NCBI GenBank assembly: GCA_020833225.1
Contig: JAJHQS010000003.1
Location: forward strand, 2,005-66,004
Length of the DNA: 64,000 bases
Direction: 5' to 3'
Source of the DNA: Desulfurococcaceae archaeon
Lineage (GTDB): Archaea > Thermoproteota > Thermoprotei_A > Sulfolobales > Desulfurococcaceae
Part shown: positions 1 through 64,000 of the stretch, piece by piece
Layout of the letters: the number at the start of each line of letters is the position of its first letter
Numbering within the stretch: the first letter of the stretch is position 1
The notes under the pieces: generated by a model
Database searches by the model: none
The model's input: the letters and a program-made list of their open reading frames with translations, nothing else
Told to the model about the DNA's origin: nothing
Translations under genes and position numbers: made by a program

Positions 1-672
1 GTCCGCGTAGGGTAATGCTATGTCTATTCTATGCTCAATTACGAGAAATGTTACATCTGTTTTTGTTAATAGATCTCTTAGTTTCGAAAATATGTCATGT
101 GAATACTTAGGATCTGTCCCACCAATAGGCTCATCTAGAGCAATAAGCTTAGCATTTGCAGCAAGAGCACGTGCTACTTCAAGCATTTTAAGTTGACCAG
201 CACCAAGTCTAAATGCCTCAAAATTCCACACTTTATCTAATCCAACTAGTTTAAGTATTCTGTAAGCTCTCTCAACTCTCTCCTCTTCTTCTCTAATCCA
301 CTTCCAACGTGTCACTGGCGAGAGTGGATCTTCCCCACTACCACTCATAGCTGCAAGAACATTTTCTAAAACAGTGAGAGCTAAGAATGGTTGTGGTATT
401 TGAAAAGACCTCACAAAACCAGCCTTATAAACCATGTGTGAAGGCCAACCAGTTATATCTATCTTCTCCCTTCCACTAGGATTATAATAAACTCTACCAT
501 CATCAGGCTTTTTAACACCAGTACACAAGTTAACTAAAGTCGTCTTCCCAGCACCATTAGGACCTATGAGTAAAGTCAACTTATTCCTCTCAACTCTAAT
601 ATTAACATGGTCAACAGCCACTAGCCCACCAAATCTCTTAGTTAAATCTACTGTTTCAAGAATATATGACAC
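1..672 (-). CDS. livG: Branched-chain amino-acid ABC transporter ATPase (LivG-like); C-terminal end lies beyond the window start
   Basis: Hand translation of the minus strand from GTG at 670-672 gives VSYILETVDLTKRFGGLVAVDHVNIRVERNKLTLLIGPNGAGKTT (Walker A). The frame stays open to position 1. It sits next to livK/H/M-like genes. Confidence 0.75.
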   Translation of the reverse strand, partial: MSYILETVDLTKRFGGLVAVDHVNIRVERNKLTLLIGPNGAGKTTLVNLCTGVKKPDDGRVYYNPSGREKIDITGWPSHMVYKAGFVRSFQIPQPFLALTVLENVLAAMSGSGEDPLSPVTRWKWIREEEERVERAYRILKLVGLDKVWNFEAFRLGAGQLKMLEVARALAANAKLIALDEPIGGTDPKYSHDIFSKLRDLLTKTDVTFLVIEHRIDIALPYAD

Positions 673-745
673 ACATACTCACCCATTTTAATACTAAACT
701 AAGTTAATTTAAGGAATAAATGGTTATAAAAAGGTTAAAAACAAA

Positions 746-2053
746 TTATTCATACCATTCAATAGTTTCAGTTAATCCTTTATAGAGTCCAATTACTTTC
801 CACTCATATGTACCATTAACCTTTACAATAGCCCAAATATCGTAATCTGCTATTACCCTATCACCGTTCTCATCAAGTTTAATATATCCAGATGCTCCTA
901 GATATTTTTCAAGAACATATGGTAATATTTCTTTTACCTTAACTGGATCATATGTACCTACAGCGTCTAATGCTAATGCAATTGACCAAGCTATGTCATA
1001 AGCAAAGTATGTGTAACCCATGGGGTCTAATCCAAGTTTTTCTCTCACTAATTTCTTTATTTTTTCACCATGTGGAGATATGCCTGGCGATGCCATGGTG
1101 TTATAGAATTTAACAGCCATAGCCATTTCTGCTACAGCTGGCTCTAGTAGTGGCGCTATTGCTGCTGTGCCATCAGAACCCTCCCACTGGACTTCCCATA
1201 GTATTGGGTAAGCTTTCGCAGCTGCAAAGAAAGCTGCAGCTTCTTCGAAAGCTATTAGTAATACTCCGACTTTGTCTTTACCATATTTAGCTACTGCGTC
1301 ATTAACATATCTCGCTAGTGCTGCGGCTTCTACAGAGAACTCTTTAGCCGCTGGATCATATCTAATAGCATACTCGTCTAATACGCCACAACTCTCACCG
1401 CTAGCTTTACAGATCTCCATGAAATACTCTGACGTATATCTTTTTAATCCATCACCCCACGTATCACCTCTCCACACTGGTATAATCCATCTCACACCAC
1501 GTAGCCATAAGATCTTAGCGATAGCTTTACCTTGAACTATATCGTTTGGTGTATATCTGAGTCCCATATCTGGTTTTGCTAAAGCAGGTGATGTTGATGA
1601 TGGTGAAATTATTAGTAAGTTATTTGCATCACAGTAGGGCAGAGATTCTGAGAGCTCAGCACTAGATGCTCCTCCAATAAATATCTTTATTCCAGCTCCA
1701 TGTAATGCTAGGAGCTTGTCGTAATGCGTCTTTGGATCAGTAGCTGTATCCTCAATTACAAATCTTATTCTCCACGGTTTACCAGCGGCTTCGAGATACT
1801 CATTTATCTCCTTCTCTGCAAGCTCTAATATAACTTTATATTGAGCTCCAAATGTTGAGAGCACACCTGTCATGGGGAGAAGTGCACCTATTTTTACTTC
1901 TCCAGTTAATCCCACTGGTGCTGGAGTAGGCGTAACGGGTGCTGGTTTCGGGGCTGTTGCAATTCCAATACCATATCCAATTACAATGCCAACTACTAGG
2001 AGAACTGCGGCTATTATATAGGGTGTTCTAATTTTAGCCGCTGTAGCCGACAT
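746..2053 (-). CDS. Branched-chain amino-acid ABC transporter substrate-binding protein (LivK-like) with an N-terminal membrane anchor
   Basis: ORF 746..2122. The likely true start is ATG 2051-2053 (MSATAAKIRTPYIIAAVLLVVG anchor), preceded by GGAGGG. A Pro/Thr linker PKPAPVTPTPAP is followed by a LivK-like body. Liv gene context supports the call. Confidence 0.75.
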   Translation of the reverse strand: MSATAAKIRTPYIIAAVLLVVGIVIGYGIGIATAPKPAPVTPTPAPVGLTGEVKIGALLPMTGVLSTFGAQYKVILELAEKEINEYLEAAGKPWRIRFVIEDTATDPKTHYDKLLALHGAGIKIFIGGASSAELSESLPYCDANNLLIISPSSTSPALAKPDMGLRYTPNDIVQGKAIAKILWLRGVRWIIPVWRGDTWGDGLKRYTSEYFMEICKASGESCGVLDEYAIRYDPAAKEFSVEAAALARYVNDAVAKYGKDKVGVLLIAFEEAAAFFAAAKAYPILWEVQWEGSDGTAAIAPLLEPAVAEMAMAVKFYNTMASPGISPHGEKIKKLVREKLGLDPMGYTYFAYDIAWSIALALDAVGTYDPVKVKEILPYVLEKYLGASGYIKLDENGDRVIADYDIWAIVKVNGTYEWKVIGLYKGLTETIEWYE

Positions 2054-2084
2054 TATTTCACCCTCCTTTTCTTCTCTATTAATG

Positions 2085-2108
2085 CAAATATTTATACAAA
2101 TATTTATA
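2085..2108. promoter_or_regulatory. Tandem 12-nt repeat (caaatatttata x2) carrying TATA-like boxes in the divergent livK/livH intergenic region
   Basis: Exact direct repeat at 2085-2096 and 2097-2108. TTTATA (plus) and TATAAA (minus) lie about 35-45 nt from the two divergent start codons. Confidence 0.35.
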
Positions 2109-2146
2109 AATTTTTCTTCCAATTTTAGTGGGCAGGGGTGTGAGCA

Positions 2147-3061
2147 TTGTTAGATTTAATTGTGAAGGCTGTAGCATACTCTAGTTGTATTGGTATAGGT
2201 GCAGCGGCCATAGCATTAATATATAGTGCTACAAAAACGTTCAATTTTGCACATGCATCTCTAGTTTCATGGGGGATGTATGTGATGTTTGCTGGGACCT
2301 ATTTATTAGGTTATACACCATATCTCTATATTCCATTTACTATCCTCGTAGGTGCAGCACTTGGATTAGTTATATATGGAGGTGTAAATAGGTGGTTATT
2401 AAAAGCTAAGGCTTCTGAAATAAATTTAATGATGTCAACACTCGGAGCGGATTTAGTATTATTCGGCTTCTTAAATATATATTCAGATTACTTATTACAA
2501 ACATATAAAATCCCCGCCAAGTACTTCGTACTCGAAGTGAAAGATGTAGTGTTTAAAATTGGAAATGTTAATATAAGGCTTATAGGTATAATAGCACCTC
2601 TCATATTAGTCACTATTGTAATACTTCTACACATGTTCCTCACAAAGACTAAGATAGGTATTGCTATGAGAGCATCTATAGAAAATCCAGATTTAGCTAG
2701 TGTTAGTGGAGTTAACATCGACTTAACATATGTCTTAGCATGGCTTATTGGTGGAGGTCTTGCAACTCTTAGTGGAGGCTTACTTTCACTTATAGTTACA
2801 GGATATACAGCGGCTGGTATGACTATGATTGTCTCCTTTTTCGCAGGAGCTATTGTAGGTGGACTTTACTCGATATTTGGTAGTCTTCTCGGGGGACTAC
2901 TCGTTGGTCTCAGCGAGTTCTTAGGAATAACACTACTAGCTAGTATTGCAGGTGGCTGGATATATGCATATAGACCAGCAATACCGCTAGCAGCACTTGC
3001 AATAACATTATTATTAAAGCCTGAGGGTCTTGCAGGGTTCTTTGTGAAGGTGAGAGAGTAA
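2147..3061 (+). CDS. livH: Branched-chain amino-acid ABC transporter permease (LivH-like)
   Basis: 304-aa polytopic membrane protein, TTG start after GGCAGGGGTG. Typical LivH length and hydrophobicity. Its stop overlaps the next permease start (3061). Confidence 0.8.
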   Translation: MLDLIVKAVAYSSCIGIGAAAIALIYSATKTFNFAHASLVSWGMYVMFAGTYLLGYTPYLYIPFTILVGAALGLVIYGGVNRWLLKAKASEINLMMSTLGADLVLFGFLNIYSDYLLQTYKIPAKYFVLEVKDVVFKIGNVNIRLIGIIAPLILVTIVILLHMFLTKTKIGIAMRASIENPDLASVSGVNIDLTYVLAWLIGGGLATLSGGLLSLIVTGYTAAGMTMIVSFFAGAIVGGLYSIFGSLLGGLLVGLSEFLGITLLASIAGGWIYAYRPAIPLAALAITLLLKPEGLAGFFVKVRE

Positions 3062-4122
3062 TGATCCCGCCAGAAATACTCTTAATTATAATAAACTTCG
3101 CAATAGGGTTAATTATAACAATAAGTTTAAATATAGAAGTTGGATTACTCAATATACCGCAGTTTGGAAGGCTTTTAGCCGTGATAATAGGGGCTATTGT
3201 AGCGGCAGCAGTGCCTGGAAGAATACTGGCAGTTATGCTTGGATATCCATGGGGTGTTGAGTATGCTGATCACATGTATAACTTTAAAATAGTAGCAGGG
3301 ATCAATAAAGTTCTTGCTAATAATCCACTATTATCAATAGGCATATTTATTTTAACACTCATAATTGCAGCACTATTAGGTGGATTAATAGGATATCTTT
3401 GTGCATATCCGGCGATAAGATTAAAACTAGCATATTTAGGCATAACATTATTAGCATTTGGAGATCTAGTAGTTACTATAGCGTGGAACTATGAACCATT
3501 AGTTGGAGGAACTACTGGAGTATTTGTTATAGATCCATTTGTATTTACTGGTCCAGCTATGAGATTTACTATAGCTGCATTTATAACATTAATAGTAGCC
3601 TTAGCTCTCTACGTGTATGCTGAATTATTAGTGAGATCTCCATATGGTAGAATGCTTAAAGCTATTAGAGATTCTGAAATAGCTGCAGGCATCTATGGTA
3701 AAGATATAGTCAAGGCGAAGAAACAGATCTTAATTATAGGGGGAGCTATGGCAGCTGTAGCTGGAGCTCTCTGGGCTCTTTTCACAGGTAGTATGAAGGC
3801 TGTAACATATACTAGGCTTCAATGGACATTTTGGCCTTGGGCTTTTATGATGCTTGGTGGTGTAGGCAATAATTTGGGCATCTTCATAGGAGTACTCATA
3901 TATACTATTGTAAGATTCCTCATTATAGTCTATAAGGGAGTTATAAGTACGATAGTTGGAGTAAGTCCAGAATGGCTTGAATATATCCTTGTAGGATTAC
4001 TAATCATAATCATAGTGTTATTTAGACCTCAAGGACTATTACCTGAAAAACCAACTTACAGTATACCTACGAGAAAAATAGTATCTATTATTAAGAGAGT
4101 TGAAGAAGAAGGAGGGAAATAA
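3061..4122 (+). CDS. livM: Branched-chain amino-acid ABC transporter permease (LivM-like)
   Basis: 353-aa polytopic membrane protein, translationally coupled to livH. Contains the cytoplasmic loop RSPYGRMLKAIRDSEIAAGIYG typical of LivM. Confidence 0.8.
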   Translation: MIPPEILLIIINFAIGLIITISLNIEVGLLNIPQFGRLLAVIIGAIVAAAVPGRILAVMLGYPWGVEYADHMYNFKIVAGINKVLANNPLLSIGIFILTLIIAALLGGLIGYLCAYPAIRLKLAYLGITLLAFGDLVVTIAWNYEPLVGGTTGVFVIDPFVFTGPAMRFTIAAFITLIVALALYVYAELLVRSPYGRMLKAIRDSEIAAGIYGKDIVKAKKQILIIGGAMAAVAGALWALFTGSMKAVTYTRLQWTFWPWAFMMLGGVGNNLGIFIGVLIYTIVRFLIIVYKGVISTIVGVSPEWLEYILVGLLIIIIVLFRPQGLLPEKPTYSIPTRKIVSIIKRVEEEGGK

Positions 4123-4336
4123 GAAAAATCCTACGACTAAAGAGCAATATTTGCTATTAGTCGGAAAAGAATAAAGGAATACTACTAGAGAAGACTGAAA
4201 GACATACTTAATTTACAAAGAAGTGAAATTTGTTTCTATAATAATCCTGATATCTGTGTTAAATTTGCTCGGCAAATAAAAGGAGATCTGGTGATGTTGA
4301 CTAGAGATTCTCTTATGAGGAAAATGTTTTTTATTT

Positions 4337-4588
4337 TTAATCTATAGCTGGAATATTCGCCTGATCCTTGGCCATATCTATAAATTCATCTACGCTCATG
4401 TCAGCTATTTTAGCAGCTGTTCTATAATCGCCTGTCTCAATGTAGTATTCTAATGCCACCCTGATCTTTGGCGGCTGAGATCTTATAAAATCCCAGTTAG
4501 CATATTTTCTCCTAATTTCTCGAGCTTCTTTAAATCGTTTAATCCATTCTCTAAGCTTTTCTTCATTAATCTTCACTAATATCACCAT
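4337..4588 (-). CDS. UPF0175-family antitoxin-like protein (copy 2, downstream of the toxin)
   Basis: 83 aa. The C-terminal RVALEYYIETGDYRTAAKIADMSVDEFIDMAKDQANIP matches the UPF0175 pattern. Overlaps the PIN gene 3' end by 23 nt. Confidence 0.6.
   Translation of the reverse strand: MVILVKINEEKLREWIKRFKEAREIRRKYANWDFIRSQPPKIRVALEYYIETGDYRTAAKIADMSVDEFIDMAKDQANIPAID
4431..4534. repeat. 104-nt near-identical repeat, copy A (inside antitoxin copy 2)
   Basis: Only 2 mismatches against 5174-5277, while flanking codons of the two genes have diverged. Confidence 0.9.
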
Positions 4589-5090
4589 ATCTGATGAGGT
4601 CTTGTTTAGGATATATCCTCTTAGTCTCTCGCTGATAAAGCTCTAATTCTTCTTTGAAACTATTTACATAATTTAATCTCCATAACTTATAGAGAACATC
4701 AATAGCTCTCCACACCACAACATCATGGTATTCGGGATCATAGCTTCTCAATGCTAATGCACCTCCATTTTCAGTTAAAACTATGAGATTAAATCTTTTA
4801 CCAACAACTAGGCAAAATGCTTCTGGATAATCTACTGGTCTCACTGGAAATCTCCTACTTTTAGCAACTAGATCTAATGCTTCCCTAGAAATATCAGGTA
4901 ATTCAGGAAATATGGCCAATTTTCCTTCTTCTAAACTCTCAGAAATCCATATCAATGTACGTTCACTTTTAATCTCTGCGAGAACGCTTTCCGGGATGTA
5001 GATGAGATCAAAGATCTTAAATATAGATTTACTTTTTGAATATCTAACCCAATCTATTATAAATGATGTATCAGCTATAGCATTAGCCAA
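4566..5090 (-). CDS. PIN-like nuclease toxin (DUF3368-like)
   Basis: 174 aa. N-terminal ADTSFIIDW acidic motif and an internal LIVLTENGGA segment. It sits between two UPF0175 genes with 8-nt and 23-nt overlaps. UPF0175/DUF3368 is a known TA pairing. Confidence 0.55.
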   Translation of the reverse strand: MANAIADTSFIIDWVRYSKSKSIFKIFDLIYIPESVLAEIKSERTLIWISESLEEGKLAIFPELPDISREALDLVAKSRRFPVRPVDYPEAFCLVVGKRFNLIVLTENGGALALRSYDPEYHDVVVWRAIDVLYKLWRLNYVNSFKEELELYQRETKRIYPKQDLIRYGDISED

Positions 5091-5343
5091 TACTCGGAAT
5101 CCCTGCTTTAATCCTTAACTCATTAAACTCATCCATAGTCATACCAGCTATTTTAGCAGCATTATACAAGTCCCCTGTCTCAATGTAGTATTCTAATGCT
5201 ACCCTGATCTTTGGCGGCTGAGATCTTATAAAATTCCAGTTAGCATATTTTCTCCTAATTTCTCGAGCTTCTTTAAAATACTCGAGCCACTCATCAAGCT
5301 TATCACTAATACTTGAATACTTTGACAAAATACTCACACCCAT
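5083..5343 (-). CDS. UPF0175-family antitoxin-like protein (copy 1, upstream of the toxin)
   Basis: 86 aa. Contains FKEAREIRRKYANWNFIRSQPPKIRVALEYYIETGD...AAKIAGMTMDEF. Overlaps the PIN gene start by 8 nt. Confidence 0.6.
   Translation of the reverse strand: MGVSILSKYSSISDKLDEWLEYFKEAREIRRKYANWNFIRSQPPKIRVALEYYIETGDLYNAAKIAGMTMDEFNELRIKAGIPSIG
5174..5277. repeat. 104-nt near-identical repeat, copy B (inside antitoxin copy 1)
   Basis: See 4431-4534; 102/104 identical by eye. Confidence 0.9.
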
Positions 5344-5481
5344 GTATATATTATTTGAAACTTAAAATATCTCTAATCTAGCCAAGAACTGCTTCATTAA
5401 CACCTGATCCCTAGAATTCACGTGATGTTCGCTTAAAACCAAGCTTAAGTATGCTTTTAAGTATAGCTATTACAAGTAGAT

Positions 5482-5913
5482 ATGTACTTGAGGATTTACT
5501 TGAGTTATGAGAGATATAAAGACTGATTTGGAGAAGCTATTGATGACTTAGAGACTGCTCAAGGACTCCTCCAGATAGGAAAATGGAGTAAGGTGTGTTT
5601 TTCCCGCATCAAGCAGTAGAGAAAGCTCTCAAAGCACTTTGTATTAAAAGACTTGGTGTCTATCTGCGTACACATAGTGTTATGAGATTAGTAGAGGAGG
5701 CTACTAGTATTGTCAATATACCTGGAGATCTTGTTGAGAGAATTAAGAGACTTGATAGGTATTATATTCCCACATATTCCAACTAGATATTCTAGTGCAT
5801 GGTCAGCTCTACCTCCACATAAACACTATAGTAGGAGTGAGAGTGAAGAGGCATTAGGAGTAGCGGTGGAGATTATTGAATTTGTTAAAAGAGAAGTTGA
5901 GAGAGATCTTTAG
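5482..5913 (+). pseudogene. HEPN-domain gene (toxin partner of MNT) disrupted by three lesions
   Basis: Stitched reading: MYLRIYLSYERYKD[TGA 5524-5526, Trp expected]FGEAIDDLETAQGLLQIGKWSKVCF / frameshift in the T5 run 5598-5602 / HQAVEKALKALCIKRLG...RLDRYYIP / 10-bp tandem duplication 5764-5773|5774-5783 / TRYSSAW...EEALGVAVEIIEFVKREV. Removing one 10-mer restores YYIPTRY in frame. Confidence 0.7.
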
Positions 5914-5971
5914 TAGTGATAATATATGAGACCTAATAGAGCCATTAGAACAACTATTAGACAGAATTATA

Positions 5972-6190
5972 ATGGAGCTAAGACCTTTAAGAATAATCAT
6001 TACAGGATCTCTAGGTGAGAGAAAATTTGTGAGAGGACTTAGTGATATTGACATATTAGTTATCACAGACTACAAACCAGGCGATAAGAGATTTATATTG
6101 ACCTCTGTGAGAGATGTAGATGTAGAGATCACAGTTAAATCTACACATGAGCTAGAGAAAGCCTCCGAGAGAACAGGGAGTTTTATGTAA
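5972..6190 (+). CDS. Minimal nucleotidyltransferase (MNT, Pol-beta superfamily), short
   Basis: ITGSLGERKFVRGLSDIDILVI matches the GS-x(9-13)-D-x-D motif. Lies immediately downstream of the HEPN remnant. Confidence 0.65.
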   Translation: MELRPLRIIITGSLGERKFVRGLSDIDILVITDYKPGDKRFILTSVRDVDVEITVKSTHELEKASERTGSFM

Positions 6191-6341
6191 ATACATTAAG
6201 ACAGGGAATAGTAGTTTTCACAGTTGAAACTGCTAGCTACAATTAATTTAAACATTTGAATAAGGGATTTTTGTCTAATCTATTTCTAATCTATTTATAT
6301 AAATCCTCTGAGTATATTTACATCTGGCTGCTAAGATCTCG

Positions 6342-6809
6342 TTATTTTGATCTCCTCATAGTTTTCCCTATTTCATCTCTAAAACACCAGAAACCCTCGG
6401 CAAAGTCTAATACAGCTATTCCTAATTTACCAGCTAACTTATCACTAATTAAGGGCTCTTCAGCTTTCTCACTAATAACTAGTGATGTCTCTACTGGACC
6501 TACAATTCTATCCTCTTCTACAACATAGATTAGAACTGCTCTTGGTATTTTAATAAGCCTCGTGATGCTGCCATCAGCGAGCATATATTCCCTAATAATA
6601 GCACCCTGGGGTAATCGCGGATATAAGAAGAGATCTCTAGCAGTAGTTGATGGTACTAATATTTCGGGTTCAAAGGTCTCATATCCACTATTAAGTAACG
6701 CTATAATCTCAATACTATTATTATTTCTTACTAGTTTCAGTTTTAACCTCACTGCCACTCTTCTCACTCTCTTCAATAGGGCGAAGTCTTCCAATTTTCT
6801 CAATAACAA
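6342..6809 (-). CDS. Hypothetical protein, possibly a retropepsin-like (clan AA) fold lacking the canonical DTG
   Basis: 155 aa. The layout resembles archaeal predicted aspartyl proteases, but LLNSGYE replaces the DTGA motif. Weak call. Confidence 0.3.
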   Translation of the reverse strand: MLLRKLEDFALLKRVRRVAVRLKLKLVRNNNSIEIIALLNSGYETFEPEILVPSTTARDLFLYPRLPQGAIIREYMLADGSITRLIKIPRAVLIYVVEEDRIVGPVETSLVISEKAEEPLISDKLAGKLGIAVLDFAEGFWCFRDEIGKTMRRSK

Positions 6810-6999
6810 CTTCTTTCAAATATCCTATCTTACTCACACCCTTCTCCACTAATACACCCCCTGATACTAGATATCTAGATATGCCTAGAGCTTTAAATTC
6901 GTATTCAAAATTCAAATATAAGTGATTTAGAAACAAGTCTAAAAGATCTTCTTATAAATAACCTATTTAACTTCTACACTATTCTCATTGTCATGTATA

Positions 7000-7488
7000 T
7001 TAACTCTCTCTTATTCTCTTAGCGATCTCCTCAATAAGCCTCTTAATTCTTTTATAAGCTTCTTCTAAGTCTTCTCTACTACACCAACCTTCGTAGAAAC
7101 AAATATGCATACTATTAGCAACCATCCAAGAATCATATACCCATTCTCCAAGTTCTTTTTCAACAATTCTCCTATACTCCCATAATTCTCCATGGCTAAC
7201 TAGACGTCTCTTATCTCTCCACCAAGCATAAGCTTTTATAGCTAATGATGTGGCACCCCACAGTTTCTCTGCTCCTTGCCTAATATCCCCTCTCTTAACC
7301 TCTTCAATGGCCTGCTCTAATAAGCCAAGAGAAGCCTCAATGTATTCGTGGGCTCTCTCTAGAGGATCTAGTGAAGATGAGATAAGTTCAATAACGTATT
7401 CTTCTACACTCATATCTAACTTTTTAGCTTCTCTACTAAGTTTTTCAATTATACTATATGGAAGCCTAAGAATAACAGATTTCGCCAT
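7000..7488 (-). CDS. PaREP1-family protein with an N-terminal ribbon-helix-helix (CopG-like) segment
   Basis: Likely start ATG 7486-7488 after AGGGGG. VILRLPYSIIEKLSREAKKLDMSVEEYVIELI looks like an RHH. AEKLWGATSLAIKAYAWW...SHGELW...ANSMHICFYEG is the PaREP1 signature. Confidence 0.65.
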   Translation of the reverse strand: MAKSVILRLPYSIIEKLSREAKKLDMSVEEYVIELISSSLDPLERAHEYIEASLGLLEQAIEEVKRGDIRQGAEKLWGATSLAIKAYAWWRDKRRLVSHGELWEYRRIVEKELGEWVYDSWMVANSMHICFYEGWCSREDLEEAYKRIKRLIEEIAKRIRES

Positions 7489-7803
7489 GAAACCCCCTAT
7501 AGACATCTATATACTTTATTATATTAAATTAATTTAAATAGATCGTCATAGGGTCTAATAGCATTAAAAATGTAACTAAAGTTCTTGACGTAGATATTAA
7601 TAATGGAGAAAAAGCGTTCATGACGTAACCTCTTAGAAAGCATTAAAGTGAATTATAGATCAGATCATTTTAAAGAGATCTCAACGACCCTCTAATCTTT
7701 AGAAGTCATGAATACATACCATCTAAGTATTTTTTAGTTAAAAATCCTGTGTGATATTATACTGGACTAGATATGATATAGATAGTTATTTGAAGGTGTT
7801 TTT

Positions 7804-8109
7804 ATGAGCAGTATTATGAGAGACATAGAAGCTGAAGCAGAGAAGATTGTTGAAGAGGCTAAGAGAAGGGCCGAGGAGATCTTAAGAGAGGCTAGGAGGA
7901 AGGCAGCTGAGATATTAGAAGATAAGTCTTATCTTGTAGAACTCACAGCTGAGAGGAAAAAACTAGAAGAGAGTATTGAGCGTGAAGCCAAACGAATAAT
8001 TGAAGAAGCTGAGAAAACTGCAAATAAATTAAGAGAAAGCCTTAGTAAAAGAGTTATTAATTATGCTAAGCGCATTGCTTCTATAGTTGCAGGCATAGAG
8101 GTCGAGTGA
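7804..8109 (+). CDS. atpH: A-type ATPase subunit H
   Basis: 101 aa, charged coiled coil (EAEAEKIVEEAKRRAEEILREARRKAAE). First gene of the ATPase operon. Confidence 0.7.
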   Translation: MSSIMRDIEAEAEKIVEEAKRRAEEILREARRKAAEILEDKSYLVELTAERKKLEESIEREAKRIIEEAEKTANKLRESLSKRVINYAKRIASIVAGIEVE

Positions 8110-8112
8110 CAT

Positions 8113-10092
8113 TTGAGGCTTCTCTCAAAGTTCTTTTTAAATAGGCCTGACATAGCTCTGAAAACATACATTATAGTGCCGAAAGATAGAGTTGAAGATC
8201 TTACAGAGGATTTCGTTAGAAGGGGGCTTCTAGAGCCATTACCACCACAAGAGGCCGGCAAGGCATTAGAAACCATTAGAAAGAGAATTGAATTAGCTGA
8301 GAGAGCACTAACGCTCTTTAAAAGGCTTAGTTCTCTAGTAAGGAAAAGCATTGAAATTGAAATTAAAGAGCTTCCTTGGGATACTGATAAAGCTCTTGAA
8401 AAACTTATAAATGAATTTGAAGAAATAAGTGAAATAGTTGAGCGCCTAGTAGAAGATGCTGAGAGGGTTAAGAGTGAATTAGAGAAGCTTAAAGCTCTAA
8501 GGTTTGTTATCTCAGAACTCTCAAAAAATATAGGCTTGCTTGATAAGTCGTTAATAAACTACGAGGGTGAATATCTTATCTCTAAGACGCTTTATGGCAA
8601 TGTTCGCGAAGTAGAGGAGGTAATGTCAAAATCTCTTAAAGTACTTTTCTACCGAGTTCTCGGCGAGGAAAAAGCTGTAGCTGTTGTTGTATTAGACAAA
8701 AGAGCGTATGAGAACGTCGAACCATTAGTTAAGAAACTAGAAGTTCCAGTGACAGATACAAGTAATTTCATTGAATTATCTAATGTGGATAAGTCTATTA
8801 GAGAGATCGAAACACGCTTAACCAGTATTGAGAGTAGGCTTGAGGACCTCTTAGAGAGTAGGCTTTATGAACTAGCATTACTTAAAGTTCTCGCTGAAAC
8901 TGTGCACTGTGAACTAGGTGTTCTTGACAAGGCTCTTAGTTCAAAATATATGGCCGTTATAGTGGGGCGATCTCTTAGATCTCGAAGAAATGAATTAAAG
9001 AAATTAGTGAGAGCTGCAAGTGGTTATGTGGTTTTCGAGGAGGAAATAAATCCGCCAGTAGAGCTTAATAATCTTAAGCCATTTAAGCCATTTGAAATCT
9101 TTACGGAGATAATGGGTTATCCCTCGCCTCAGGAGTGGGATCCAACACCTTTAATCACTTATTTCTATTTAATTTTCTTTGCACTAATGTTTCCTGATAT
9201 AGGATACTCTATAGGACTTATTATCGGAGCTAGACTCGTATTGCCATACTTTATTGAGAGTAAAGAGACGCTTAAAAAATTAATAAACATAGCAACATAC
9301 ACTGGTATAGCTGGCTGCGTAACGGGTCTTTTAACCAATAGTTTCTTCGGTTCACTACTAGGATCCTATGTAGGACTAGTTGTTCCAAAACTATTACCAA
9401 GTCTTCCTGCAAGACTAGCTGACCCTGAGGCTACAGGCTCAGCTATTATAAGTTATATAGCTCTCACATTGCTTCTCGGATATTATGTAATAATCATAGC
9501 TCATATACTAGGTGCTATTAAAAAAGCCATTATAGGAGATAAGCCTGGCTTTATACTTGAAGTTTTAATTATCCTTATTGCTATTTTAGGGCCATCAGCT
9601 ATACATGCTGCTTTTAATCTTAATACTGATATATGGGGCTTATTAAAGCTAGTAGATCGAGGCATAATTCTCTATATTACAATAGTAATAATGATGCTTT
9701 ATGCTACATTGAAATCGCTGTTGGATAAGCCTTTTGGTGTTATGTTATGGCTTTTTGACGTGCTTGGCATACTTGCAGATGTACTTTCTTTTGTGAGAAT
9801 TGCAGGCCTAGCTCTAGGTAGTGCTATATTAGCAGAGCTTATAAATAACTTAGTATTAAACTTAATTCCAACATTGAGCTCTATGAGCTTCATACTTGGT
9901 TTACTTGGAGGTATAGCAATCTCACTACTACTTCATATAGTGAATATAGGCCTCTCATCGTTAAGTCCATTTGTTCACTCTTTAAGATTAGTTATGTATG
10001 AGCTATCTTCAAAATTCTACGAGGGTTCTGGTAGAAAAATATCTCCCTTATTTATATCATTATTAAAGGTGAAAATCGGATCTACCACATAG
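8113..10092 (+). CDS. atpI: A-type ATPase subunit I (stator/ion channel, a-subunit homologue)
   Basis: 659 aa. N-terminal half is soluble coiled coil and the C-terminal half is polytopic membrane, including the conserved SFVRIAGLALGS arginine helix. Confidence 0.85.
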   Translation: MRLLSKFFLNRPDIALKTYIIVPKDRVEDLTEDFVRRGLLEPLPPQEAGKALETIRKRIELAERALTLFKRLSSLVRKSIEIEIKELPWDTDKALEKLINEFEEISEIVERLVEDAERVKSELEKLKALRFVISELSKNIGLLDKSLINYEGEYLISKTLYGNVREVEEVMSKSLKVLFYRVLGEEKAVAVVVLDKRAYENVEPLVKKLEVPVTDTSNFIELSNVDKSIREIETRLTSIESRLEDLLESRLYELALLKVLAETVHCELGVLDKALSSKYMAVIVGRSLRSRRNELKKLVRAASGYVVFEEEINPPVELNNLKPFKPFEIFTEIMGYPSPQEWDPTPLITYFYLIFFALMFPDIGYSIGLIIGARLVLPYFIESKETLKKLINIATYTGIAGCVTGLLTNSFFGSLLGSYVGLVVPKLLPSLPARLADPEATGSAIISYIALTLLLGYYVIIIAHILGAIKKAIIGDKPGFILEVLIILIAILGPSAIHAAFNLNTDIWGLLKLVDRGIILYITIVIMMLYATLKSLLDKPFGVMLWLFDVLGILADVLSFVRIAGLALGSAILAELINNLVLNLIPTLSSMSFILGLLGGIAISLLLHIVNIGLSSLSPFVHSLRLVMYELSSKFYEGSGRKISPLFISLLKVKIGSTT

Positions 10093-10158
10093 GTTTCTCA
10101 GATAACTCTCTTATGTCACATAACCTTTATAATCTCTTCTCCCCTATAACCATTAAGG

Positions 10159-10659
10159 GTGTTAATTATGAGTGAAGTGTTTACCCTCATGGCTACTCTA
10201 GCACCCGGATTAGCAGAAGGACTCGCGGTAATAGGTACTACAATGGGCATAACGGAAGCAACAGCGTCTGGCATTCCAACCCTCGCAGAAGAGCCGGGTA
10301 TGAGGGGTAGAGTCTTTGTTCTAGCATTTCTGCCAATGACACAAACACTCGTCTACGGATTTACATATATGTTTCTCTCATATTTTCTTATAATACCTAG
10401 CATACTGGTTAAGTATAAAGGCATAATACCACCACATATAGCTGGAGCCATACTCGGCATTAGCCTTTATGTCGGATTTGCAGAGCTCGTTTCAGCTTGG
10501 AGACAAGGTGTAGTTTGTGGTCAAGTAGCAGCACAACTTATTAAGACGCGTGGTGGCATTTTCGGGAGCGGTATGATATTAGCCGTTTACGAAGAACTTT
10601 TCGGCCTATTAGGCATGGTGTTTGGTATAGTAATGGCACTTTTAGTTGCCGGCTGGTAA
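10159..10659 (+). CDS. atpK: A-type ATPase proteolipid subunit K, duplicated (four-helix, 16-kDa type)
   Basis: An ATG at 10168 is a plausible start. Two hairpins are present. Helix 2 FLPMTQTLVYGF has no carboxylate, helix 3 has WRQGVV, and helix 4 AVYEELFGLLG carries Glu. Confidence 0.85.
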   Translation: MLIMSEVFTLMATLAPGLAEGLAVIGTTMGITEATASGIPTLAEEPGMRGRVFVLAFLPMTQTLVYGFTYMFLSYFLIIPSILVKYKGIIPPHIAGAILGISLYVGFAELVSAWRQGVVCGQVAAQLIKTRGGIFGSGMILAVYEELFGLLGMVFGIVMALLVAGW

Positions 10660-10679
10660 TCACTAAGGGTGTATTATAT

Positions 10680-11261
10680 TTGAGCTTAGAAGAGCTGAAA
10701 AGAGTTATACTTGAAAAGGCAAAACTAGAAGCGGATGAAATTGTGAAAGAGGCTTTAGAGAAAGCTAAGAGTATTATAAGAGACGCTGAAGAGAAAAAGA
10801 GAGCTATTATTGAAGAGGAGCGTAAAAGAGTTCTTGGCGAACTAGGATTAGAGGCTAAATTAGCTGAAGCTAGGAGAGAAGCAAGACTCATTATTGCGAA
10901 AACTAAACAAGAAATTGTCGAGATGCTTAAAAAGAATATAAAAGAGCTGCTTGACAATATGAGTGAAGAATACAGAAAAGTCTCCCTGAAAAAAGAAATT
11001 TTAGAGTCTCTAAGTGAGTTGAAAACTTGTGGTTTCAGTGTAGAGAACATTATAATATATGTGTCACCTAGAGATAAAAATATAGTTGAAAGCATTCTTA
11101 GGGAGATAAATATTAATGCCACCATCATAGAGGATCAGAGGATTAGTGGTGGAATAATACTATCTACATCTAGCGGTGAAGTCTATATCGATAATACCTA
11201 TGAGACTAGGCTTGAAAAAGTACTTCGCAGTATACTACCAGAGCTCTTTAAGGTCGAGTAA
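10680..11261 (+). CDS. atpE: A-type ATPase subunit E (peripheral stalk)
   Basis: 193 aa. Charged N-terminal helix and a globular C-terminus (GGIILSTSSGEVYIDNTYETRLE). Operon position fits. Confidence 0.8.
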   Translation: MSLEELKRVILEKAKLEADEIVKEALEKAKSIIRDAEEKKRAIIEEERKRVLGELGLEAKLAEARREARLIIAKTKQEIVEMLKKNIKELLDNMSEEYRKVSLKKEILESLSELKTCGFSVENIIIYVSPRDKNIVESILREININATIIEDQRISGGIILSTSSGEVYIDNTYETRLEKVLRSILPELFKVE

Positions 11262-11263
11262 TC

Positions 11264-12079
11264 TTGCTTGATAAAGGAACAGCTAAGGCAATCCTCTACA
11301 TAGAGCTTGCAAAGCCACCGTCAGTATTAGAACTTATAAAAATGGTGGCTGAAAAAGAAAGTAAATTTCCTCTTGAAGACTACAAGAATCTTCAAACAAA
11401 GCTTATAGCTGTTAAGACCCTTGAAGACCTCGATAAGGCGTTATTAGAACTTTCTCTATTAGACTTCAACATGATGTCACAATACTTATCCAAAGAGTTC
11501 CTTGAGCTTCTCAGAGTAATCATGGAAACTAGTGAACTGGAGCTTGTGTATTCGAAATTAGGGGTAAAAGTTCTCAACGGGAAGCCCTTACAGTATGTGA
11601 AATTGGTAGATTATAGTAAATGTAGTGGTATTATGCAATTTAGCTGCATTATCTCAACACATCTTTTAAGACTTAAAAATGTATGTGAAAAGACCGGTGA
11701 AGATTGTGAAAGAGCATTAGCTATATTAGCTCTATTAGATGCTTTTTTCTACAATAGGTATCTTAATAATTTAAAAACATTAAAGTTAGGAGAAGAATTG
11801 TCATTACAACAACTAATAGGTAGTAGTCTCGGATTTCTTAAAGGCTCTGGAGTAGTGTATTTTGAGTCAGGCTTAGCGAAACTGCTTGAAGCTATAAAGC
11901 ACAGAGAAGACCTTGTGGAGATGTGGTGTTGTGGAGTAATGACTCTCTATGATATAGCTAAAAACGCTCTATACTATACTAATAAACTGATAGATCTTGT
12001 AACATTATTTGGTATTGATAGGTTGTTTAGGTACTCATTGTTGAGAATATTGTTTTCGAGATGGTTAAGACCATGGTGA
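11264..12079 (+). CDS. atpC: A-type ATPase subunit C (divergent, short)
   Basis: 271 aa, helical. Assigned mainly from its position between E and F. Confidence 0.5.
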   Translation: MLDKGTAKAILYIELAKPPSVLELIKMVAEKESKFPLEDYKNLQTKLIAVKTLEDLDKALLELSLLDFNMMSQYLSKEFLELLRVIMETSELELVYSKLGVKVLNGKPLQYVKLVDYSKCSGIMQFSCIISTHLLRLKNVCEKTGEDCERALAILALLDAFFYNRYLNNLKTLKLGEELSLQQLIGSSLGFLKGSGVVYFESGLAKLLEAIKHREDLVEMWCCGVMTLYDIAKNALYYTNKLIDLVTLFGIDRLFRYSLLRILFSRWLRPW

Positions 12080-12408
12080 AGGAATCTAAAAGAGTTGTTG
12101 TTATTGCTGATAAGGAGAGAACATATTTCTATAGGCTTTTAGGATTCAGTGAAATACATAGTGTTAGTGGTCCAAGTGAAGCCCTTAAATTAATTGAGGA
12201 ATACAAGGCTATGAGAGATGTTAGTGTTATTCTAGTTGAAGAATCTATTATGCAGGCTCTGGGATTAGACTATATGACTCTTAATGAGAAGGGTTTAACA
12301 CCACTAGTAACCATAATACCAGACACAAAGGAGGCTTTAACCCGCAACCCTAATTTATATTACAGGAGACTTGTCTTAAGAGTAGTTGGTTATGAGGTGA
12401 GTGGTTAA
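12061..12408 (+). CDS. atpF: A-type ATPase subunit F
   Basis: About 110 aa. RVVVIADKERTYFYRLLGF matches the subunit F N-terminus pattern. Operon position fits. Confidence 0.8.
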   Translation: MVKTMVKESKRVVVIADKERTYFYRLLGFSEIHSVSGPSEALKLIEEYKAMRDVSVILVEESIMQALGLDYMTLNEKGLTPLVTIIPDTKEALTRNPNLYYRRLVLRVVGYEVSG

Positions 12409-14197
12409 TATGCCTGCTCGCCTAGGGAGGATTTATAGAATTGCAGGCCCACTCGTAGTTGCTGAGGGTTTAGAGTCTCCTAGAATGTATGAGGTAGTTT
12501 ATGTTGGCGATGAGGGTTTAATTGGAGAAGTCATAGCTGTGAGAAGTGAGAAGACATATATACAAGTCTACGAGGAGACGACAGGACTTACTGTTGGCGA
12601 GAAAGTAGAGGCAACTGGTAGACTACTCTCAGCTGAGCTTGGACCAGGACTTATTGGCTCAATATATGATGGATTACAGAGACCTGAACTAGAAATCGGG
12701 AGAATACTAAGAGATATTTTCATTAAGAGGGGTGTAAAAGTAAATGCTCTTGATAGGGGTAAGAAGTGGGTTTTTGAGAGAAACGCTGAGATCAGGGTTG
12801 GAGAGAAAGTTGGTGAAGGCGATATTTTAGGATCTGTGAAAGAAACACCACTAATTGACCACAAGATCACAATACCACCGGGCATTAGGGGTATTATTGA
12901 ATGGATCGCTGGAAGCGGCGAGCACACTATCGAGGACACTATAGCTGTGATCTCTGCTGGTAGTGTAAAACACGAAGTTAAGTTGTATCAAATCTGGCCT
13001 GTGAGAGTTCCAAGGCCATTTAAAGAGAAATTACCACCTAGTGAACCTTTAATTACTGGTAAACGTGTAATTGACCTAATATTCCCAATAGCTAAAGGTG
13101 GTAAAGCAGCAGTACCCGGCGGCTTTGGCACCGGTAAGACTGTTATGTTACAGTCTTTAACGAAGTGGAGTCACGCTGACATAGCTATATTTGTTGGTTG
13201 CGGTGAGCGAGGTAATGAGATGTCTGATGCTCTTAAGAGTTTTAGAGAGCTTTTCGATGTGAGACGTGGTAGACCCATGATGGAGAGGTCTGTATTTATA
13301 GCTAATACTAGTAATATGCCTGTAGCTGCTAGAGAGACAAGTGTCCTATTAGGAGTCACTATAGCAGAGTACTTTAGAGATATGGGCTACGATGTACTAG
13401 TAGTAGCTGACTCTACGAGTAGGTGGGCTGAGGCTATGAGAGAAATTAGTGGTAGAATGGAGGAAATGCCTGGTGAAGAGGGTTTTCCAGCATATCTAGC
13501 TAGTAGATTAGCAGAGTTCTATGAGAGAGCTGGTAGAGTGATAGCTTTAGGATCGCCTGAGAGAACTGGGAGTGTGACTATTTTTGGAGCTATATCACCT
13601 CCAGGTGGAGATTTCAGTGAGCCTGTTGTTAGAAATACTTTGAGGTATATTCAAGCACTCTACGCATTAGACTATGAATTAGCGACTAGAAGACATTTCC
13701 CAGCTATAAGCTGGCTTACTAGTTATAGCCTCTACGTAGACTTCGTAAGAGAATATTTAGATGAGGTCTCTGGTGGTAAGTGGCTTGAATATAGAAATCT
13801 ATTTCTTAAAATACTACAGAGAGAATCTGAGTTATTAGATATTGTAAGACTCGTAGGTCCTGAGGCCCTGCCAGAAGAAGATAAATTACTACTAGAAGTT
13901 GCAAGAATGATTAGAGAGGCATTTCTCCAACAGAATGAATACGATCCTAATGATGCATACTCTTCACTTGAAAAAGGTTTATTAATAATGAATGCTATTA
14001 TAGAGTTTTATAATACAAGTCTTAAATTAGTAAAGAGCGGAGTCCCTGTATTTAAGATCAGGGAGTTGAAGTCACCTTATTTAATATATAGATTTAGGCT
14101 ATATGCACTTGAAGATGTAAAGAAGCTCTACGAGGAGTTTAAAAAATCATTTAAGAAGGAAATTGAGAGTATTATGGGTGAGAGTAGTGGAAGTTAA
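12401..14197 (+). CDS. atpA: A-type ATPase catalytic subunit A
   Basis: 598 aa. Walker [11 protein letters not shown] and the non-homologous-region insert typical of A/V-type A subunits. No intein. Confidence 0.95.
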
Positions 14198-15581
14198 ATT
14201 ATATACTAGAATTACTAGGCAGGTTTATGGTGCTAGAGGCTCATTGGTCTTTGTAAAAACACTACCTGGAGTACGTTATGGTGAGCTCGTAGAACTAGAT
14301 GTTGATGGCGATGTGAGGTTAGGACAAGTTGTAGATGTATCACAAGATGTAGCTGTTACACAGATCTTTGGGTCTTCTCTCGGCATTACACCTGGGAAGA
14401 CAACTGTGAAGCTGCGTGGCGAAAGACTTAGACTTCCAATATCAATTGATATGTTGGGGAGAATTTTTAATGGATTAGCACAGCCTATAGATGGTGGACC
14501 TCCAGTAATACCAGAAGACTATATGGACATTCATGGTGAGCCATTAAATCCAGCACTTAGAGAGCCGCCATCTGAGTTTATTGAGACAGGTATTTCTGTT
14601 GTAGATGGAATGCTTACACTTGTACGTGGACAAAAGCTTCCAATATTTTCTGGTAGTGGGTTACCACACAATAAGATCGCTATGCAAATTGTGAGACAAG
14701 CTAGAGTTAAGGGTAAAGAAGAGAGCTTTGCCGTTGTTTTTGGAGCTATTGGAGTTACATTTGAAGAGGCTATGTACTTCCTCAACGAGTTGAGGAAAAT
14801 GGGTGCTATTGATAGAACAGCTGCATTTATAGCGCCGGCTTCAGCACCTACAGTAGAGAAACTCGCCTTGCCGAGGACAGCTTTAACTCTAGCTGAGCAC
14901 TTAGCGTGGAAACACAATATGCATGTCCTTACAATCCTCACAGATATGACTAACTACTGTGAGAGTCTTAGAGAGATCTCAGCTGCTAGAGAAGAAGTCC
15001 CTGGTAGAAGGGGTTATCCAGGCTACATGTACACAGACCTCGCTACAATGTATGAGAGAGCTGGTAGAGTCTACGGTAAGAAAGGTAGTGTTACAATAAT
15101 GCCAATACTTACAATGCCTGATGACGACATAACACACCCAATACCAGACCTCACAGGTTACATTACAGAAGGTCAAATAGTATTATCTAGAGACCTCTGG
15201 CGTAAGGGAATATATCCACCGGTTGATGTCTTCCTATCACTTTCAAGAATGATGAAAGAGGGTATAGGTCCAGGTAAGACTAGAGAAGACCATCACCCAG
15301 TCTTCGGACAACTATATAGAGCTTATGCTGATGGACAGAGGTTAAGAGAAATCATAGCTATTGTGGGCACAGAGTCTCTAACTGAGAGAGATAAGAAATA
15401 TCTGGAATTTGCAGATGCCTTTGAAACTAAATTTATAAATCAAGGTGAATATGAGAGGAGAACTATTGAAGAGACGTTAGATTTAGCATGGGATCTCTTT
15501 AGTATACTACCCGAAGAAGAGCTTGCTATTAGAGAAGAACTTATTAAGAAGTATCACCCCAAATATAGGTCTCAGAAATGA
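14163..15581 (+). CDS. atpB: A-type ATPase subunit B
   Basis: 472 aa with a clear B-subunit body ([28 protein letters not shown]). The true start is probably a GTG at 14178 or 14187. Confidence 0.95.
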
Positions 15582-16198
15582 GTACAGAGACTATTAAAAT
15601 ACCTAGACCAACTAGGATAGAACTACTGAGACTTAGAAGAAGACTAGCACTAGCTAGGCGATTTCACAGCTTACTTAGAGATAGAGAAATATATTTACTA
15701 GAAGTCTTCAGGGAAACACTAAAATCTGTAGTTGAAGCTAGGAGAAGACTTAATGAGCTATTAATAAAGGCTTACTCTAGCTACTACACAGCACTCTACT
15801 TACACGGGTTAGAGGCATTAGAAGTGTACTCCTCAACAGTACCAGCTATAGCTAAGCTACAAGTAAGCTATAAAAATATTATGGGTGTATGGAGTTACTC
15901 GTATAATATAACTGATATACCAACACCACAACCATATTTACCACTAGAACTCTCAGAACTACAATTAACCAGGAAAGAAATACTTGAACTTTTAACTAAA
16001 ATCGCCGAGTACGAGAAGGCCCTAGTAAATCTTGGCGCCGAGATCAGGAGATTAAGGAGGATAGTTAACATGTTAGAGAAGGTATATATACCGAGACTTG
16101 AAAGAACAATAAGATATCTCACAATGAAATTTGATGAAATGAGGCGTGAAGAAACTATTAGAGCTATTAAGATTAAGAGGAGAATAACAAGAGAATAA
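15578..16198 (+). CDS. atpD: A-type ATPase subunit D (central stalk)
   Basis: 206 aa. [19 protein letters not shown]-terminus and a helical C-terminus. 4-nt overlap with atpB. Confidence 0.85.
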
Positions 16199-16214
16199 TT
16201 TAGCTATTTAGGCT

Positions 16215-16772
16215 TTATAACTGTTCTCTAAGTAGTTTTTCAAATTCTTCTCTAATATTTATTACAACATATCTTATCCTCTTCTCTTCGACAGCTCTTT
16301 TAACTTCTCTCTCAATGTCAGAGAGTCTTGAAGACTCACTAGTCTTCACCTCTATAAACAAGATCTCTTCTATAATGCCACGTGAAAACCCCTTAAAAGC
16401 TACATAGTCTACTGGAGAACCTAAGTGCCTTAGATCTTTTGGCTCAATATTTAGACTTAGAAATAATACTAATGGTGCTAGTTCTTCTCCAACTTTGCCG
16501 AGAATAGTAGCAAGACTTCTCTTTACAGCGTCTTCTCTAATTTTCTTCTCTTCTATTAATTTCCACTTCTCTAACTGAGATTCAAAATCTTTTCTCAAAG
16601 ACTCTTCAATACTCCTCTTAACTACTTCAAGCTCATATTTTCTCCACTCGTTAAAGAGCTTCTTGGCTTCTTCTACGGCGAGAAAATATATTTTCTCATG
16701 TATACTTCTCAGTTTAAACTGATAGTAAGCTACAAGCACAATGATAACTACTAGTAGTATTAATTCGAGCAA
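16215..16772 (-). CDS. Membrane-anchored endonuclease related to the archaeal Holliday-junction resolvase (COG4741-like)
   Basis: 185 aa. N-terminal TM helix, a coiled coil, then GSPVDYVAF...ILFIEVKTSESSRLSDIEREVKRAV, a restriction-endonuclease-like core. Confidence 0.5.
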   Translation of the reverse strand: MLELILLVVIIVLVAYYQFKLRSIHEKIYFLAVEEAKKLFNEWRKYELEVVKRSIEESLRKDFESQLEKWKLIEEKKIREDAVKRSLATILGKVGEELAPLVLFLSLNIEPKDLRHLGSPVDYVAFKGFSRGIIEEILFIEVKTSESSRLSDIEREVKRAVEEKRIRYVVINIREEFEKLLREQL

Positions 16773-16819
16773 GTTTTAATCACCAATATAAAATATCCGT
16801 GAGGATGAAACTTAAGAGA

Positions 16820-17410
16820 TTAGTGTTCTTTCTCTACCTCTATACCCCTAGATCTCAGGGAGTCTATTAACGAGGATGATCTTGAAATACTCAGCGTTAT
16901 TGAGGCTATTATTACCCGTAACCAGTAGTTTAAACCTTCTACACCACGAGCTCTATATACAGTAACTACATCTAATATCTCTCTGAGAACGTTGTTAAAA
17001 ACTATAGAGAGTAAATAGAGTATTGGCATTCTCTTGAGAGCTGAGGGTTTTGTTGTAGAAGCTATGAGCACAAGTACTGGTAGTGTTGATGCCGCTACAA
17101 GAGTAAATCTTGTAACTCTAGCAAGGTCTCCGTGTAGTAGCAGAGCTCCAAGTGTCATTGAAGCGTGGAGAATTAGTATTGAGGTGATTATATAAATTGT
17201 AGATCTCCATAAACCAAGAACTAGGAGTATTGATAATAGAGCTATTACATAGGCTATTGCTATGATAATTTGTTGTGTAATAGAAAATACTACTGAGGAA
17301 ATTAGAAGTACAAATTTAAATGAGAAAGACCATGGTGAGAGTAGTATTTGTGGAGCTTTATACTTATAATCTAATACCTCGCGAAGTACAGATAGAAGCA
17401 CAGATCTCAC
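16820..17410 (-). CDS. ECF transporter transmembrane (T) component, short
   Basis: 196-aa polytopic protein ending in SLIDSLRSRG (coupling-helix-like). Overlaps the upstream ATPase gene. Confidence 0.6.
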   Translation of the reverse strand: MRSVLLSVLREVLDYKYKAPQILLSPWSFSFKFVLLISSVVFSITQQIIIAIAYVIALLSILLVLGLWRSTIYIITSILILHASMTLGALLLHGDLARVTRFTLVAASTLPVLVLIASTTKPSALKRMPILYLLSIVFNNVLREILDVVTVYRARGVEGLNYWLRVIIASITLSISRSSSLIDSLRSRGIEVEKEH

Positions 17411-18098
17411 CTCTAGGTAGAATACCCGCTTTTTCTAATACATCATCGCTAAGACTCTGCCACTCACCACTACTAGATATTACGCCCTGATCTAGTATAA
17501 TATAAGTGTCTGGTTTTAGTAGAGAAGCATAAAATACCTCATGCATAGTTGCAATAATAGTTTTACCTCTACTTCTACCATATTCAACAAGTCTTAAAAT
17601 AGAGTCTACACCACTTTTATCTAGAAACATGAAAGGATCATCTAGAAGCCATATAGGCTGGTCGGCAATAAGAATAGAGGCCATAGAGACACGCTTAGCC
17701 TCTCCTCCACTAAGAGTGAAGGGATCGCGCTCCATAAGCTCTTCTGATACAAGTAATTTCACAACCTCCCAGTTACCCGGCAATCTTAGAGTATCTAGAG
17801 TAGCTCTTATTTCATCTCTAACAGTAGCCTCTATAAAGCCATAGTAGGGGTTTTGCCAACAATACCCTACGAGTTTTACAAGATCTCTCCTCTTTAAGCC
17901 CTTAATACTCTTACCCATAACAATGATCTCTCCTCTGAACTCAACAAGTCTCGCAATAGCCCTTAATAATGTCGTCTTACCAGCACCATTTCTTCCAAGA
18001 ATAACATGTACACCTGGAGTAAATTTAGCTGAAATCCCTTTAAGAACACTCTTATCTCCATAATAAACCCACACATTAATAAGTTCTACAGTGATCAA
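17364..18098 (-). CDS. ECF/ABC transporter ATP-binding protein
   Basis: Walker A GRNGAGKTT, signature LSGGEAKRV, Walker B WLLDDP. Confidence 0.85.
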   Translation of the reverse strand: MITVELINVWVYYGDKSVLKGISAKFTPGVHVILGRNGAGKTTLLRAIARLVEFRGEIIVMGKSIKGLKRRDLVKLVGYCWQNPYYGFIEATVRDEIRATLDTLRLPGNWEVVKLLVSEELMERDPFTLSGGEAKRVSMASILIADQPIWLLDDPFMFLDKSGVDSILRLVEYGRSRGKTIIATMHEVFYASLLKPDTYIILDQGVISSSGEWQSLSDDVLEKAGILPRGEICASICTSRGIRL

Positions 18099-18202
18099 TA
18101 AACATCACCATGACCATATAATTTATGGTGACTTCAAGTATTTGAAATATAAGATAGAAACATTAGATAAAGAATACCTTTAACTTATTCATATGAGGAA
18201 AT

Positions 18203-18700
18203 TCACTTAAAGACCTTATAGTATTTTCTAATTGTCGGTACTAGTATTAAGCTTCCAATACTCATTGATATAAAGCTTTCACTTGTTAGTAGTATGAATA
18301 GGTATGTGAGGTTTCCGCCGCCGCCAATAATACCTAGTAATAATACTCCAATGTAAAAGCCTACTATTATAGAGTTCACGGTAGCTATTACTATGAGCAT
18401 CCACTTCTTATAGCCTATTAATTTACCGAGAAACCAGTCTATTAGTGCATATGTAAATGTACAAAGAGTTCCTATTATCATATCCCAGATCCCATAAGGC
18501 GAGAATACATTTGCTATTAAAGTACCAAGAGTTAATCCAATAACACTTTCAAAACCCATAACATATGGTAATGGCGAGAGCACATCAGCTATTCTCACTT
18601 GTAAAGGTCCATAACTAAGACCAGGTAATACTAGTACTAATATAGCATAAACAGCTGCCAATATAATAGCATTAATAGATCTCATACTAATAAATTCCAT
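18203..18700 (-). CDS. queT: QueT-like ECF substrate-specific (S) component (7-deazaguanine precursor transporter family)
   Basis: 165 aa, 5-6 TM. GPLQVRIADVLSPLPYV and a Gly-rich C-terminal helix resemble QueT. Sits next to A and T components. Confidence 0.5.
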   Translation of the reverse strand: MEFISMRSINAIILAAVYAILVLVLPGLSYGPLQVRIADVLSPLPYVMGFESVIGLTLGTLIANVFSPYGIWDMIIGTLCTFTYALIDWFLGKLIGYKKWMLIVIATVNSIIVGFYIGVLLLGIIGGGGNLTYLFILLTSESFISMSIGSLILVPTIRKYYKVFK

Positions 18701-18893
18701 TCATATCACACACTACGTCTTCTTCTAGTTATAGAAGTTAAAAACTAAACTAATAAAACAATGTTCATAGTTAGAGGTAAGCTAACTATGATAAATGAAT
18801 TTTACTCGTAGACGTTAGAAAATTTATCCATAGCTAATTGTAAATCATAGCTTTTTAAGTTAAAGTTTATTTCCTAAGCTTGGGGGAGTTTGT

Positions 18894-19769
18894 TTGGTGA
18901 GTGATAGTATGGAGATCTCTCGTGTCGTTGTTATAGGATTTGGAACTATGGGTACTGGTATAGCTCAGATCTTTGCACAAACAGGTTTTGAAGTTGTAGC
19001 TGTTGATCTAAGTGAAGACATACTCCGTAAGGGTATAGAGATTATAATTAGTGGCCCTTTTGGTTTAAAAAGATTGTTAGAAAAAGGTAAGATTACTGAG
19101 AGCCAGATGCAAGAGATTCTATCAAGAATTAAAACTACGACAAATCTAATTGAAGCAGCGAGATCAGCTGATTTCGCTATAGAGGCTGTTTTTGAGGATT
19201 TAGAAGTTAAGAAGAGGGTTTTTAAGGAATTAGATGCTCACGCGCCGAGACACGCTATATTAGCTAGTAATACATCTACACTTAGTATAACAGCTCTCGC
19301 TGCAGTAACTAATAGACCTGATAAAGTTATTGGTATGCACTTCTTTAATCCACCTCAAGTTATGAAATTAGTTGAAATTGTGAGAGGTCTTCAAACATCT
19401 GATGAGACTGTAGAATTGGCTAAGAAATTAGCTGAGAAGTTGGGAAAGGTCCCTGTGCTCTGCAAAGATGTTCCAGGTTTTATAGCTAATAGGATAGGTA
19501 TTATAGCGATACTAGAGGCTATAAGGCTATATGAGCAAGGTGTCGCATCAGCTAGAGATATAGATACTGCTATGAAACTAGGTTATAATTGGCCTATGGG
19601 CCCTCTAGAACTAGCCGACTTCATAGGATTAGATATACTTCTCAATATATCTGAAATACTGTATAAAGAGACTGGTAATTTAGCATATCACCCACCAACA
19701 ATACTTAGAAGACTAGTAACTGCAGGATATCTCGGCCGTAAGACTAATAGAGGTTTTTATACATATTAA
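18894..19769 (+). CDS. hbd: 3-hydroxyacyl/3-hydroxybutyryl-CoA dehydrogenase
   Basis: Rossmann motif VVVIGFGTMGTGIAQ and a C-terminal 3HCDH domain (GFIANRI, GYNWPMGPLELADFIGLD). An ATG at 18909 is a likely start. Confidence 0.9.
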   Translation: MVSDSMEISRVVVIGFGTMGTGIAQIFAQTGFEVVAVDLSEDILRKGIEIIISGPFGLKRLLEKGKITESQMQEILSRIKTTTNLIEAARSADFAIEAVFEDLEVKKRVFKELDAHAPRHAILASNTSTLSITALAAVTNRPDKVIGMHFFNPPQVMKLVEIVRGLQTSDETVELAKKLAEKLGKVPVLCKDVPGFIANRIGIIAILEAIRLYEQGVASARDIDTAMKLGYNWPMGPLELADFIGLDILLNISEILYKETGNLAYHPPTILRRLVTAGYLGRKTNRGFYTY

Positions 19770-19770
19770 G

Positions 19771-20565
19771 GTGTGCCCCTTGACCCTTGAGAGACCAAAA
19801 TACGTGAACTATGAGAAAAAAGATAGTATAGCAATAGTAACTCTAAATAGGCCAGAGAAGCTTAATGCTCTCTCTAGAGAAGTATTAATTGACCTATTAG
19901 AAACGCTGGAATCTGCAAGCAAAGATCCTGAGGTTAAAGTTATAGTTATAACTGGTGCTGGTAAGGCGTTTTGTGCTGGAGCTGATGTAGTCGAGTTCAC
20001 TAAGAGTTCAACAGAGATTAGAGAATTCATAGATCTAGGGCGTAGAGTATTTGAATTCTTGGAATCCCTCGAGAAACCAGTCATAGCGGCTGTCCATGGG
20101 TTTGCTCTTGGAGGAGGCTTTGAATTAGCCTTAGCATGCGACTTAATAATTGCTGCTGAAGGCTCTCAGCTAGGCTCACCTGAAATAAACCTGGGTATAA
20201 TACCAGGATGGGGTGCTACGCAGAAACTACTAATTACTTTAGGGCCATATAAAGCCCGAGAACTCATCATGCTCGGAGATAGGATTAGCGCTGAAGAGGC
20301 CTTAAAACTCGGTGTAGTTAATAAAGTTGTACCAGCTGATAAAGTTGTAGAAGAAGCTTTATTATTAGCTAAAAAACTAGCTGAGAAAAGCCCGGTAGCA
20401 TTATCTGCAGCTAAAAGTGTTTTAAACAAGAGTTTAAGAATTATGATGTCAACTGGGCTAGAAATTGAACGTAGCACATTTATAATTACGACATCTACCG
20501 AGGACGCTAAAGAAGGTATTAAAGCATTCTTAGAAAAGAGAAAACCACAATGGAAAGGTAAATAA
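19771..20565 (+). CDS. Enoyl-CoA hydratase (crotonase family)
   Basis: GAGKAFCAGADV and HGFALGGGFELALACD oxyanion-hole motifs. Confidence 0.9.
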   Translation: MCPLTLERPKYVNYEKKDSIAIVTLNRPEKLNALSREVLIDLLETLESASKDPEVKVIVITGAGKAFCAGADVVEFTKSSTEIREFIDLGRRVFEFLESLEKPVIAAVHGFALGGGFELALACDLIIAAEGSQLGSPEINLGIIPGWGATQKLLITLGPYKARELIMLGDRISAEEALKLGVVNKVVPADKVVEEALLLAKKLAEKSPVALSAAKSVLNKSLRIMMSTGLEIERSTFIITTSTEDAKEGIKAFLEKRKPQWKGK

Positions 20566-20716
20566 AATCTTTTTTATACACTTGATAAAACCTGATTACG
20601 AGTTTGCTAAGAGATCTCTAGTTAAATTATTGCTTGAAGTAGATATTGTATTGATATATTTAAATACTACTTGGTTACTTCTCTTAAAGTGGAATTTATT
20701 GATAGAGGTGTTTTGT

Positions 20717-21928
20717 ATGCCAGTAGATTTTGCAATTACAAAAGAGCAGGAGGAGCTTAAGGCTGTAGTTCGAGAGTTCTCGGAGAAGTATATTGCCCCA
20801 AGAGTTGTTGAATTTGAAGAGAAACAGATGATTCCACCAGAGATTATTAGAGAAATGGCTAGATTAGGGCTTTTTGGTGTTGTTATTCCAGATAAGTATG
20901 ATGGTTTAGGATTAGATCCAATTACAGCTGGGTTGGTGCTTGAAGAGATAGTTCGAGGAGATCCTGAGTGTTCTCTGGCTGTGACTTTCTTAGTTCATAC
21001 ATCCTGGGGTTATATAGCTTGTAAATATGGAAGTGAGGAGTTTAGAGAAGATGTAATAAGAAAGGCTGCTCGAGGAGATCTATGGATAGGAATAGCTACG
21101 ACAGAGCCTGGAGCTGGTTCAGATTTAACAGGTATATCAACGATTGCTAGGAGAGAGGGTAATGAATATGTTATCAATGGTGAGAAAGCATATATTTCTG
21201 GCGTTAGAGAGGCTAGAGAGAAGGGTACTTGGTTTAAAGAAGGCGGAGGTCACGTTACTTTAACTTATACAGATAAGAGTAAAGGTCATAGAGGAATGAC
21301 GTTCTTCTTTATACCTCTAACTCACCCAAAGATCACTACGAGATTAGAGAAAGAAATAGGTAGAAAGGGATGGTCTTTTGGCAGTTTCACTTTGAATGAT
21401 GTGAGGATTCCAGAGACATATAGAATTGGAGATGAAGGAAGAGGCTTTTATATTGCAATGGAAGGCTTTGATCACGCTAGAGCCTACATAGCATTAACTT
21501 GTGCAGTAGCAGCTAAGAGAGCAATAGAAATAGCTATTGATTATATAAAGCAGAGGAGGGCTTTTGGACAACCCATAGCTAAATTCCAAGGAGTACAATT
21601 CCAACTAGCTACTAATTGGTCTAGGCTTGAAGCTGCCCATGCATTAGCCTATAAAGCTCTATGGGCTTTGAAAATGGAGCAAGAAGGTAAAATTGGTAGG
21701 TTTGAAGTAACTAAAATAGTTGCATCAGCCAAACTCTTCGCTGTTGAGACAGCTAAAATGGCCTTGGATGATGCTATGAGGTGGATGGGGGCTTTTGGGT
21801 ATACTGAAGAAAACCCAGTAGCACTAGCGTGGAAGGCTGTTAAGAGCTATGATTGGGCTGAAGGTTCTTCAGACATTATGAGGCTTATAGTAGCTAGAGA
21901 GCTTCTAGGCAGGGAGTATATTAAGTAG
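20717..21928 (+). CDS. Acyl-CoA (butyryl-CoA-type) dehydrogenase
   Basis: ORF 20582..21928. The real start is likely ATG 20717 (MPVDFAITKEQEEL) after GAGGTG. Contains the ATTEPGAGSDL motif and ACAD C-terminal helices. Confidence 0.9.
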   Translation: MPVDFAITKEQEELKAVVREFSEKYIAPRVVEFEEKQMIPPEIIREMARLGLFGVVIPDKYDGLGLDPITAGLVLEEIVRGDPECSLAVTFLVHTSWGYIACKYGSEEFREDVIRKAARGDLWIGIATTEPGAGSDLTGISTIARREGNEYVINGEKAYISGVREAREKGTWFKEGGGHVTLTYTDKSKGHRGMTFFFIPLTHPKITTRLEKEIGRKGWSFGSFTLNDVRIPETYRIGDEGRGFYIAMEGFDHARAYIALTCAVAAKRAIEIAIDYIKQRRAFGQPIAKFQGVQFQLATNWSRLEAAHALAYKALWALKMEQEGKIGRFEVTKIVASAKLFAVETAKMALDDAMRWMGAFGYTEENPVALAWKAVKSYDWAEGSSDIMRLIVARELLGREYIK

Positions 21929-21976
21929 TATTAGTGGCAAATAATTTTTTATTTAAGTAAATTAAAGGGTTCTGAG

Positions 21977-22834
21977 GTGTTCATAGTGGTTACAGTTAAC
22001 TCTAAGCAAAATCCCTCTAGTGAACGGCTTAATATAGTAGTTTTAGTAAAGCCTGTTCCAGACCCTAAAGAGCCTCCAAAGTTTAAGCCTGATGGTACTC
22101 TTGATAGGTTATCAATGAAGCTTGTTATGAATCCCTATGATAAATATGCTGTTGAAGCCGCTTTACAACTCAGAGAAGCTTTAGGTGGTATTGTTATTGG
22201 TGTTTCTATGGCTCCTCCACACGCTATAGATGCTCTTAGAGAAGCTTTAGCTATGGGGGTTGATGAGTTTATTTTACTCAGTGATCCAAGGTTAGCTGGG
22301 TCAGATACCTTAGCTACCTCTTACGCACTCAGCATGGTAGTAAAAAAACTCTGGAGTAAGCTGGGTAAAGTAGATTTAGTTTTATGTGGTGTTGAATCAT
22401 CTGATAGTAATACTGCCCACATAGGTCCCGAGGTAGCGGAGTGGTTAGGGCTTCCAAGCGTCTCATATGTTGATAAGATATTAGAAGTGAGTGGGGGGTA
22501 TGTTAAAGTTAAAAAGCTAATTGAAGGTGGTTATATGGTTATTAGAGTTAAAATGCCAGCTGTGTTAACTATAGCTGGTACTAGTTATACGCCACGTATA
22601 CCTACACTACGTGATGTAATTACAGCTAGGAGAAAACAAATAACTACGTTGAATGCTGATGACGTCTCTATAGACACATCTAAAGTAGGGCTCTTAGGTT
22701 CTCCAACGAGAGTTATTAAAATGTGGGCTGCAGAAATTAAGAGAAGAGGTAAGATATTTACTGATACAGACATTGATAGGCTTATAGATAACTTCCTCGC
22801 AGAGCTCAGAAAAGATGGTGTAAAGTTAAAGTAA
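21977..22834 (+). CDS. etfB: Electron transfer flavoprotein beta subunit
   Basis: IVVLVKPVPDP, MNPYDKYAVEAALQLRE and VLCGVESSDSNTAHIGPEVAEWLGLP are typical of EtfB. Confidence 0.9.
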   Translation: MFIVVTVNSKQNPSSERLNIVVLVKPVPDPKEPPKFKPDGTLDRLSMKLVMNPYDKYAVEAALQLREALGGIVIGVSMAPPHAIDALREALAMGVDEFILLSDPRLAGSDTLATSYALSMVVKKLWSKLGKVDLVLCGVESSDSNTAHIGPEVAEWLGLPSVSYVDKILEVSGGYVKVKKLIEGGYMVIRVKMPAVLTIAGTSYTPRIPTLRDVITARRKQITTLNADDVSIDTSKVGLLGSPTRVIKMWAAEIKRRGKIFTDTDIDRLIDNFLAELRKDGVKLK

Positions 22835-22843
22835 TAATTCGAG

Positions 22844-23866
22844 ATGAGTGTAATGAGTAAAATCTTTGTTTACGCCGAAGTAGTAGAAGAGGGTATAGCA
22901 GAGCCTTCTTTAGAGCTTATAGGGAGAGCTAGAGAATTAGCTGATAAACATGGATTTTCAGTAAGTGCTATGTTAGTAGGTTTTGGTGTTCGTAAATTAG
23001 CTGATGAATTGATTTATCGTGGAGCTAGTGAAGTTCACGTAGTTGATAATGAGGTGCTTTCAAAATATAATCTCTTATTCTACACTAGAGCTATTGTAGA
23101 AGTAGTTGAAAACGAGAAACCTGATATATTCCTATTTCCTGCTACAACTACTGGTAGAGAATTAGCGCCTAGGGTGGCAGCAAGACTAGGTACAGGGATA
23201 ACAGCGGATTGTACAGCTATTGAAATAGGTGATTATGTAGATCCTATTACTGGTAAAAAATATGAGAAATTACTTTACCAAATAAGACCTACTTTTGGAG
23301 GAACAATTATGGCGGCTATAGTAACACCTAATCATAGGCCTCAAATGGCTACTGTAAGACCAGGTGTTTACTCAGTGCCACCTAGAGATACTAGTAGGTC
23401 TGGCAGAATTAAGGAGTGGACTATAGATTTCTCTGAGGAAGATGTTGGATGCTTAGAGGTCTTAGAGGTTAAAAGAGAGAGGAGAAAGGTTGATTTGAGA
23501 TCAGCTAAGATTATTGTTTCAGGTGGTAGGGGGGCTAGACCTGAAGGTTTTAAATTAATAAGAGAATTAGCTGAACTCTTAGGGGGTGAAGTAGGGGCAT
23601 CACGTGCAGCTGTAGATGCCGGCTGGATATCTTATGATCACCAGGTGGGCTTAACAGGTCAAACAGTTAAGCCAGATATATACATAGCAGTTGGGATTTC
23701 TGGCGCTATACAACACGTAGTTGGAATGAAAGATTCTAAGATAATTATAGCTATAAATAAAGATCCTGAAGCCCCCATATTTAGAATAGCTGATTACGGC
23801 CTAGTAGGAGATCTATTCGTAATTATACCAAAGCTTATAGAGAGATTGAAGGTAGCCAAGTCGTAG
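22844..23866 (+). CDS. etfA: Electron transfer flavoprotein alpha subunit
   Basis: C-terminal FAD-binding block VSGGRGA...ASRAAVDAGW...QVGLTGQTVKPDIYIAVGISGAIQHVVGM. Confidence 0.9.
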   Translation: MSVMSKIFVYAEVVEEGIAEPSLELIGRARELADKHGFSVSAMLVGFGVRKLADELIYRGASEVHVVDNEVLSKYNLLFYTRAIVEVVENEKPDIFLFPATTTGRELAPRVAARLGTGITADCTAIEIGDYVDPITGKKYEKLLYQIRPTFGGTIMAAIVTPNHRPQMATVRPGVYSVPPRDTSRSGRIKEWTIDFSEEDVGCLEVLEVKRERRKVDLRSAKIIVSGGRGARPEGFKLIRELAELLGGEVGASRAAVDAGWISYDHQVGLTGQTVKPDIYIAVGISGAIQHVVGMKDSKIIIAINKDPEAPIFRIADYGLVGDLFVIIPKLIERLKVAKS

Positions 23867-23899
23867 TTTATTAATTGTAAATAATGAGGTTTATATTGG

Positions 23900-25099
23900 G
23901 TGTTAGAGTTGTTAGTTAAATATAGAGGAGTAGTAGTACTTGGAGCTTTTAGAACTCCTATAGGCCGCTTCGGCGGGGCTTTTAAAGACCTAACACCTGT
24001 GCAGTTAGCTTCAATAGTGATACGTGAAGCTTTATCAAAATTACAATTGAAGGGTTCAGATGTAGAGTTAATTGTTGTTGGACAGGTTTTAAGGGGGGGT
24101 GCTGGGCAACTTACAGCTAAGCAGATTGCTATGACTGCTGGTTTACCGAGTAATATCCAAGCGGTTAATGTAGATCATGTTTGTTCTTCAGCTATGGAGG
24201 CTGTACATTTAGCAGCTCTTCACATATCATATGGTGTAGTTAAATTAGCTATAGCAGGTGGCGTAGAGAGTATGAGTTATGCACCCCTATTACTTCCTAG
24301 TGGAGTTAGGTGGGGGGTTAAACACTTAACTCATAGGAAATTCGAGGTATTAGATTCTATGATCCTAGATGGTCTTACAGATCCATTTAGCAATTTACAC
24401 ATGGGTGTTATAGCTGATGAATATGCGAAAAAAATTGGAGCTACTCGAGAAGAACTCGATGTAGTAGCATATGAGAGTCATGTGAGGGCTATTAAGGCTA
24501 CAGATGAAGGTTACTTTAAGAATGAAATAGTACCTGTTAAGACATCTATAGGAGAGGTTTTAGTAGATGAGGGTATAAGGAGAGATGTAAGTCTTGAAAA
24601 ACTAGCTAATTTACCCCCAGTATTTACTACAAATGGCTTACATACTGCTGGAAACTCTTCACAACTAAGTGATGGGGCAGCTTTCTTAGTCTTAGCTGAA
24701 GAGGAGTGGGCTAAGGGGCTTGGATTTAAACCCCTAGCTAGGCTTCTTGGCTACTCCTCAGTAGATGGTGATCCAAGGGAGTTTATAGGAATGCCTCCTA
24801 AAGCTGTTATAGAGTTATTAAAAGGATTCTCAATCTCACTTAAAGACATTGACTTATTTGAGAATAATGAGGCTTTTGCTGTGTCAACTATTGCTTTTGA
24901 AAAAGCTCTTGGAGTAAGTAGAGATAAGCTAAATATATTTGGAGGTGCTATAGCTCTAGGTCACCCAATAGGAGCTACTGGAGCACGAATATTAGTAACA
25001 TTAATTAATGCCCTTAAAACCCTAGGTAAAAAGATTGGTATAGCATCACTATGTCATGGTAGTGGAGGCGCTACAGCATCATTAATTGAAGTAACGTAA
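23900..25099 (+). CDS. Acetyl-CoA C-acetyltransferase (thiolase II type)
   Basis: Catalytic Cys region NVDHVCSSAMEAV, plus NEAFA, GGAIALGHPIGATGARI and CHGSGGATA. Confidence 0.9.
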   Translation: MLELLVKYRGVVVLGAFRTPIGRFGGAFKDLTPVQLASIVIREALSKLQLKGSDVELIVVGQVLRGGAGQLTAKQIAMTAGLPSNIQAVNVDHVCSSAMEAVHLAALHISYGVVKLAIAGGVESMSYAPLLLPSGVRWGVKHLTHRKFEVLDSMILDGLTDPFSNLHMGVIADEYAKKIGATREELDVVAYESHVRAIKATDEGYFKNEIVPVKTSIGEVLVDEGIRRDVSLEKLANLPPVFTTNGLHTAGNSSQLSDGAAFLVLAEEEWAKGLGFKPLARLLGYSSVDGDPREFIGMPPKAVIELLKGFSISLKDIDLFENNEAFAVSTIAFEKALGVSRDKLNIFGGAIALGHPIGATGARILVTLINALKTLGKKIGIASLCHGSGGATASLIEVT

Positions 25100-25301
25100 C
25101 TTTTTGAACACTTCTAATCAGCTTCCTCTAATTTAAATAAGTCCTCTGAATTTTACGTATTTTGTTTAATCCTAATTAAACTCTATAACACACAAAATTG
25201 ATATTAGTGAGAACCTGTGAGAGAATATTGAGGAATAGAAATTACATAGTTATGATAAAATATTTAATTTTTAATAACTAATTCTAAGCAGGGTTTAGAA
25301 T

Positions 25302-25496
25302 ATGTGTGAGTCAAATGTCTATTTAATTGATGTAGATGGTGAAAAGCTTATTGCTAAAGAAATAGCTCTTATGACTCCTAAGCAAAATGGCTATGTCTTT
25401 ACTGATATTTATGGTAATAGATATGATATTGATGATGTTGAAATAGCCTATATTGATTTCATAGGGCATAAAGTTGTATTGAGGAAAAGGGGCTAG
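25302..25496 (+). CDS. cooT: CooT-family nickel-binding CODH accessory protein
   Basis: 64 aa beginning MCESN (the invariant Cys2 of CooT). Directly upstream of cooC and cdhA. Confidence 0.65.
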   Translation: MCESNVYLIDVDGEKLIAKEIALMTPKQNGYVFTDIYGNRYDIDDVEIAYIDFIGHKVVLRKRG

Positions 25497-25499
25497 GTA

Positions 25500-26276
25500 T
25501 TGAAGATTATTGTTATCGGGAAAGGTGGTGTTGGAAAAACTACTATAGCTGCTTGTTTAGCTAGGTTAATTGGGAGGAGTGGTTATAGTGTTATAGCTGT
25601 TGACGCTGATCCTAGTTTAAACCTCGCACGAGCTTTAGGTCTAGATCCTATGGTTGCTAATTCTAAGCCCGTGCTCTTTGACGAGGAGTTTATAAAGGAG
25701 AGAACTCTTTTACCCAGTGGAGCTTACAGGCTAAACCCGAGAGTAGATGATGTTGTAGAGATGTATGGTGTAAAAGCACCCGACAATGTCACACTACTAA
25801 AACTAGGCTATGTGAAGAAGGGTGGTACTAGGTGTCTCTGCCCAGAGTATGCGTTTTTACGAGCACTCCTCTCACATTTAATTCTTGGTAGGAGAGATGT
25901 GGTTATAGTAGATATGGTTGCGGGATTAGAGCCTATGAGTAGAGGTGTTGCTAGGGGAGTAGATTTATTAATGTGTATTACAGAGCCTACAGTTAAATCT
26001 ATAGATGTTACACGAGAAATCTATAGGTTATCTAGAGACCTTGGCGTTAAAAACTTCGTTGTCGTGGGGAATAAAGTATTCTCAGATGAAGATAGAGTGT
26101 TTATTGAGAAATCTCTTATTGGAATAGAAGTCTTAGGGCATATACCCTATGATGAAAGTGTAGTTAAAGCAGATAGGTTAGGTATATCTATTTTGGATTA
26201 CAATTCAAATTCACCTATGATTGTAGAGTTAAATAAGATAAAAGAGCTTATTCTCAAGAACTATTTTTACCCTTAA
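25500..26276 (+). CDS. cooC: CooC-type Ni-insertion ATPase for CODH (copy 1)
   Basis: Deviant Walker A GKGGVGKTT, DADPSLNL, and the metal-binding CxC (TRCLCPE). Confidence 0.85.
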   Translation: MKIIVIGKGGVGKTTIAACLARLIGRSGYSVIAVDADPSLNLARALGLDPMVANSKPVLFDEEFIKERTLLPSGAYRLNPRVDDVVEMYGVKAPDNVTLLKLGYVKKGGTRCLCPEYAFLRALLSHLILGRRDVVIVDMVAGLEPMSRGVARGVDLLMCITEPTVKSIDVTREIYRLSRDLGVKNFVVVGNKVFSDEDRVFIEKSLIGIEVLGHIPYDESVVKADRLGISILDYNSNSPMIVELNKIKELILKNYFYP

Positions 26277-26362
26277 GAAAACTGTATCTCAGCATATATA
26301 GTGTTCTTTAAGACATATCTAATTGGTCTTTTTTAACCTCTACTGAAATAACAGAGTTATCG

Positions 26363-28750
26363 GTGTATATAGTGTCTATACCGTTTAAGGATATTAGGGT
26401 TAAAATTGATGAGTTGAAAAGTCCCTTTGCCGAGCTTAAAAGCATTGATCTAAGTATTGGCTATGTTGTTGAAGAGTGGGAAGAGCCGCCAGGTCCTACG
26501 CCATTTCCTTCGATTGTGACGCTTAGGAGATGGGATCATACGTTATTGAATAGGTATAAGCCTTTATATCTACCATACTGTGATCTATGTTGTCTTTGTA
26601 CATATGGTAGGTGTGATTTAACGAGAGGGAAGAGGGGTTCTTGTGGATTAAATCTATCAGAGCAACAGTCGAGACTAGTGACACTAGTGTGTTCAATAGG
26701 TGCTTCAACACATACTAGTCATGCTAGAGAATTATTAGATAAACTCATTGAGAAATATGGTGAAGACTGGCCTATAGATCTCGGCGGAGAAGTCTACGTG
26801 GAAATGCCTATAACTAGGCTAGTAACAGGCGTTAAACCGAGAACTCTGAGAGATTTAAAAGTAGTATTAGAATACGTTGAGAGACAGATTGTTCAAACAC
26901 TTGCAAGTGTTCATACTGGTCAAGAAGGGGATCTAGTAGATTACGAGTCGAAAGTGCTGCATCTCGGTATGTTAGATCATGTGGCATTGGAGGTGGCTGA
27001 TGTTGTTCAAATAGTAACTCTAGGTTTCCCTAAAGCTGATCCCGAGTCTCCACTAGTAGATCTAGGTATTGGTACAGTAGATATATCAAAACCAATAATT
27101 CTAGTTATAGGTCACAATGTCCTGCCCTCAACAGCCATAATAGATTATCTTGAAGAAACAGGGCAGAGAAATAGAGTTGAAGTTGTAGGGCTTTGTTGTA
27201 CAGCCCATGAGATAACACGCTATGAGAAGAAGAGAGCTAGAATTGTTGGACCAATATCATGGCAATTGAGATTTATAAGGACAGGTATACCTGACGTTAT
27301 TGTTATTGATGAGCAATGTATATATACAAATATCGTTGAAGAAGCTAAGAAAATTGGGGCTGTGGTTTTAGCAGCTTCAGATAAGGCTTTAAGGGGGCTT
27401 CCAGATAGAACACATTCCCCTCCTGAGAGTGTTATAGAAGAACTTGTTTCAGGTAAGATATCAGGTGCTGTTATATTAGATGAAGATAAACTCGCAATAG
27501 TAGCTGTTGAAACAGCATTTAAACTAGCACCACTAAGAGTTAAATATAAGTGGAATTTATTTGACGAGAAGACTATCATTGAATATGCTAAGAAATGTGC
27601 AGGATGTAGAAATTGCGAGAGGAATTGCCCACAGAACTTACCAATATCAGTAGCATTACAGAGAGCGGCGAGAGGAGATCTCTCGTCTCTGAAAACTCTA
27701 TATAGTAAGTGTTTCGCGTGTAGAAGATGTGAATACGTGTGTCCTAGAGAAATACCTGTATTATCCTTGATCTTAGCTGCATCTAGAGAAATATTAATTA
27801 ATGAGAGATATAAGTGTAGAGCTGGCAGAGGACCGATACAAGACACAGAGATCAGGGCTGTTGGTAGAGATATTGTTTTAGGCACAATACCTGGAGTTGT
27901 TGCTTTTGTGGGGTGTGCTAATTGGCCTGATGGAGCTCAAGACGTAGCTGAAATGGTGAGAGAGTTTGCATCAAGAAGATATATTGTTACAGCTTCTGGT
28001 TGTTCAGCTATGGCAACGGCGATGTATAAGAATGAAGAGGGTCAAACACCCTACGAGGAGTTTTCCGGAGTTTTTGAGGCAGGTGGTGTTGTTAATGTAG
28101 GTTCTTGTGTTGCTAATTCACACATAGCTGGTGCGGCAATAAAGATCGCAAATATATTTGCTAAACTACCACTAAGAGCTAATTATGCTGAAATAGCTGA
28201 TTACATTTTAAATAGAGTTGGAGCTGTTGGAGTTGCATGGGGTGCTATGAGCCAAAAGGCGGCAGCTATAGCCTCTGGTTTCTGGAGACTTGGTGTACCT
28301 GTTATTGTAGGTCCTCACGGTATGAAATACAGGAGGATGTTACTTGGAGACGTAGAGAATGAAGATGCATGGTATGGATATGACGCTATGACTGGCGAGA
28401 GAGTCTGGCTTGGCCCAGCTCCAGCACACTTATTCTATGCTGCTGAGTCTAAGGAGGAAGCAATGGTCATGATAACTAAGTTATGTATAAGACCCGCTGA
28501 TACACCCCAAGGTAGAGCTATAAAACTAACAAATTACGTGTCTCTATATAAGAAGTTCTATGGAGACGACAAATTACCACCAGACATACACCTATATGTT
28601 AGAACTGAAGGAGATATTCCAGTACCTTATAGAGATGAAATTTTGACGCATCTAAGAGAAGTAGGGTGGAGAGAAAAACCAGTTGTTCAAAACCCCACAT
28701 TACTTGAAGATATTGTCGAGGTGTATAAGCGTAGAAGAGAGGGAAGATAA
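26363..28750 (+). CDS. cdhA: Acetyl-CoA decarbonylase/synthase alpha subunit (CODH catalytic subunit)
   Basis: 795 aa. N-terminal Cys clusters and an inserted 2x[4Fe-4S] ferredoxin module (CAGCRNCERNCP ... CFACRRCEYVCP). Followed by cdhB-E. Confidence 0.9.
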   Translation: MYIVSIPFKDIRVKIDELKSPFAELKSIDLSIGYVVEEWEEPPGPTPFPSIVTLRRWDHTLLNRYKPLYLPYCDLCCLCTYGRCDLTRGKRGSCGLNLSEQQSRLVTLVCSIGASTHTSHARELLDKLIEKYGEDWPIDLGGEVYVEMPITRLVTGVKPRTLRDLKVVLEYVERQIVQTLASVHTGQEGDLVDYESKVLHLGMLDHVALEVADVVQIVTLGFPKADPESPLVDLGIGTVDISKPIILVIGHNVLPSTAIIDYLEETGQRNRVEVVGLCCTAHEITRYEKKRARIVGPISWQLRFIRTGIPDVIVIDEQCIYTNIVEEAKKIGAVVLAASDKALRGLPDRTHSPPESVIEELVSGKISGAVILDEDKLAIVAVETAFKLAPLRVKYKWNLFDEKTIIEYAKKCAGCRNCERNCPQNLPISVALQRAARGDLSSLKTLYSKCFACRRCEYVCPREIPVLSLILAASREILINERYKCRAGRGPIQDTEIRAVGRDIVLGTIPGVVAFVGCANWPDGAQDVAEMVREFASRRYIVTASGCSAMATAMYKNEEGQTPYEEFSGVFEAGGVVNVGSCVANSHIAGAAIKIANIFAKLPLRANYAEIADYILNRVGAVGVAWGAMSQKAAAIASGFWRLGVPVIVGPHGMKYRRMLLGDVENEDAWYGYDAMTGERVWLGPAPAHLFYAAESKEEAMVMITKLCIRPADTPQGRAIKLTNYVSLYKKFYGDDKLPPDIHLYVRTEGDIPVPYRDEILTHLREVGWREKPVVQNPTLLEDIVEVYKRRREGR

Positions 28751-28752
28751 CT

Positions 28753-29277
28753 GTGGCGTTAGAGTATTGGCTTTACGGAGATATTCCTCCAGGACCAATA
28801 AAAGCTTATGTAATTACAGATATTAGACACGTGCCAGATATCATTAAGAAGTATAAGACGAAACTGCTCGCGATAGGGTCAAATATAGTAAAGCTATGTG
28901 AACTTACATCACTAGACCTTGTGGATAAATTAATATCAATAGCAGAGAGCTCTAATGCATTAATATCAACGTCTTCGCCAATCGTTGTAAAAGCCCTTGA
29001 TAAAAGAGGTGTTAAAAACTACGAGATAGCGTTTCCACTTGAAGTAGCACAGAGGATTTTAAAGAGGAATGTAGAATTAGTAATGTTTGTAGGTTATCCA
29101 TACGCATATGAGTGGTTACTTCTAAATTACCTTAAACACTATGTACCAAACACTAAGACGCTGAGTCTAGAGCCCTATTCTCAGCCAAATGCCACGTGGA
29201 CTTTTACATCACTACCTCTATCACTGTGGTATAAAAATATCTATAATTTAGAGGAGTTGCTTAAAAAGAGTATGTAG
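28753..29277 (+). CDS. cdhB: Acetyl-CoA decarbonylase/synthase epsilon subunit
   Basis: 174 aa. Size and position immediately after cdhA fit. Confidence 0.75.
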   Translation: MALEYWLYGDIPPGPIKAYVITDIRHVPDIIKKYKTKLLAIGSNIVKLCELTSLDLVDKLISIAESSNALISTSSPIVVKALDKRGVKNYEIAFPLEVAQRILKRNVELVMFVGYPYAYEWLLLNYLKHYVPNTKTLSLEPYSQPNATWTFTSLPLSLWYKNIYNLEELLKKSM

Positions 29278-29302
29278 ATAAGTAGAGACATGGTGAAAAG
29301 TA

Positions 29303-30853
29303 ATGTCTATAACTCTCACAATACTTGAGCCTGTAAAGTTACCTGAAGACGTCAAGATACAGGTATTTGATATCCCTCCAGCACCGGCGAAGGGTGCTTT
29401 TTCTGATATACCTGTTGACGTTGGGCCTCAATATGAAGGTCAGAGAGTTAGAGCTCCGGATATGTATGTTGAACTCGGGGGTACAAAAGTTAAATATAAG
29501 TTTGAGTTGTTTAGAGTTAAAGGACTTGAAGAAGTAGAAGACGGTAAGGTTATTCTCATAGGTCCTGATATACCTGAACTTAAAGAGGGTTCTAGCATCC
29601 CATATGCGGTTATAATAGAGGCGGCGGGTAAGGGGCTTGAAATTGAAGGTGAGGGTGTTCTTGAAAGGAGGATTCACGAGTTTAGCAATTATATTCAGGG
29701 GTATATGCATTTAAATCAGAGATATGATATATGGCTTAGAATAAGTAAGAGATCTGTTCAAAAAGGTCTTAACTCATTTAAATATATAGGTACAGTTCTC
29801 TACAGGTTATTTAAGTCTGCGTTTCCAATAATAGAGAAACTAAGAGTAATAATTATAACAGATCCCAGGGTTGTAGAGCTTCTCTATCCTCAAGCTATGA
29901 AGGTTTATGAGGAGAGAGATCGTAGAGCGCTTGGTTTAAGAGATGAAGATGTTGACATGTTTTACTCGTGTAAACTCTGTCAATCATTTGCACCTACACA
30001 TGTCTGTATAATTACCCCTGAGAGGCCGTCTGCTTGTGGTGCTATATCATGGCTTGACGCGAGAGTTGCAGCTAAGATAGATCCTAAGGGGCCAATACAA
30101 CCTGTTCCAAAGGGTAAATTATTAGATCCTATAGGAGGCGAATATGAAGGTGCAAACGAAGTTATTAAGAAGCTCTCTAATGGAGCTGTTCAGAGGGTGA
30201 GATTATATTCATTATTTGAATACCCACCGACTATATGTGGTTGTTTTGAAATAGCAACATTCTACATGCCTGAACTCGACGCAGTAGGCCTTGTGCACAG
30301 GGGGTTTGCTGGTGTTACACCAATTGGCCTTAAATTCAGCCAAGTTGCAGACACTGTGGGTGGAGGTAAACAAGTACCTGGATTTCAAGGTATTGGGATA
30401 TTATACTTGAGGAGTAAGAAGTTATTTCAAGCAGATGGAGGCTGGACAAGGATTGTATGGATGACTTCAGAGCTTAAAGAGAGAGTACTAGATGCTATAC
30501 CACTAGAACTCAGAGACAAAATTGCAACTGAAAAAGAGGCTACAACTATTGAGGAGTTAAAGAAGTTCTTAATAGAGAAGGGTCATCCAATAGTACAGAG
30601 GTGGAGGGAGAAGGAGAAGAAAGAAGAGAAGAAGATCGAGGAGAAAGCTCTTCCAACACCACAACCCACACAACCTCAAATTCAAGCCCCACAATTAGTA
30701 ATGCAGCCTCAAGTTGTCTCAACAATTATAACGCCTCAGCAAGCGTTAATCCCACAACAAATAGCTGGAGGCGTGACACTGGTGTTTAAAGGTGTAAAAA
30801 TACGCGTTGGAAAAATCGTTATTAAGAAGAGTAGTGTAGGTGAGAGTAAATGA
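29303..30853 (+). CDS. cdhC: Acetyl-CoA decarbonylase/synthase beta subunit (A-cluster acetyl-CoA synthase)
   Basis: CKLCQSFAPTHVCIITPERPSACGAISWLDA and the Cys-Gly-Cys motif (TICGCFE). The C-terminal tail is rich in Lys/Glu and Pro/Gln. Confidence 0.9.
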   Translation: MSITLTILEPVKLPEDVKIQVFDIPPAPAKGAFSDIPVDVGPQYEGQRVRAPDMYVELGGTKVKYKFELFRVKGLEEVEDGKVILIGPDIPELKEGSSIPYAVIIEAAGKGLEIEGEGVLERRIHEFSNYIQGYMHLNQRYDIWLRISKRSVQKGLNSFKYIGTVLYRLFKSAFPIIEKLRVIIITDPRVVELLYPQAMKVYEERDRRALGLRDEDVDMFYSCKLCQSFAPTHVCIITPERPSACGAISWLDARVAAKIDPKGPIQPVPKGKLLDPIGGEYEGANEVIKKLSNGAVQRVRLYSLFEYPPTICGCFEIATFYMPELDAVGLVHRGFAGVTPIGLKFSQVADTVGGGKQVPGFQGIGILYLRSKKLFQADGGWTRIVWMTSELKERVLDAIPLELRDKIATEKEATTIEELKKFLIEKGHPIVQRWREKEKKEEKKIEEKALPTPQPTQPQIQAPQLVMQPQVVSTIITPQQALIPQQIAGGVTLVFKGVKIRVGKIVIKKSSVGESK

Positions 30854-32163
30854 GTGAAAAGACTTCTAAGAGAGATAAAGATGAAATAAAAGCTAAACAA
30901 GAGGCAACTATATACGGCTTACTCGCTAAGATTATAGAGGCTTTAGAGAAAGGTGTTGTAGAGTTATACAATGTTGAAGTTAATGCTGAAGAACTCGAGA
31001 TTAGACTCACGCCTCAACAAATACCAATACCAGTCGTTATCACACCACCCCAAGCAGTTGCAGAAGCTAAACCTGAGGTTAAAGCGGCTTACGAGGTTGC
31101 AAAAGCTGTTGAAGTCGTAGCTAAGAAAGTTGTTGAGTTAGCTAAAATAGCCTTTGAAGAACCTAGACCCCAGTTTAGTGGTAGAGTACTTGAGGTGAAA
31201 CTTGGAGCCTCTAGAGGAGAGGGTGGAAGTAGAGATAGTGTTATTGTAGTAGGAGGTCATACTATGCCAGCATATTATTACCTATCAGGATATAAGCCTC
31301 CACATCCACCAGCATTTGGCGGAGACGTTTTTGACATGAAAATAGGATTACCGAGAGCAGTAAAACTCGCATTTGGAGATGCTCTTGATAATCCAGCTGA
31401 GTGGGCTAGAATCTGGGTTGAGAAGTATGGGGCTGAAGCCATAGACATACACCTAGTGAGCACAGATCCCACAATTAAAGATGCTTCTCCAGAAGAAGCT
31501 GTAAAAACTGTTGACACTATTCTCCAAGTTGTTAAAGTACCTATAGTTGTCGGTGGTTCTGGAAACCCTGAAAAAGACATTGTAGTTTTTAGAAGAATCG
31601 TTGAGGCATTTCCCTCAGAGGGGCTTGTAATTAATAGTTTAAACTTAGATATGAAGCTTGAAGATGTCTGTCCACATATAGCTAAGACAAACGCTATTGT
31701 TATAGACTTCTCGCCAATGGATCTAGATAAGGCTGAGCAGATAAATAGAAAGGTCTATGAGTGGATACCGAGAAATAGAATAATGTTGGATCTAAATATT
31801 GGTGGTATAGGTTATGGTACAGAATATGGATTTACAACTATGGAGAGAGCTAGGTTATCTGCACTAATAGGTAATGAGCTACTACAACACCCATTTAATG
31901 TAGGAGCTGCCAACGCTTGGGGTGCTAGAGAAGCATGGATTACAATGGACCCATATTGGGGTCCTAAGGAAATTAGAGGTCCTCTTTGGGAGACACTTAC
32001 TAGTCTCATATGTCTATTAACAGGAGCTGACTACTACATGTTAGTACACCCACTAACTGTTAAAACTATGAAAGCTGTTAGAGAATACTTATTCAGTGAA
32101 CCTAAACCCAAGGATCCGGAAAAAGCCCTAGACTGGTTATCGAGAAGTCTACCGGTGTTTTAA
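30850..32163 (+). CDS. cdhD: Acetyl-CoA decarbonylase/synthase delta subunit (small corrinoid Fe-S protein subunit)
   Basis: 437 aa with a TIM-barrel-like body. 4-nt overlap with cdhC. Lies between cdhC and the cluster-bearing gamma subunit. Confidence 0.8.
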   Translation: MSEKTSKRDKDEIKAKQEATIYGLLAKIIEALEKGVVELYNVEVNAEELEIRLTPQQIPIPVVITPPQAVAEAKPEVKAAYEVAKAVEVVAKKVVELAKIAFEEPRPQFSGRVLEVKLGASRGEGGSRDSVIVVGGHTMPAYYYLSGYKPPHPPAFGGDVFDMKIGLPRAVKLAFGDALDNPAEWARIWVEKYGAEAIDIHLVSTDPTIKDASPEEAVKTVDTILQVVKVPIVVGGSGNPEKDIVVFRRIVEAFPSEGLVINSLNLDMKLEDVCPHIAKTNAIVIDFSPMDLDKAEQINRKVYEWIPRNRIMLDLNIGGIGYGTEYGFTTMERARLSALIGNELLQHPFNVGAANAWGAREAWITMDPYWGPKEIRGPLWETLTSLICLLTGADYYMLVHPLTVKTMKAVREYLFSEPKPKDPEKALDWLSRSLPVF

Positions 32164-33612
32164 ATGCCTTGGAAACCCCCAACACCAATTGAAATATACC
32201 AGCTCTTGCCGAAAACAAATTGTGGGAGGTGTGGAGAAGCTAATTGCATGGCGTTTGCAGTACGTCTAGCAGCTTTAGAAGCCAAAGTAGAAGATTGCCC
32301 TCCACTAGTTGAAGAGGAGAAATATAAAGAGAACACTGAGAAGTTAAGGGAACTCCTCTTACCCCCTGTAAGAGAAGTAATATTGAAAAGCCCTAAGAGA
32401 ATTGTCAAGATTGGTGGTAAATATGTCCTCTTTAGGCATGAGTTGAGATATCATAATCCAACAGCAATAGCTATTGATGTAGATGACTCTATGGATAGAG
32501 ATATTATTGTTAAGAGAGTTAGAATGATAGAGAGCTTTGAATATGAATATGTGGGTCAAAAACTCAAATTAGACGCTATCGCTGTTAGATCTGTGACAAA
32601 TAACCCTGAGAAATATGCAAAAACCGTTTACACAGTAGTTGAAAACACAACTCTACCACTAATCCTCTGCTCAACAAACCCCGCAGTAATAGAGGCTGCC
32701 TTAGATGTTATAAGCCCACCTCACCATAGACCATTAATCTATGCTGCTACTAAAGACAACTGGAGAGATATGGCAGAAGTTGCAAAGAAATTTGATGTTC
32801 CATTAGTTATCGCTTCTCCAGGCGATCTTGACATGCTTGTCTCACTGGCAAAAACCTTATCAGAGGATATAGGCTTAAAAGACTTAGCACTAGATCCTGG
32901 TTGTTTTGTAGGGCCTGGAGGGCTCTCATATACTATTAAGGCATATTCGTGGTTGAGATATAAGGCTACATATGATCTCTGGAAGTACGCTAAGTATCCA
33001 CTAGTAGCTACACCTATTTCTGTGTGGATGCAGATAACTGGAGATCCCAAGGACGTTATGTGGTGGGAGGCAATACTTACAACAATTCTCATGACGCGCT
33101 ATGCAGACTTAATTATTATGCACTCTCTAGACGGATGGGTTTTACTGCCTCAAGTAATGTGGAGATTTCAACTATACACAGATCCCAGGAAGCCTGTCTC
33201 TGTACCACCAGGTCTAAGGGAGATTGGAAAACCAGATGAAATGAGCCCTGTTCTCGTAACTACAAATTACGCATTAACGTATTCTGTTGTCTTAAGTGAC
33301 GCTGAGAAGGCTAAGGTAAATGCGTGGTTGCTAGTTGTAGATACTGAGGGCTTAGCAGTAGACGTAAGTGTAGCAGGTAGAAAGTTCACGGGAGATAGAG
33401 TTGCTGAAGCTATTAAGACTACAGGGCTTGAAAATAAAGTAAAACACAGAGTTCTAATAATACCTGGCAAAGCAGCTAGGGTTTCTGGAGAAATAGAAGA
33501 TGCCTCAAAGTGGAGGGTTATAGTTGGACCCATGGACTCCTCAGAGATCGGTAAGTGGTTAGAGAAGAATTGGACCTCAGAAAAGATCAGAGAACTCATG
33601 GAGGGGGCATAA
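32164..33612 (+). CDS. cdhE: Acetyl-CoA decarbonylase/synthase gamma subunit (large corrinoid Fe-S protein subunit)
   Basis: N-terminal [4Fe-4S] motif CGRCGEANCMAF...C. 482 aa. Confidence 0.85.
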   Translation: MPWKPPTPIEIYQLLPKTNCGRCGEANCMAFAVRLAALEAKVEDCPPLVEEEKYKENTEKLRELLLPPVREVILKSPKRIVKIGGKYVLFRHELRYHNPTAIAIDVDDSMDRDIIVKRVRMIESFEYEYVGQKLKLDAIAVRSVTNNPEKYAKTVYTVVENTTLPLILCSTNPAVIEAALDVISPPHHRPLIYAATKDNWRDMAEVAKKFDVPLVIASPGDLDMLVSLAKTLSEDIGLKDLALDPGCFVGPGGLSYTIKAYSWLRYKATYDLWKYAKYPLVATPISVWMQITGDPKDVMWWEAILTTILMTRYADLIIMHSLDGWVLLPQVMWRFQLYTDPRKPVSVPPGLREIGKPDEMSPVLVTTNYALTYSVVLSDAEKAKVNAWLLVVDTEGLAVDVSVAGRKFTGDRVAEAIKTTGLENKVKHRVLIIPGKAARVSGEIEDASKWRVIVGPMDSSEIGKWLEKNWTSEKIRELMEGA

Positions 33613-33708
33613 AATTCAACTAGTTTTAATAATCCCTTTAAATAGATCGCTTATACATTTAACACAGCAATGTAGCATTTTTAGTTAACGTGAGAAATAA
33701 AAGCATCT

Positions 33709-35577
33709 ATGAGGTGTTACGCTACGATTACAGAGGATATAGAGTGTCTTGTATACTTTTTACCCCATAATATTACTGTTAAAGTAGCTAAAGGCACCAC
33801 GATTCTTGAAGCAGCACTTAAAGCTGGTATTGGAATTAGGAGTGTGTGTGGAGGTAAGGGGCTTTGTGGAAAATGTAAAGTTATTGTGAGGAGAGGTCAT
33901 GTTGAAACTAGGAGAAGTGATCTCTTAAAACGCGAAGAAGTTGAAAAGGGTCTTGTACTAGCTTGTTTAGCTAGAGTTATGGAAAACATTGAAGTAGAAA
34001 TCCCTATTGAGAGCCAAATGGGAAAACCTAAATTACAGTCATCTGTAGTATTACCAAGTATTAGGCCTAAACCTCTAATTAAAAGAGTAATACTCACTCC
34101 ACGTGATTTTTCTAATACTTTGTTAACATATAATCCTAGTGTAGATGTCTTAGAAAAACTCCCTGAAATTGAGCGTAGAGGTGTGCAGAAAGTTATAACA
34201 GTGTTAAATGATATTAAGAAGAGAATTATTGATGTAAGTGAAAGTGAGAAGGGGCTTTACGGCTTAGCAGTAGATATTGGAACAACAAAGATCGCGGCAG
34301 CTTTAGTTAACATTGCTGAAGGGAGAGTTTTAGATACCGCCTCTGAGTTTAATAAACAACTAGTTTACGGTGAAGACATTGTCTCTAGGATAAGATTTGT
34401 ACTTGACAGAAGAGACGGGTTGAGAGAAATACAGAGGGCAGCTGTAGAGACAATAAATACTGTTATTGAAGCACTGTGTAAAAAACACAAGATACATAGA
34501 GAAGACATTTACATAGTCACAGCTGCAGGTAATACTGTAATGACATATCTCTTCGTAGGTCTTGATCCCTACCCACTAATAAAATCCTTTAAAGAACGGG
34601 TAGATGTGCCTAGAACTCCATATTGGTTAGAGGCTAGAGATATAGGGGTTAATGTAAATAAAAATGCTGATATATACGTACTTCCCTGTGCAGGTAGATT
34701 TCTAGGTGGTGATGTAGTAGGAGATATAATAACAGCTGGACTTAACTTCTCTCATGAGCCAGCATTACTCATAGATATAGGTACAAACACTGAGGTTGTA
34801 ATTGGCTGTAAAGACTGGTTTTTAGGTGCTACAGCGCCCGCGGGACCTGCTTTTGAAGGCTGGGGTTTAACACATGGAGTTAGAGCTGTTGCAGGCGCTA
34901 TTGAGAGCGTTATAATAGACTCTAAAACTTGTAGAGCGATATATAGGACTATAGATGGCGTTAAACCTATTGGTATATGTGGCTCTGGCTACATAGATCT
35001 CTTAGCTCAACTCTTTATTAACGGCTTAATAGACTTATTTGGAAAATTCTATAAAGATTGTAATTGCCCATATATTAGGAGAAGTGAGAGAGGCTATGAG
35101 TATGTTGTAGTACCAGCTGAGGAGTCTGCTATCGGTAGAGATATTGTTGTCACTGAGGAGGACTTATATAATATCATAGACTCAAAATCCTCTGTTTGTA
35201 GTGCTATATCAGTGCTCATGAAGAAAATGCTTCTCACAGTAAATGACATTAGGAGGGTCTATGTATGTGGTGCTTTTGGAAGTTATCTCAATTTGAATAG
35301 TGCTATGACTATAGGTATGATACCTGAGTTCACTAATGCCAGAGTAGAATATATAGGTAATGGGTCACTAGGTGGAGCTATACTCACACTTCTCTCAGAA
35401 GACTATAGGGTTGAAGCTGAGAGAGTTGCTAAACTACTCGCACCTATTGAACTACTATTAGACCCCGACTTCATGGAGGAATATCAAGCAGGATTTATGT
35501 TACCGGGGAAGAAAGAACTATTTCCAACATGGAGAGATGCTAGTAGAGGTATAAAGCCCTGGAAACGGGCTAGTTAA
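33709..35577 (+). CDS. Reductive activator of corrinoid Fe-S protein (RACo-type: [2Fe-2S] ferredoxin + ASKHA ATPase), copy 1
   Basis: N-terminal CGGKGLCGKCKV...LAC ferredoxin motif. ASKHA motifs LAVDIGTTKIA and LIDIGTNTEV. 622 aa. Confidence 0.8.
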   Translation: MRCYATITEDIECLVYFLPHNITVKVAKGTTILEAALKAGIGIRSVCGGKGLCGKCKVIVRRGHVETRRSDLLKREEVEKGLVLACLARVMENIEVEIPIESQMGKPKLQSSVVLPSIRPKPLIKRVILTPRDFSNTLLTYNPSVDVLEKLPEIERRGVQKVITVLNDIKKRIIDVSESEKGLYGLAVDIGTTKIAAALVNIAEGRVLDTASEFNKQLVYGEDIVSRIRFVLDRRDGLREIQRAAVETINTVIEALCKKHKIHREDIYIVTAAGNTVMTYLFVGLDPYPLIKSFKERVDVPRTPYWLEARDIGVNVNKNADIYVLPCAGRFLGGDVVGDIITAGLNFSHEPALLIDIGTNTEVVIGCKDWFLGATAPAGPAFEGWGLTHGVRAVAGAIESVIIDSKTCRAIYRTIDGVKPIGICGSGYIDLLAQLFINGLIDLFGKFYKDCNCPYIRRSERGYEYVVVPAEESAIGRDIVVTEEDLYNIIDSKSSVCSAISVLMKKMLLTVNDIRRVYVCGAFGSYLNLNSAMTIGMIPEFTNARVEYIGNGSLGGAILTLLSEDYRVEAERVAKLLAPIELLLDPDFMEEYQAGFMLPGKKELFPTWRDASRGIKPWKRAS

Positions 35578-35578
35578 C

Positions 35579-36367
35579 TTGGTGTATAATGTGCCTAAGA
35601 GGCCATTTTATGCCTCAATATCTGGGAAAGGTGGTACAGGTAAGACTGTACTCACAGCACTATTACTTAGAGTTCTATTAGAAGCATCTATAAATGACGA
35701 GGTCTTAATTGTAGATGCGGATCCCGCTACTAATCTACCCCAAGTTCTAGGAATACCTATTAATAAGACTATTGGCGATGTTGCTGAAGAGTTTAGGAGA
35801 GGATTTCAAAAACTTGATAATCTCGGCTTTGAGAAAAGTGCTCTCTTAGAATACTACATTATGAGAGACTGTATTGTTGAAATGGATAGATTTGATTTTA
35901 TAGCTATGGGTAGAGGTGAAGGTGAGGGGTGTTATTGCTATGTCAACGCCGTTCTCTCAGGGATTCTCGGTAAACTAGTTCAACACTATAGTGTCGTCTT
36001 AATGGACATGGAGGCTGGTTTAGAACACTTAAATAGGAGATTAGATAGACATGTAAATACATTTATCATTGTAGTTGACAACTCTCTTATGAGTTTAAAG
36101 ACAGCTGAAAAGATAAAAGAGATCATCAGGGAAGTAAACTTGAAAATAGATGAAATATATGTTGTAGGGAATAGGCTTTCAAGTAAGCGAGAAGAAGACA
36201 TAGTTAAATGGGCTTCTCAGAACAAGTTAAAATATGCTGGGACAATACCCGAGGATAAATGTATAGCTGAGCATGCTGCCACAGGAACACCGCTACTAAA
36301 TATTCCAAGTAACTCTGAGGCTTTAAAAGCAGCATATCAAATAGCAAAAAACATTAATCTCATTTAA
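35579..36367 (+). CDS. cooC: CooC-type Ni-insertion ATPase (copy 2, AcsF-like)
   Basis: SGKGGTGKTV, DADPATNL, and CxC (GCYCYV). Confidence 0.8.
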   Translation: MVYNVPKRPFYASISGKGGTGKTVLTALLLRVLLEASINDEVLIVDADPATNLPQVLGIPINKTIGDVAEEFRRGFQKLDNLGFEKSALLEYYIMRDCIVEMDRFDFIAMGRGEGEGCYCYVNAVLSGILGKLVQHYSVVLMDMEAGLEHLNRRLDRHVNTFIIVVDNSLMSLKTAEKIKEIIREVNLKIDEIYVVGNRLSSKREEDIVKWASQNKLKYAGTIPEDKCIAEHAATGTPLLNIPSNSEALKAAYQIAKNINLI

Positions 36368-36428
36368 CATAATACTACAGTAAGAAAACTATTAAAGTTA
36401 AAAAAACTTAATTAATAGGGGGGGTGGC

Positions 36429-37106
36429 TTGTCTTTCTGGGATCTCTATTCTTGGGAGAGAGTAAGAGATAAGATAAAGACACTACCTGGGAGATTGGGT
36501 TTTGAGAAGAGAGATAAGTTGAGTTTTTTTGGGCTTACACTAGATCTTGAGACTGGAGCTATATATGATAATGTCTTAGAGAGATATTTAACGAGAAAAG
36601 AAGCTAGTGGCGTATATTTTATTCTCTCACTCTACGCTGAGACAAGAGAAGATATTGGAGAGAGTGGTGAGATTGTTTCATTATCTAGGCATTTATGTCC
36701 TTTTATTCACTGTCCAAATCTCAGAGCAAACATTGCTGTTATCGAGAAAATTTTTGGGAGAGATCCACAATTATTATATAGAGTTGCAGAGCCATTTAAT
36801 TATAAACCAGTAGATCTTGGAGATGCCGGTATAAAAGTGTATGCATTACCACGTGTTCCACTTATTTTAGCTGTGTGGGCTGGGGAGGAAGAATTACCTC
36901 CATCAAGTGAAATATTATTTGATAAGTCAGCTTCACACTACTTAACAGGAGAACCTTCAGCTGTATGTGAAGCTGCACTTGGATTAGCTCGTGCTTTAAC
37001 AGCAAGACTTATATTAAAGCTCGCTAAAGACTTAAAACTAGACGTATCTAAAATCGAAATTACATATGGAGGTTTCGGTGGCTATGGTTATGTGTGTGCA
37101 GAATGA
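36429..37106 (+). CDS. Uncharacterised protein at the end of the CODH/ACS cluster (possibly DUF3786-like)
   Basis: 225 aa with no motif I can assign. Cys-containing (HLCPFIHCPN) with a Gly/Tyr-rich C-terminus, GGFGGYGYVCAE. Same strand as, and close to, cooC copy 2. Confidence 0.3.
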   Translation: MSFWDLYSWERVRDKIKTLPGRLGFEKRDKLSFFGLTLDLETGAIYDNVLERYLTRKEASGVYFILSLYAETREDIGESGEIVSLSRHLCPFIHCPNLRANIAVIEKIFGRDPQLLYRVAEPFNYKPVDLGDAGIKVYALPRVPLILAVWAGEEELPPSSEILFDKSASHYLTGEPSAVCEAALGLARALTARLILKLAKDLKLDVSKIEITYGGFGGYGYVCAE

Positions 37107-37149
37107 GGTTGTAGTTAAAAAGCTCTTAAAGTGAATTAGAGTTTAAAAA

Positions 37150-38223
37150 TCATTGTAAAAGCTCTTTCCACTTAACCTCCTTCTCAATGGTTTCAAGAAT
37201 ATCGGTTTCCTTCGCCTTTAATGAGCTAGGTGTTATAATAGATTGTACTTCTCTTAATTTCTCAACTGTGGTATAAGTGTCATAGGGAACTAGGAGTATT
37301 GGTGTACCTGTTTCACGTGCTTTTACTAGTACACTTATATCTGGGTAAAGACCTCCTGTAAGTATCACTACACTCGGCTTAGTCTCCAGAGCAGTTATTA
37401 TTAAATCTGTTCTATCACCTCCTGTAACAATGGCTGCGTTAATAGCTCTCCTAAGCCATCTAAGAGCTGCTGTAGGAGCCATTGCACCAATTAATATATC
37501 TTCTACAATGTTGTTGAGTTTATCTTTATTCTCAAGAATCTCTGCATTTAGAGCTTCAACTATATCGCTAACTGTAGGTGCTGTTAATCTCGCCTTCTCC
37601 CTTATAACACCATACACTTTAAGCCCTAATCTTTCTATCTCAGGTACAATGACATCTTCTACTCTCTCACTGTAGTATATTGGTACATTATTTACTATTA
37701 CGCCATCTATTTTAGCCCCGTGATATTCAAAATAACAATTATATAATATGAGTTTATCTACTACTTCATCAACGACATCTCTCTCTTTTACATTTAATAC
37801 AAATACTGTTTTGGCATTAAGCATCTTAGTGAGTTGAGGTAGTGGGAAGCCGATAGAAGTCATTACTTCTAAATTTGGATAACTCTCAGCTAAGACCACG
37901 TCTTTTCCACTAGCTATTCTACTATAAGCCTCTTCAATTCTCTTTTTTAACGACTCTATATTATTCTTAAAGTTTAAGATGCTCCTAGTAATTATAATTG
38001 GGTTCATGTCTTCGAGGCTATCTTCTAAATTTAGTGCCTGTTTTAATGTAATAACATCTGGATCGATGTATGTCATTGAGGGAAGTTTATATCTAGCTTT
38101 TGAAATAGGTTTAAAATACCCTACTCTTAACCCCTCACTCGAGAATTTTCTTAATAAACCATAAATTAAAACACTCTTCCCCCTCTCGCCAATTAAGAAT
38201 ATTGTTTTAACCAATTTCCACAC
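37150..38223 (-). CDS. DRTGG-domain protein resembling the N-terminal (BioD-like + DRTGG) region of long phosphotransacetylases
   Basis: 357 aa. BioD/CobQ-like N-terminus (GLRVGYFKPI) and a C-terminal VTGGDRTDLIITALE...VILTGG DRTGG motif. 4-nt spacing from the acd gene. Confidence 0.6.
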   Translation of the reverse strand: MWKLVKTIFLIGERGKSVLIYGLLRKFSSEGLRVGYFKPISKARYKLPSMTYIDPDVITLKQALNLEDSLEDMNPIIITRSILNFKNNIESLKKRIEEAYSRIASGKDVVLAESYPNLEVMTSIGFPLPQLTKMLNAKTVFVLNVKERDVVDEVVDKLILYNCYFEYHGAKIDGVIVNNVPIYYSERVEDVIVPEIERLGLKVYGVIREKARLTAPTVSDIVEALNAEILENKDKLNNIVEDILIGAMAPTAALRWLRRAINAAIVTGGDRTDLIITALETKPSVVILTGGLYPDISVLVKARETGTPILLVPYDTYTTVEKLREVQSIITPSSLKAKETDILETIEKEVKWKELLQ

Positions 38224-38227
38224 CCCA

Positions 38228-40327
38228 CTACTCAGTAATTATTCTGACATCAACTGCTATTGCTCCTACACCTTCCTCGTATACGAAGAGCGGATTTATA
38301 TCCATTTCTACTATTTGTGGGATATCGGTGACTAGTTTACTTACTCTTAAAAGGACGTTAACTATAGCGTTAATGTCTGCTGGGGGTTCTCCTCTAAATC
38401 CTCTTAGTAGCGCATAAGCTTTTGTCTCAGTAATCATCTCCCTAGCTTCACGTAGTGATAAAGGTGCTAATCTAAATGAGACATCTTTAAATAGTTCTGT
38501 GTAAACTCCTCCAAGTCCAAACATGAGTATATGTCCAAATATGGGGTCTTTACTCGCACCTATTATTACTTCCCTCCCCTTAGGAACCATCTTTTGTACA
38601 GTAACACCTTGAATCATAGCTGTCGGCATATATCTCTTAGCATTTAGTATTATTGTTCTAAACGCCTCAATAACTTCTTCATCTGACTTTAAACCTAAGA
38701 AAACTCCTCCAATATCAGACTTGTGTATTATATCTGGAGAAGCGATTTTAACTACAACCGGGTACCCTACCCTCCTCGCAATTTCTACAGCCCTCTCCTC
38801 ACTCACAGCTAGTTTTGTAGGTGCTACTGGTATTCCATAGTATTTTACGACTTCTTTAGCTTCATGCTCTAATAACACTCTCCTATTTTGCTTCTTAACC
38901 TCCTCAATAATAGCTAAAGCACCTTCTTTATCCACGTCAAATATCTCTACACGTTCTAAAGCTTTCTCTAAGTATTCTCTAATCTCACTATACTCAGTGA
39001 GTCCGAGTATTGCAGCTACAGCTCTCTCGGGCATGTCATATACTGGAATATTGTTTTCTACTAGTATTCTAATAGCTTTTTCTACTCTCTCACCACCTAT
39101 AAATACTGCTAAAATAGGTTTTGAAGGATATTTCCTACTTAACTCTACTATAACTTTAGCTGTTTCTTCAGGTTCTGTTACAACTTGTGGCGTTAATATA
39201 ACTAAGAGAGCGTTTACATTTGGATCTCTTAGTAAAGCTTCAATGGCAATTTTATATCTATCAGCTCTAGCGTCACCTATAACATCTACAGGGTTATATA
39301 CACTAGCCACTGGCGGTAGAGTGCTTCTTAAATACTCTATTGTGTGTTTTGAGAGCTCTGCAAGCTTTAATCCCCTAGATATAAGTAAATCTGATACTAT
39401 TACACCTCCACCACCAGCATTAGTTACAATTCCAATTCTACTCCCCATTGGTATTGGCTGTGAATTAAATGCTATAGCCATGTCAAAGAGCTCTGATACA
39501 GTTGATACTTGTATAATCCCAGCTTTTTTCAATGCAGCTCTTAATGCAGTAACTCCACCAGCCATAGCGCCAGTGTGGCTTAATGCAGCTTTAGCCCCAG
39601 CCTCTGTAACACCACCTTTAAGTAATATTATAGGCTTCTTTCTAGTTACAGTAGAACCAACTTCTACAAATCTCCTACCTTGATCTATAGACTCCAAGTA
39701 TAAGAGTATCACTTTTGTCTCAAGATCTTCTCCAAGGTAGGCTAAGAAATCAGCCTCATTTAAATCAGCCTTATTACCTAAACTAACAATTTTTGAAAAA
39801 CCCACTCCTACTCTAGGAGCCCAGTCTAAAATTGCTGAGAGAAGTGCTCCACTCTGTGATACAAAAGCCACACCACCTTTAACCCCAGGTGTTGATGTGA
39901 AAGTAGCGTTTAATGGAGTATGTAAGTCCATTATGCCGAGGCAATTTGGCCCTACAACTCTAACTCCATATTTCTTAGCGATTTCAATAAGCTTCTTTTC
40001 CCTCTCAACACCTTCACCACCAATCTCTTTAAACCCAGCACTAATTATAACAGCGTATTTAACACCTTTCTTACCACACTCCTCCATAACGTCGAGAACA
40101 GCTTGTGCTGGGACAACTATGACAGCTAAGTCTATATCGCTAGAAACCTCTAGAATAGACTTGTAAGCGTTTAGCCCTAGTATCTTATCGGCCCTTGGAT
40201 TTACTGGGTATACTTCACCCTTATAACCACTCTCAATAATGTTTTTTAATACAACATAACCCACTTTACCCGGCTCTCGAGAAGCACCAATAACCGCTAT
40301 ACTTTTAGGTTTAAACAACTCCTTCAT
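38228..40327 (-). CDS. acd: ADP-forming acetyl-CoA synthetase (fused alpha-beta ACD)
   Basis: 699 aa. CoA-binding N-terminus KSIAVIGASREPGKVGY, a succinyl-CoA-synthetase-like middle, and a C-terminal ATP-grasp beta domain. Confidence 0.9.
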   Translation of the reverse strand: MKELFKPKSIAVIGASREPGKVGYVVLKNIIESGYKGEVYPVNPRADKILGLNAYKSILEVSSDIDLAVIVVPAQAVLDVMEECGKKGVKYAVIISAGFKEIGGEGVEREKKLIEIAKKYGVRVVGPNCLGIMDLHTPLNATFTSTPGVKGGVAFVSQSGALLSAILDWAPRVGVGFSKIVSLGNKADLNEADFLAYLGEDLETKVILLYLESIDQGRRFVEVGSTVTRKKPIILLKGGVTEAGAKAALSHTGAMAGGVTALRAALKKAGIIQVSTVSELFDMAIAFNSQPIPMGSRIGIVTNAGGGGVIVSDLLISRGLKLAELSKHTIEYLRSTLPPVASVYNPVDVIGDARADRYKIAIEALLRDPNVNALLVILTPQVVTEPEETAKVIVELSRKYPSKPILAVFIGGERVEKAIRILVENNIPVYDMPERAVAAILGLTEYSEIREYLEKALERVEIFDVDKEGALAIIEEVKKQNRRVLLEHEAKEVVKYYGIPVAPTKLAVSEERAVEIARRVGYPVVVKIASPDIIHKSDIGGVFLGLKSDEEVIEAFRTIILNAKRYMPTAMIQGVTVQKMVPKGREVIIGASKDPIFGHILMFGLGGVYTELFKDVSFRLAPLSLREAREMITETKAYALLRGFRGEPPADINAIVNVLLRVSKLVTDIPQIVEMDINPLFVYEEGVGAIAVDVRIITE

Positions 40328-40492
40328 ATATACTCCACCTCCATTAAAAGCGCAGTGTTTAAGTAATTAAAAACCTTTACAGCTAATGCTTGGACCTCAG
40401 TGTAGAAGGGGGTCATGGTACTGCAATTACCACGTGATTACTCATTGATAATTTATATTTTCAATTAAGCTATATTGTCCTGGTGTATAATT

Positions 40493-41143
40493 ATGAGGCT
40501 TGTGTTTATAGGGCCTCCCGGTGTTGGGAAAGGCACATATGCTAAAATAATCAGCCAGAAGTATAATATTCCACATATTTCAACTGGTGATATATTTCGC
40601 GAGGAGATAGCTAAGGGTACTGAGCTTGGTTTAAGAGTTAAACCCTATGTTGAGAGGGGTATTTTAGTACCAGATGAAATTGTAGTGGAAGTTGTAAAGA
40701 GAATTTTACAGAGTCCTCTGTGTAATAGGGGGTTTATACTTGATGGATATCCGAGGACAGTGAGACAAGCAGAGGAATTAGATAGAATTGTCAATGTAGA
40801 TGTGGTATTTTTATTTGAAGCTCCTCTTGAAGTTGTCGTAGAGAGGGTTTCTGGGAGATTATTATGTCCTAAGTGTGGTGCTATATATAATGTCTCGTGG
40901 AAACCTCCAAGGAGGCCCGGTATATGTGATATATGTGGTACTCAATTAATTCGGAGAAGAGATGATGAACCTAAATTAGTTAGAGAGAGATATCAATTAT
41001 ATAGGCAAACTCTCACACCTGTAATAGATTACTATAGGAGAAAAGGAATTCTAGTTGAGGTAAATGCAGCTCGCGAAGCACACTTAGTTATCTCTGATAT
41101 AGAGCATATACTTGCTAAAATTTTTAAGCTCAATCCAGGTTAA
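40493..41143 (+). CDS. adk: Adenylate kinase, bacterial/long type with a zinc-finger lid
   Basis: MRLVFIGPPGVGKGT P-loop. Lid cysteines CPKCGAIYN...CDICG. The ORF track extends to 40475, but ATG 40493 fits better. Confidence 0.9.
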   Translation: MRLVFIGPPGVGKGTYAKIISQKYNIPHISTGDIFREEIAKGTELGLRVKPYVERGILVPDEIVVEVVKRILQSPLCNRGFILDGYPRTVRQAEELDRIVNVDVVFLFEAPLEVVVERVSGRLLCPKCGAIYNVSWKPPRRPGICDICGTQLIRRRDDEPKLVRERYQLYRQTLTPVIDYYRRKGILVEVNAAREAHLVISDIEHILAKIFKLNPG

Positions 41144-41154
41144 GGTATCTTCGG

Positions 41155-41937
41155 GTGGATGCTATGAAGATCTTACATGAATTTGTACCTACAAGAAAAT
41201 TCCTAAAAATGGCTGAAGAGACGAAAGACCTAGTTGACGGCTGGAATGTAACTGATAGTGCAGCTGGTGTTCCTGCACCAAGTGGCGTTGCAGTAAGCTG
41301 TGTTTTAAAAACGAAGTATCCTGATAAAGTGGTAATACCAATATTTATATTGAACTATAAAGGCCCCGTAGAGGTAGGTGCTCTAGCATTAGCGGCTGAA
41401 GCCGTAGGTCTTGACGGCATAGTCTTAACGATGGGTGATGATCCCATATATGGAGAGCCTCTGGGGCCAAAATACTGGGGTAAGACAGAAAATGCTAGAG
41501 ATTTCTTAAGAGAAAAAGTTAAAATAAAGACACTGAAACTTGGATGTCTCTTATCACCAAGACCTTGGAGAGAGAGATATGGTGAAAAATCAAAAATAGG
41601 TTTTACTGCACAAGATATGATTGAGAGAGTAAAGACAGGCTGGGATTTCGCCTTCTTCGCGAGACTTACACCAGAAGTCTTATCAACACTAGAAGAGGTG
41701 TCTAGAGAAATGAAGAAACTAGCTAAACCACTATATGCATACTTCTTAATTCAAACTCCACGTAATGTAGAGATATTGAAGAAGATTGGTTGGCAGCCTA
41801 CAACAACAATTGATAAAGCTGTCGAGTTCGCTGAGAAACTTGAAGGACTTGTTGACGGGATTATAGCAACATGTGCAGGAGATTATCAGGGCGATTTAGA
41901 GCTTTTAAAAGCACTACAGAAACTCAGGAAAAAATAG
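41155..41937 (+). CDS. Methylenetetrahydrofolate-reductase-like (MetF-like) TIM-barrel protein
   Basis: 260 aa. The pattern EFVPTRK...VTDSAAGVP...AAEAVGLDGIVLTMGDDP resembles the MTHFR fold. Confidence 0.5.
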   Translation: MDAMKILHEFVPTRKFLKMAEETKDLVDGWNVTDSAAGVPAPSGVAVSCVLKTKYPDKVVIPIFILNYKGPVEVGALALAAEAVGLDGIVLTMGDDPIYGEPLGPKYWGKTENARDFLREKVKIKTLKLGCLLSPRPWRERYGEKSKIGFTAQDMIERVKTGWDFAFFARLTPEVLSTLEEVSREMKKLAKPLYAYFLIQTPRNVEILKKIGWQPTTTIDKAVEFAEKLEGLVDGIIATCAGDYQGDLELLKALQKLRKK

Positions 41938-41947
41938 GGTTAAAGCC

Positions 41948-42862
41948 TTGTCTGAGCTGAAATTTAAACCAGTATTTCTATTTATAGATACTGATAAACA
42001 TGCAAGCCCATTTGACATACTCATGACAATAGACCTCATACCAGACGTCGTGGTACTTAAATATGAGAACGTGACTCCAGAAGACGTAGAAAAAATAGTT
42101 TATGATGCACTATTCCCCAGAGGTCCTAAGGGAGTAAAATACACAAAGATCTTTGTTAATGGTAGAGAATTAGAGACCGTGAACGCTATTGTTGAGAAAA
42201 TTAAGAAGTGTATGTTTCCACCATTTGAGCTCTCAGTGATAGTTGACCCAAGAGGCTCTTATACCACAGCCAGCGCAGCTGTAGTGAAGACGTTAGAAGT
42301 ATTGCAAAAACTGGGTTTAGGCACTATTGAAGGTAAAAATGTCACAGTATTAGCGGGTACAGGTCCTGTTGGAGTTGCAGCTACATGGCTCTATGCTGCT
42401 GAGAAAGCTGCAAAAGTTACTGTGACTTCAAGAGATCTAGCTAAGGCACAGAGAGTTGCAAGTAGAGTTAACGAGGAGTTAAAAATAGATGTGGTAAAGC
42501 CTTTCCAGGCTAAAACCTCAGAGGATGTGGGCAAAGCTATAGAAGACGCAGATATAGTTCTCGCCACTGGTGCTCCTGGTGTAAAACTACTTCCACTAGA
42601 GATTTTAAAAACTTATGGTAAGAAAGTGAGAGTAGTTGCAGATTGTAATGCTGTCCCACCATATGGTATAGAGGGTCTTGAACCAAAATGGGATGGAAAA
42701 GAAGTTATACCTGGAGTATATGGGGTAGGTGCACTAGCTATAGGTACACTTAAAAATAAAATTGAAGCAGAGTTAATTAAAAAAGCTCTACAAGAGCCAA
42801 AAGGAATATTCGACTTTAGAGCCGCCTATGAAATAGGTAAAGCTATGCTCACAGCCAAGTAG
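41948..42862 (+). CDS. NAD(P)-dependent methylene-tetrahydromethanopterin/tetrahydrofolate dehydrogenase (MtdA/MtdB family)
   Basis: Colinear with methylotroph MtdA as I recall it: FIDTDKHASPFD, NVTPEDV, VLAGTGPVG, VADCNAVPPYGIEG, GALAIGTLKNKIE. Confidence 0.75.
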   Translation: MSELKFKPVFLFIDTDKHASPFDILMTIDLIPDVVVLKYENVTPEDVEKIVYDALFPRGPKGVKYTKIFVNGRELETVNAIVEKIKKCMFPPFELSVIVDPRGSYTTASAAVVKTLEVLQKLGLGTIEGKNVTVLAGTGPVGVAATWLYAAEKAAKVTVTSRDLAKAQRVASRVNEELKIDVVKPFQAKTSEDVGKAIEDADIVLATGAPGVKLLPLEILKTYGKKVRVVADCNAVPPYGIEGLEPKWDGKEVIPGVYGVGALAIGTLKNKIEAELIKKALQEPKGIFDFRAAYEIGKAMLTAK

Positions 42863-42898
42863 TTTTTTTACAAATCACCTCTATTTGTTTACAAGTTT

Positions 42899-44758
42899 TT
42901 AGCTCTTATTACCTATTCTCATAGATTTAACATATACATCGCGGAATTCAGGATCTGCTGAGAGCTCTATATACTTAATCTTCTTCTCTACTACATCACC
43001 TATTTCTCTCCTAGCTTCAGAAGATTTCAATGCTATTTTAGCACCTACAATAGCACTTTCTCCTACAAATATAATTCTCTCCTTACTAATTGGGGGTAGT
43101 AATCCTACTTCAACAGCGCTATCAACATTTAATCTCGCACCAAAAGAACCAGCCACATATATTCGCCTAATATCTAAGGGGCTTACACCTAGTTTCCTCG
43201 ATAACATAGTCCACGCAGCCTTAATAGCAGCTATAGCTAGTAGAATAGTCTCTATATCTCTAAGTGTCACATATATCTCTGCTCCAGTAGCACTCTCCTC
43301 AGCTGGTACTACAATAAATCTCCTTAACCCCTCTTCTATATGTACTCTAGGGTGATTAACAGCTGTAAATCTACCGAGATCATCTATAATTCTATTTCTG
43401 TGTAATTCGGCTACTAGGTCTATTAAACCAGTACCACAAATACCCCTCGGCTTAACTCCACCGATAGTCTCACACTCTACATCTGAGTTATTGATTCTAA
43501 TAGACTCAATAGCTCCCGGCACAGCCCTCATACCATAAGTAATACCAACACCTTCAAATGCAGGTCCAGCTGGGGCAGATGCTGCAAGTATGATCTCTGA
43601 GTTACCTAAGAAGACTTCTGTATTAGTACCTATATCTATAGTTAAAACAAGCTCATCTAATTTATACATTTGAGTAGCTAAAATATCAGCTACTCCATCT
43701 GCCCCCACATAGGCTCTTATAACTGGGTGAGAATAAACATACCCTTGACTATTAATATCTACTCCAATTTCTCTAGACTTACACTTAAAAGAGCGAGAAA
43801 TAGCTGGTACGTAGGGTGAGCGTGCTATAAAACTCGGTTGAATGCCGAAAAATAAGTGATGCATAACTGTATTTCCTACTACTACCACTTCATATATATT
43901 CCTCTGATCTATTTTAGCCCTCTCAGCGAGATCTCTGATAATCCTATTTATTGCTGAGACAACTAGTTGTTGTAGTTTAATTAAGTTTTCTTGAGACTTC
44001 TCCGCGTACATTATTCTTGATATAACATCAGCACCATAAGTTAATTGAGGATTCTCTAAAGAGTCTTCTGCTAAGGTTACACCACTATTTAAATCCACTA
44101 AGTGTACAATTATCTTTGATGTGCCAATATCAACTGCTACACCATAGAGCTTATTAGTGGTATCACCAGGCTCCACCGAGATCAACTCATTCTCATATAA
44201 GACGACTGTTACATCCCAGTTATTTGCCCTGAGAATAAAGGGTAATTCACGTAGAACCTCTAAAGGTATAACTAAGTCTTGTTTTACACCTTGTTTCACT
44301 AATGCTTCTCTAAGCCTTTCAAAATCCGCCCTATTATCCTCTAGCGTCGGTCTAGGTAATTTAACATGTATCTTCTTAACAACAGGGTTTAAGGGGAAAA
44401 TATCATCTCTCAGAGTAACAGGTGCAATTGCTCTTCCACGAGAGACTATGAGAGACTCCTCTGGTATATAAATAGATACATAGTCTCCAGCGATTTTAGC
44501 TTGACAAGCTAATCTCACCCCTTTCTCAATATCTCTAGGACTTAGTAACCTTATTTCAGCATTTGTCAAATAATTTAAATCTTCACCACCACTCACCACC
44601 ACTACTCTACACTTACCACAAACACCTCTCCCACCGCAAATACTAGCTAAAGGTATTCCAGCTCTTTGAATCACTTGAAGTATTGTAGAACCTCTCTCAG
44701 TTTTAACACTAATATCCCCGGGTTTAAGCATAACGATTGGCACTTTAATCATCCTCAT
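42899..44758 (-). CDS. RACo-type corrinoid reductive activase, copy 2
   Basis: 619 aa. ICGGRGVCGKCRV [2Fe-2S] motif, VAVDIGTSKI and TIDIGTNTEV ASKHA motifs. Paralogue of 33709..35577. Confidence 0.8.
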   Translation of the reverse strand: MRMIKVPIVMLKPGDISVKTERGSTILQVIQRAGIPLASICGGRGVCGKCRVVVVSGGEDLNYLTNAEIRLLSPRDIEKGVRLACQAKIAGDYVSIYIPEESLIVSRGRAIAPVTLRDDIFPLNPVVKKIHVKLPRPTLEDNRADFERLREALVKQGVKQDLVIPLEVLRELPFILRANNWDVTVVLYENELISVEPGDTTNKLYGVAVDIGTSKIIVHLVDLNSGVTLAEDSLENPQLTYGADVISRIMYAEKSQENLIKLQQLVVSAINRIIRDLAERAKIDQRNIYEVVVVGNTVMHHLFFGIQPSFIARSPYVPAISRSFKCKSREIGVDINSQGYVYSHPVIRAYVGADGVADILATQMYKLDELVLTIDIGTNTEVFLGNSEIILAASAPAGPAFEGVGITYGMRAVPGAIESIRINNSDVECETIGGVKPRGICGTGLIDLVAELHRNRIIDDLGRFTAVNHPRVHIEEGLRRFIVVPAEESATGAEIYVTLRDIETILLAIAAIKAAWTMLSRKLGVSPLDIRRIYVAGSFGARLNVDSAVEVGLLPPISKERIIFVGESAIVGAKIALKSSEARREIGDVVEKKIKYIELSADPEFRDVYVKSMRIGNKS

Positions 44759-44831
44759 TAGCTACTCTTTCTAATTACACCCATGCATTAATAACCGTGT
44801 CCCATCTACGATATCCAACAATCTTTTTAAT

Positions 44832-45995
44832 TCACAAGAAAACATCACTTAGATTATAAGCTAGTTTACTCATAGAGACCAATTCTGCAATTCTACTTAT
44901 GACAGCATCTCTAGACATAGACTCACCTATTAGAATACTACGTGGAGACTTCTCCACACCAATACTCTTCTCATTAGTGAGCGTTGTAATAATCTTATCT
45001 AGTATGAGGTAATAGACATAGCCACTTACTAAATCTCCTAAAAAGTAGTGTTCACATATATTCTCCTGCACACTCATAGACTTAATTAAAAATTCCCCCA
45101 TTCGTGGAAACACCTCATAGATACCGATAATCGAGGTCGTAGCTCTAGGATTTACTTCAATAACATACATGTCATCTCCACTCCACACAACATCTAAGCC
45201 AATATAGCCTCTAAGCTCTGGAAAACACTTATAAAGCTTATTGAGAACATTCTCAGCTTTTACCCTGAACGCGTTATTTCTAATAGGTAATACTCCACCT
45301 ATATATCTAAGTTTATTTTCACCTAAAACTATTAATTGCAAATTTAGAGAGTAGAGTAGATAGCCACACCCCCCATAAATAACTGATATACTCCCATGTA
45401 TACCACTCACATACTCCTGTATTAGAGCCCTACCACTAGGATCACACTTCACAGCTTTACGTGCATATTGCAAAGCTTCATCCTCACTTCTAGCAAAATA
45501 AACACATTCAGAACCAGCTAAAAGTGTTGGCTTAACTATGTAAGGTGAATGTAATTCATTAACACACAAACGATCAATGTGTAATTCATCCACAAGTACA
45601 GATCTAGGCGTTTTAATACCACACTTCTCAAGAGCATTGTAAGTGGTAAATTTATCTGAAAAAGCCTCTACTAAATAGTGAGGTGGGCCGAGAAGCCTCC
45701 TACCAGCTATTCTAGATAATTTAATAAGTTCTAATGGAGGTGCAATAAGCACTATCCAGTCAAAGAGATCTCTAGCTCGCTCCACTACGTGATAATATTC
45801 TGTCTCATTATTTATAGTGACCACTTTATCCCACGGTATTTTAGAGATCTTACTATTAACAGTCAAATACACATCACACCCAGCATCACTCAACACCTTT
45901 GCAACAGTGATCACCATGGCATAAGCCTCAGGTAATAAGTCTAAGTAGTGATCTTGATAAGTACTTAGTACAAACTCTGATATTAGGATCTTCAA
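44832..45995 (-). CDS. mfnD: ATP-grasp ligase, MfnD-like (tyramine-glutamate ligase family of methanofuran biosynthesis)
   Basis: 387 aa. MKILISEF N-terminus and an ATP-grasp core (YIVKPTLLAGSECVYF, YVIEVNPR). Clustered with mfnF/E/B-like genes. Confidence 0.5.
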   Translation of the reverse strand: MKILISEFVLSTYQDHYLDLLPEAYAMVITVAKVLSDAGCDVYLTVNSKISKIPWDKVVTINNETEYYHVVERARDLFDWIVLIAPPLELIKLSRIAGRRLLGPPHYLVEAFSDKFTTYNALEKCGIKTPRSVLVDELHIDRLCVNELHSPYIVKPTLLAGSECVYFARSEDEALQYARKAVKCDPSGRALIQEYVSGIHGSISVIYGGCGYLLYSLNLQLIVLGENKLRYIGGVLPIRNNAFRVKAENVLNKLYKCFPELRGYIGLDVVWSGDDMYVIEVNPRATTSIIGIYEVFPRMGEFLIKSMSVQENICEHYFLGDLVSGYVYYLILDKIITTLTNEKSIGVEKSPRSILIGESMSRDAVISRIAELVSMSKLAYNLSDVFL

Positions 45996-46038
45996 AATAA
46001 CATCACCAAGTTCAAATATGGAAGAAAATTATGACTAC

Positions 46039-46725
46039 TTAATATATTGGCTTACGTATAACTCCTTTATGTATAGCTGTAGCAACTAAAACTCCAATTA
46101 CCCCTATACTCTTTAAATATAATATGTCTTCTTCTCCTTTAACACCCCCTCCAACAATTAATTTTCCAGGGAAGTATCTAATTAGTTTCGATATTACAGC
46201 TTTATTTACGCCAGACTCTGTACCTACTCGGCTTAAGTCTATAGCGAGAACTCTCTTAAACTCTATTGTCTTAAACTCTTCAATGACGTCGTCTATACTT
46301 CTACGAGTATTACTAAATAGTACTTTGTCTCCAAACATATCTAAACTTATTACTCTACCGGCGAGAAATTCTATTTCACTAGGATATTTCACGTATTCTG
46401 TTCCAATAACATATGTAATATTCTCATTGTCAAGTAAATTTAAGCCTCTCCTCCCAACATCAGCTAGTACTTTAAAGTTTAATGCCACTGCTGTGTAAAC
46501 TATAATGCCATTATCCCCCCTCCCCATGATAGCGTCTAAATCAGCTATATAAACACTAGTAAAACCCATATCTCTAAGACTTGTTAAGATAAGACTTGGG
46601 TCAGGACTTTTTACCAGAACACTATCTCTTAATGGCTTATACTCCTCTCTACGACCAGCAACAGCGTGGACAACAAGCCCATTCATAATGTCTAATACAG
46701 GGATGACTTCTACCAAATTTAACAC
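46039..46725 (-). CDS. HisA/HisF-family TIM-barrel protein (paralogue associated with C1-carrier biosynthesis; function unassigned)
   Basis: VIPVLDIMNGLVVHAV, ADLDAIMG and VGGGVKGEEDI are HisA/HisF-like phosphate-binding motifs. Confidence 0.6.
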   Translation of the reverse strand: MLNLVEVIPVLDIMNGLVVHAVAGRREEYKPLRDSVLVKSPDPSLILTSLRDMGFTSVYIADLDAIMGRGDNGIIVYTAVALNFKVLADVGRRGLNLLDNENITYVIGTEYVKYPSEIEFLAGRVISLDMFGDKVLFSNTRRSIDDVIEEFKTIEFKRVLAIDLSRVGTESGVNKAVISKLIRYFPGKLIVGGGVKGEEDILYLKSIGVIGVLVATAIHKGVIRKPIY

Positions 46726-46805
46726 CTTAATAGTGCTACATTGTCTTAATTTATATTAAAAAATTCTTATTATAGTGTTTAAGAATACTCAAGTAGGGTT
46801 TAAGT

Positions 46806-47891
46806 GTGCAAATTCTTGGACTTGATATAGGAGGTGCTAATATCAAGGCTGTTAATACAACACCTACTACTAGTGGGAGAGATGTGAATATTACTGGTAT
46901 TGCACGTCGGTATAATCCACTCTGGTTAAAGGGTGTTGAATCTCTAAGAGAAATCCTTAGAGAAGTTAAGCGAGAGTTTTCTCTTAAGCCAGGAGAATAC
47001 TATGTAGGTGTAACTATGACTGCTGAGCTCTCAGATATATTTAAGACAAAGTATGATGGGGTTAAAACTATCGTAGAGATTACTGAGGATGTGTATAGAG
47101 ATTCTAGGGGGATATACTATGTTACAGTTGACATGAACTTAGTAAACTCTATTGAAGCTGTAAAAAACTATTTAAGAGTAGCTGCTGCAAATTGGGCTGC
47201 TACTGCATGGCTTATGAGATATAAGTGTTCTGAGTGGGGTGTTTACAACGCCATATTAATAGATATTGGTAGTACAACTACAACGATAATACCTATGGTT
47301 AACTGTAATATTAGAGTTAGAGGTTACACAGACCCTGAGAAGCTTGTTTATGGCGAGCTAGTTTATACAGGTATATTGAGAGGTAATGTAGCTACAATAG
47401 TTGATCGTGTGCCATATAAGGGATTCTATGCTAGGGTGTCTTCAGAGAGATTTTCCCTAATAGGAGATGTTCACTTAATACTAGGTCACATTACTAGTGA
47501 AGATTACACTACAGAGACAGCTGATGGTAGAGGTAAAAGTTTAGAAGAGGCTGTCCAGAGACTAGCTCGAGTACCCTGTGCAGACTCTGATATTATTAGT
47601 TTTGAAGAAGCTGTTGAAATTGCTCGATATATCTATGAGAGACAGGTATTCACGGTCTTTGAGGCGTTAATGCAGATCAGGTCGTGGCTAACTTCTCAAA
47701 AAGTAAAGCTAGATGAATTCATAGTTATAACAGCTGGAATTGGAGAGTTCTTAGCAGCTGAGGCTGGTAAGAGAGCTGGTTTTAAGAGAATTGTAAGTAT
47801 TAATGATCTTGTGGGTGAGAGAATTGCGAGTGTTCTCCCATCTTATGCCTCAGCATTAATGGTGTTAGATAAGGTTTCTAAGAGTGAATAA
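46806..47891 (+). CDS. mfnF: Hydantoinase/ASKHA-fold H4MPT-linked C1 pathway protein, MfnF-like
   Basis: ILGLDIGGANIKA N-terminus and a second LIDIGSTTTT phosphate motif. 361 aa. Coupled to the next gene by an 8-nt overlap. Confidence 0.55.
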   Translation: MQILGLDIGGANIKAVNTTPTTSGRDVNITGIARRYNPLWLKGVESLREILREVKREFSLKPGEYYVGVTMTAELSDIFKTKYDGVKTIVEITEDVYRDSRGIYYVTVDMNLVNSIEAVKNYLRVAAANWAATAWLMRYKCSEWGVYNAILIDIGSTTTTIIPMVNCNIRVRGYTDPEKLVYGELVYTGILRGNVATIVDRVPYKGFYARVSSERFSLIGDVHLILGHITSEDYTTETADGRGKSLEEAVQRLARVPCADSDIISFEEAVEIARYIYERQVFTVFEALMQIRSWLTSQKVKLDEFIVITAGIGEFLAAEAGKRAGFKRIVSINDLVGERIASVLPSYASALMVLDKVSKSE

Positions 47892-48549
47892 GCTAATAGC
47901 TCTAAAATTATCTGGTCACCTTATTAAATATGGAGAAGTTGTTAGAGAGACATTACGTGAGCTTAGATCTCTAAGTACAATAGCAAAGTTTATACTAATA
48001 CCTGGTGGTAGCTTATTTGCCGATTTCGTTAGAGAACTACAGGGGAGTATTGGTTTTAATGATGACATAGCACATTGGCTTGCAATTAAAGCCATGGAGA
48101 TGTATGGAGCATATATCATGGGCTTAGATGATTTACACATATTAGTAGAGACATATGACCTTGCAGAGACACGTGAAGCTATAAGTAGAGGTAAAATACC
48201 AGTCTTAATGCCATACAAGATTATAAAGACACTTAATGAGCTTCCACATAGTTGGAGTGTAACGAGTGACTCTATAGCTATCTATATTGCTAAGCTCTTA
48301 GAGGCAAATATGGTCATATTAGCTAAGCCTGTAAGTGGTGTTTTAGATGAGAAAGGTGGGTTGATTAGGAGGATGAGTATCACTGATCTAATGCGGTTAA
48401 ATGTAAACATCATCGATTCATATTCCATAGAACTCTTACGTAAAGCTAAAATACCGTTAGCAATATATAACATGTTGAAGCCTCACTTACTAAAACATAT
48501 AGTGAATGAAGAACCTGGAGATTATACATTCATACATACTTCCTTTTAA
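47884..48549 (+). CDS. mfnE: Amino-acid-kinase-fold kinase, MfnE-like
   Basis: LKLSGHL...LIPGGSLFADFVR and SWSVTSDSIAIYIAKLLEANMVILAKPVSGV match the uridylate/amino-acid kinase fold. Confidence 0.55.
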   Translation: MNKLIALKLSGHLIKYGEVVRETLRELRSLSTIAKFILIPGGSLFADFVRELQGSIGFNDDIAHWLAIKAMEMYGAYIMGLDDLHILVETYDLAETREAISRGKIPVLMPYKIIKTLNELPHSWSVTSDSIAIYIAKLLEANMVILAKPVSGVLDEKGGLIRRMSITDLMRLNVNIIDSYSIELLRKAKIPLAIYNMLKPHLLKHIVNEEPGDYTFIHTSF

Positions 48550-48629
48550 ACTTTTTAAAACTATATATCATAGCTCTTAATTTAAAATAGCGGCTGCCAA
48601 ACTATCTCAAAGATCAGGGGAGAACGTCT

Positions 48630-49361
48630 TCACGACTCAATGGTTTTAAAAGCAGCGATGATCGTTCTCTTTAATTCTCTTACAAGTTCTTCTGAGACTA
48701 TACCTTCTCTGCCACCAGTACACACGGCTCCTCTAAATCCAATTATGTCAAATTCTAATTTAACAGCGTCAAAAACATGGTGTTTTCTTAAACTACCAGC
48801 TATAGCTGCCATTAAGCCGTTTTCATGGGTTTCTTTAACAAATTTCTCTAAGTAACTTCTAGTTAGAAGGTTAAATGTTGTTTTACCATCTTTTACATAT
48901 GTATCGATCATAACAACACTAGCCCCTACACTCTTAGCTATGTCAATTACTTTTAGAGGTTCAAGTGATTCAGCTCGCTCATAATCAGCATATCCTACTA
49001 AGACTAGCTTAGTGTTAAAAGACTTTAAGACATCTGATAGTCTTAATCCTACTATTTTTGCCTCATCTAATGATTTCATTGCAATACCTACTTTAAAGTA
49101 ATTGACACCGAGAGAACCAGCAGTATGAGCTATATATTCTAAATATGGCTCAAATTTCTTAACATCACCACTAGCACAGCTCACTTCTATTTTAAAAGTG
49201 TTAAGCTTCCTGGACCTCTCTATAACCTCTCTTAAAACACTATAATCTGGTAGCCCTAAACTACCCCTAGAAGGTTCTTTCACATCAACTATATCAGCTC
49301 CACCACGCACAGCGCTTTCAAACTCAGAGGGGTGTCTTATTGAAACTAGTAATTTAATCAT
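48630..49361 (-). CDS. mfnB: (5-formylfuran-3-yl)methyl phosphate synthase, MfnB-like (DUF556)
   Basis: MIKLLVSIRHPSEFESAVRGGADIVDVKEPSRGSLG resembles the MfnB N-terminus. 243-aa TIM-barrel size. Confidence 0.65.
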   Translation of the reverse strand: MIKLLVSIRHPSEFESAVRGGADIVDVKEPSRGSLGLPDYSVLREVIERSRKLNTFKIEVSCASGDVKKFEPYLEYIAHTAGSLGVNYFKVGIAMKSLDEAKIVGLRLSDVLKSFNTKLVLVGYADYERAESLEPLKVIDIAKSVGASVVMIDTYVKDGKTTFNLLTRSYLEKFVKETHENGLMAAIAGSLRKHHVFDAVKLEFDIIGFRGAVCTGGREGIVSEELVRELKRTIIAAFKTIES

Positions 49362-49440
49362 AATTTACACTCAAACTCATATTCAGCTAATTTAACACTT
49401 AATTCTCCTAATTAAATGTGAAATATTTGGCAGAGTAGAG

Positions 49441-50073
49441 ATGATAGATGTTTGTTTAGCAATATTAGCAGGTGGTAGTGGAGAGAGATTTAGACATTAT
49501 AAACCACTAATACAGTTGGGTAGTAAGAAGTTAATAGAGTATATTTTAGAGAATTTAGCTCCATATTTTAATAGAACTCTACTAGTAGTTAAAAACGATC
49601 TCCAGAGAGAACTCTTAATTAATAATATTAGTAAAGCTATTAGTAAATATGATGTTGAAATAGTATTAGATAAAATAGATCTTGAGGGACCAATTGCCGG
49701 CATTATTACTGCTACTGAGTACTGTAATGACAAGTTATTAGCACTAGCCCCATCAGATACTCCATTCATAAAATTCAATATTTACGAGAAACTCAGAGAT
49801 TACGTAGTTAAAAGGCATTATGATGCAGCTATACCAATATGGCCTAATAACTACACTGAACCCTTAATCTCGCTTAGTGTTAGAGAGAGGCTTGCACACG
49901 CAGCTCACATGTGTATCTCAGGGAGGTGGAGAGTTCAAGACGTGTATAGTAAACTACATACAGCATATGTCAATATCTACTCTCTTAGTGAAAACCCTGA
50001 AGTAGATTTCCTCAATATAAATAATTATGGGGACTTAGAACTAGCTTTGAAAATTATTAATCAACGTAATTAA
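49441..50073 (+). CDS. mobA: MobA-like molybdenum cofactor guanylyltransferase
   Basis: ILAGGSGERF nucleotide-binding motif. 210 aa. Confidence 0.7.
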   Translation: MIDVCLAILAGGSGERFRHYKPLIQLGSKKLIEYILENLAPYFNRTLLVVKNDLQRELLINNISKAISKYDVEIVLDKIDLEGPIAGIITATEYCNDKLLALAPSDTPFIKFNIYEKLRDYVVKRHYDAAIPIWPNNYTEPLISLSVRERLAHAAHMCISGRWRVQDVYSKLHTAYVNIYSLSENPEVDFLNINNYGDLELALKIINQRN

Positions 50074-51142
50074 GCCACTCTATTGGCTTAATATAGTCTC
50101 TACCAGCAGCCTCAAACGTACCTATTATTATCTGATAATATATTTCACTATTTTTCAAATCTTCTACTTCTTCTAGTTTACCATAAGCCACTACTTCTTC
50201 TCCGGGCTTAGCAAGGTCTATGTAGAGGCCCTCATAACTCACAATCCTTGTTATTTGGCCAGGTGGGGGGATTCCTTCTAATACTCTTACATTGTCAACT
50301 ATGTATACAGCGGGCATGAAAATAGCGTCTCTGTTATCTATGACCCTAGCTTTTACTTTCACTAATCCAAGGGGTTTGTGGATTTTATCTTCCCACTGCT
50401 CATTTACTTCACTCTCTAATTTAACTGGGTGTATAGAAAATTGTCTTCCCTTGTAAATAGCTCTATTCCACTTATATTTACTATAAAGGATCATTGCTTC
50501 TCTTAGACTTAGTGGGTGATGTGATATTACATCTTTACTCCACTCTTCAAGCATTTTACCTCTAGGTAGAGAGAAATGTAATTCTTTTTCACTATGTAAT
50601 AGTTCTCTTAGAGCATCTCTAATAATCCAGCTATTACGTTCACCATAAATTATTACGTCTATATCTGAGTACTGTATATTGTGTATTTTTAAGAGGAGAG
50701 AACCTGTTATTCCGAAATTAACTAGATTTATGTTTGTTATATCAGATAACTCCTCAACTAGATCTATTGCTAGTTTTTCTAGATCATCTCGCTGTGAACT
50801 AAGAATTTCTTGTAATCTCTCTTCTGGTTTAAAATGTGTTTTAATTTTATACTTAGGCACCTCTATTAGTTCAATTGATCTATATTTATCGAAGACTATG
50901 TATTCTGGATAGTGATTTCTCAAATAGTTCATTGTGTCTTTAACTCCCATAGCGCTATAATATGGTAAAATTCTACCATACATAATGCCACTTCTACTCC
51001 ACTTAGTCCTAATACTTGAAGAATAGTGTGGTATATATTTCAAATACGCTATTACTCTATCAGCTGGATGTATATTGCCAATTACACAGAAAATTAAACC
51101 CTCACTAGACTCTAAGAAGTCTCTATCTCTAAACCCCCTCAT
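50057..51142 (-). CDS. Predicted Pol-beta-superfamily nucleotidyltransferase with a C-terminal OB-like domain
   Basis: GITGSLLLKIHNIQYSDIDVIIYG (G[GS]-x-D-x-D motif). The beta-rich C-terminus (VKARVIDNRD...VVAYGKLEEV) looks OB-like. Confidence 0.5.
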   Translation of the reverse strand: MRGFRDRDFLESSEGLIFCVIGNIHPADRVIAYLKYIPHYSSSIRTKWSRSGIMYGRILPYYSAMGVKDTMNYLRNHYPEYIVFDKYRSIELIEVPKYKIKTHFKPEERLQEILSSQRDDLEKLAIDLVEELSDITNINLVNFGITGSLLLKIHNIQYSDIDVIIYGERNSWIIRDALRELLHSEKELHFSLPRGKMLEEWSKDVISHHPLSLREAMILYSKYKWNRAIYKGRQFSIHPVKLESEVNEQWEDKIHKPLGLVKVKARVIDNRDAIFMPAVYIVDNVRVLEGIPPPGQITRIVSYEGLYIDLAKPGEEVVAYGKLEEVEDLKNSEIYYQIIIGTFEAAGRDYIKPIEWLNYVD

Positions 51143-51231
51143 CTAATATACCTCAAAGCTACCCACAATTATCTAGTTTACGTGTTTAATAAGTCTATTG
51201 AGATATTTATGTATTGAAAACTTAAGGTCTA

Positions 51232-52134
51232 ATGGCACATATAGTCATATCTGTAAATGTGATGTTAATGATTGAGGGATATTTAGTTAAATACAAGAAT
51301 TACTTCTGGGTTGTTAAAGGCTGTGAACACTTCGACGACTACATAATTGCCTATCCTCGCTATGATATTATTAATCAAGTTAAAATTAAAAGTACTAGTA
51401 GAGCATTAGATATAGCGAGGAAACTTGGAGTTTTAAGATATAATGAGTGTTTAAAACTAGAAGTCCCGTTACTAAGGAGAGATGAAATTGAAGATGTACT
51501 TAACCCCTTTAATAGAGATCTCTGGCCTGAATTACCGCGAGAAGTAGACCTGATTCTCGGAGATCTTGACTCAAACGAGTTAAGAGATATAGGATTAACT
51601 GGGAGTTACTTAGTGTCAACAATATTAGAGAATATTAAGCCAAGAGACGTGGACTTAATTATTAGAGATGTGAATGTGGGCTTTAAAGTCTATAAAAAAC
51701 TCAGAGAACTAAGAGAGAGGGGGAGTAGTAAGCCTTTAGAAGAACCAGAAGAATTTGAAGGATGTGATCCAGAGACCAGAACTATGTTGTTAAAGAGTAG
51801 AGTACTAGAGGGAGTCATAGGCGACATAATTTATAGTATACGAATATTATCATGTAGAGAGAGTTTTAAACCTACCTGTGTAGAGAGCTATGGGTTTTAT
51901 AGTGGAGAACTCATCATCGTGAAAGATATATCTCCAATAACCATGCCCTACACATACATCGCAGAAAGTAAGCTAGGTAAAATTCTGGTGAAGAGTTTAC
52001 GAATGAGATATAGTGAAATACCCGTGGGAACAAGGCTAATAGTATTAAACTGTAGAATAGAAAAATGCTCTGAGGATCTCACTCATATTAGCTTAGATGA
52101 ATGCACAGTTAAACTACTTTCATTAGTTATATGA
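51232..52134 (+). CDS. Predicted Pol-beta-superfamily nucleotidyltransferase, divergent paralogue of 50057..51142
   Basis: GLTGSYLVSTILENIKPRDVDLIIRD motif. Same three-part layout as its neighbour. An ATG near 51262 is a possible start. Confidence 0.45.
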   Translation: MAHIVISVNVMLMIEGYLVKYKNYFWVVKGCEHFDDYIIAYPRYDIINQVKIKSTSRALDIARKLGVLRYNECLKLEVPLLRRDEIEDVLNPFNRDLWPELPREVDLILGDLDSNELRDIGLTGSYLVSTILENIKPRDVDLIIRDVNVGFKVYKKLRELRERGSSKPLEEPEEFEGCDPETRTMLLKSRVLEGVIGDIIYSIRILSCRESFKPTCVESYGFYSGELIIVKDISPITMPYTYIAESKLGKILVKSLRMRYSEIPVGTRLIVLNCRIEKCSEDLTHISLDECTVKLLSLVI

Positions 52135-53336
52135 TGAACTCTTTTTGTAATGACATTTAAACCCCCTAAGCTCTTGTAGTGTCTAACTATCTATAATACA
52201 ATTATTGTCCATAAAAGATAACGAAAAGGAATAAACCACGTGTTAAACTTGAAAGGGCATTAGCGAAATCTACTAAGTCGATAGAATTTAAATCTATTTA
52301 CGGCACTTTGAGCTAAGTTAGATTATGTAATGTTCTACTAAATTACTCTATTATGAGAGAGGAGTCAAGGAACTTAGATCTATATGAGCTAAATTCGGCT
52401 TTCACTTTCTTTAACCAATATGTTTTCTCTGAGCAGTTCGATATTTTCAGGGATTCCATTGACTTTCTTACACCTTTCTGTGGAAGATTTTTAAAAGGTG
52501 CTTACTAATACTACTTCAGGGCCTCCGATAAATGATAATGTCTTGTAGTAATATCTTGATCTCTTGGAGTAAAAATACCTTGGATATTTTAAATACGTTT
52601 TCTGAAATCTATGACTCTAATTCATTATCTATAGGTGATAACGCATCAATACTTGAAAGCGACACCTCAGGCTGTGGGTACTCAACTAAGCTCTTGATCT
52701 CCTCATATTTCTATACTTCCCAGAAACCTCAAATACTTTAGTTAACAACTTGTTTCGTAATACCTATTTAAGAGAACCTACATCTACGATTATATGTACT
52801 ATTGTCGAATATATGTTCGTAGGTAATGGTGCGAAGTGTACACTAAATTCTTTATTTCCACAACATTAACAGTTCCTTGTGAACCTTGACTGATGGAACA
52901 CGATGTCAGACTTTATCCTCTCAAGTTTACAAAAGTATCGTATCGTTAAGTAAATTTCCATGCTTCTTTACTCACAAACACTTAAATACGTTTAAGGAAT
53001 TACACTCATGGCCTCGCCTTCTAAGCTGGGCGGAACAAGAACATCGGTAACAGCTAGAGGTGAGCTAACAGTTCTCGTGATGTTTGCCCCAGTAGTAATT
53101 CGACTATACGAGGAGTAATTAAAAACATCAAGGTAGTGGTGAATGAGAATGGATATAAGTTTGAGAATAGCTACTTACCCTTCTATCTGTCTTAATGTAA
53201 AAATCGTAAATAGACGTATATGGAAAGTTGCCTTAAGTGCAAAAGACTATAAGTAAATATTTATAACTCTAACGCGAGTTAAGTAATAATAATGTTTATG
53301 GCTATTATCAAGAGGATTTAAAATGAGGTCTGTGTT

Positions 53337-54434
53337 ATGGTGGAGAAGAGTGATAAGATAATTTTCGTTCAAGGAGAATTTAGAGAAGAGCTTCTAAATG
53401 GAAAAGCCCTCTGCATTTATGTTATAGCTTCAACAAAGACCTCCACGATCCCTGGGATATCGCTAGCTGGTCAAGCACCTCTACTCACGCTATTCACGCC
53501 AGCTTTAGATGTTGAATATCTTTACAACGGTATTCCGATCTCTTTCCCCATAATACCAACAACCCCTGAGGGAATACCAACTCCCGCTATTATAACGCGC
53601 TCCGCTATTAAACTCTCTCAATTACCCTACATAATTGTTGATGCTGGCTCCTTCATAGAACCAAGAGTTTCCTTATTAAAATTAGCCTGGAGAACTATAG
53701 GTGGTAGAATAGATATTGAAAATGCTTTACCTTTGGGAACTTCAAGAAAGCTTTTTGAAGAATCAAAGGAAGTAGGCAAAACTTATGGGTCTATAGCTAA
53801 CGTGATCGTTATTGGTGAAAGTATGCCTGGAGGAACTACAACCGCTATGGCTATACTTAGAGCTCTCAATTACGGAGAACCTGATGTTGTTAGTAGCTCT
53901 TCGAGAGATAACCCACTAGAACTCAAGAGAGCCATTACAGATAAGGCCCTTCAAAGATTAAAAAATAACGAAGATATCTTTAAAATAAATGATATCGTAG
54001 GAGATCCTCTACACATATCAATAGCCGGCATAGCTCTAGGTGCTCTTGAGAAAAAATCTCTCGTTGTTTTAGCTGGTGGTACACAGATGCTTGCAGTATT
54101 ATCATTAATGAAGGAGATCGAGCCTCAATTTGATCAGAGGAAAGTTGTTCTAGCTACGACTAGATGGATATATCTAGATAAAGGTGTAAAAATATTAAAT
54201 GTTCTTAGAAAATACTTCCCAGAGATAACTTTTACATATGTAGATATTAATTTTGAAGATGCCCCCTTTAAAGGACTTAGAGCATATGAAGAGGGATTCG
54301 TTAAAGAGGGTGTCGGTGCGGGAGGAACAGCTTTTCTAGCGATGATCAGGGGAGTTAAGGTGAGTGAACTAAAAAGTCGTGTATATGAGGAATATAGCAA
54401 CATCATTAGCCATGGTGTAATACCCTATGGTTAA
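53337..54434 (+). CDS. cobT: Archaeal-type nicotinate-nucleotide:dimethylbenzimidazole phosphoribosyltransferase (CobT, UPF0284 family)
   Basis: TKTSTIPGISLAG and IGESMPGGTTTAMAIL motifs. GAGGT lies 8 nt before the ATG. Confidence 0.75.
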   Translation: MVEKSDKIIFVQGEFREELLNGKALCIYVIASTKTSTIPGISLAGQAPLLTLFTPALDVEYLYNGIPISFPIIPTTPEGIPTPAIITRSAIKLSQLPYIIVDAGSFIEPRVSLLKLAWRTIGGRIDIENALPLGTSRKLFEESKEVGKTYGSIANVIVIGESMPGGTTTAMAILRALNYGEPDVVSSSSRDNPLELKRAITDKALQRLKNNEDIFKINDIVGDPLHISIAGIALGALEKKSLVVLAGGTQMLAVLSLMKEIEPQFDQRKVVLATTRWIYLDKGVKILNVLRKYFPEITFTYVDINFEDAPFKGLRAYEEGFVKEGVGAGGTAFLAMIRGVKVSELKSRVYEEYSNIISHGVIPYG

Positions 54435-55530
54435 AATTATTAGAAGTGATAGTGAAGCGCTCATAATTGATCTTGAGCGAGACATGGTACCTCTTTCGAC
54501 AGCCGGATGTCCCAAAGTGTTTACTACAGTAAGATATATTGTATTTAAACGTGTTCCAAAAGACTTCAGTCACGTTGACCTCGACGCATTCTGCTCAGAT
54601 CTCTCTAATTCTCTAGGTCTTGATGGAGCAAAAACCATAATTTTCTTAACAGCAGTTGATGTATCAACTTATAGTTATGCTCAAGCTGTTTTCAGAGATG
54701 TAAAAGTCGAAGTCTTTATAACTTTTGGTATTAATATGCCTTACTGCGTAAACATAGATATAGATGTTCATAATCAACTAAACACTATAAATATAGCTGT
54801 TATTGTAAATAAACCACTTAGCCGCCTAGCTCTCCTAGATCTTTTTAGAACAGTGTCTGAAATTAAGGGATCTATACTATCACTTGGAGGCCCTCAATGT
54901 ATTAGTGGTATTTCTTTAGGCACAGCATCTGACGCTACGACTGTTGTAGCTCCTGAGGACTCTAATAGATTTGCAGGCATCGCTACAGATATTGGAATAG
55001 CTACTGCACAAGCACTCATAAAAGCCTTAACTAAGTCATTAATAAACATTAATTATGAGGATTATATAGCAAAGACTTTGGGGTTAAATAACTTTGAATA
55101 CATTATAGAGTTAAGTAGAAGAGTCTATAACTTCGCACCTATACCTAGTGTTAACGAGGAAGAATTCCTCGAAGAGTTAAAAAAGGAATTTAGTTATGCG
55201 TTAACAGATCCAAATATTCAAATACTAATTAGAGGCGCGAAACTAGTTGAGATCTCTGCTCAACTTGGCTTAATACCCTCTATAACGTCTAGTGAATTTT
55301 TAGCTGACACTCCTAGAATCATAGTTGATGAGTTAATAGGTAAAGCTCTCTCAGAGTATATAAATGGTTTCAGGGGACTATTAGCTTATTACTGGGTAGA
55401 GAGGTTAAAAGAACGTGGAGACCTCTCTGAAATTAAGGAGCTTCCTCCGATCTCTGACGACATTATTACAGCGTTAATTGGAAGTATTCTCAGTAAGATC
55501 TACGATAAATATGTCCAATTGAAGAGGTAA
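54427..55530 (+). CDS. cbiZ: Adenosylcobinamide amidohydrolase CbiZ with a C-terminal extra domain of about 150 aa (possibly CobZ/PgpA-like, i.e. a CbiS-type fusion)
   Basis: The N-terminal 210 aa or so are CbiZ-like (TINIAVIVNKPLS, GTASDATTVV). The extension ends in ISDDIITALIGSILSKIY, reminiscent of the PgpA/CobZ C-terminal motif. Confidence 0.6.
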   Translation: MVKIIRSDSEALIIDLERDMVPLSTAGCPKVFTTVRYIVFKRVPKDFSHVDLDAFCSDLSNSLGLDGAKTIIFLTAVDVSTYSYAQAVFRDVKVEVFITFGINMPYCVNIDIDVHNQLNTINIAVIVNKPLSRLALLDLFRTVSEIKGSILSLGGPQCISGISLGTASDATTVVAPEDSNRFAGIATDIGIATAQALIKALTKSLININYEDYIAKTLGLNNFEYIIELSRRVYNFAPIPSVNEEEFLEELKKEFSYALTDPNIQILIRGAKLVEISAQLGLIPSITSSEFLADTPRIIVDELIGKALSEYINGFRGLLAYYWVERLKERGDLSEIKELPPISDDIITALIGSILSKIYDKYVQLKR

Positions 55531-55534
55531 AAGC

Positions 55535-56080
55535 ATGAACATATTAATTATGGCTGGAGGCAGAGGATCACGATTAGGAGGATTAAAGAAACCATTTTTA
55601 AGCCTATGTCGTAGGAGATTAATTGACGTGGTCATTGATGTGGCGAAGAGTCTTGTTAAGAATAATGAAATTTATCTTTGCATATGTAAAGACGATGTTA
55701 ACATGCTAAACAACGCTATAAATATAAATGTCATTTTGTGTCCTGGACAAGGTTATGTAGAAGACTTGATTTATGCTTTTCAAATAACTGGTTTTCCCAC
55801 ATTAGTGCTTCCAGCCGATATGCCTTTTCTTACTAGAGAAGTTGTTGAGAGGTTTTTGAGTGAAGCTTTACGTTTAGAGAGTGACGTTGTAACCTTAATG
55901 GTTTGTAACAAGAATGAATGTAAGGAGTCAGGTATATCGCTTTTTAGAAAAACTGGTGGTTCCTGGAGTAATGTATACTTTGAGGAGGATATTCGATTAA
56001 GAGATATTGATACATATGAAGACCTTGTGTGGGCTGAAAAACTTTGCGAATCCATGGAGGGGATAGAAGAGCGAGATTAG
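55535..56080 (+). CDS. cobY: Adenosylcobinamide-phosphate guanylyltransferase (archaeal CobY)
   Basis: ILIMAGGRGSRLGG nucleotidyltransferase motif. 181 aa. In the cob operon. Confidence 0.75.
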   Translation: MNILIMAGGRGSRLGGLKKPFLSLCRRRLIDVVIDVAKSLVKNNEIYLCICKDDVNMLNNAININVILCPGQGYVEDLIYAFQITGFPTLVLPADMPFLTREVVERFLSEALRLESDVVTLMVCNKNECKESGISLFRKTGGSWSNVYFEEDIRLRDIDTYEDLVWAEKLCESMEGIEERD

Positions 56081-57102
56081 ATTTTAGTTCAAATATAAAT
56101 CCTTTAGCACCTCCTAAATATGTCTATAATATTATCTCAGAGTGTATAGATAAGAGAGTTCTTGAAAAATATCCTGACTACAATTATGAGGAACTCCGTA
56201 GTGCTATATCAAAGTTCTATGAGTGTGATTCGGAAAATATTATTCCGACGGCAGGGGCTCATGAAGCGATAAACTTAACAATTCTTGCTTTAAAGCCTAA
56301 GAAAATAATCGTCCTTGAACCCTCTTACGGCGAATATGAGGATCTTTCAGGTGTTTTAAACATAGATTATATTCCACTATATTATAAACGCCTAGAAGAA
56401 GGCTTTTATCTAGATGTTACACAACTTAACGCGTTCTGCCAGGATAGAGAAGCCCTTATCGTAATTACAAATCCTAATAATCCCACAGGTTCATATATAG
56501 ATAGATCACAACTACTAGATTCATTATCTCAATGTAAGGCAAAGATACTTGTAGATGAGGCTTATATGGAGCTATGTACTCACTGTCCTATAACAGTCAA
56601 AAATGTCACATCTGAGAACTTTATTATAGTGAGGTCTCTGACCAAATGGCTTGGATTACCAGGCATGAGATTAGGATTTCTTTATGTAACCTCTCGTAGC
56701 GTTATCGACAAAATTAATATTCTTAGACAACCTTGGAATATTAATAGCTTGACTGAATGTCTTGTCACTGAACTTTTTAATAAGTTTTCAAATGAATTAT
56801 ACAGCTTTATAAGAGCTTCAAAAGAGTTTATTTACAGAGAAAGAGAACGTGTATCTATCGCGCTTAAGGAAATGGGGATCAAAGTTTATGAAAGCGTTAC
56901 AAATTTCCTATTAATTGAAGTGAGAGAGGGGTTAAAATTAGTAAGTGTATTAAAAGAGAATGGTATTGCTGTTAGAAGCTGTCTTAGCTTTAAAGGACTG
57001 GGACCTAATTTTATAAGAATAGCCATTAGAAAAACAGAAGAAAATGATGAGCTTTTAAAGGTGTTAAAAGAGGTAATAGGGTGTGAGCAAGGTCATAGAT
57101 GA
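56044..57102 (+). CDS. cobD: L-threonine-O-3-phosphate decarboxylase (CobD, class I/II aminotransferase fold)
   Basis: IHGGD...LDFSSNINPLAPP N-terminus and the PLP lysine region RSLTKWLGLPGMRLG. Confidence 0.8.
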   Translation: MRIHGGDRRARLDFSSNINPLAPPKYVYNIISECIDKRVLEKYPDYNYEELRSAISKFYECDSENIIPTAGAHEAINLTILALKPKKIIVLEPSYGEYEDLSGVLNIDYIPLYYKRLEEGFYLDVTQLNAFCQDREALIVITNPNNPTGSYIDRSQLLDSLSQCKAKILVDEAYMELCTHCPITVKNVTSENFIIVRSLTKWLGLPGMRLGFLYVTSRSVIDKINILRQPWNINSLTECLVTELFNKFSNELYSFIRASKEFIYRERERVSIALKEMGIKVYESVTNFLLIEVREGLKLVSVLKENGIAVRSCLSFKGLGPNFIRIAIRKTEENDELLKVLKEVIGCEQGHR

Positions 57103-57862
57103 CTTCTTTTCACTTTTATGTTTCTTCACATCAATACCTATACCTAAACACCTTTGTAAGTCTAGTGAGTTTAGTTCTTTATACCTAATTCCTTTAATAG
57201 GCTTCATTAAGGGTGTCGTTATAGCTTTACCCATCGCTATACTCAGAATTTTAAACTTCGACATCTTTATTACGACATCGATAGTTTTAATTTTACACTT
57301 CACTGTTCAAGGGTTTTTACATGCAGATGGATTTATAGATTTCTCAGAGGCATTATTGGCGCATAGACTTGGCATAGATCCCTATATGGTTATTAAAGAT
57401 AAATATAAAGGCTCTTACGCTATAGCTGTTTTCGTGACCTTCGTACTCTTCCTTTATACATCGCTTTATGGTCTTTTAAATAAACTCACTCCGTTAAATT
57501 CATTCATTTATATAGTACTAAGTGAGACTTGGAGTCTAACATCAGTCCTAATATTGTCTTATTTTAGTTCAACTTCTCTTAAGGGTTTAGGCAGAGAATT
57601 TAAGGAGGGGATTGATTTCCACGACGTCATAATAGGGCTTGTAATAATATTTACCATTAATGTTACTACAATAATTCCTATTAAAGGTCTAATTGGTGGC
57701 ATCTATAGTTTCATTTCTTCTTTGATACCAATAGTGTTTTCAGTGATGTTTTCACATACTTTAAGTGTTAAAACTCTAGGTTTTATAACTGGTGATGTTC
57801 TTGGATTTACTGTCGAGTTAACATACGCGCTCGTAGTAATTACATATTTCATCTTGGTGTAA
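57083..57862 (+). CDS. cobS: Adenosylcobinamide-GDP ribazoletransferase (cobalamin synthase CobS)
   Basis: Polytopic, 259 aa, with the HADGFIDFSEAL motif. Confidence 0.8.
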   Translation: MSKVIDDFFSLLCFFTSIPIPKHLCKSSEFSSLYLIPLIGFIKGVVIALPIAILRILNFDIFITTSIVLILHFTVQGFLHADGFIDFSEALLAHRLGIDPYMVIKDKYKGSYAIAVFVTFVLFLYTSLYGLLNKLTPLNSFIYIVLSETWSLTSVLILSYFSSTSLKGLGREFKEGIDFHDVIIGLVIIFTINVTTIIPIKGLIGGIYSFISSLIPIVFSVMFSHTLSVKTLGFITGDVLGFTVELTYALVVITYFILV

Positions 57863-57864
57863 GC

Positions 57865-58833
57865 TTGGATTTAACATATATTTACCCTAAAAATCTCGCT
57901 GAATTTTTATGTATACTGATCTTGGCTATAATATTTGACTTTGTTTACCCCTACCATAGAGGCCTCTTATATCTTATACATCCAACACACACAGCTTACA
58001 CGTTAGCTTTTATTCTTTATAAAATATTTCCGAAGACAAAGGCTTCGGGGCTAATCATATGGCTCATAGTAGTCCTTTCTCATATTTCCATTTATGGGGT
58101 TATTTTATATTTAACATGCAAAATTCATAAAATTTTATGGCTAATAGCATCAATCTACATAGTCAAGGTCTCTATATCCCTCAAGCTCTTAATAAACTAC
58201 GTAAACAGCGTCAAACTCTGCCTACAAAGAGGGGAAATAACATGTGCTAGAGAGGCTGTATCACATATTGTTAGGAGAGATGTAAGTAAACTCGATGAGG
58301 GGTATGTGGCGTCAGCTGCCTTAGAATCTCTTTTTGAAAGCCTAGTTGACGGATTTACATCCCCTCTTTTACTCTACTTACTACTCGGACCACTTGGAGC
58401 CCTCCTTCAAAGAGTGACAAATACGCTTGATTCAGCTCTCGGTTATAAAGAACCTAATTTTAAAGATGTGGGGTGGTTCTCGGCTAAAGCTGATACTTAT
58501 ATAAACTTCATACCAGCGAGGTTTACAGCTTTTTTAATAATTTTACTTTGTCCCACGATCAAGGGCTCTATGGATAGATCTTGGAAGATCTATTTAAGAG
58601 ATAAAAATGCTACTCAGAGCAAAAATGCAGGACACCCCATGGCTTCTGCTTCTGGCTGTTTATCCGTTAGACTTGAAAAAATCTGCTCATATGTCTTAGG
58701 CTCGGAATATCCCTTACCAACATATAGAGATATACACAAAGGTTTAAAGCTCGCAATTCATGTAGCTCTAACCTTCTTAATCTTAGTTATCTCTATATAC
58801 TATTTCGTTTCTGACATCATTCTGATCAATTAA
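57865..58833 (+). CDS. cbiB: Adenosylcobinamide-phosphate synthase (CbiB)
   Basis: 322-aa membrane protein. GYVASAALESLFESLVDGFTSPL and SKNAGHPMASASG motifs. Confidence 0.8.
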   Translation: MDLTYIYPKNLAEFLCILILAIIFDFVYPYHRGLLYLIHPTHTAYTLAFILYKIFPKTKASGLIIWLIVVLSHISIYGVILYLTCKIHKILWLIASIYIVKVSISLKLLINYVNSVKLCLQRGEITCAREAVSHIVRRDVSKLDEGYVASAALESLFESLVDGFTSPLLLYLLLGPLGALLQRVTNTLDSALGYKEPNFKDVGWFSAKADTYINFIPARFTAFLIILLCPTIKGSMDRSWKIYLRDKNATQSKNAGHPMASASGCLSVRLEKICSYVLGSEYPLPTYRDIHKGLKLAIHVALTFLILVISIYYFVSDIILIN

Positions 58834-58982
58834 TGAGTCTTTAACGTGAAAGCTTCCTTCTATATGTGGATAAAGTGATATAGTAAGTTAAGAGTTTAAT
58901 GAGATCAATTTTAGATTAAGGACTTATTCGCAAATGTGAGAGTTCTTAAGATCCTAATGGTGCTGTATGAAGAAATAAATAA

Positions 58983-59543
58983 TTATTTTGATGCTTCTAA
59001 GAGTAGTGCTTGATACTGTATGGTAAAAATTAGATCTGATAGTCTATTGAGAAGAACACCTATATTTTTACATCCTAAACTGGTATCATGAAAACATTGC
59101 CAAAACCATCTTTCAGCTCTTCTAATAACTGTTCTAGTTATTGCTGTTAATGCTACGCCACCTCGTCTTGGATTTTTAACGTAATTAGTAATGATTTTAT
59201 TTGGTTTTACTTTATTATTAATTCTTCTCTCAATATCAAGAATTAAGTCTTCGCTAGGACACCAATTGCTTTTTAGAGATGATGCTATTTTTAATAGTAA
59301 TTCATATACATATTCAAGATCTCTTACAATCAGATCTACGCTACTATTTTCTATAGCGAGACCTATGAAAGCTAATGCCTCATCTATAGAGCCTATAAAA
59401 TGCACACAGGGATGGTATTTTGGGAGTTTAATACTGCCTATAGAGGTACTTCCATTATCACCACTCCTAGTATATACGGTTGTTATACGTGGTGAGTTTA
59501 CACTCTCTGAGTTTAAGTCACACATATATAAAACTCCTCCCAT
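58983..59543 (-). CDS. pduO: PduO-type ATP:cob(I)alamin adenosyltransferase
   Basis: YTRSGDNGSTSIGS...IGSIDEA N-terminal motif. About 180 aa, helical. Confidence 0.8.
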   Translation of the reverse strand: MGGVLYMCDLNSESVNSPRITTVYTRSGDNGSTSIGSIKLPKYHPCVHFIGSIDEALAFIGLAIENSSVDLIVRDLEYVYELLLKIASSLKSNWCPSEDLILDIERRINNKVKPNKIITNYVKNPRRGGVALTAITRTVIRRAERWFWQCFHDTSLGCKNIGVLLNRLSDLIFTIQYQALLLEASK

Positions 59544-60313
59544 TAGTCGTCGAGGATAGACTTACATATATCTTTAGTTCCAGCACCCCCCTCAGCTGGT
59601 ATTTTCATTCTATCGGCAATTGTGTGTAAACCGTACATTGAGAGAATGTATCTTAAGATTTCTTTTCCCCTCATAAGCTGAGACCTTAAGCAATCTATAG
59701 GTATATTTTCAACGATATCTATGATTCTAGGATCACTTAGAGGAGTACAGATTTTTATGTTAACACAATTTGCTATTAATACTTCTGAAAATATACCTTT
59801 AGAAAGCTTTTTAATAGCTTCTATAAGCTCGTTTTCAGTTAGATTTAACATGAAGCTATAGCCAGCAAAAACTTCATCACCCCCTGTTCCTGTGAAGATG
59901 CATTTACATCCATCATCTTTAGCCTGTTTAAGTACTGTGTAGAAGACAATATCATTTCTAATTTCAACACATCCACCATCTCTGTGTGTATCTAAATTCT
60001 CTTCACCAATACATTTAGTAACGTTAATAACGAGATCTTTAATATTACTCAGATCTATGATTAAGTATTTTATATCGATGTTAAATAGTTTAGATAATTG
60101 ATTAACGTAATACAGATCCTTTGGTAAACCATGTTTATAAAACACAACATAACCCCTAGGCTTTAATCCAGCTAATACTGCGGCTAATAGGATAGTTGTT
60201 GTGTCTATCCCGCCGCTAAGAGCTATGCAATCACAACTACATTCATCTACAGTTTTTATAAGTGTTTCGAGAAGATTTCTCGCTAAAATATCACATGGCA
60301 TACGTAGACTCAT
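59543..60313 (-). CDS. Asparagine-synthase-like PP-loop adenylating enzyme (synthetase domain only, no glutaminase domain)
   Basis: ALSGGIDTTTILLAA PP-loop and TGTGGDEVFAGYSF, the AsnB C-domain signature. 256 aa. Confidence 0.65.
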   Translation of the reverse strand: MSLRMPCDILARNLLETLIKTVDECSCDCIALSGGIDTTTILLAAVLAGLKPRGYVVFYKHGLPKDLYYVNQLSKLFNIDIKYLIIDLSNIKDLVINVTKCIGEENLDTHRDGGCVEIRNDIVFYTVLKQAKDDGCKCIFTGTGGDEVFAGYSFMLNLTENELIEAIKKLSKGIFSEVLIANCVNIKICTPLSDPRIIDIVENIPIDCLRSQLMRGKEILRYILSMYGLHTIADRMKIPAEGGAGTKDICKSILDD

Positions 60314-60936
60314 TATATCAGCCTCAAGATCCTATATTCATCACAATCTTCTACACTTAAAGGTTTAAACTCTAATGGTTTTATGTGAAGAGGGCCATTA
60401 ATGACTATAGTATGATATTCGCCATGCTCACCTAAGGGATCTGCATTTATCCTACATAATTTCTCGATGAAATCTTCAATATTATCCTGATCTATTTGCT
60501 GACCAAGCCACTCACTAATATCCTTTCTGCATCCGATAATTAATGGCTTAATACCTTTTTCTATTTCCTCATAGAGTAAGTTGACGGGATCATAGCCCCA
60601 TAATGGCTCTATAAGTTTAGCTCCAACCTCTGTAGATAATTTCTCCATGTATTTAAGATGTTCTTCTATGTATACGTCTCCAGCAATAATGACGCTAGGA
60701 TTAAGTTTTCTCAAAATGTTTAATGTTTCAGCGAATTCTTTGCCTTTACTGAGTTTAACCACGATTATAGGTATTTTTGCTAAGAGTAAAGTCTCAATTG
60801 TCTTGCCTAGATTTAAAGTATGTGGATTAGGTCTAGGAAATTCATATACAAATACGAGCCCTAAGTCGATCGTGAGACCTGACTTATAGACGGCGTAATA
60901 GGAGTCTTTACCACCAGATAAAAAGGCTATATACAC
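60313..60936 (-). CDS. MJ0570/Dph6-family PP-loop ATP pyrophosphatase (diphthine-ammonia-ligase-like)
   Basis: AFLSGGKDSYYA PP-loop, PLWGYD, and GEHGEYHTIVINGP. Confidence 0.7.
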   Translation of the reverse strand: MYIAFLSGGKDSYYAVYKSGLTIDLGLVFVYEFPRPNPHTLNLGKTIETLLLAKIPIIVVKLSKGKEFAETLNILRKLNPSVIIAGDVYIEEHLKYMEKLSTEVGAKLIEPLWGYDPVNLLYEEIEKGIKPLIIGCRKDISEWLGQQIDQDNIEDFIEKLCRINADPLGEHGEYHTIVINGPLHIKPLEFKPLSVEDCDEYRILRLI

Positions 60937-61658
60937 TCATAGGCACCTCTTATAGTTTTAAGGACATTTATAGGAATAAGTATTTTTGTATTCTTGAGAT
61001 CTGTTATATGGTAAGTGGTTCTCGGTGGTAATGTAAGTCCTTTAGCCGCTACCTTGTATATTTCACTTACTGAGAGCTCAGGAAGAATTATGCATATATC
61101 GTGTGAGGAGCATAATTTAGAATTATATGGTGTCTTTTTAAACACTCTGATAAAGTCATTGAACATGCTATCTTTTCTTAACTCATTTAAAGTTACATAT
61201 AGATCTAATGCATCAACATAGATGTGCTGAAATATTTCACCAACCTTTACATATAGACTACTAGACCCTCTTTTAACGTTAGACTCTAATATATTGATTA
61301 AAACTGAACTCGTTTTCAATGTTGCCTGGTTTAAGTCTGCAATATACATCCAAGAGCCGATTCTGTCAATGTGTTTATCATAAGAGGCAATAAATGCGGG
61401 TATGAAATAAACTCCTAGAGTTTTTAAAGCTTTAACTCTATGATGACCATCAATAATTATACTTCTCTTCTCGTCAATGATAATTGGTTTAACGACCTTA
61501 TTTAAATATAGGTCCTTAAGAACTTGTCTAAAATGAACTAAATCTATGTCTTCATGTGGAGTCAGATCATTAATATTAATAATAGCTAGCTCAACATCTT
61601 TAATACTCCTCGCAGTGCTCGTTTTCCCAGCCACATTATAAGCCTTATCTTTAAACAT
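60927..61658 (-). CDS. ParB/sulfiredoxin-fold protein, SerK-like (candidate small-molecule kinase)
   Basis: LTPHEDIDL...PIIIDEKRSIIIDGHHRVKALKTLG, the ParB/Srx DGHHR core. The 243-aa size is like that of archaeal ParB-fold serine kinases. Confidence 0.5.
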   Translation of the reverse strand: MFKDKAYNVAGKTSTARSIKDVELAIININDLTPHEDIDLVHFRQVLKDLYLNKVVKPIIIDEKRSIIIDGHHRVKALKTLGVYFIPAFIASYDKHIDRIGSWMYIADLNQATLKTSSVLINILESNVKRGSSSLYVKVGEIFQHIYVDALDLYVTLNELRKDSMFNDFIRVFKKTPYNSKLCSSHDICIILPELSVSEIYKVAAKGLTLPPRTTYHITDLKNTKILIPINVLKTIRGAYECI

Positions 61659-62469
61659 AAGGATCGCTCGTTATTTCATGTTTTCCGGAGTTAATGAGTT
61701 TTGGATACAATAAGTGAATTTCACCTAGATATCTTCTCGTATATGAACTCCTGATCACAACTTTCTTTAAATGTTTCTCAGCCCTCTTCTTAGCATCTAT
61801 GAGCTCATTTAATAAAGGTCTTCTATAAGGTGCTGAAGGTATAGGCACATACTCATCTATAATTAAAGGTACATCTCTGCTTAGGTTGTGTGCTACGTAT
61901 TCTGCTAGTAGTTCTATATCTTCTGCTTCATTAAATCCGGGTATAAATATTGTCTCGATAATTAGTTCTAACCCGCTTTGAAATGCCGAATCCATGTTCT
62001 CAAGTATTATATTTAAATCTCTCTTATTTCTTCCAGTATATGCTGAGAATTTCTCGGGATGTATGCTCTTAACACTTAATTCTACTATGGAGCTTTTCGG
62101 TATGCAGTTAAGTACCTTATTAAGAAGATATCCATTAGTTAGAATAACTAATTTAAGATCTAAAAGGTTTAAGGCCTTTATAATATCACAAAACATTGGA
62201 TCGAACGTTGGCTCACCACCCCCTAATATAGCTTTTCTTAGATCTAACTCTCTTTTAGCATATTTCACTATTTCTATAAACTCCTCTGAATCAAGCGTCT
62301 CTAACCTTAATTTTTCTAACTCTTCTACACAATTCTCTCTGTAAAGATGATGATCGCGGAGAAATCTCTTTCTTATACAGCCAACACACTTAAAGTTGCA
62401 ATCGGCAAACATTATGTAAATGGATTTATTATGGCTATAGTAAGTTATATTGTAGATTAATGTCCTCAT
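61651..62469 (-). CDS. Radical SAM enzyme (activase-like small core)
   Basis: CNFKCVGC (Cx3Cx2C) and the GGGEPT SAM motif. 272 aa. Confidence 0.8.
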   Translation of the reverse strand: MRTLIYNITYYSHNKSIYIMFADCNFKCVGCIRKRFLRDHHLYRENCVEELEKLRLETLDSEEFIEIVKYAKRELDLRKAILGGGEPTFDPMFCDIIKALNLLDLKLVILTNGYLLNKVLNCIPKSSIVELSVKSIHPEKFSAYTGRNKRDLNIILENMDSAFQSGLELIIETIFIPGFNEAEDIELLAEYVAHNLSRDVPLIIDEYVPIPSAPYRRPLLNELIDAKKRAEKHLKKVVIRSSYTRRYLGEIHLLYPKLINSGKHEITSDPYV

Positions 62470-62477
62470 AAAGGCAC

Positions 62478-63269
62478 CTATAATTCCATCTTATTGAGGG
62501 GCTCTAGCGGGATCACGGCTATTCTCCCGTTTATATCTAGGATATGTGTTTTAACACCATATACTTTCTCGAGTAGATCTTCTCTAAATATCTCTCTCGG
62601 TCTCCCTACTGCTACTATTTCCCCATTACTCATTATCACAACTTTATCGGCATATAAAGAGGCTAAGTAGAGGTCGTGTATAGCTATAATGCATATAGAT
62701 CTATTTATCTTTGTAAATTTTTTAACGAGATCTAATATTTCTAGCTTATACTTAAGGTCTAGGAACGCGGAAGGCTCATCAAGCAATAATACTTTAGATC
62801 CTTGTATAAAGGCTCTTGCTATGAGGACTCTTTGTAATTCACCACTACTAAGCTGATCTAGTTTTCTATCTAGTAGATGACTAATGTTCAGCTGTTTAGA
62901 GATCTTATCTACGATTTCTAAGTCTTCTTGTGACATAGAAAACGTTAACATATTCTGATGGGGATATCTAGCTGTGAGTAAGAATTCAAACACTGTTGAT
63001 GGTAGAGATTTAGATATTTGATAATCTACATATGCGAGTATTTTGCTAAGCTCTTTTAGCGAAAATTTTGAGAGAGCTTTACCATCTATATATATGACGC
63101 CAACTTTCGGTTTTATAATAAGCGCTATTGTTTTTAAGAGTGTAGATTTACCAGCACCATTGGGCCCGATAATGAACGTTAGCTCACCCTCATTGATCTC
63201 GAGAGACGCATCTCTTAGAGCTTGTATTGAGTCATACCAGACTTCTAATCCTTTGATAACTATCTTCAC
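62478..63269 (-). CDS. ABC transporter ATPase of the iron-chelate/cobalamin type (BtuD/FepC-like)
   Basis: GPNGAGKST, LSSGELQRV, LLLDEPSAFLD. GTG start overlaps the permease stop (GTGA). Confidence 0.85.
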   Translation of the reverse strand: MKIVIKGLEVWYDSIQALRDASLEINEGELTFIIGPNGAGKSTLLKTIALIIKPKVGVIYIDGKALSKFSLKELSKILAYVDYQISKSLPSTVFEFLLTARYPHQNMLTFSMSQEDLEIVDKISKQLNISHLLDRKLDQLSSGELQRVLIARAFIQGSKVLLLDEPSAFLDLKYKLEILDLVKKFTKINRSICIIAIHDLYLASLYADKVVIMSNGEIVAVGRPREIFREDLLEKVYGVKTHILDINGRIAVIPLEPLNKMEL

Positions 63270-64000
63270 CTTCTCATCCTCTTAATAACAAGATATGATA
63301 AAAATGGCGCTCCAATAACAGCTGTTACTACACCTAATGGAAGCTCGCCTAAACCTCCTATGAATATACTTATAGCTTTCACAATAATGTCGGCAATTAG
63401 TGTAAGTAGTGCTCCTATAAAAATAGTTGTTGGTATGGAGAACTTGTGATCTATCCCCACGAAGAACCTTGCTATATGTGGTGCAACAAGCCCTATAAAT
63501 CCCACAACACCGATGAACGCTATTGTAGTCGCAGTTAGGAAAGCTGATATAGAGGCTGTAAAAATTCTTATTGATGCAGGATTAAAACCTAATTGTTTAG
63601 CAAATTCATCTCCATAGAGATAAGCATTGAGAGGTTTAAAGAGAGCTAAACTTAGCGTGATGGGAACTATTATAAGGGGGATTAGAAGCTGCACATCTCC
63701 CCATAAAGTAGTGCTAACAGTGCCCATTAACAAATACATGTATGGAACTTTAGTCATACTTTGCACTATGTATAATAGAATATGTGAAACTCCACCAAAG
63801 AGGGATGCAACAGCTATGCCAGCTAAGACCATCGCGATATCGCTTCCTCCGCCTAATTTTGAAAGTAGAAGCGTTAACGTAAAACCTATCATTGCACCTA
63901 TAAATGAAATTGTCACTACATAAACTCTTTGAATCATAAGGTCTGGTGCGAGAATAATCCCTAATGCGAGAGCTGTTAGCGCTGTTGAAGACAGCCCAAA
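63266..64000 (-). CDS. FecCD/BtuC-type ABC permease; N-terminus lies beyond the window end
   Basis: Polytopic. The reading frame stays open upstream of Met 63937 to position 64000 (FGLSSTALTALALGIILAPDL). The C-terminal GAPFLSYLVIKR is typical of FecCD. Confidence 0.8.
   Translation of the reverse strand, partial: FGLSSTALTALALGIILAPDLMIQRVYVVTISFIGAMIGFTLTLLLSKLGGGSDIAMVLAGIAVASLFGGVSHILLYIVQSMTKVPYMYLLMGTVSTTLWGDVQLLIPLIIVPITLSLALFKPLNAYLYGDEFAKQLGFNPASIRIFTASISAFLTATTIAFIGVVGFIGLVAPHIARFFVGIDHKFSIPTTIFIGALLTLIADIIVKAISIFIGGLGELPLGVVTAVIGAPFLSYLVIKRMRR

Follow-up and report, generated by a model that had tools for sequence, protein, structure and literature searches.

An operon for cobamide uptake and processing in a Desulfurococcaceae-like archaeon and its four candidate accessory enzymes

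In the window analysed here (the whole stretch of 64 kb of DNA from a heat-loving Desulfurococcaceae-like archaeon), a tightly packed operon makes up one half of a cobamide (vitamin B12) salvage system, the half devoted to uptake and processing. As read from sequence, its eight genes are ordered btuF-btuC-btuD-rSAM-kinase-DUF71-AsnB-like-pduO, rSAM being a radical SAM enzyme. Comparison of genes and genomes establishes the structure of this operon, the families of its products and the recurrent association of the four inner genes with cobamide salvage across Thermoprotei. There is a reasonable probability that these four encode cobamide-salvage accessory enzymes, with the precursor of the linker made by the kinase and corrinoid carboxylates activated by the PP-loop pair of DUF71 and AsnB-like proteins.

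Operon Organization

All seven ORFs described in a first-pass annotation of the window are present on the minus strand at the same coordinates (Table 1), with spacings of -10 to +8 nt and with the junctions given there. The sequence GTGA is common to btuC and btuD (4-nt overlap, 63266-63269), an 8-nt spacer separates btuD from the radical SAM gene, the latter overlaps the ParB-like kinase gene by 8 nt, the ParB-like and DUF71 genes overlap by 10 nt, and the DUF71/AsnB-like and AsnB-like/pduO pairs each have one base in common at a TAATG. The neighbouring cob and cdh operons are packed just as tightly by their window coordinates and, thus, this packing marks an operon and is not unusual for the genome. 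The count of seven genes is correct for the window but not for the whole operon, since an eighth gene, btuF, lies just outside. In metagenome contigs 99.9% identical to the window (L001/L002), the operon starts with btuF, whose 370-aa Peripla_BP_2 product is anchored by a TM segment at its N terminus, upstream of a complete btuC of 346 aa. The operon is convergent with a loop-assembly operon, cobT-cbiS(cbiZ+cobZ)-cobY-cobD-cobS-cbiB, and a scan of the pduO/cbiB spacer, not designed for archaea, found no bacterial-type intrinsic terminator.

The Pfam profiles FecCD, ABC_tran, Radical_SAM, ParB_N (weak), Diphthami_syn_2, Asn_synthase and Cob_adeno_trans were found in the seven products, and every motif quoted earlier is present in the translations (CNFKCVGC, GGGEPT, DGHHR, SGGKDS, GEHGEYHT, SGGIDTT, TGTGGDEVFAGY and YTRSGDNGST). 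The best NCBIfam match of the window btuC is BtuC PRK09535, under its cut-off. PduO reaches 73 bits on TIGR00636, short of the cut-off of 108, and its start is ambiguous (M1 or M7, depending on the gene caller). PduO does belong to the corrinoid unit in this operon, as first annotated, but such linkage is rare, pduO being found in the flank of one of the 41 DUF71 loci with at least 3 kb on both sides.

Table 1. Features of the two convergent operons and their surroundings, in window coordinates.
Feature	Coordinates	Strand	Evidence
Leaderless short BtuF-like protein (sBP), decayed pseudogene divergent from cobT	52445..53078	-	tblastn
Archaeal-type cobT	53337..54434	+	TIGR00303 297.6 bits, cut-off 240
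CbiS-like fusion, CbiZ amidohydrolase + CobZ alpha-ribazole phosphatase	54427..55530	+	PF01955, residues 16-200
cobY (NTP_transf_3)	55535..56080	+	Weak CobY and TIGR00454 matches, conserved operon position
cobD, L-threonine-phosphate decarboxylase family	56044..57102	+	TIGR01140 245 bits, cut-off 290
cobS	57083..57862	+	PF02654 99.3 bits
cbiB	57865..58833	+	TIGR00380 181.9 bits, cut-off 165.9
Convergent spacer pduO/cbiB, 149 nt	58834..58982	.	
PduO-type corrinoid adenosyltransferase	58983..59543	-	PF01923 88.8 bits
AsnB synthetase-domain-only PP-loop enzyme, no glutaminase domain	59543..60313	-	PF00733 53.8 bits, residues 30-162
DUF71-B12-type PP-loop ATP pyrophosphatase, TTX_0299 family	60313..60936	-	NF052347 256.5 bits, cut-off 250
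SerK/SbnI-family (ParB-fold) free amino-acid kinase, candidate L-threonine kinase	60927..61658	-	Family profile vs PDB
Small radical SAM enzyme, 272 aa, corrinoid-importer-linked	61651..62469	-	PF04055 61.3 bits, CX3CX2C motif
btuD-type ABC ATPase	62478..63269	-	Pfam ABC_tran 109.5 bits
btuC-type permease (FecCD), C-terminal 244 aa, continues beyond window	63266..64000	-	Pfam FecCD 163.6 bits

Conservation of the Gene Neighbourhood

Neighbourhoods were compared in 80 loci from GTDB genomes with a DUF71 homologue. Elsewhere among Thermoprotei, each of the four inner genes is likewise connected with cobamide salvage, though in shuffled gene order, and the association with cob and btu genes, on which the first-pass annotation depended, recurs in related genomes. 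Unsupervised clustering of the DUF71 neighbours at these 80 loci put the AsnB-like gene at the top, followed by cbiB, cobS, btuD, cobD, cobY, cbiZ and cobT. Where at least 3 kb was available on both sides (41 loci), the AsnB-like gene is found in 22, loop-assembly genes in 14 and btuF/C in 10, and the DUF71 gene directly adjoins the AsnB-like gene in 26 of the 55 loci with at least 1 kb of flank. By these counts, the AsnB-like protein is the most conserved neighbour and a conserved partner of the DUF71 gene. The pair occurs in both orders, usually abutting or overlapping and, thus, its adjacency has survived rearrangement.

Identical or near-identical proteins are automatically annotated as 7-cyano-7-deazaguanine synthase, MoaA, PFL activase and diphthine-ammonia ligase, names that would make the four genes housekeeping ones (Dph6, QueC/AsnB-like, MoaA-like radical SAM and ParB) lying by chance among corrinoid genes. 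This is highly improbable, since the scores remain below the equivalog cut-offs (78 against 197 for Dph6, 19 against 150 for QueC and 58 against 284 for MoaA), the catalytic Glu of Dph6 is His in the DUF71 protein, and two DUF71 copies are carried by related lineages. Moreover, although many TTX_0299-family genes have no cob or btu neighbours, e.g., in Acidilobus and Caldisphaera, the cob/btu association has been kept through many rearrangements in families from Ignisphaera to Pyrodictiaceae.

The DUF71 and AsnB-Like PP-Loop Enzymes

The DUF71 protein, first annotated as of the MJ0570/Dph6 type, is not Dph6, since it scores 78.1 bits on Dph6_archaeal against a cut-off of 197.3 and its GEYHT aligns with GEFET of PF0828, the catalytic Glu188 being changed to His, which is the signature of the DUF71-B12 subgroup. 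A role of this subgroup in B12 salvage was predicted in 2012, and its link to btuFCD and cbiB was published at that time (PMC3541065). The DUF71 link to B12 salvage is therefore not new, and the module cannot be called undescribed, as the first-pass annotation did. The authors of that study proposed a role other than the one favoured here, a bacterial-CbiZ-like function in pseudo-B12 salvage (PMC3541065); CbiZ is also present in this gene neighbourhood, which counts against such a function here.

The AsnB-like protein has an intact PP-loop, and its AF2 model (pLDDT 88) best matches the C-terminal domain of E. coli AsnB (TMq 0.77), followed by the adenylating domains of beta-lactam and carbapenam synthetases. 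The DUF71-B12/TTX_0299 and glutaminase-less AsnB-like enzymes probably act together, and it is plausible that these two PP-loop enzymes amidate corrin side chains. Tentatively, and with somewhat less than even confidence, the pair would adenylate corrinoid carboxylates and then form amides with ammonia, so that incompletely amidated or heat-deamidated corrinoids, otherwise useless to a salvager, would be re-amidated.

It is rather unlikely that the pair acts instead at the nucleotide-loop arm, whether by the ATP-dependent remodelling of complete cobamides such as pseudo-B12 (the 2012 role) or by adenylating the f-propionate of cobyric acid, with CbiB or the enzyme itself joining aminopropanol phosphate. 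Nearly all CbiB genomes have CbiZ or DUF71-B12, and the two are anti-correlated in bacteria (PMC3541065). An action at this arm would also agree with the frequent position of the DUF71 and AsnB-like genes beside cbiB (L027, L032, L035, L039, L062 and L064) and with the use of an amine, not ammonia, as nucleophile by the beta-lactam and carbapenam synthetases among the closest folds of the AsnB-like protein, but a CbiZ domain and CbiB are both already in the operon neighbourhood, and amide hydrolysis is impossible for an ATP pyrophosphatase by itself. Moreover, de novo producers that have CbiB are not known to need DUF71-B12, which also speaks against this action.

A Candidate L-Threonine Kinase for Linker Supply

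The ParB/Srx fold of the fifth gene product was recognised correctly in the first-pass annotation, but not its function, which is no longer obscure: the protein belongs to the SerK/SbnI family of free amino-acid kinases and, thus, fits the "linker supply" step proposed there. Its homology to SbnI and SerK extends along the whole protein. The family profile matches SbnI (3e-15, over the full length) and SerK (1e-13) in the PDB, while the window kinase alone reaches only 41 bits on the SerK model and 30 bits on the SbnI model of NCBIfam. Throughout the family, E36, D70-G-H-H-R74 and LPPRxTxH do not vary. Full-length homologues are found in 11 of the 12 ParB-like loci, all of them directly after cbiB (L007-9, L015, L017, L018, L031 and L087-90), a position that singles the protein out as a good candidate for the L-threonine kinase missing from archaeal B12 pathways; in the twelfth locus (L023), the copy is short and divergent and lies between cbiB and the convergent DUF71 gene. 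In 7 of the 14 loci with loop-assembly genes, no ParB-like gene lies within the flank, which speaks against this candidacy. Among the gaps listed for archaeal pathways is the kinase step (EC 2.7.1.177; PMC8305020), and this gene cluster contains no PduX-, BluE- or CobD-fused kinase. On balance, we slightly favour that the ParB-fold protein phosphorylates free L-threonine to L-threonine-O-3-phosphate and so fills this step; CobD would decarboxylate the product to aminopropanol phosphate, which CbiB would attach.

SerK and SbnI, the sole characterised relatives, are both serine-specific, which counts against the threonine role, and SerK rejects threonine (PMC5120207). It is improbable, nevertheless, that the protein is an L-serine kinase, its product L-serine-O-phosphate being decarboxylated by the CobD homologue to ethanolamine phosphate and the cell making norcobamides with an ethanolamine linker, not aminopropanol. 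CobD-family serine-phosphate decarboxylases exist, e.g., SMUL_1544 of Sulfurospirillum, and the window CobD matches PDB 6oux (5e-24), deposited as a threonine phosphate decarboxylase-like enzyme, which we take to be SMUL_1544. However, this CobD is clearly closer to the threonine-phosphate decarboxylase of Salmonella (1lc5, 1.6e-36), its best NCBIfam model is TIGR01140, and the kinase is so distant from SerK and SbnI that its specificity may well have changed.

SbnI is also annotated by its NCBIfam model as a transcriptional regulator (bifunctional regulator/kinase), and DNA or nucleotide binding is common among ParB-fold proteins (PMC12704722). That the window protein is mainly a regulator of cob/btu genes, like SbnI for its own operon, and not a pathway enzyme is very improbable, given that the family does not vary in DGHHR, the N-terminal Glu or the C-terminal P-R-T-T-x-H motif shared with SerK, and that a Pfam search found no HTH domain in the window protein. 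Moreover, genes placed like this one, behind cbiB at the end of a biosynthetic operon, typically encode enzymes, and a connection to metabolism is indicated by shorter SerK-like proteins, which pair independently with PLP enzymes of the CobD/HisC family within polysaccharide gene clusters.

The Radical SAM Enzyme and Its BtuF-Like Partner

The radical SAM enzyme is of PFL-activase size and reached the cut-off of no NCBIfam model; its AF2 model (pLDDT 86) has PFL-activating enzyme as best fold match (TM 0.67/0.74). Its family comprises only 44 clusters at E<=1e-30 in an exhaustive profile search. Five independent contexts other than the window have the gene behind btuFCD or a BtuF-like gene, after btuD in L023, L069, L166 and L169 and after an sBP gene in L167/168, and two homologues without corrinoid genes nearby both lie at contig ends. 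Judged by these contexts, the enzyme travels with the importer and with the leaderless BtuF-like protein, and it may act on the imported corrinoid, perhaps presented by that protein. On the family HMM, intact sBPs exceed 400 bits, against at most 92 bits for true BtuF. In the window, the region divergent from cobT has no ORF longer than 69 aa and matches intact sBPs by tblastn in two or three frame-shifted pieces (E 6e-17, 31-38% identity); the partner is thus a pseudogene while the radical SAM gene is intact, which counts against their joint role.

The Salvage Route and Cobamide Demand

The loop-assembly gene set is complete, CobZ domain included. The gene first annotated as cbiZ does encode a CbiZ domain, but within a CbiS-like CbiZ+CobZ fusion (NF038002 201.9 bits against a cut-off of 250; CobZ domain at residues 223-360). 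Beyond family assignment, the functional steps are read from gene context. Corrinoids would be imported by BtuFCD and adenosylated by PduO, the CbiZ domain would take off the aminopropanol/nucleotide arm to give adenosylcobyric acid, and the loop would be finished by CobY, CobT, CobS and the CobZ domain.

The 64-kb window has no true CbiA/CbiP, as first reported. Two ORFs (25500-26276 and 35579-36367) do match the Pfam "CbiA" nucleotide-binding domain, but they are about 260 aa long, flank CODH/ACS and are read as CooC-type ATPases. The window also encodes cdhA-E (CODH/ACS), two CooC and two RACo genes. The genes for the CODH/ACS corrinoid iron-sulfur protein and the two RACo activators, 15-30 kb away from the operon, account for the cobamide demand of this archaeon, since the corrinoid protein of CODH/ACS needs cobamide.

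A Salvage Operon with Four Additional Genes

The minus-strand operon comprises seven consecutive ORFs in the window, whose junctions, as read in the first-pass annotation, are exactly borne out by the coordinates (Table). Likewise, Pfam assigns these ORFs as had been read, to FecCD, ABC_tran, Radical_SAM, ParB_N (weakly), Diphthami_syn_2, Asn_synthase and Cob_adeno_trans. Metagenome contigs 99.9% identical to the window supply the rest of btuC, which is preceded there by the gene of a Peripla_BP_2 protein (370 aa) anchored in the membrane at its N-terminus and, thus, the operon consists of eight genes with btuF as the first. The tight gene packing indicates an operon, yet it is ordinary for this genome, and the coordinates of the adjacent cob and cdh operons reveal a similar gene spacing. 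Promoter and terminator scans with bacterial-type models, which are unsuited to archaea, gave fewer promoter-like sites than in shuffled sequence and zero terminators, while Rfam at gathering thresholds gave zero matches in the window, and the idea of a riboswitch or another known RNA was discarded.

The FecCD permease, the ABC ATPase and the Peripla_BP_2 binding protein, encoded in one operon, form a BtuFCD importer. Homology does not discriminate between corrinoid and heme or siderophore as its substrate, and gene context supports a corrinoid; btuFCD is co-operonic with cobT...cbiB in the homologous loci L009, L017, L018 and L088-90. At the other end of the operon, the PduO protein looks like a divergent member of the PduO-type adenosyltransferases (PF01923, 88.8 bits, cut-off 24; TIGR00636, 73.1 bits, cut-off 108.45). 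Between importer and PduO, four inner genes encode a radical SAM enzyme (rSAM), a ParB-like protein, a DUF71 (MJ0570-like) protein and an AsnB-like protein, and the closest relatives of all four are found in Ignisphaera, Desulfurococcaceae, Fervidicoccaceae and Acidilobaceae. A protein identical to the AsnB-like one has been deposited from a 'Desulfurococcaceae archaeon' MAG.

The convergent plus-strand operon carries the complete archaeal gene set for nucleotide-loop assembly (Table). Together with BtuFCD and PduO, all textbook steps of archaeal cobinamide salvage are encoded, except for the kinase that provides L-threonine phosphate for CobD. This pathway, as outlined after Woodson and Escalante-Semerena in PMC3541065 and PMC8305020, involves BtuFCD, CbiZ, CbiB, CobY, CobS, CobT and CobZ. 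Genes for all the known steps occur here, with CbiZ and CobZ fused in a CbiS-like protein and a PduO-type enzyme as adenosyltransferase, but the window adds four conserved genes and a fifth, decayed one. As had been claimed from the sequence, the comparison with the pathway leaves the four inner genes without a place in it. The finding is a real, conserved variant of known archaeal cobamide salvage, in which import, the PduO step, CbiZ cleavage and loop re-assembly would proceed as in the established pathway. What sequence and comparison show are the family memberships and the recurrent gene associations, whereas the roles of the proteins beyond this are inferred.

Features of the window and of homologous loci
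Feature	Location	Strand	Observation
Salvage operon	58983-64000	minus	btuC to pduO; btuF beyond window end
btuC/btuD junction		minus	4-nt overlap, GTGA
btuD/rSAM junction		minus	8-nt spacer
rSAM gene	61651-62469	minus	8-nt overlap with ParB-like gene
ParB-like gene	60927-61658	minus	10-nt overlap with DUF71 gene
DUF71 gene	60313-60936	minus	one base in common with AsnB-like gene, TAATG
AsnB-like gene	59543-60313	minus	one base in common with pduO, TAATG
cob operon	53337-58833	plus	archaeal-type CobT (TIGR00303 above cut-off); CbiS-like fusion of CbiZ and alpha-ribazole phosphatase CobZ; CobY; CobD-family PLP enzyme; CobS; CbiB (above cut-off)
Stretch upstream of cobT	52135-53336		1.2 kb, ORF-free
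Decayed sBP gene	about 53078 to 52445	minus	frame-shifted pseudogene
Divergent ORF	50057-51142	minus
Divergent ORF	51232-52134	plus
Region around second RACo gene	41948-49361		Mpt_N dehydrogenase, ATP-grasp_3, His_biosynth-like, Hydantoinase_A, AA_kinase, 4-HFC-P synthase MfnB
Second RACo gene	42899-44758
CODH/ACS cluster, complete archaeal	25500-36367		CooC-type ATPase, cdhA (Prismane + 4Fe-4S), cdhC, cdhD, cdhE-like (CdhD + FeS domain), RACo, second CooC-type ATPase
Putative cdhB, small ORF	28753-29277		by position only
Other regions	8113-25099; 37150-40327		A-type ATP synthase subunits, QueT transporter, beta-oxidation/ETF/thiolase cluster, adenylate kinase; ADP-forming acetyl-CoA synthetase adjoining a DRTGG/AAA_26 protein
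Far side of btuF	L001 1-4306		beyond window end; DHNA/MptD, DUF447, DUF1464
Common layout in relatives	L009, L017, L088, L090		also L018 (without AsnB-like) and L089 (without DUF71)
SerK-like/PLP-enzyme loci	L126 1080-4192; L136 4869-11648; L139 2549-6913; L144 6232-8378		low-GC metagenome contigs
Decaying salvage locus	L169 1366-7427		hot-spring contig
Radical SAM/SPASM genes	L166 2998-4058; 8854-9885		around btuFCD-rSAM unit
Second sBP copy	L166 9965-10529		fragmented

Conservation of the Gene Neighbourhood

A profile scan with the DUF71 family alignment over one genome per GTDB species gave 80 loci, which were annotated by means of the window proteins and unsupervised clustering of neighbouring ORFs. 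The commonest neighbour of DUF71 is the AsnB-like gene, followed by cbiB, cobS, btuD, cobD, cobY, cbiZ and cobT, the other large clusters being antisense shadows or lineage-specific genes. AsnB-like is directly adjacent to DUF71 in 26 of the 55 loci flanked on each side by 1 kb or more. When at least 3 kb is available on both sides (41 loci), the AsnB-like gene is found in 22, loop-assembly genes in 14, btuF/C in 10, the ParB-like gene in 7, rSAM in 2 and PduO in 1. Loop-assembly genes or btuF/C lie near DUF71 in 17 of these 41, the type of clustering that characterizes DUF71-B12 (the Glu-to-His subgroup of DUF71/COG2102), and the linkage on which the first-pass annotation relied is kept in related genomes.

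DUF71 precedes the AsnB-like gene in some loci and follows it in others, with the genes usually abutting or overlapping, so their adjacency has outlasted repeated rearrangement. One layout common among relatives unites the genes in one operon, btuFCD-cobT-cbiZ-cobY-cobD-cobS-cbiB-ParB-like-DUF71-AsnB-like; the layout in the window is unusual in gene order and in the pduO link, not in gene set. In Acidilobus, Caldisphaera and others, corrinoid genes are missing around many members of the TTX_0299 family (NCBIfam NF052347), so the DUF71-corrinoid association is strong yet not universal. With such loci on one side and the conserved linkage on the other, it seems highly improbable that the four inner genes are housekeeping enzymes brought together by coincidence.

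The DUF71 Protein Bears the Signature of the B12-Associated Subgroup

The MJ0570-like gene had been taken for a Dph6-type enzyme, an assignment that does not hold. Its product reaches 78.1 bits with Dph6_archaeal (TIGR03679; cut-off 197.3) versus 256.5 bits with TTX_0299 (cut-off 250) and 116 with PAB0415_fam, TTX_0299 being the best model for 18 of 18 aligned homologues. Moreover, its motif G-E-x-G-E-Y-H-T, invariant in those 18, aligns to G-E-G-G-E-F-E-T of the solved Dph6 PF0828, with the catalytic Glu188 replaced by His. This change is the defining mark of DUF71-B12 (de Crecy-Lagard et al. 2012, PMC3541065), and the window protein carries the His of the subgroup motif ENGE[F/Y]H. Two DUF71 copies are present in Ignisphaera, Aeropyrum, Acidilobus, Thermoproteus and several Pyrobaculum species (PMC3541065, Table S1), which argues for a separate Dph6 in such lineages. 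The scores in NCBIfam, the exchange of Glu for His and the presence of two copies in relatives thus rule out Dph6.

In DUF71-B12, 75 of 102 members adjoin B12 transporter genes and 18 of 102 cbiB, and a role in B12 (pseudo-B12) salvage was proposed for the subgroup in 2012 (PMC3541065); a later characterization was not found in the searchable literature. Since the window protein carries the defining mark, the corrinoid link of its gene is already published. Consequently, the corrinoid module suggested by the first-pass annotation as undescribed was in part anticipated, the DUF71 link having been predicted in 2012, whereas the kinase candidate is new. The protein resembles DUF71-B12 in its PP-loop SGGKDS, in the His within the C-terminal G-E-x-G-E-(F/Y)-H-T and in the physical clustering of btuFCD and cbiB with its gene. 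However, it falls in the crenarchaeal TTX_0299 rather than in PAB0415, co-occurs with CbiZ and has a conserved AsnB-like partner, which is absent from the B12 discussion of the 2012 study (PMC3541065).

The AsnB-Like Partner and a Possible Corrinoid Amidation

The AsnB-like protein (256 aa) matches in Pfam only the synthetase half of AsnB, and the glutaminase domain is absent; with TIGR01536 it scores 44.9 bits (cut-off 267), and it bears no class-II glutaminase. The PP-loop SGGIDT is invariant in the family, as in AsnB-type synthetase domains. The best match of its AlphaFold model (pLDDT 88) is the C-terminal domain of E. coli AsnB (1ct9; Foldseek E 2.7e-9, TMq 0.77), followed by beta-lactam synthetase and carbapenam synthetase. 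AsnB and these two synthetases convert a carboxylate into an amide via an acyl-adenylate. A few methanogens, namely Methanohalophilus and Methanosalsum, possess proteins in which a glutaminase, an AsnB PP-loop domain and DUF71 are naturally fused (PMC3541065). The genomes with the fusion contain a single DUF71 copy, which places it in a Dph6 setting; nevertheless, such proteins show that the two PP-loop modules can work together.

The simplest reading, already advanced in the first-pass annotation, is that the PP-loop pair of DUF71 and AsnB-like proteins would convert corrinoid carboxylates into carboxamides with ammonia. This appears to be a serious possibility, although somewhat short of probable, and is based on the chemistry of both families, on the division between two enzymes, similar to that of CbiA/CbiP, and on the likely hydrolysis of amides at high temperature, to which salvaged corrinoids are likely exposed. 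As proposed for the window, CbiA/CobB and CbiP/CobQ turn corrin acetate and propionate carboxylates into carboxamides, two enzymes sharing the work. However, CbiA/CbiP operate through phosphorylated intermediates (ATP to ADP) with a fused glutaminase domain, whereas the window enzymes are PP-loop adenylate formers (ATP to AMP + PPi) devoid of it. Alternatively, the pair could act at the f-propionate or loop arm, by the ATP-dependent remodelling proposed in 2012 or by activating a carboxylate for CbiB; the frequency of cbiB among the neighbours of DUF71 speaks for this option and the CbiZ encoded alongside against it, and it is considered rather unlikely.

Cysteines C27, C29, C136, C138 and C208 of the AsnB-like protein are nearly invariant and flank the PP-loop strand (C-x-C-I-A-L-S-G-G) and a neighbouring strand (G-C-x-C). 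The two most distant homologues lack them and have a C-terminal zinc-ribbon-like CPxC...CxxC tail instead. These residues could form disulfides or a metal site, while a TtuA-like Fe-S site was set aside because the Cys pairs are located in core beta-strands and are absent in more distant homologues.

A Candidate L-Threonine Kinase

The ParB-like family profile matches SbnI (E 3e-15, profile positions 7-217 of 219) and SerK (1e-13), including the C-terminal P-K-T-T-R-H segment of the latter. Glu36, D70-G-H-H-R74 and L-P-P-R-x-T-x-H are invariant across the family; E36 and D70-R74 are presumably catalytic, by analogy with SerK/SbnI. The window protein itself reaches 41.4 bits with SerK NF053625 (cut-off 380) and 29.5 bits with SbnI NF033589 (cut-off 350), and possesses both domains, the DG(H/V)HR motif and the N-terminal acidic residue of the superfamily. 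On these sequence features it is classified as a distant member of the SerK/SbnI kinase superfamily, an orthologue of neither. It shares with SerK of T. kodakarensis and SbnI of S. aureus (PDB 5ujd) the whole-length two-domain architecture and the ParB-like N-terminal domain with the DGHHR motif and a conserved Glu and, with SerK, a C-terminal P-(K/R)-T-T-x-H motif. In contrast, identity is roughly 20-25%, far under both equivalog cut-offs, the gene lies beside cbiB/cobD instead of cysteine or siderophore synthesis genes, and the predicted substrate is L-threonine. PDB 5x0b has also been deposited as 'free serine kinase'.

Full-length homologues directly follow cbiB in 11 of the 12 ParB-like loci (seven loci from genomes and four from metagenomes, with the contig of one metagenome locus identical to that of a genome locus). 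The remaining locus, L023, has a short divergent copy between cbiB and a convergent DUF71 gene. In haloarchaea, the L-threonine kinase (EC 2.7.1.177) is listed among the pathway gaps (PMC8305020), and the literature search found no paper tying ParB-fold proteins to cobamides. The protein is therefore proposed as the L-threonine kinase of the pathway, a candidate role slightly more probable than all others together, in which it would make L-Thr-O-3-P, the linker precursor, for CobD. The predicted reaction and pathway position are those of PduX (GHMP fold) and BluE, but the fold is unrelated, and Pfam and NCBIfam yielded ParB_N, SerK and SbnI only, with no homology to PduX or BluE. The main rival, a serine kinase feeding a norcobamide linker, is kept open by the rejection of threonine by SerK (PMC5120207); however, the window CobD matches the Salmonella Thr-P decarboxylase (1.6e-36) better than 6oux (5e-24), deposited as a threonine phosphate decarboxylase-like enzyme, and a serine kinase is judged distinctly unlikely.

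In low-GC (26-29%) metagenome contigs, no more than ~550 nt separates the gene of a short (144-160 aa) SerK-like protein from that of a CobD/HisC-family PLP enzyme. Three of the four contigs have this pair side by side, and a HAD phosphatase is near in three of four; a TupA-type ATP-grasp ligase is encoded in L126, an AMP-binding-like protein in L136 and L139, and sugar epimerases/dehydratases in L126 and L136. These clusters probably serve polysaccharide decoration, as a branch that decarboxylates a phospho-amino acid and includes an unrecognised kinase, and the SerK-like/CobD-like pairing would be an independent support for the kinase role of the ParB-like protein.

The Radical SAM Enzyme and a Short BtuF-Like Protein

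The rSAM protein is a radical SAM enzyme with the CX3CX2C motif CNFKCVGC (PF04055, 61.3 bits versus a cut-off of 29.5). In fold, its model (pLDDT 86) comes closest to pyruvate formate-lyase activase (TM 0.67/0.74), with NifB, MoaA and viperin next. No equivalog model was reached (score/cut-off: MoaA 57.9/284, PFLE_PFLC 33.3/174, viperin 39.9/180; activases and QueE also failed), nor were curated NCBIfam models by ten more distant relatives. Assignment to a specific subfamily was dropped, given that NCBIfam, PDB sequence search and Foldseek returned generic minimal-rSAM matches only. A clade with known unrelated substrates, named at the outset as a possible objection to a corrinoid role, is not found, as NCBIfam gives no such family above cut-off.

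An exhaustive profile search of 1.84 billion representatives gave 44 clusters of this family at E<=1e-30. Homologues lie directly after btuD in L023, L069, L166 and L169, and in L167/168 after a short BtuF-like gene beside a btuFCD-cobT operon; two further ones are at contig ends, with corrinoid genes out of view. The enzyme is similar to PFL activase, its best structural match, and to minimal rSAM proteins in size (about 260 aa), CX3CX2C motif and partial TIM barrel, but no glycyl-radical enzyme is near, and its genes are found together with those of a corrinoid importer and of a BtuF-like protein devoid of a leader. This context marks it as an enzyme associated with corrinoid import; a published link between radical SAM enzymes and cobamide salvage was not found in the literature search.

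The leaderless protein (sBP, about 263 aa), without the anchor that holds BtuF in the membrane, forms a sharply separate family, whose HMM gives more than 400 bits for members and at most 92 for true BtuF. It recurs beside rSAM, cobT or the AsnB-like gene, and is intact and highly conserved in relatives, while the window holds a pseudogene upstream of cobT. The ORF-free stretch there is this decayed gene, and a regulatory or RNA-coding function was discarded. The decaying locus of L169 has fragmented btuC and btuD, a truncated DUF71 gene and intact rSAM and sBP genes, and adjoins an IS605-type element (Y1 transposase, OrfB, Cas12f/TnpB-like domain). L166 carries further radical SAM/SPASM genes, a second sBP copy and, upstream, a nitroreductase-family gene.

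In a wider and rather doubtful proposal, the PP-loop pair, rSAM and sBP might form a hitherto unrecognised system of corrinoid 'conditioning and repair' in hyperthermophiles that live by salvage, and the ParB-fold protein would be, beside it, a new and non-orthologous L-threonine kinase of archaea. In such a system, sBP would carry the corrinoid in the cytoplasm after import, the ATP-pyrophosphatases would rebuild side-chain amides lost to hydrolysis, and the radical enzyme would take off or change a group standing in the way of reuse.

Cobamide Demand

Among the other products of the window are an archaeal CODH/ACS (cdhA-E), two ATPases of CooC type and two RACo proteins, which activate corrinoids, and it also has genes of methanopterin/methanofuran biosynthesis. 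As a corrinoid consumer of Wood-Ljungdahl type, the CODH/ACS cluster of this Desulfurococcaceae-like genome, together with RACo, gives a reason for the investment of the organism in cobamide supply. The genes around the second RACo are typical of methanopterin/methanofuran biosynthesis, and the salvage operons lie within a C1-cofactor island. The divergent ORF pair gave zero Pfam, NCBIfam and PDB matches, and both ORFs carry a short nucleotidyltransferase-like motif, G-(I/L)-T-G-S...D-(I/V)-D-(V/L)-I-I (pairwise E 1e-4).

Implications

Most microbes that need cobamides must salvage them. Archaeal salvage, however, still has gaps. To our knowledge, most archaea have no known L-threonine kinase. 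DUF71-B12 proteins adjoin B12 transporters in many bacteria and archaea. The locus combines a component already predicted in the literature, DUF71, with a new, directly testable kinase candidate and three further accessory proteins. Together with its relatives, it supplies clonable candidates: a SerK/SbnI-like kinase, a PP-loop pair and, tied to the importer, a radical SAM enzyme as well as a BtuF-like protein of the cytoplasm. If the kinase assignment is true, a pathway gap would be closed, predictions of archaeal B12 auxotrophy would improve and another non-orthologous solution for the L-threonine kinase step would be added. PP-loop acyl-adenylate chemistry, in turn, matches the sole corrinoid damage or incompleteness that textbook salvage does not repair. 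If amidation is true, it would reveal cofactor repair at high temperature and explain why gut Bacteroidetes, Dehalococcoides and Thermotogae carry DUF71-B12 genes.

Follow-up and report, generated by a model that had tools for sequence, protein, structure and literature searches.

Gene organization of the cobamide locus

The stretch of DNA analysed in this work (64,000 nt, hereafter the window) carries two operons of cobamide metabolism on opposite strands. The minus-strand genes follow the order btuC, btuD, radical SAM, kinase candidate, DUF71-B12, Asn-synthase-like, and pduO. The head of this operon encodes the corrinoid ABC importer proteins BtuD and BtuC (62478–64000, minus strand; Pfam ABC_tran and FecCD). 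The btuD gene occupies 62478–63269 (minus strand) and btuC is truncated by the window end, while btuF sits just beyond the window edge, the complete btuF-btuC-btuD set being visible in contig L004. The next gene encodes a 272-aa radical SAM protein with the motif CNFKCVGC (61651–62469, minus strand; Pfam Radical_SAM, E 2e-16). It is followed by the subject of this work, an ATG-started ORF of 243 aa (60927–61658, minus strand) that encodes a candidate two-domain kinase of the SerK/SbnI type with a ParB/sulfiredoxin (Srx) fold. The operon continues with a DUF71-B12/TTX_0299-family Dph6-like PP-loop ATP pyrophosphatase (60313–60936, minus strand; NF052347, 256.5 bits, above the cut-off), in which the signature reads GEHGEYH, for comparison with ENGE[F/Y]H described for DUF71-B12 (PMC3541065). 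The last two genes encode a 256-aa Asn-synthase-like PP-loop protein (59543–60313, minus strand; Pfam Asn_synthase, E 3e-14), for which Pfam and NCBIfam gave no match beyond the synthase part, and the PduO-type ATP:cob(I)alamin adenosyltransferase PduO (58983–59543, minus strand; Pfam Cob_adeno_trans, E 6e-25). The ATG of the kinase candidate and the stop codon of the upstream radical SAM gene overlap by 8 nt and the two genes are translationally coupled; the stop codon of the kinase candidate overlaps the start of the DUF71-B12 gene by 10 nt.

The plus-strand operon cobT-cbiS(cbiZ+cobZ)-cobY-cobD-cobS-cbiB spans 53337–58833. Its first part consists of archaeal-type cobT, cbiS (cbiZ and cobZ combined), and cobY (53337–56080, plus strand; NCBIfam), which belong to nucleotide-loop assembly and cobinamide salvage. 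The 352-aa L-threonine-O-3-phosphate decarboxylase CobD (56044–57102, plus strand; TIGR01140, E 1e-72, residues 4–342), the cobalamin-5'-phosphate synthase CobS (57083–57862, plus strand; Pfam CobS match to the identical L004 gene), and the adenosylcobinamide-phosphate synthase CbiB (57865–58833, plus strand; NF002281, 318 bits, above the cut-off) complete it. The two operons lie tail to tail with a gap of 150 bp, so what the original prediction called facing operons is a convergent arrangement, with about 2 kb between cbiB and the kinase candidate in the convergent operon. The identical protein and gene order are present on five further metagenome contigs. An Rfam scan of the whole window returned zero RNA families and thus no cobalamin riboswitch there.

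Fold, conserved residues and relatives of the 243-aa protein

The translation of the 243-aa ORF includes NDLTPHEDIDLVHF and RSIIIDGHHRVKALKTLGVYF in the ORF listing, both as quoted when a ParB/Srx core was proposed from the sequence. This core is indeed present, as part of a full two-domain fold of the SerK/SbnI type that the protein is predicted to adopt. In HHalign, the clade profile matched SerK of Thermococcus kodakarensis with 97.5% probability (E 8e-12, 183 columns), and phmmer against the PDB matched SbnI (1.5e-5) and SerK (1e-4). The AF2 model, run with an 80-sequence alignment, reached a pLDDT of 92.5 and a pTM of 0.86, while a single-sequence AlphaFold run gave a pLDDT of 31 and was discarded. 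With this model, Foldseek ranks 1–9 against the PDB were taken up entirely by SerK, SbnI, and the homolog from P. furiosus (1vk1), matching the whole length with E 6e-12 to 9e-10, TM 0.58–0.67, and 221–244 aligned columns. The protein does not fit a canonical ParB/Noc partition protein, because Pfam ParB_N scored 17.6 bits, below its gathering cut-off of 26.3, neither the Pfam scan nor the AF2 model revealed a DNA-binding domain of the helix-turn-helix or any other type, and canonical ParB/Noc structures aligned in Foldseek to the N-domain alone (TM about 0.26).

The likeness to SerK (T. kodakarensis TK0378, PDB 5x0b and 5x0e; Staphylothermus) extends to size, as predicted (243 aa vs about 240 aa), to the two-domain architecture, to the PHE, DGHHR, and P-[KR]-T-T-x-H motifs, and to a structural match over the whole length with a TM of up to 0.67. 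On the other hand, the identity is 18–19%, the two fall in separate clades, in the 243-aa protein the residue preceding the motif His is Tyr where SerK has Arg and residue 213 is Arg where SerK has Lys, and the context of SerK is cysteine/serine metabolism whereas that of the 243-aa protein is cobamide assembly. SbnI of Staphylococcus (PDB 5ujd, 5uje, 6nr6), the best PDB sequence match, shares the two-domain fold (TM 0.66) and is likewise a kinase within a biosynthetic operon (staphyloferrin B) that feeds a PLP enzyme. However, it is bacterial, only 16–21% identical, and has DGVHR and a diverged C-terminal motif, PAGVTRF. Orthology to either is ruled out by the equivalog models, with scores far under the cut-offs for both SerK (NF053625: E 9e-11, 41.4 bits vs 380) and SbnI (NF033589: E 4e-7, 29.5 bits vs 350), and the protein therefore represents a new clade.

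Relatives were gathered by an exhaustive HMMER scan, a word-indexed homolog search having been too insensitive (only three proteins). Clustering of the 26 clade sequences gave 19 groups at 90% identity and 14 at 50%. Glu36 lies within the P-H-E motif and is aligned with the catalytic Glu30 of SerK, the residue mutated in the PDB entries 5x0e, 5x0g, 5x0j, and 5x0k. E36, D70, G71, H73, and R74 are invariant across 80 family members, joined by H72 and H217 across the 26 clade members. The DGHHR nucleotide-phosphate loop (D70–R74) matches the motif D-G-x-H-R, and PPRTTYH at 211–217 matches the C-terminal motif P-[KR]-T-T-x-H, in which T215 and H217 are conserved family-wide to at least 90%. The original prediction had made its case depend on the SerK catalytic residues, and both the catalytic Glu and the Asp of DGHHR are kept. 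Invariant residues specific to the cob-linked clade are K129, D152, Y154, K175, and R213.

A sister clade, 27–33% identical over the full length and with the same motifs including PP[KR]TTYH, consists of ParB-fold proteins of Thermoproteota that, unlike the 243-aa protein, adjoin TrpB2 and not cob genes, being encoded directly downstream of TrpB2 in six loci. The substrate of TrpB2 is given as O-phospho-L-serine (Busch 2014, as cited in PMC11917138), and these neighbours of TrpB2 are presumably serine kinases. Another relative, P0046, naturally combines a SerK-like N-terminus with a CysK/CysM-like enzyme in one fused protein. With one clade beside TrpB2 and one relative joined to an enzyme resembling cysteine synthase, the family as a whole looks like a group of hydroxy-amino-acid kinases supplying PLP enzymes.

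These relatives also raise the reading that the protein is a free L-serine kinase, whose O-phosphoserine would be converted by the CobD homolog to ethanolamine phosphate for a nor-type linker, or would simply enlarge the O-phosphoserine pool. Every characterised relative (SerK, SbnI) is a Ser kinase, and the TrpB2-linked clade and the cysteine-synthase-like fusion point in the same direction. SerK of T. kodakarensis accepts neither Thr nor homoserine (PMC5120207), so a change of specificity must be assumed if the substrate is Thr. The sequence comparison with SerK identified no residue change that would fit the Thr methyl group, and nothing in the sequence of the 243-aa protein distinguishes Thr from Ser as substrate. 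Nevertheless, we regard a serine kinase as improbable here, since the cob-linked clade is distinct from the TrpB2-linked one and has invariant residues of its own, which is the pattern expected from a change of function, and the neighbouring decarboxylase scores best as the Thr-P decarboxylase CobD. Moreover, nor-cobamides are known in only a handful of bacteria and are not known in archaea, which also counts against serine as the substrate.

Synteny with cbiB and the threonine kinase step

The link to cobD and cbiB proved far stronger than could be seen from the window. Orthologs with 24–43% identity to the 243-aa protein are encoded immediately after cbiB, on the same strand, in 23 other loci, preceded by cobT-cbiZ-cobY-cobD-cobS; three of the 26 clade sequences lack a cbiB-adjacent context. 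The cbiB-adjacent orthologs include those of L008–L013 (Ignisphaera spp., Zestosphaera, Desulfurococcales, and another Thermoproteota genome) and of L072, L073, L074, L077, and L079, together with those at 12 of the 80 cbiB-anchored metagenome loci. One ortholog, P0011 (L076), lies away from cbiB among pyl and methylamine methyltransferase genes. Many archaeal cbiB clusters are without the kinase gene, and since the 12 loci above are the only ones among those 80 in which it directly follows cbiB, the arrangement is not general to archaea. The placement of the gene in a btuCD...pduO operon holds true for this window but is peculiar to the lineage, as is the radical SAM setting, whereas the conserved arrangement is cbiB-kinase-DUF71-B12. 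The radical SAM gene was found in none of the 80 cbiB-anchored loci and otherwise appeared only in L012, at the margin of that locus and encoded on the opposite strand; it was dismissed as a functional partner because it is missing from all other loci but one.

The most constant neighbour of the kinase gene is the downstream DUF71-B12 gene, and an Asn-synthase-like gene is frequently the third of the trio. With two PP-loop ATPases as its constant neighbours, the kinase might serve their reaction instead. We considered that the protein acts mainly outside linker synthesis, as a nucleotide-dependent regulator or as an accessory of the DUF71-B12/Asn-synthase-like pair in corrinoid salvage or repair. 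SbnI is annotated as bifunctional, being a DNA-binding regulator as well as a kinase, ParB-fold proteins serve as NTP switches, and an archaeal SerK-like protein bound CTP, not ATP (PMC12704722); in addition, the function of DUF71-B12 itself is only predicted (PMC3541065). We give such a role little credence, because the protein has no detectable DNA-binding domain, its catalytic Glu is invariant, and in eight loci the DUF71-B12 and Asn-synthase-like genes follow cbiB while the kinase gene is absent. DUF71-B12 is also widespread in bacteria (PMC3541065). On these grounds, the kinase is an independent add-on and not an obligate partner of this pair.

The window operons cover all steps from corrinoid import to the phosphatase, except for the L-threonine kinase. 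This enzyme (EC 2.7.1.177) was an open pathway gap in haloarchaea in 2021 (PMC8305020), and PduX and BluE, both of them bacterial, are the only L-Thr kinases mentioned in a review of 2020 (PMC7242693). In the literature, no paper was found that ties a protein of this kind to cobamides. It had been noted that no PduX-like kinase is visible in the window, and this agrees with our scans: the GHMP-kinase motif II is absent from every window ORF, the 243-aa protein has no Pfam GHMP match, and ten further window ORFs of 285–361 aa yielded no kinase in Pfam. The window also holds no second member of the SerK-like family. A kinase-fused CobD, which the original prediction had counted as contrary evidence, is not present in the window either, as the 352-aa CobD matches TIGR01140 over its full length and carries no additional domain. 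In Methanosarcina mazei, a bifunctional CobD (MM2060) reportedly makes Thr-P for cobamides (Tavares et al. 2018). That solution does not apply to the window CobD, given its length and lack of an extra domain.

Other kinases were sought in the remaining loci. In one lineage (L073, L080, L081), an ECF transporter module includes a GHMP kinase gene located 2 kb downstream, and this kinase is a second candidate in that lineage. It was set aside as a PduX, because it most resembles pantoate kinases (at about 100 bits, well short of the cut-off), it belongs to the ECF module, and neither the window nor the remaining loci contain a homolog of it. The 1.7-kb insert between cobY and cobD in L093, L106, and L108 was rejected as a kinase since it encodes PdxS and PdxT, and the long CobD ORFs in L120, L126, and L148 were rejected as kinase fusions, being artefacts of high G+C and few stop codons. 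Among the 80 cbiB-anchored loci, the local context showed no substitute kinase adjacent to the cbiB clusters that are without the kinase gene.

Proposed role in L-threonine phosphate supply

The fold, the catalytic residues, and the adjacency to B12-linker genes in many hot-spring archaea together make the 243-aa protein the strongest candidate to date for the threonine kinase that archaeal B12 assembly lacks, and structure and comparative genomics thus support the kinase that the original prediction put forward. We hypothesize, with slightly better than even confidence, that it is a SerK/SbnI-type small-molecule kinase that acts as an L-threonine kinase and supplies Thr-P to CobD. It would be a soluble enzyme in which an N-terminal domain of ParB/sulfiredoxin-like fold binds the nucleotide, a C-terminal domain receives the substrate, and the active site lies between the two. 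Judging from SerK, deprotonation of the substrate hydroxyl would fall to Glu36 (SerK Glu30), the DGHHR loop would bind the phosphates of the nucleotide donor, which may be ATP, ADP, or CTP, and the C-terminal PPRTTYH, through T215 and H217, would contribute to binding of the amino acid. Free L-threonine is the most probable substrate, giving L-threonine-O-3-phosphate, which CobD of the neighbouring operon would decarboxylate to aminopropanol phosphate. CbiB would then join this to adenosylcobyric acid, the latter coming from CbiZ acting on imported corrinoids.

A kinase acting on another hydroxyl of the pathway would suit the same location. Possible substrates are (R)-1-amino-2-propanol released by CbiZ, which would give the aminopropanol phosphate for CbiB, adenosylcobinamide, as in a CobU-like reaction, or alpha-ribazole, as for CblS. 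Aminopropanol is threonine minus the carboxylate, and a gene located immediately behind cbiB, in an operon shared with cbiZ, would equally suit an enzyme feeding CbiB. To our knowledge, archaea lack the CobU kinase activity, and this also counts in favour of another hydroxyl. We nevertheless hold such a substrate to be unlikely, because the T-x-H motif (T215, H217) common to SerK and SbnI is retained, which suggests the same substrate class, and the SerK fold has a small interdomain cleft that is unlikely to be a corrinoid site. Furthermore, with CobD, CbiZ, and CobT all present, the pathway can be completed without any of the three activities but not without the Thr kinase.

An L-threonine kinase of this fold would carry out the same reaction, and have the same role in supplying CobD for coenzyme B12 synthesis, as PduX of Salmonella; the L-threonine kinases PduX and DabA belong to the GHMP family. 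The GHMP fold is unrelated to the ParB/Srx fold and its motif is missing from the 243-aa protein, which would consequently be an analog of PduX and DabA and not a homolog. BluE of Rhodobacterales represents another non-orthologous route to Thr-P for cobamides and belongs to a different protein family (PMC7242693). In a group of hyperthermophilic Thermoproteota, the 243-aa protein and its orthologs would be a non-orthologous replacement of PduX and BluE. That a ParB/Srx-fold L-Thr kinase of cobamide synthesis arose in this archaeal branch by duplication of a TrpB2-feeding serine kinase has, in our estimation, an even chance of being correct.

The L-threonine kinase is the only late step of the cobamide pathway that is without an assigned gene in most archaea, and a concrete candidate with strong synteny is now available for it. 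If the proposed function is correct, it would join PduX, BluE, and the bifunctional Methanosarcina CobD as a further non-orthologous answer for EC 2.7.1.177, and the known chemistry of the ParB/Srx fold would be widened from serine to threonine. It would also mean that there is a small family of hydroxy-amino-acid kinases, each with a PLP enzyme as its partner, namely TrpB2, a cysteine-synthase-like enzyme, or CobD. Annotation of the cobamide pathway in hot-spring Thermoproteota, in which these genes are now nameless or called 'ParB-like', would be improved accordingly.

The candidate kinase gene and its convergent operons

The ORF put forward in the original prediction as a candidate L-threonine (or L-serine) kinase was present in the ORF listing at 60927..61658 (-), with an ATG start and 243 aa, and both motifs quoted for it, LTPHEDIDL and IIIDGHHRVKALKTLG, lie within it. 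No alternative start codon is evident; residues 1-18 are poorly modelled and missing in most orthologs. The gene is the fourth visible in a tightly packed minus-strand operon with the order btuC (truncated where the window ends), btuD, radical SAM, candidate kinase, Dph6-like PP-loop ATPase (60313-60936), asparagine synthase (AsnS)-like PP-loop protein (59543-60313) and pduO, and on a longer contig with identical genes (L004) this operon is headed by btuF. Its start codon overlaps the stop of the radical SAM gene by 8 nt, and its stop overlaps the start of the next gene by 10 nt. A gap of 150 bp separates the end of pduO from that of the plus-strand operon (cobT-cbiS(cbiZ+cobZ)-cobY-cobD-cobS-cbiB), and the two operons therefore converge. 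Just upstream of the cob operon lie two ORFs, 50057-51142 (-) of 361 aa and 51232-52134 (+) of 300 aa, neither with a Pfam match at E 1e-5. Over the whole 64 kb, no Rfam family reached its gathering score, and no tRNA, rRNA or cobalamin riboswitch was found.

Between them, the operons supply BtuFCD for import, PduO for adenosylation, CbiZ for cobinamide cleavage, CbiB for linker attachment, CobD for Thr-P decarboxylation, CobY for guanylylation, CobT for base activation, CobS for condensation and CobZ for dephosphorylation, and the sole reaction without a gene is the conversion of L-Thr to L-Thr-P. As had been noted from the sequence, no other kinase for this step is visible in the window: the CobD encoded there carries no additional domain, the GHMP kinase motif typical of a PduX-type enzyme was found in no ORF, and none of ten further mid-sized ORFs is a kinase.

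Fold, catalytic residues and relatives

Pfam gave a sub-threshold ParB_N match alone (17.6 bits). The NCBIfam SerK model matched with E 9e-11 and 41 bits against an equivalog cut-off of 380, and the SbnI model, over almost the full length, with E 4e-7 and 29.5 bits against a cut-off of 350. A phmmer search of PDB sequences had no hits other than SbnI, SerK and 1vk1, the SerK homolog of P. furiosus, and the clade profile aligned with T. kodakarensis SerK (97.5% probability), beginning at the PHE motif and reaching the C-terminal TT-H motif. The structure prediction proposed as a check was made with AlphaFold, where pLDDT was 31 from the single sequence and 92.5 (pTM 0.86) with an 80-member family alignment. 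When this model was searched against the PDB with Foldseek, free serine kinases took the first nine places, with full-length alignments and TM 0.58-0.67; the structures of canonical ParB, of Noc and of sulfiredoxin matched in the N-domain only. The catalytic residues of SerK are likewise retained, as E36 aligns with SerK E30, the residue changed in the deposited E30A and E30Q structures. All 80 family members have E36, D70, G71, H73 and R74, and the conservation of T215 and H217 is 90% or more. Given the sub-cut-off scores, the fold and these residues, the protein belongs to the SerK/SbnI structural class and is an ortholog of neither enzyme.

A word-indexed homolog search returned almost no relatives. 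HMMER, run exhaustively over 1.84 billion cluster representatives, gave 1471, 14 of them with E < 1e-30, and the query was the sole member of its 50% identity cluster. Proteins of 200-250 aa, 31-42% identical to it, have common motifs over the whole length. In a neighbour-joining tree, every cob-linked sequence fell within one clade, whose sister clade is 27-33% identical to the query. Clustering sorts the 26 cob-linked sequences into 19 groups at 90% identity and 14 at 50%. E36, D70-R74 and H217 are present in all 26, and the invariant residues particular to them are K129, D152, Y154, K175 and R213.

Conserved position beside cbiB

Genomic context was obtained from a scan of GTDB species representatives, in whose loci the ORFs were annotated with the cob proteins of the window as queries, from exact look-ups of metagenome proteins and from a CbiB-anchored scan. 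In the GTDB scan, an ortholog lies directly after cbiB in three Ignisphaera species, Zestosphaera tikiterensis, a Desulfurococcales MAG and another Thermoproteota MAG, in the order btuC-btuD-cobT-cbiS-cobY-cobD-cobS-cbiB-[kinase]-Dph6-like-(AsnS-like). The same junction was found in five metagenome loci (L072, L073, L074, L077 and L079). Among 80 CbiB-anchored loci, the kinase directly follows cbiB in 12 and stands upstream of cobT in one; in eight, the AsnS-like and Dph6-like genes come after cbiB and the kinase is missing, and the remaining loci have neither. Where CbiB is at least 50% identical to that of the window, the kinase is present in 10 of 13 loci. An exception is P0011 (L076:10001-10747), a cob-clade member away from cbiB. 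Its neighbours are pylS/B/C/D and mtmB, together with genes for a corrinoid protein, an MtbA-like methyltransferase and a RACo corrinoid activase, and a Dph6-like (DUF71-like) gene is 5 kb distant; the source is presumably a methylotrophic methanogen-like archaeon.

The radical SAM gene (61651-62469 (-), 272 aa, motif CNFKCVGC) is coupled in translation to the kinase gene downstream of it and has weak matches alone, to MoaA and activase families. It was rejected as a member of the conserved set, and is a lineage-specific insertion, because hardly any related cob cluster has it. Three higher-G+C cob clusters without the kinase carry pdxS and pdxT (PLP synthase), identified by reading their sequences and not by family search, between cobY and cobD (L093:2386-3992, L106:2402-4008, L108:2347-3986), which puts PLP synthesis beside the PLP-dependent CobD.

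The Dph6-like gene of the window belongs to the DUF71-B12 subgroup (TTX_0299 family above cut-off, signature GEHGEYH), which a prediction of 2012 connected with B12 salvage (PMC3541065). With the 256-aa AsnS-like protein, of which Pfam and NCBIfam cover the synthase part only, it forms a pair conserved downstream of cbiB, in loci that have the kinase and in loci that lack it (window 59543-60936 (-); L008-L013, L073, L077, L079, L080-L096). One speculation is that the pair re-amidates corrinoid side chains after their hydrolysis at high temperature. A rival reading, in which the candidate kinase has a regulatory or accessory function tied to these two PP-loop ATPases, is weakened both by the CbiB-anchored loci in which the pair follows cbiB alone and by the wide occurrence of DUF71-B12 in bacteria (PMC3541065), and the kinase is therefore regarded as an independent module.

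Proposed function and the wider family

EC 2.7.1.177, L-threonine kinase, is recorded as an open gap in haloarchaea (PMC8305020), a 2020 review gives only PduX and BluE for this activity (PMC7242693), and we found no paper tying a ParB/SerK-like protein to cobamides. Considering the missing step, the lack of another kinase in the window and this gap in the literature, we lean towards a dedicated L-threonine kinase, which would phosphorylate L-Thr to L-Thr-P for CobD. The modelled fold, the catalytic residues, the clade structure and the strongly conserved synteny support the protein as the candidate put forward in the original prediction. The related SerK rejects threonine (PMC5120207), which speaks for a rival serine kinase giving a nor-type linker; aminopropanol, cobinamide or alpha-ribazole are further alternative substrates. 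As for the donor, SerK uses ADP (PMC5120207), and a SerK-like archaeal protein bound CTP (PMC12704722). In one lineage, an ECF transporter module that closely follows the cob cluster (L073:9165-11709; L080 and L081, about 9100-11720) includes a 309-aa GHMP kinase, 2 kb downstream. This GHMP kinase is matched best by pantoate kinases, with about 100 bits and far under cut-off. It might capture an imported vitamin precursor or, as a caveat to the reading favoured here, represent a second candidate kinase.

The L-threonine kinase reading can be set beside the wider family. In six Thermoproteota loci, the gene of a sister-clade protein (L001:3527-4192, L014:891-1538, L015:9992-10600, L018:3726-4406, L020:4502-5146, L022:9989-10573) directly follows that of a TrpB-like enzyme of 450-480 aa, which scores 680-707 bits on TrpB2 models, well over cut-off. 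Since TrpB2 uses O-phospho-L-serine (Busch 2014, as cited in PMC11917138), these proteins are likely dedicated serine kinases supplying TrpB2, a pairing on which we found no paper. In P0046, a natural fusion of 582 aa from the representative library, a SerK-like ParB-fold N-terminus (3-85) precedes a CysK/CysM/SbnA-like PLP enzyme (286-559), a Rosetta-stone link that ties the kinase family to enzymes using O-phosphoserine. Some more distantly related ParB/SerK-like proteins, which carry a PPKTTRH motif (L016:9992-10639, L024:9992-10630, L025:8816-9514), follow a TtuA/NcsA-like tRNA sulfurtransferase gene, a third context for the family.

SerK acts in cysteine synthesis (PMC5120207). The TrpB2 pairing and the P0046 fusion are consistent with each clade being a predicted hydroxy-amino-acid kinase that adjoins a PLP enzyme using its phospho-amino acid; SerK and SbnI (staphyloferrin B) fit this pattern, and in the cob-linked clade the partner would be CobD. 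What is new is the clade itself, SerK/SbnI-fold kinases for which both a new substrate and a new role in a pathway are predicted.
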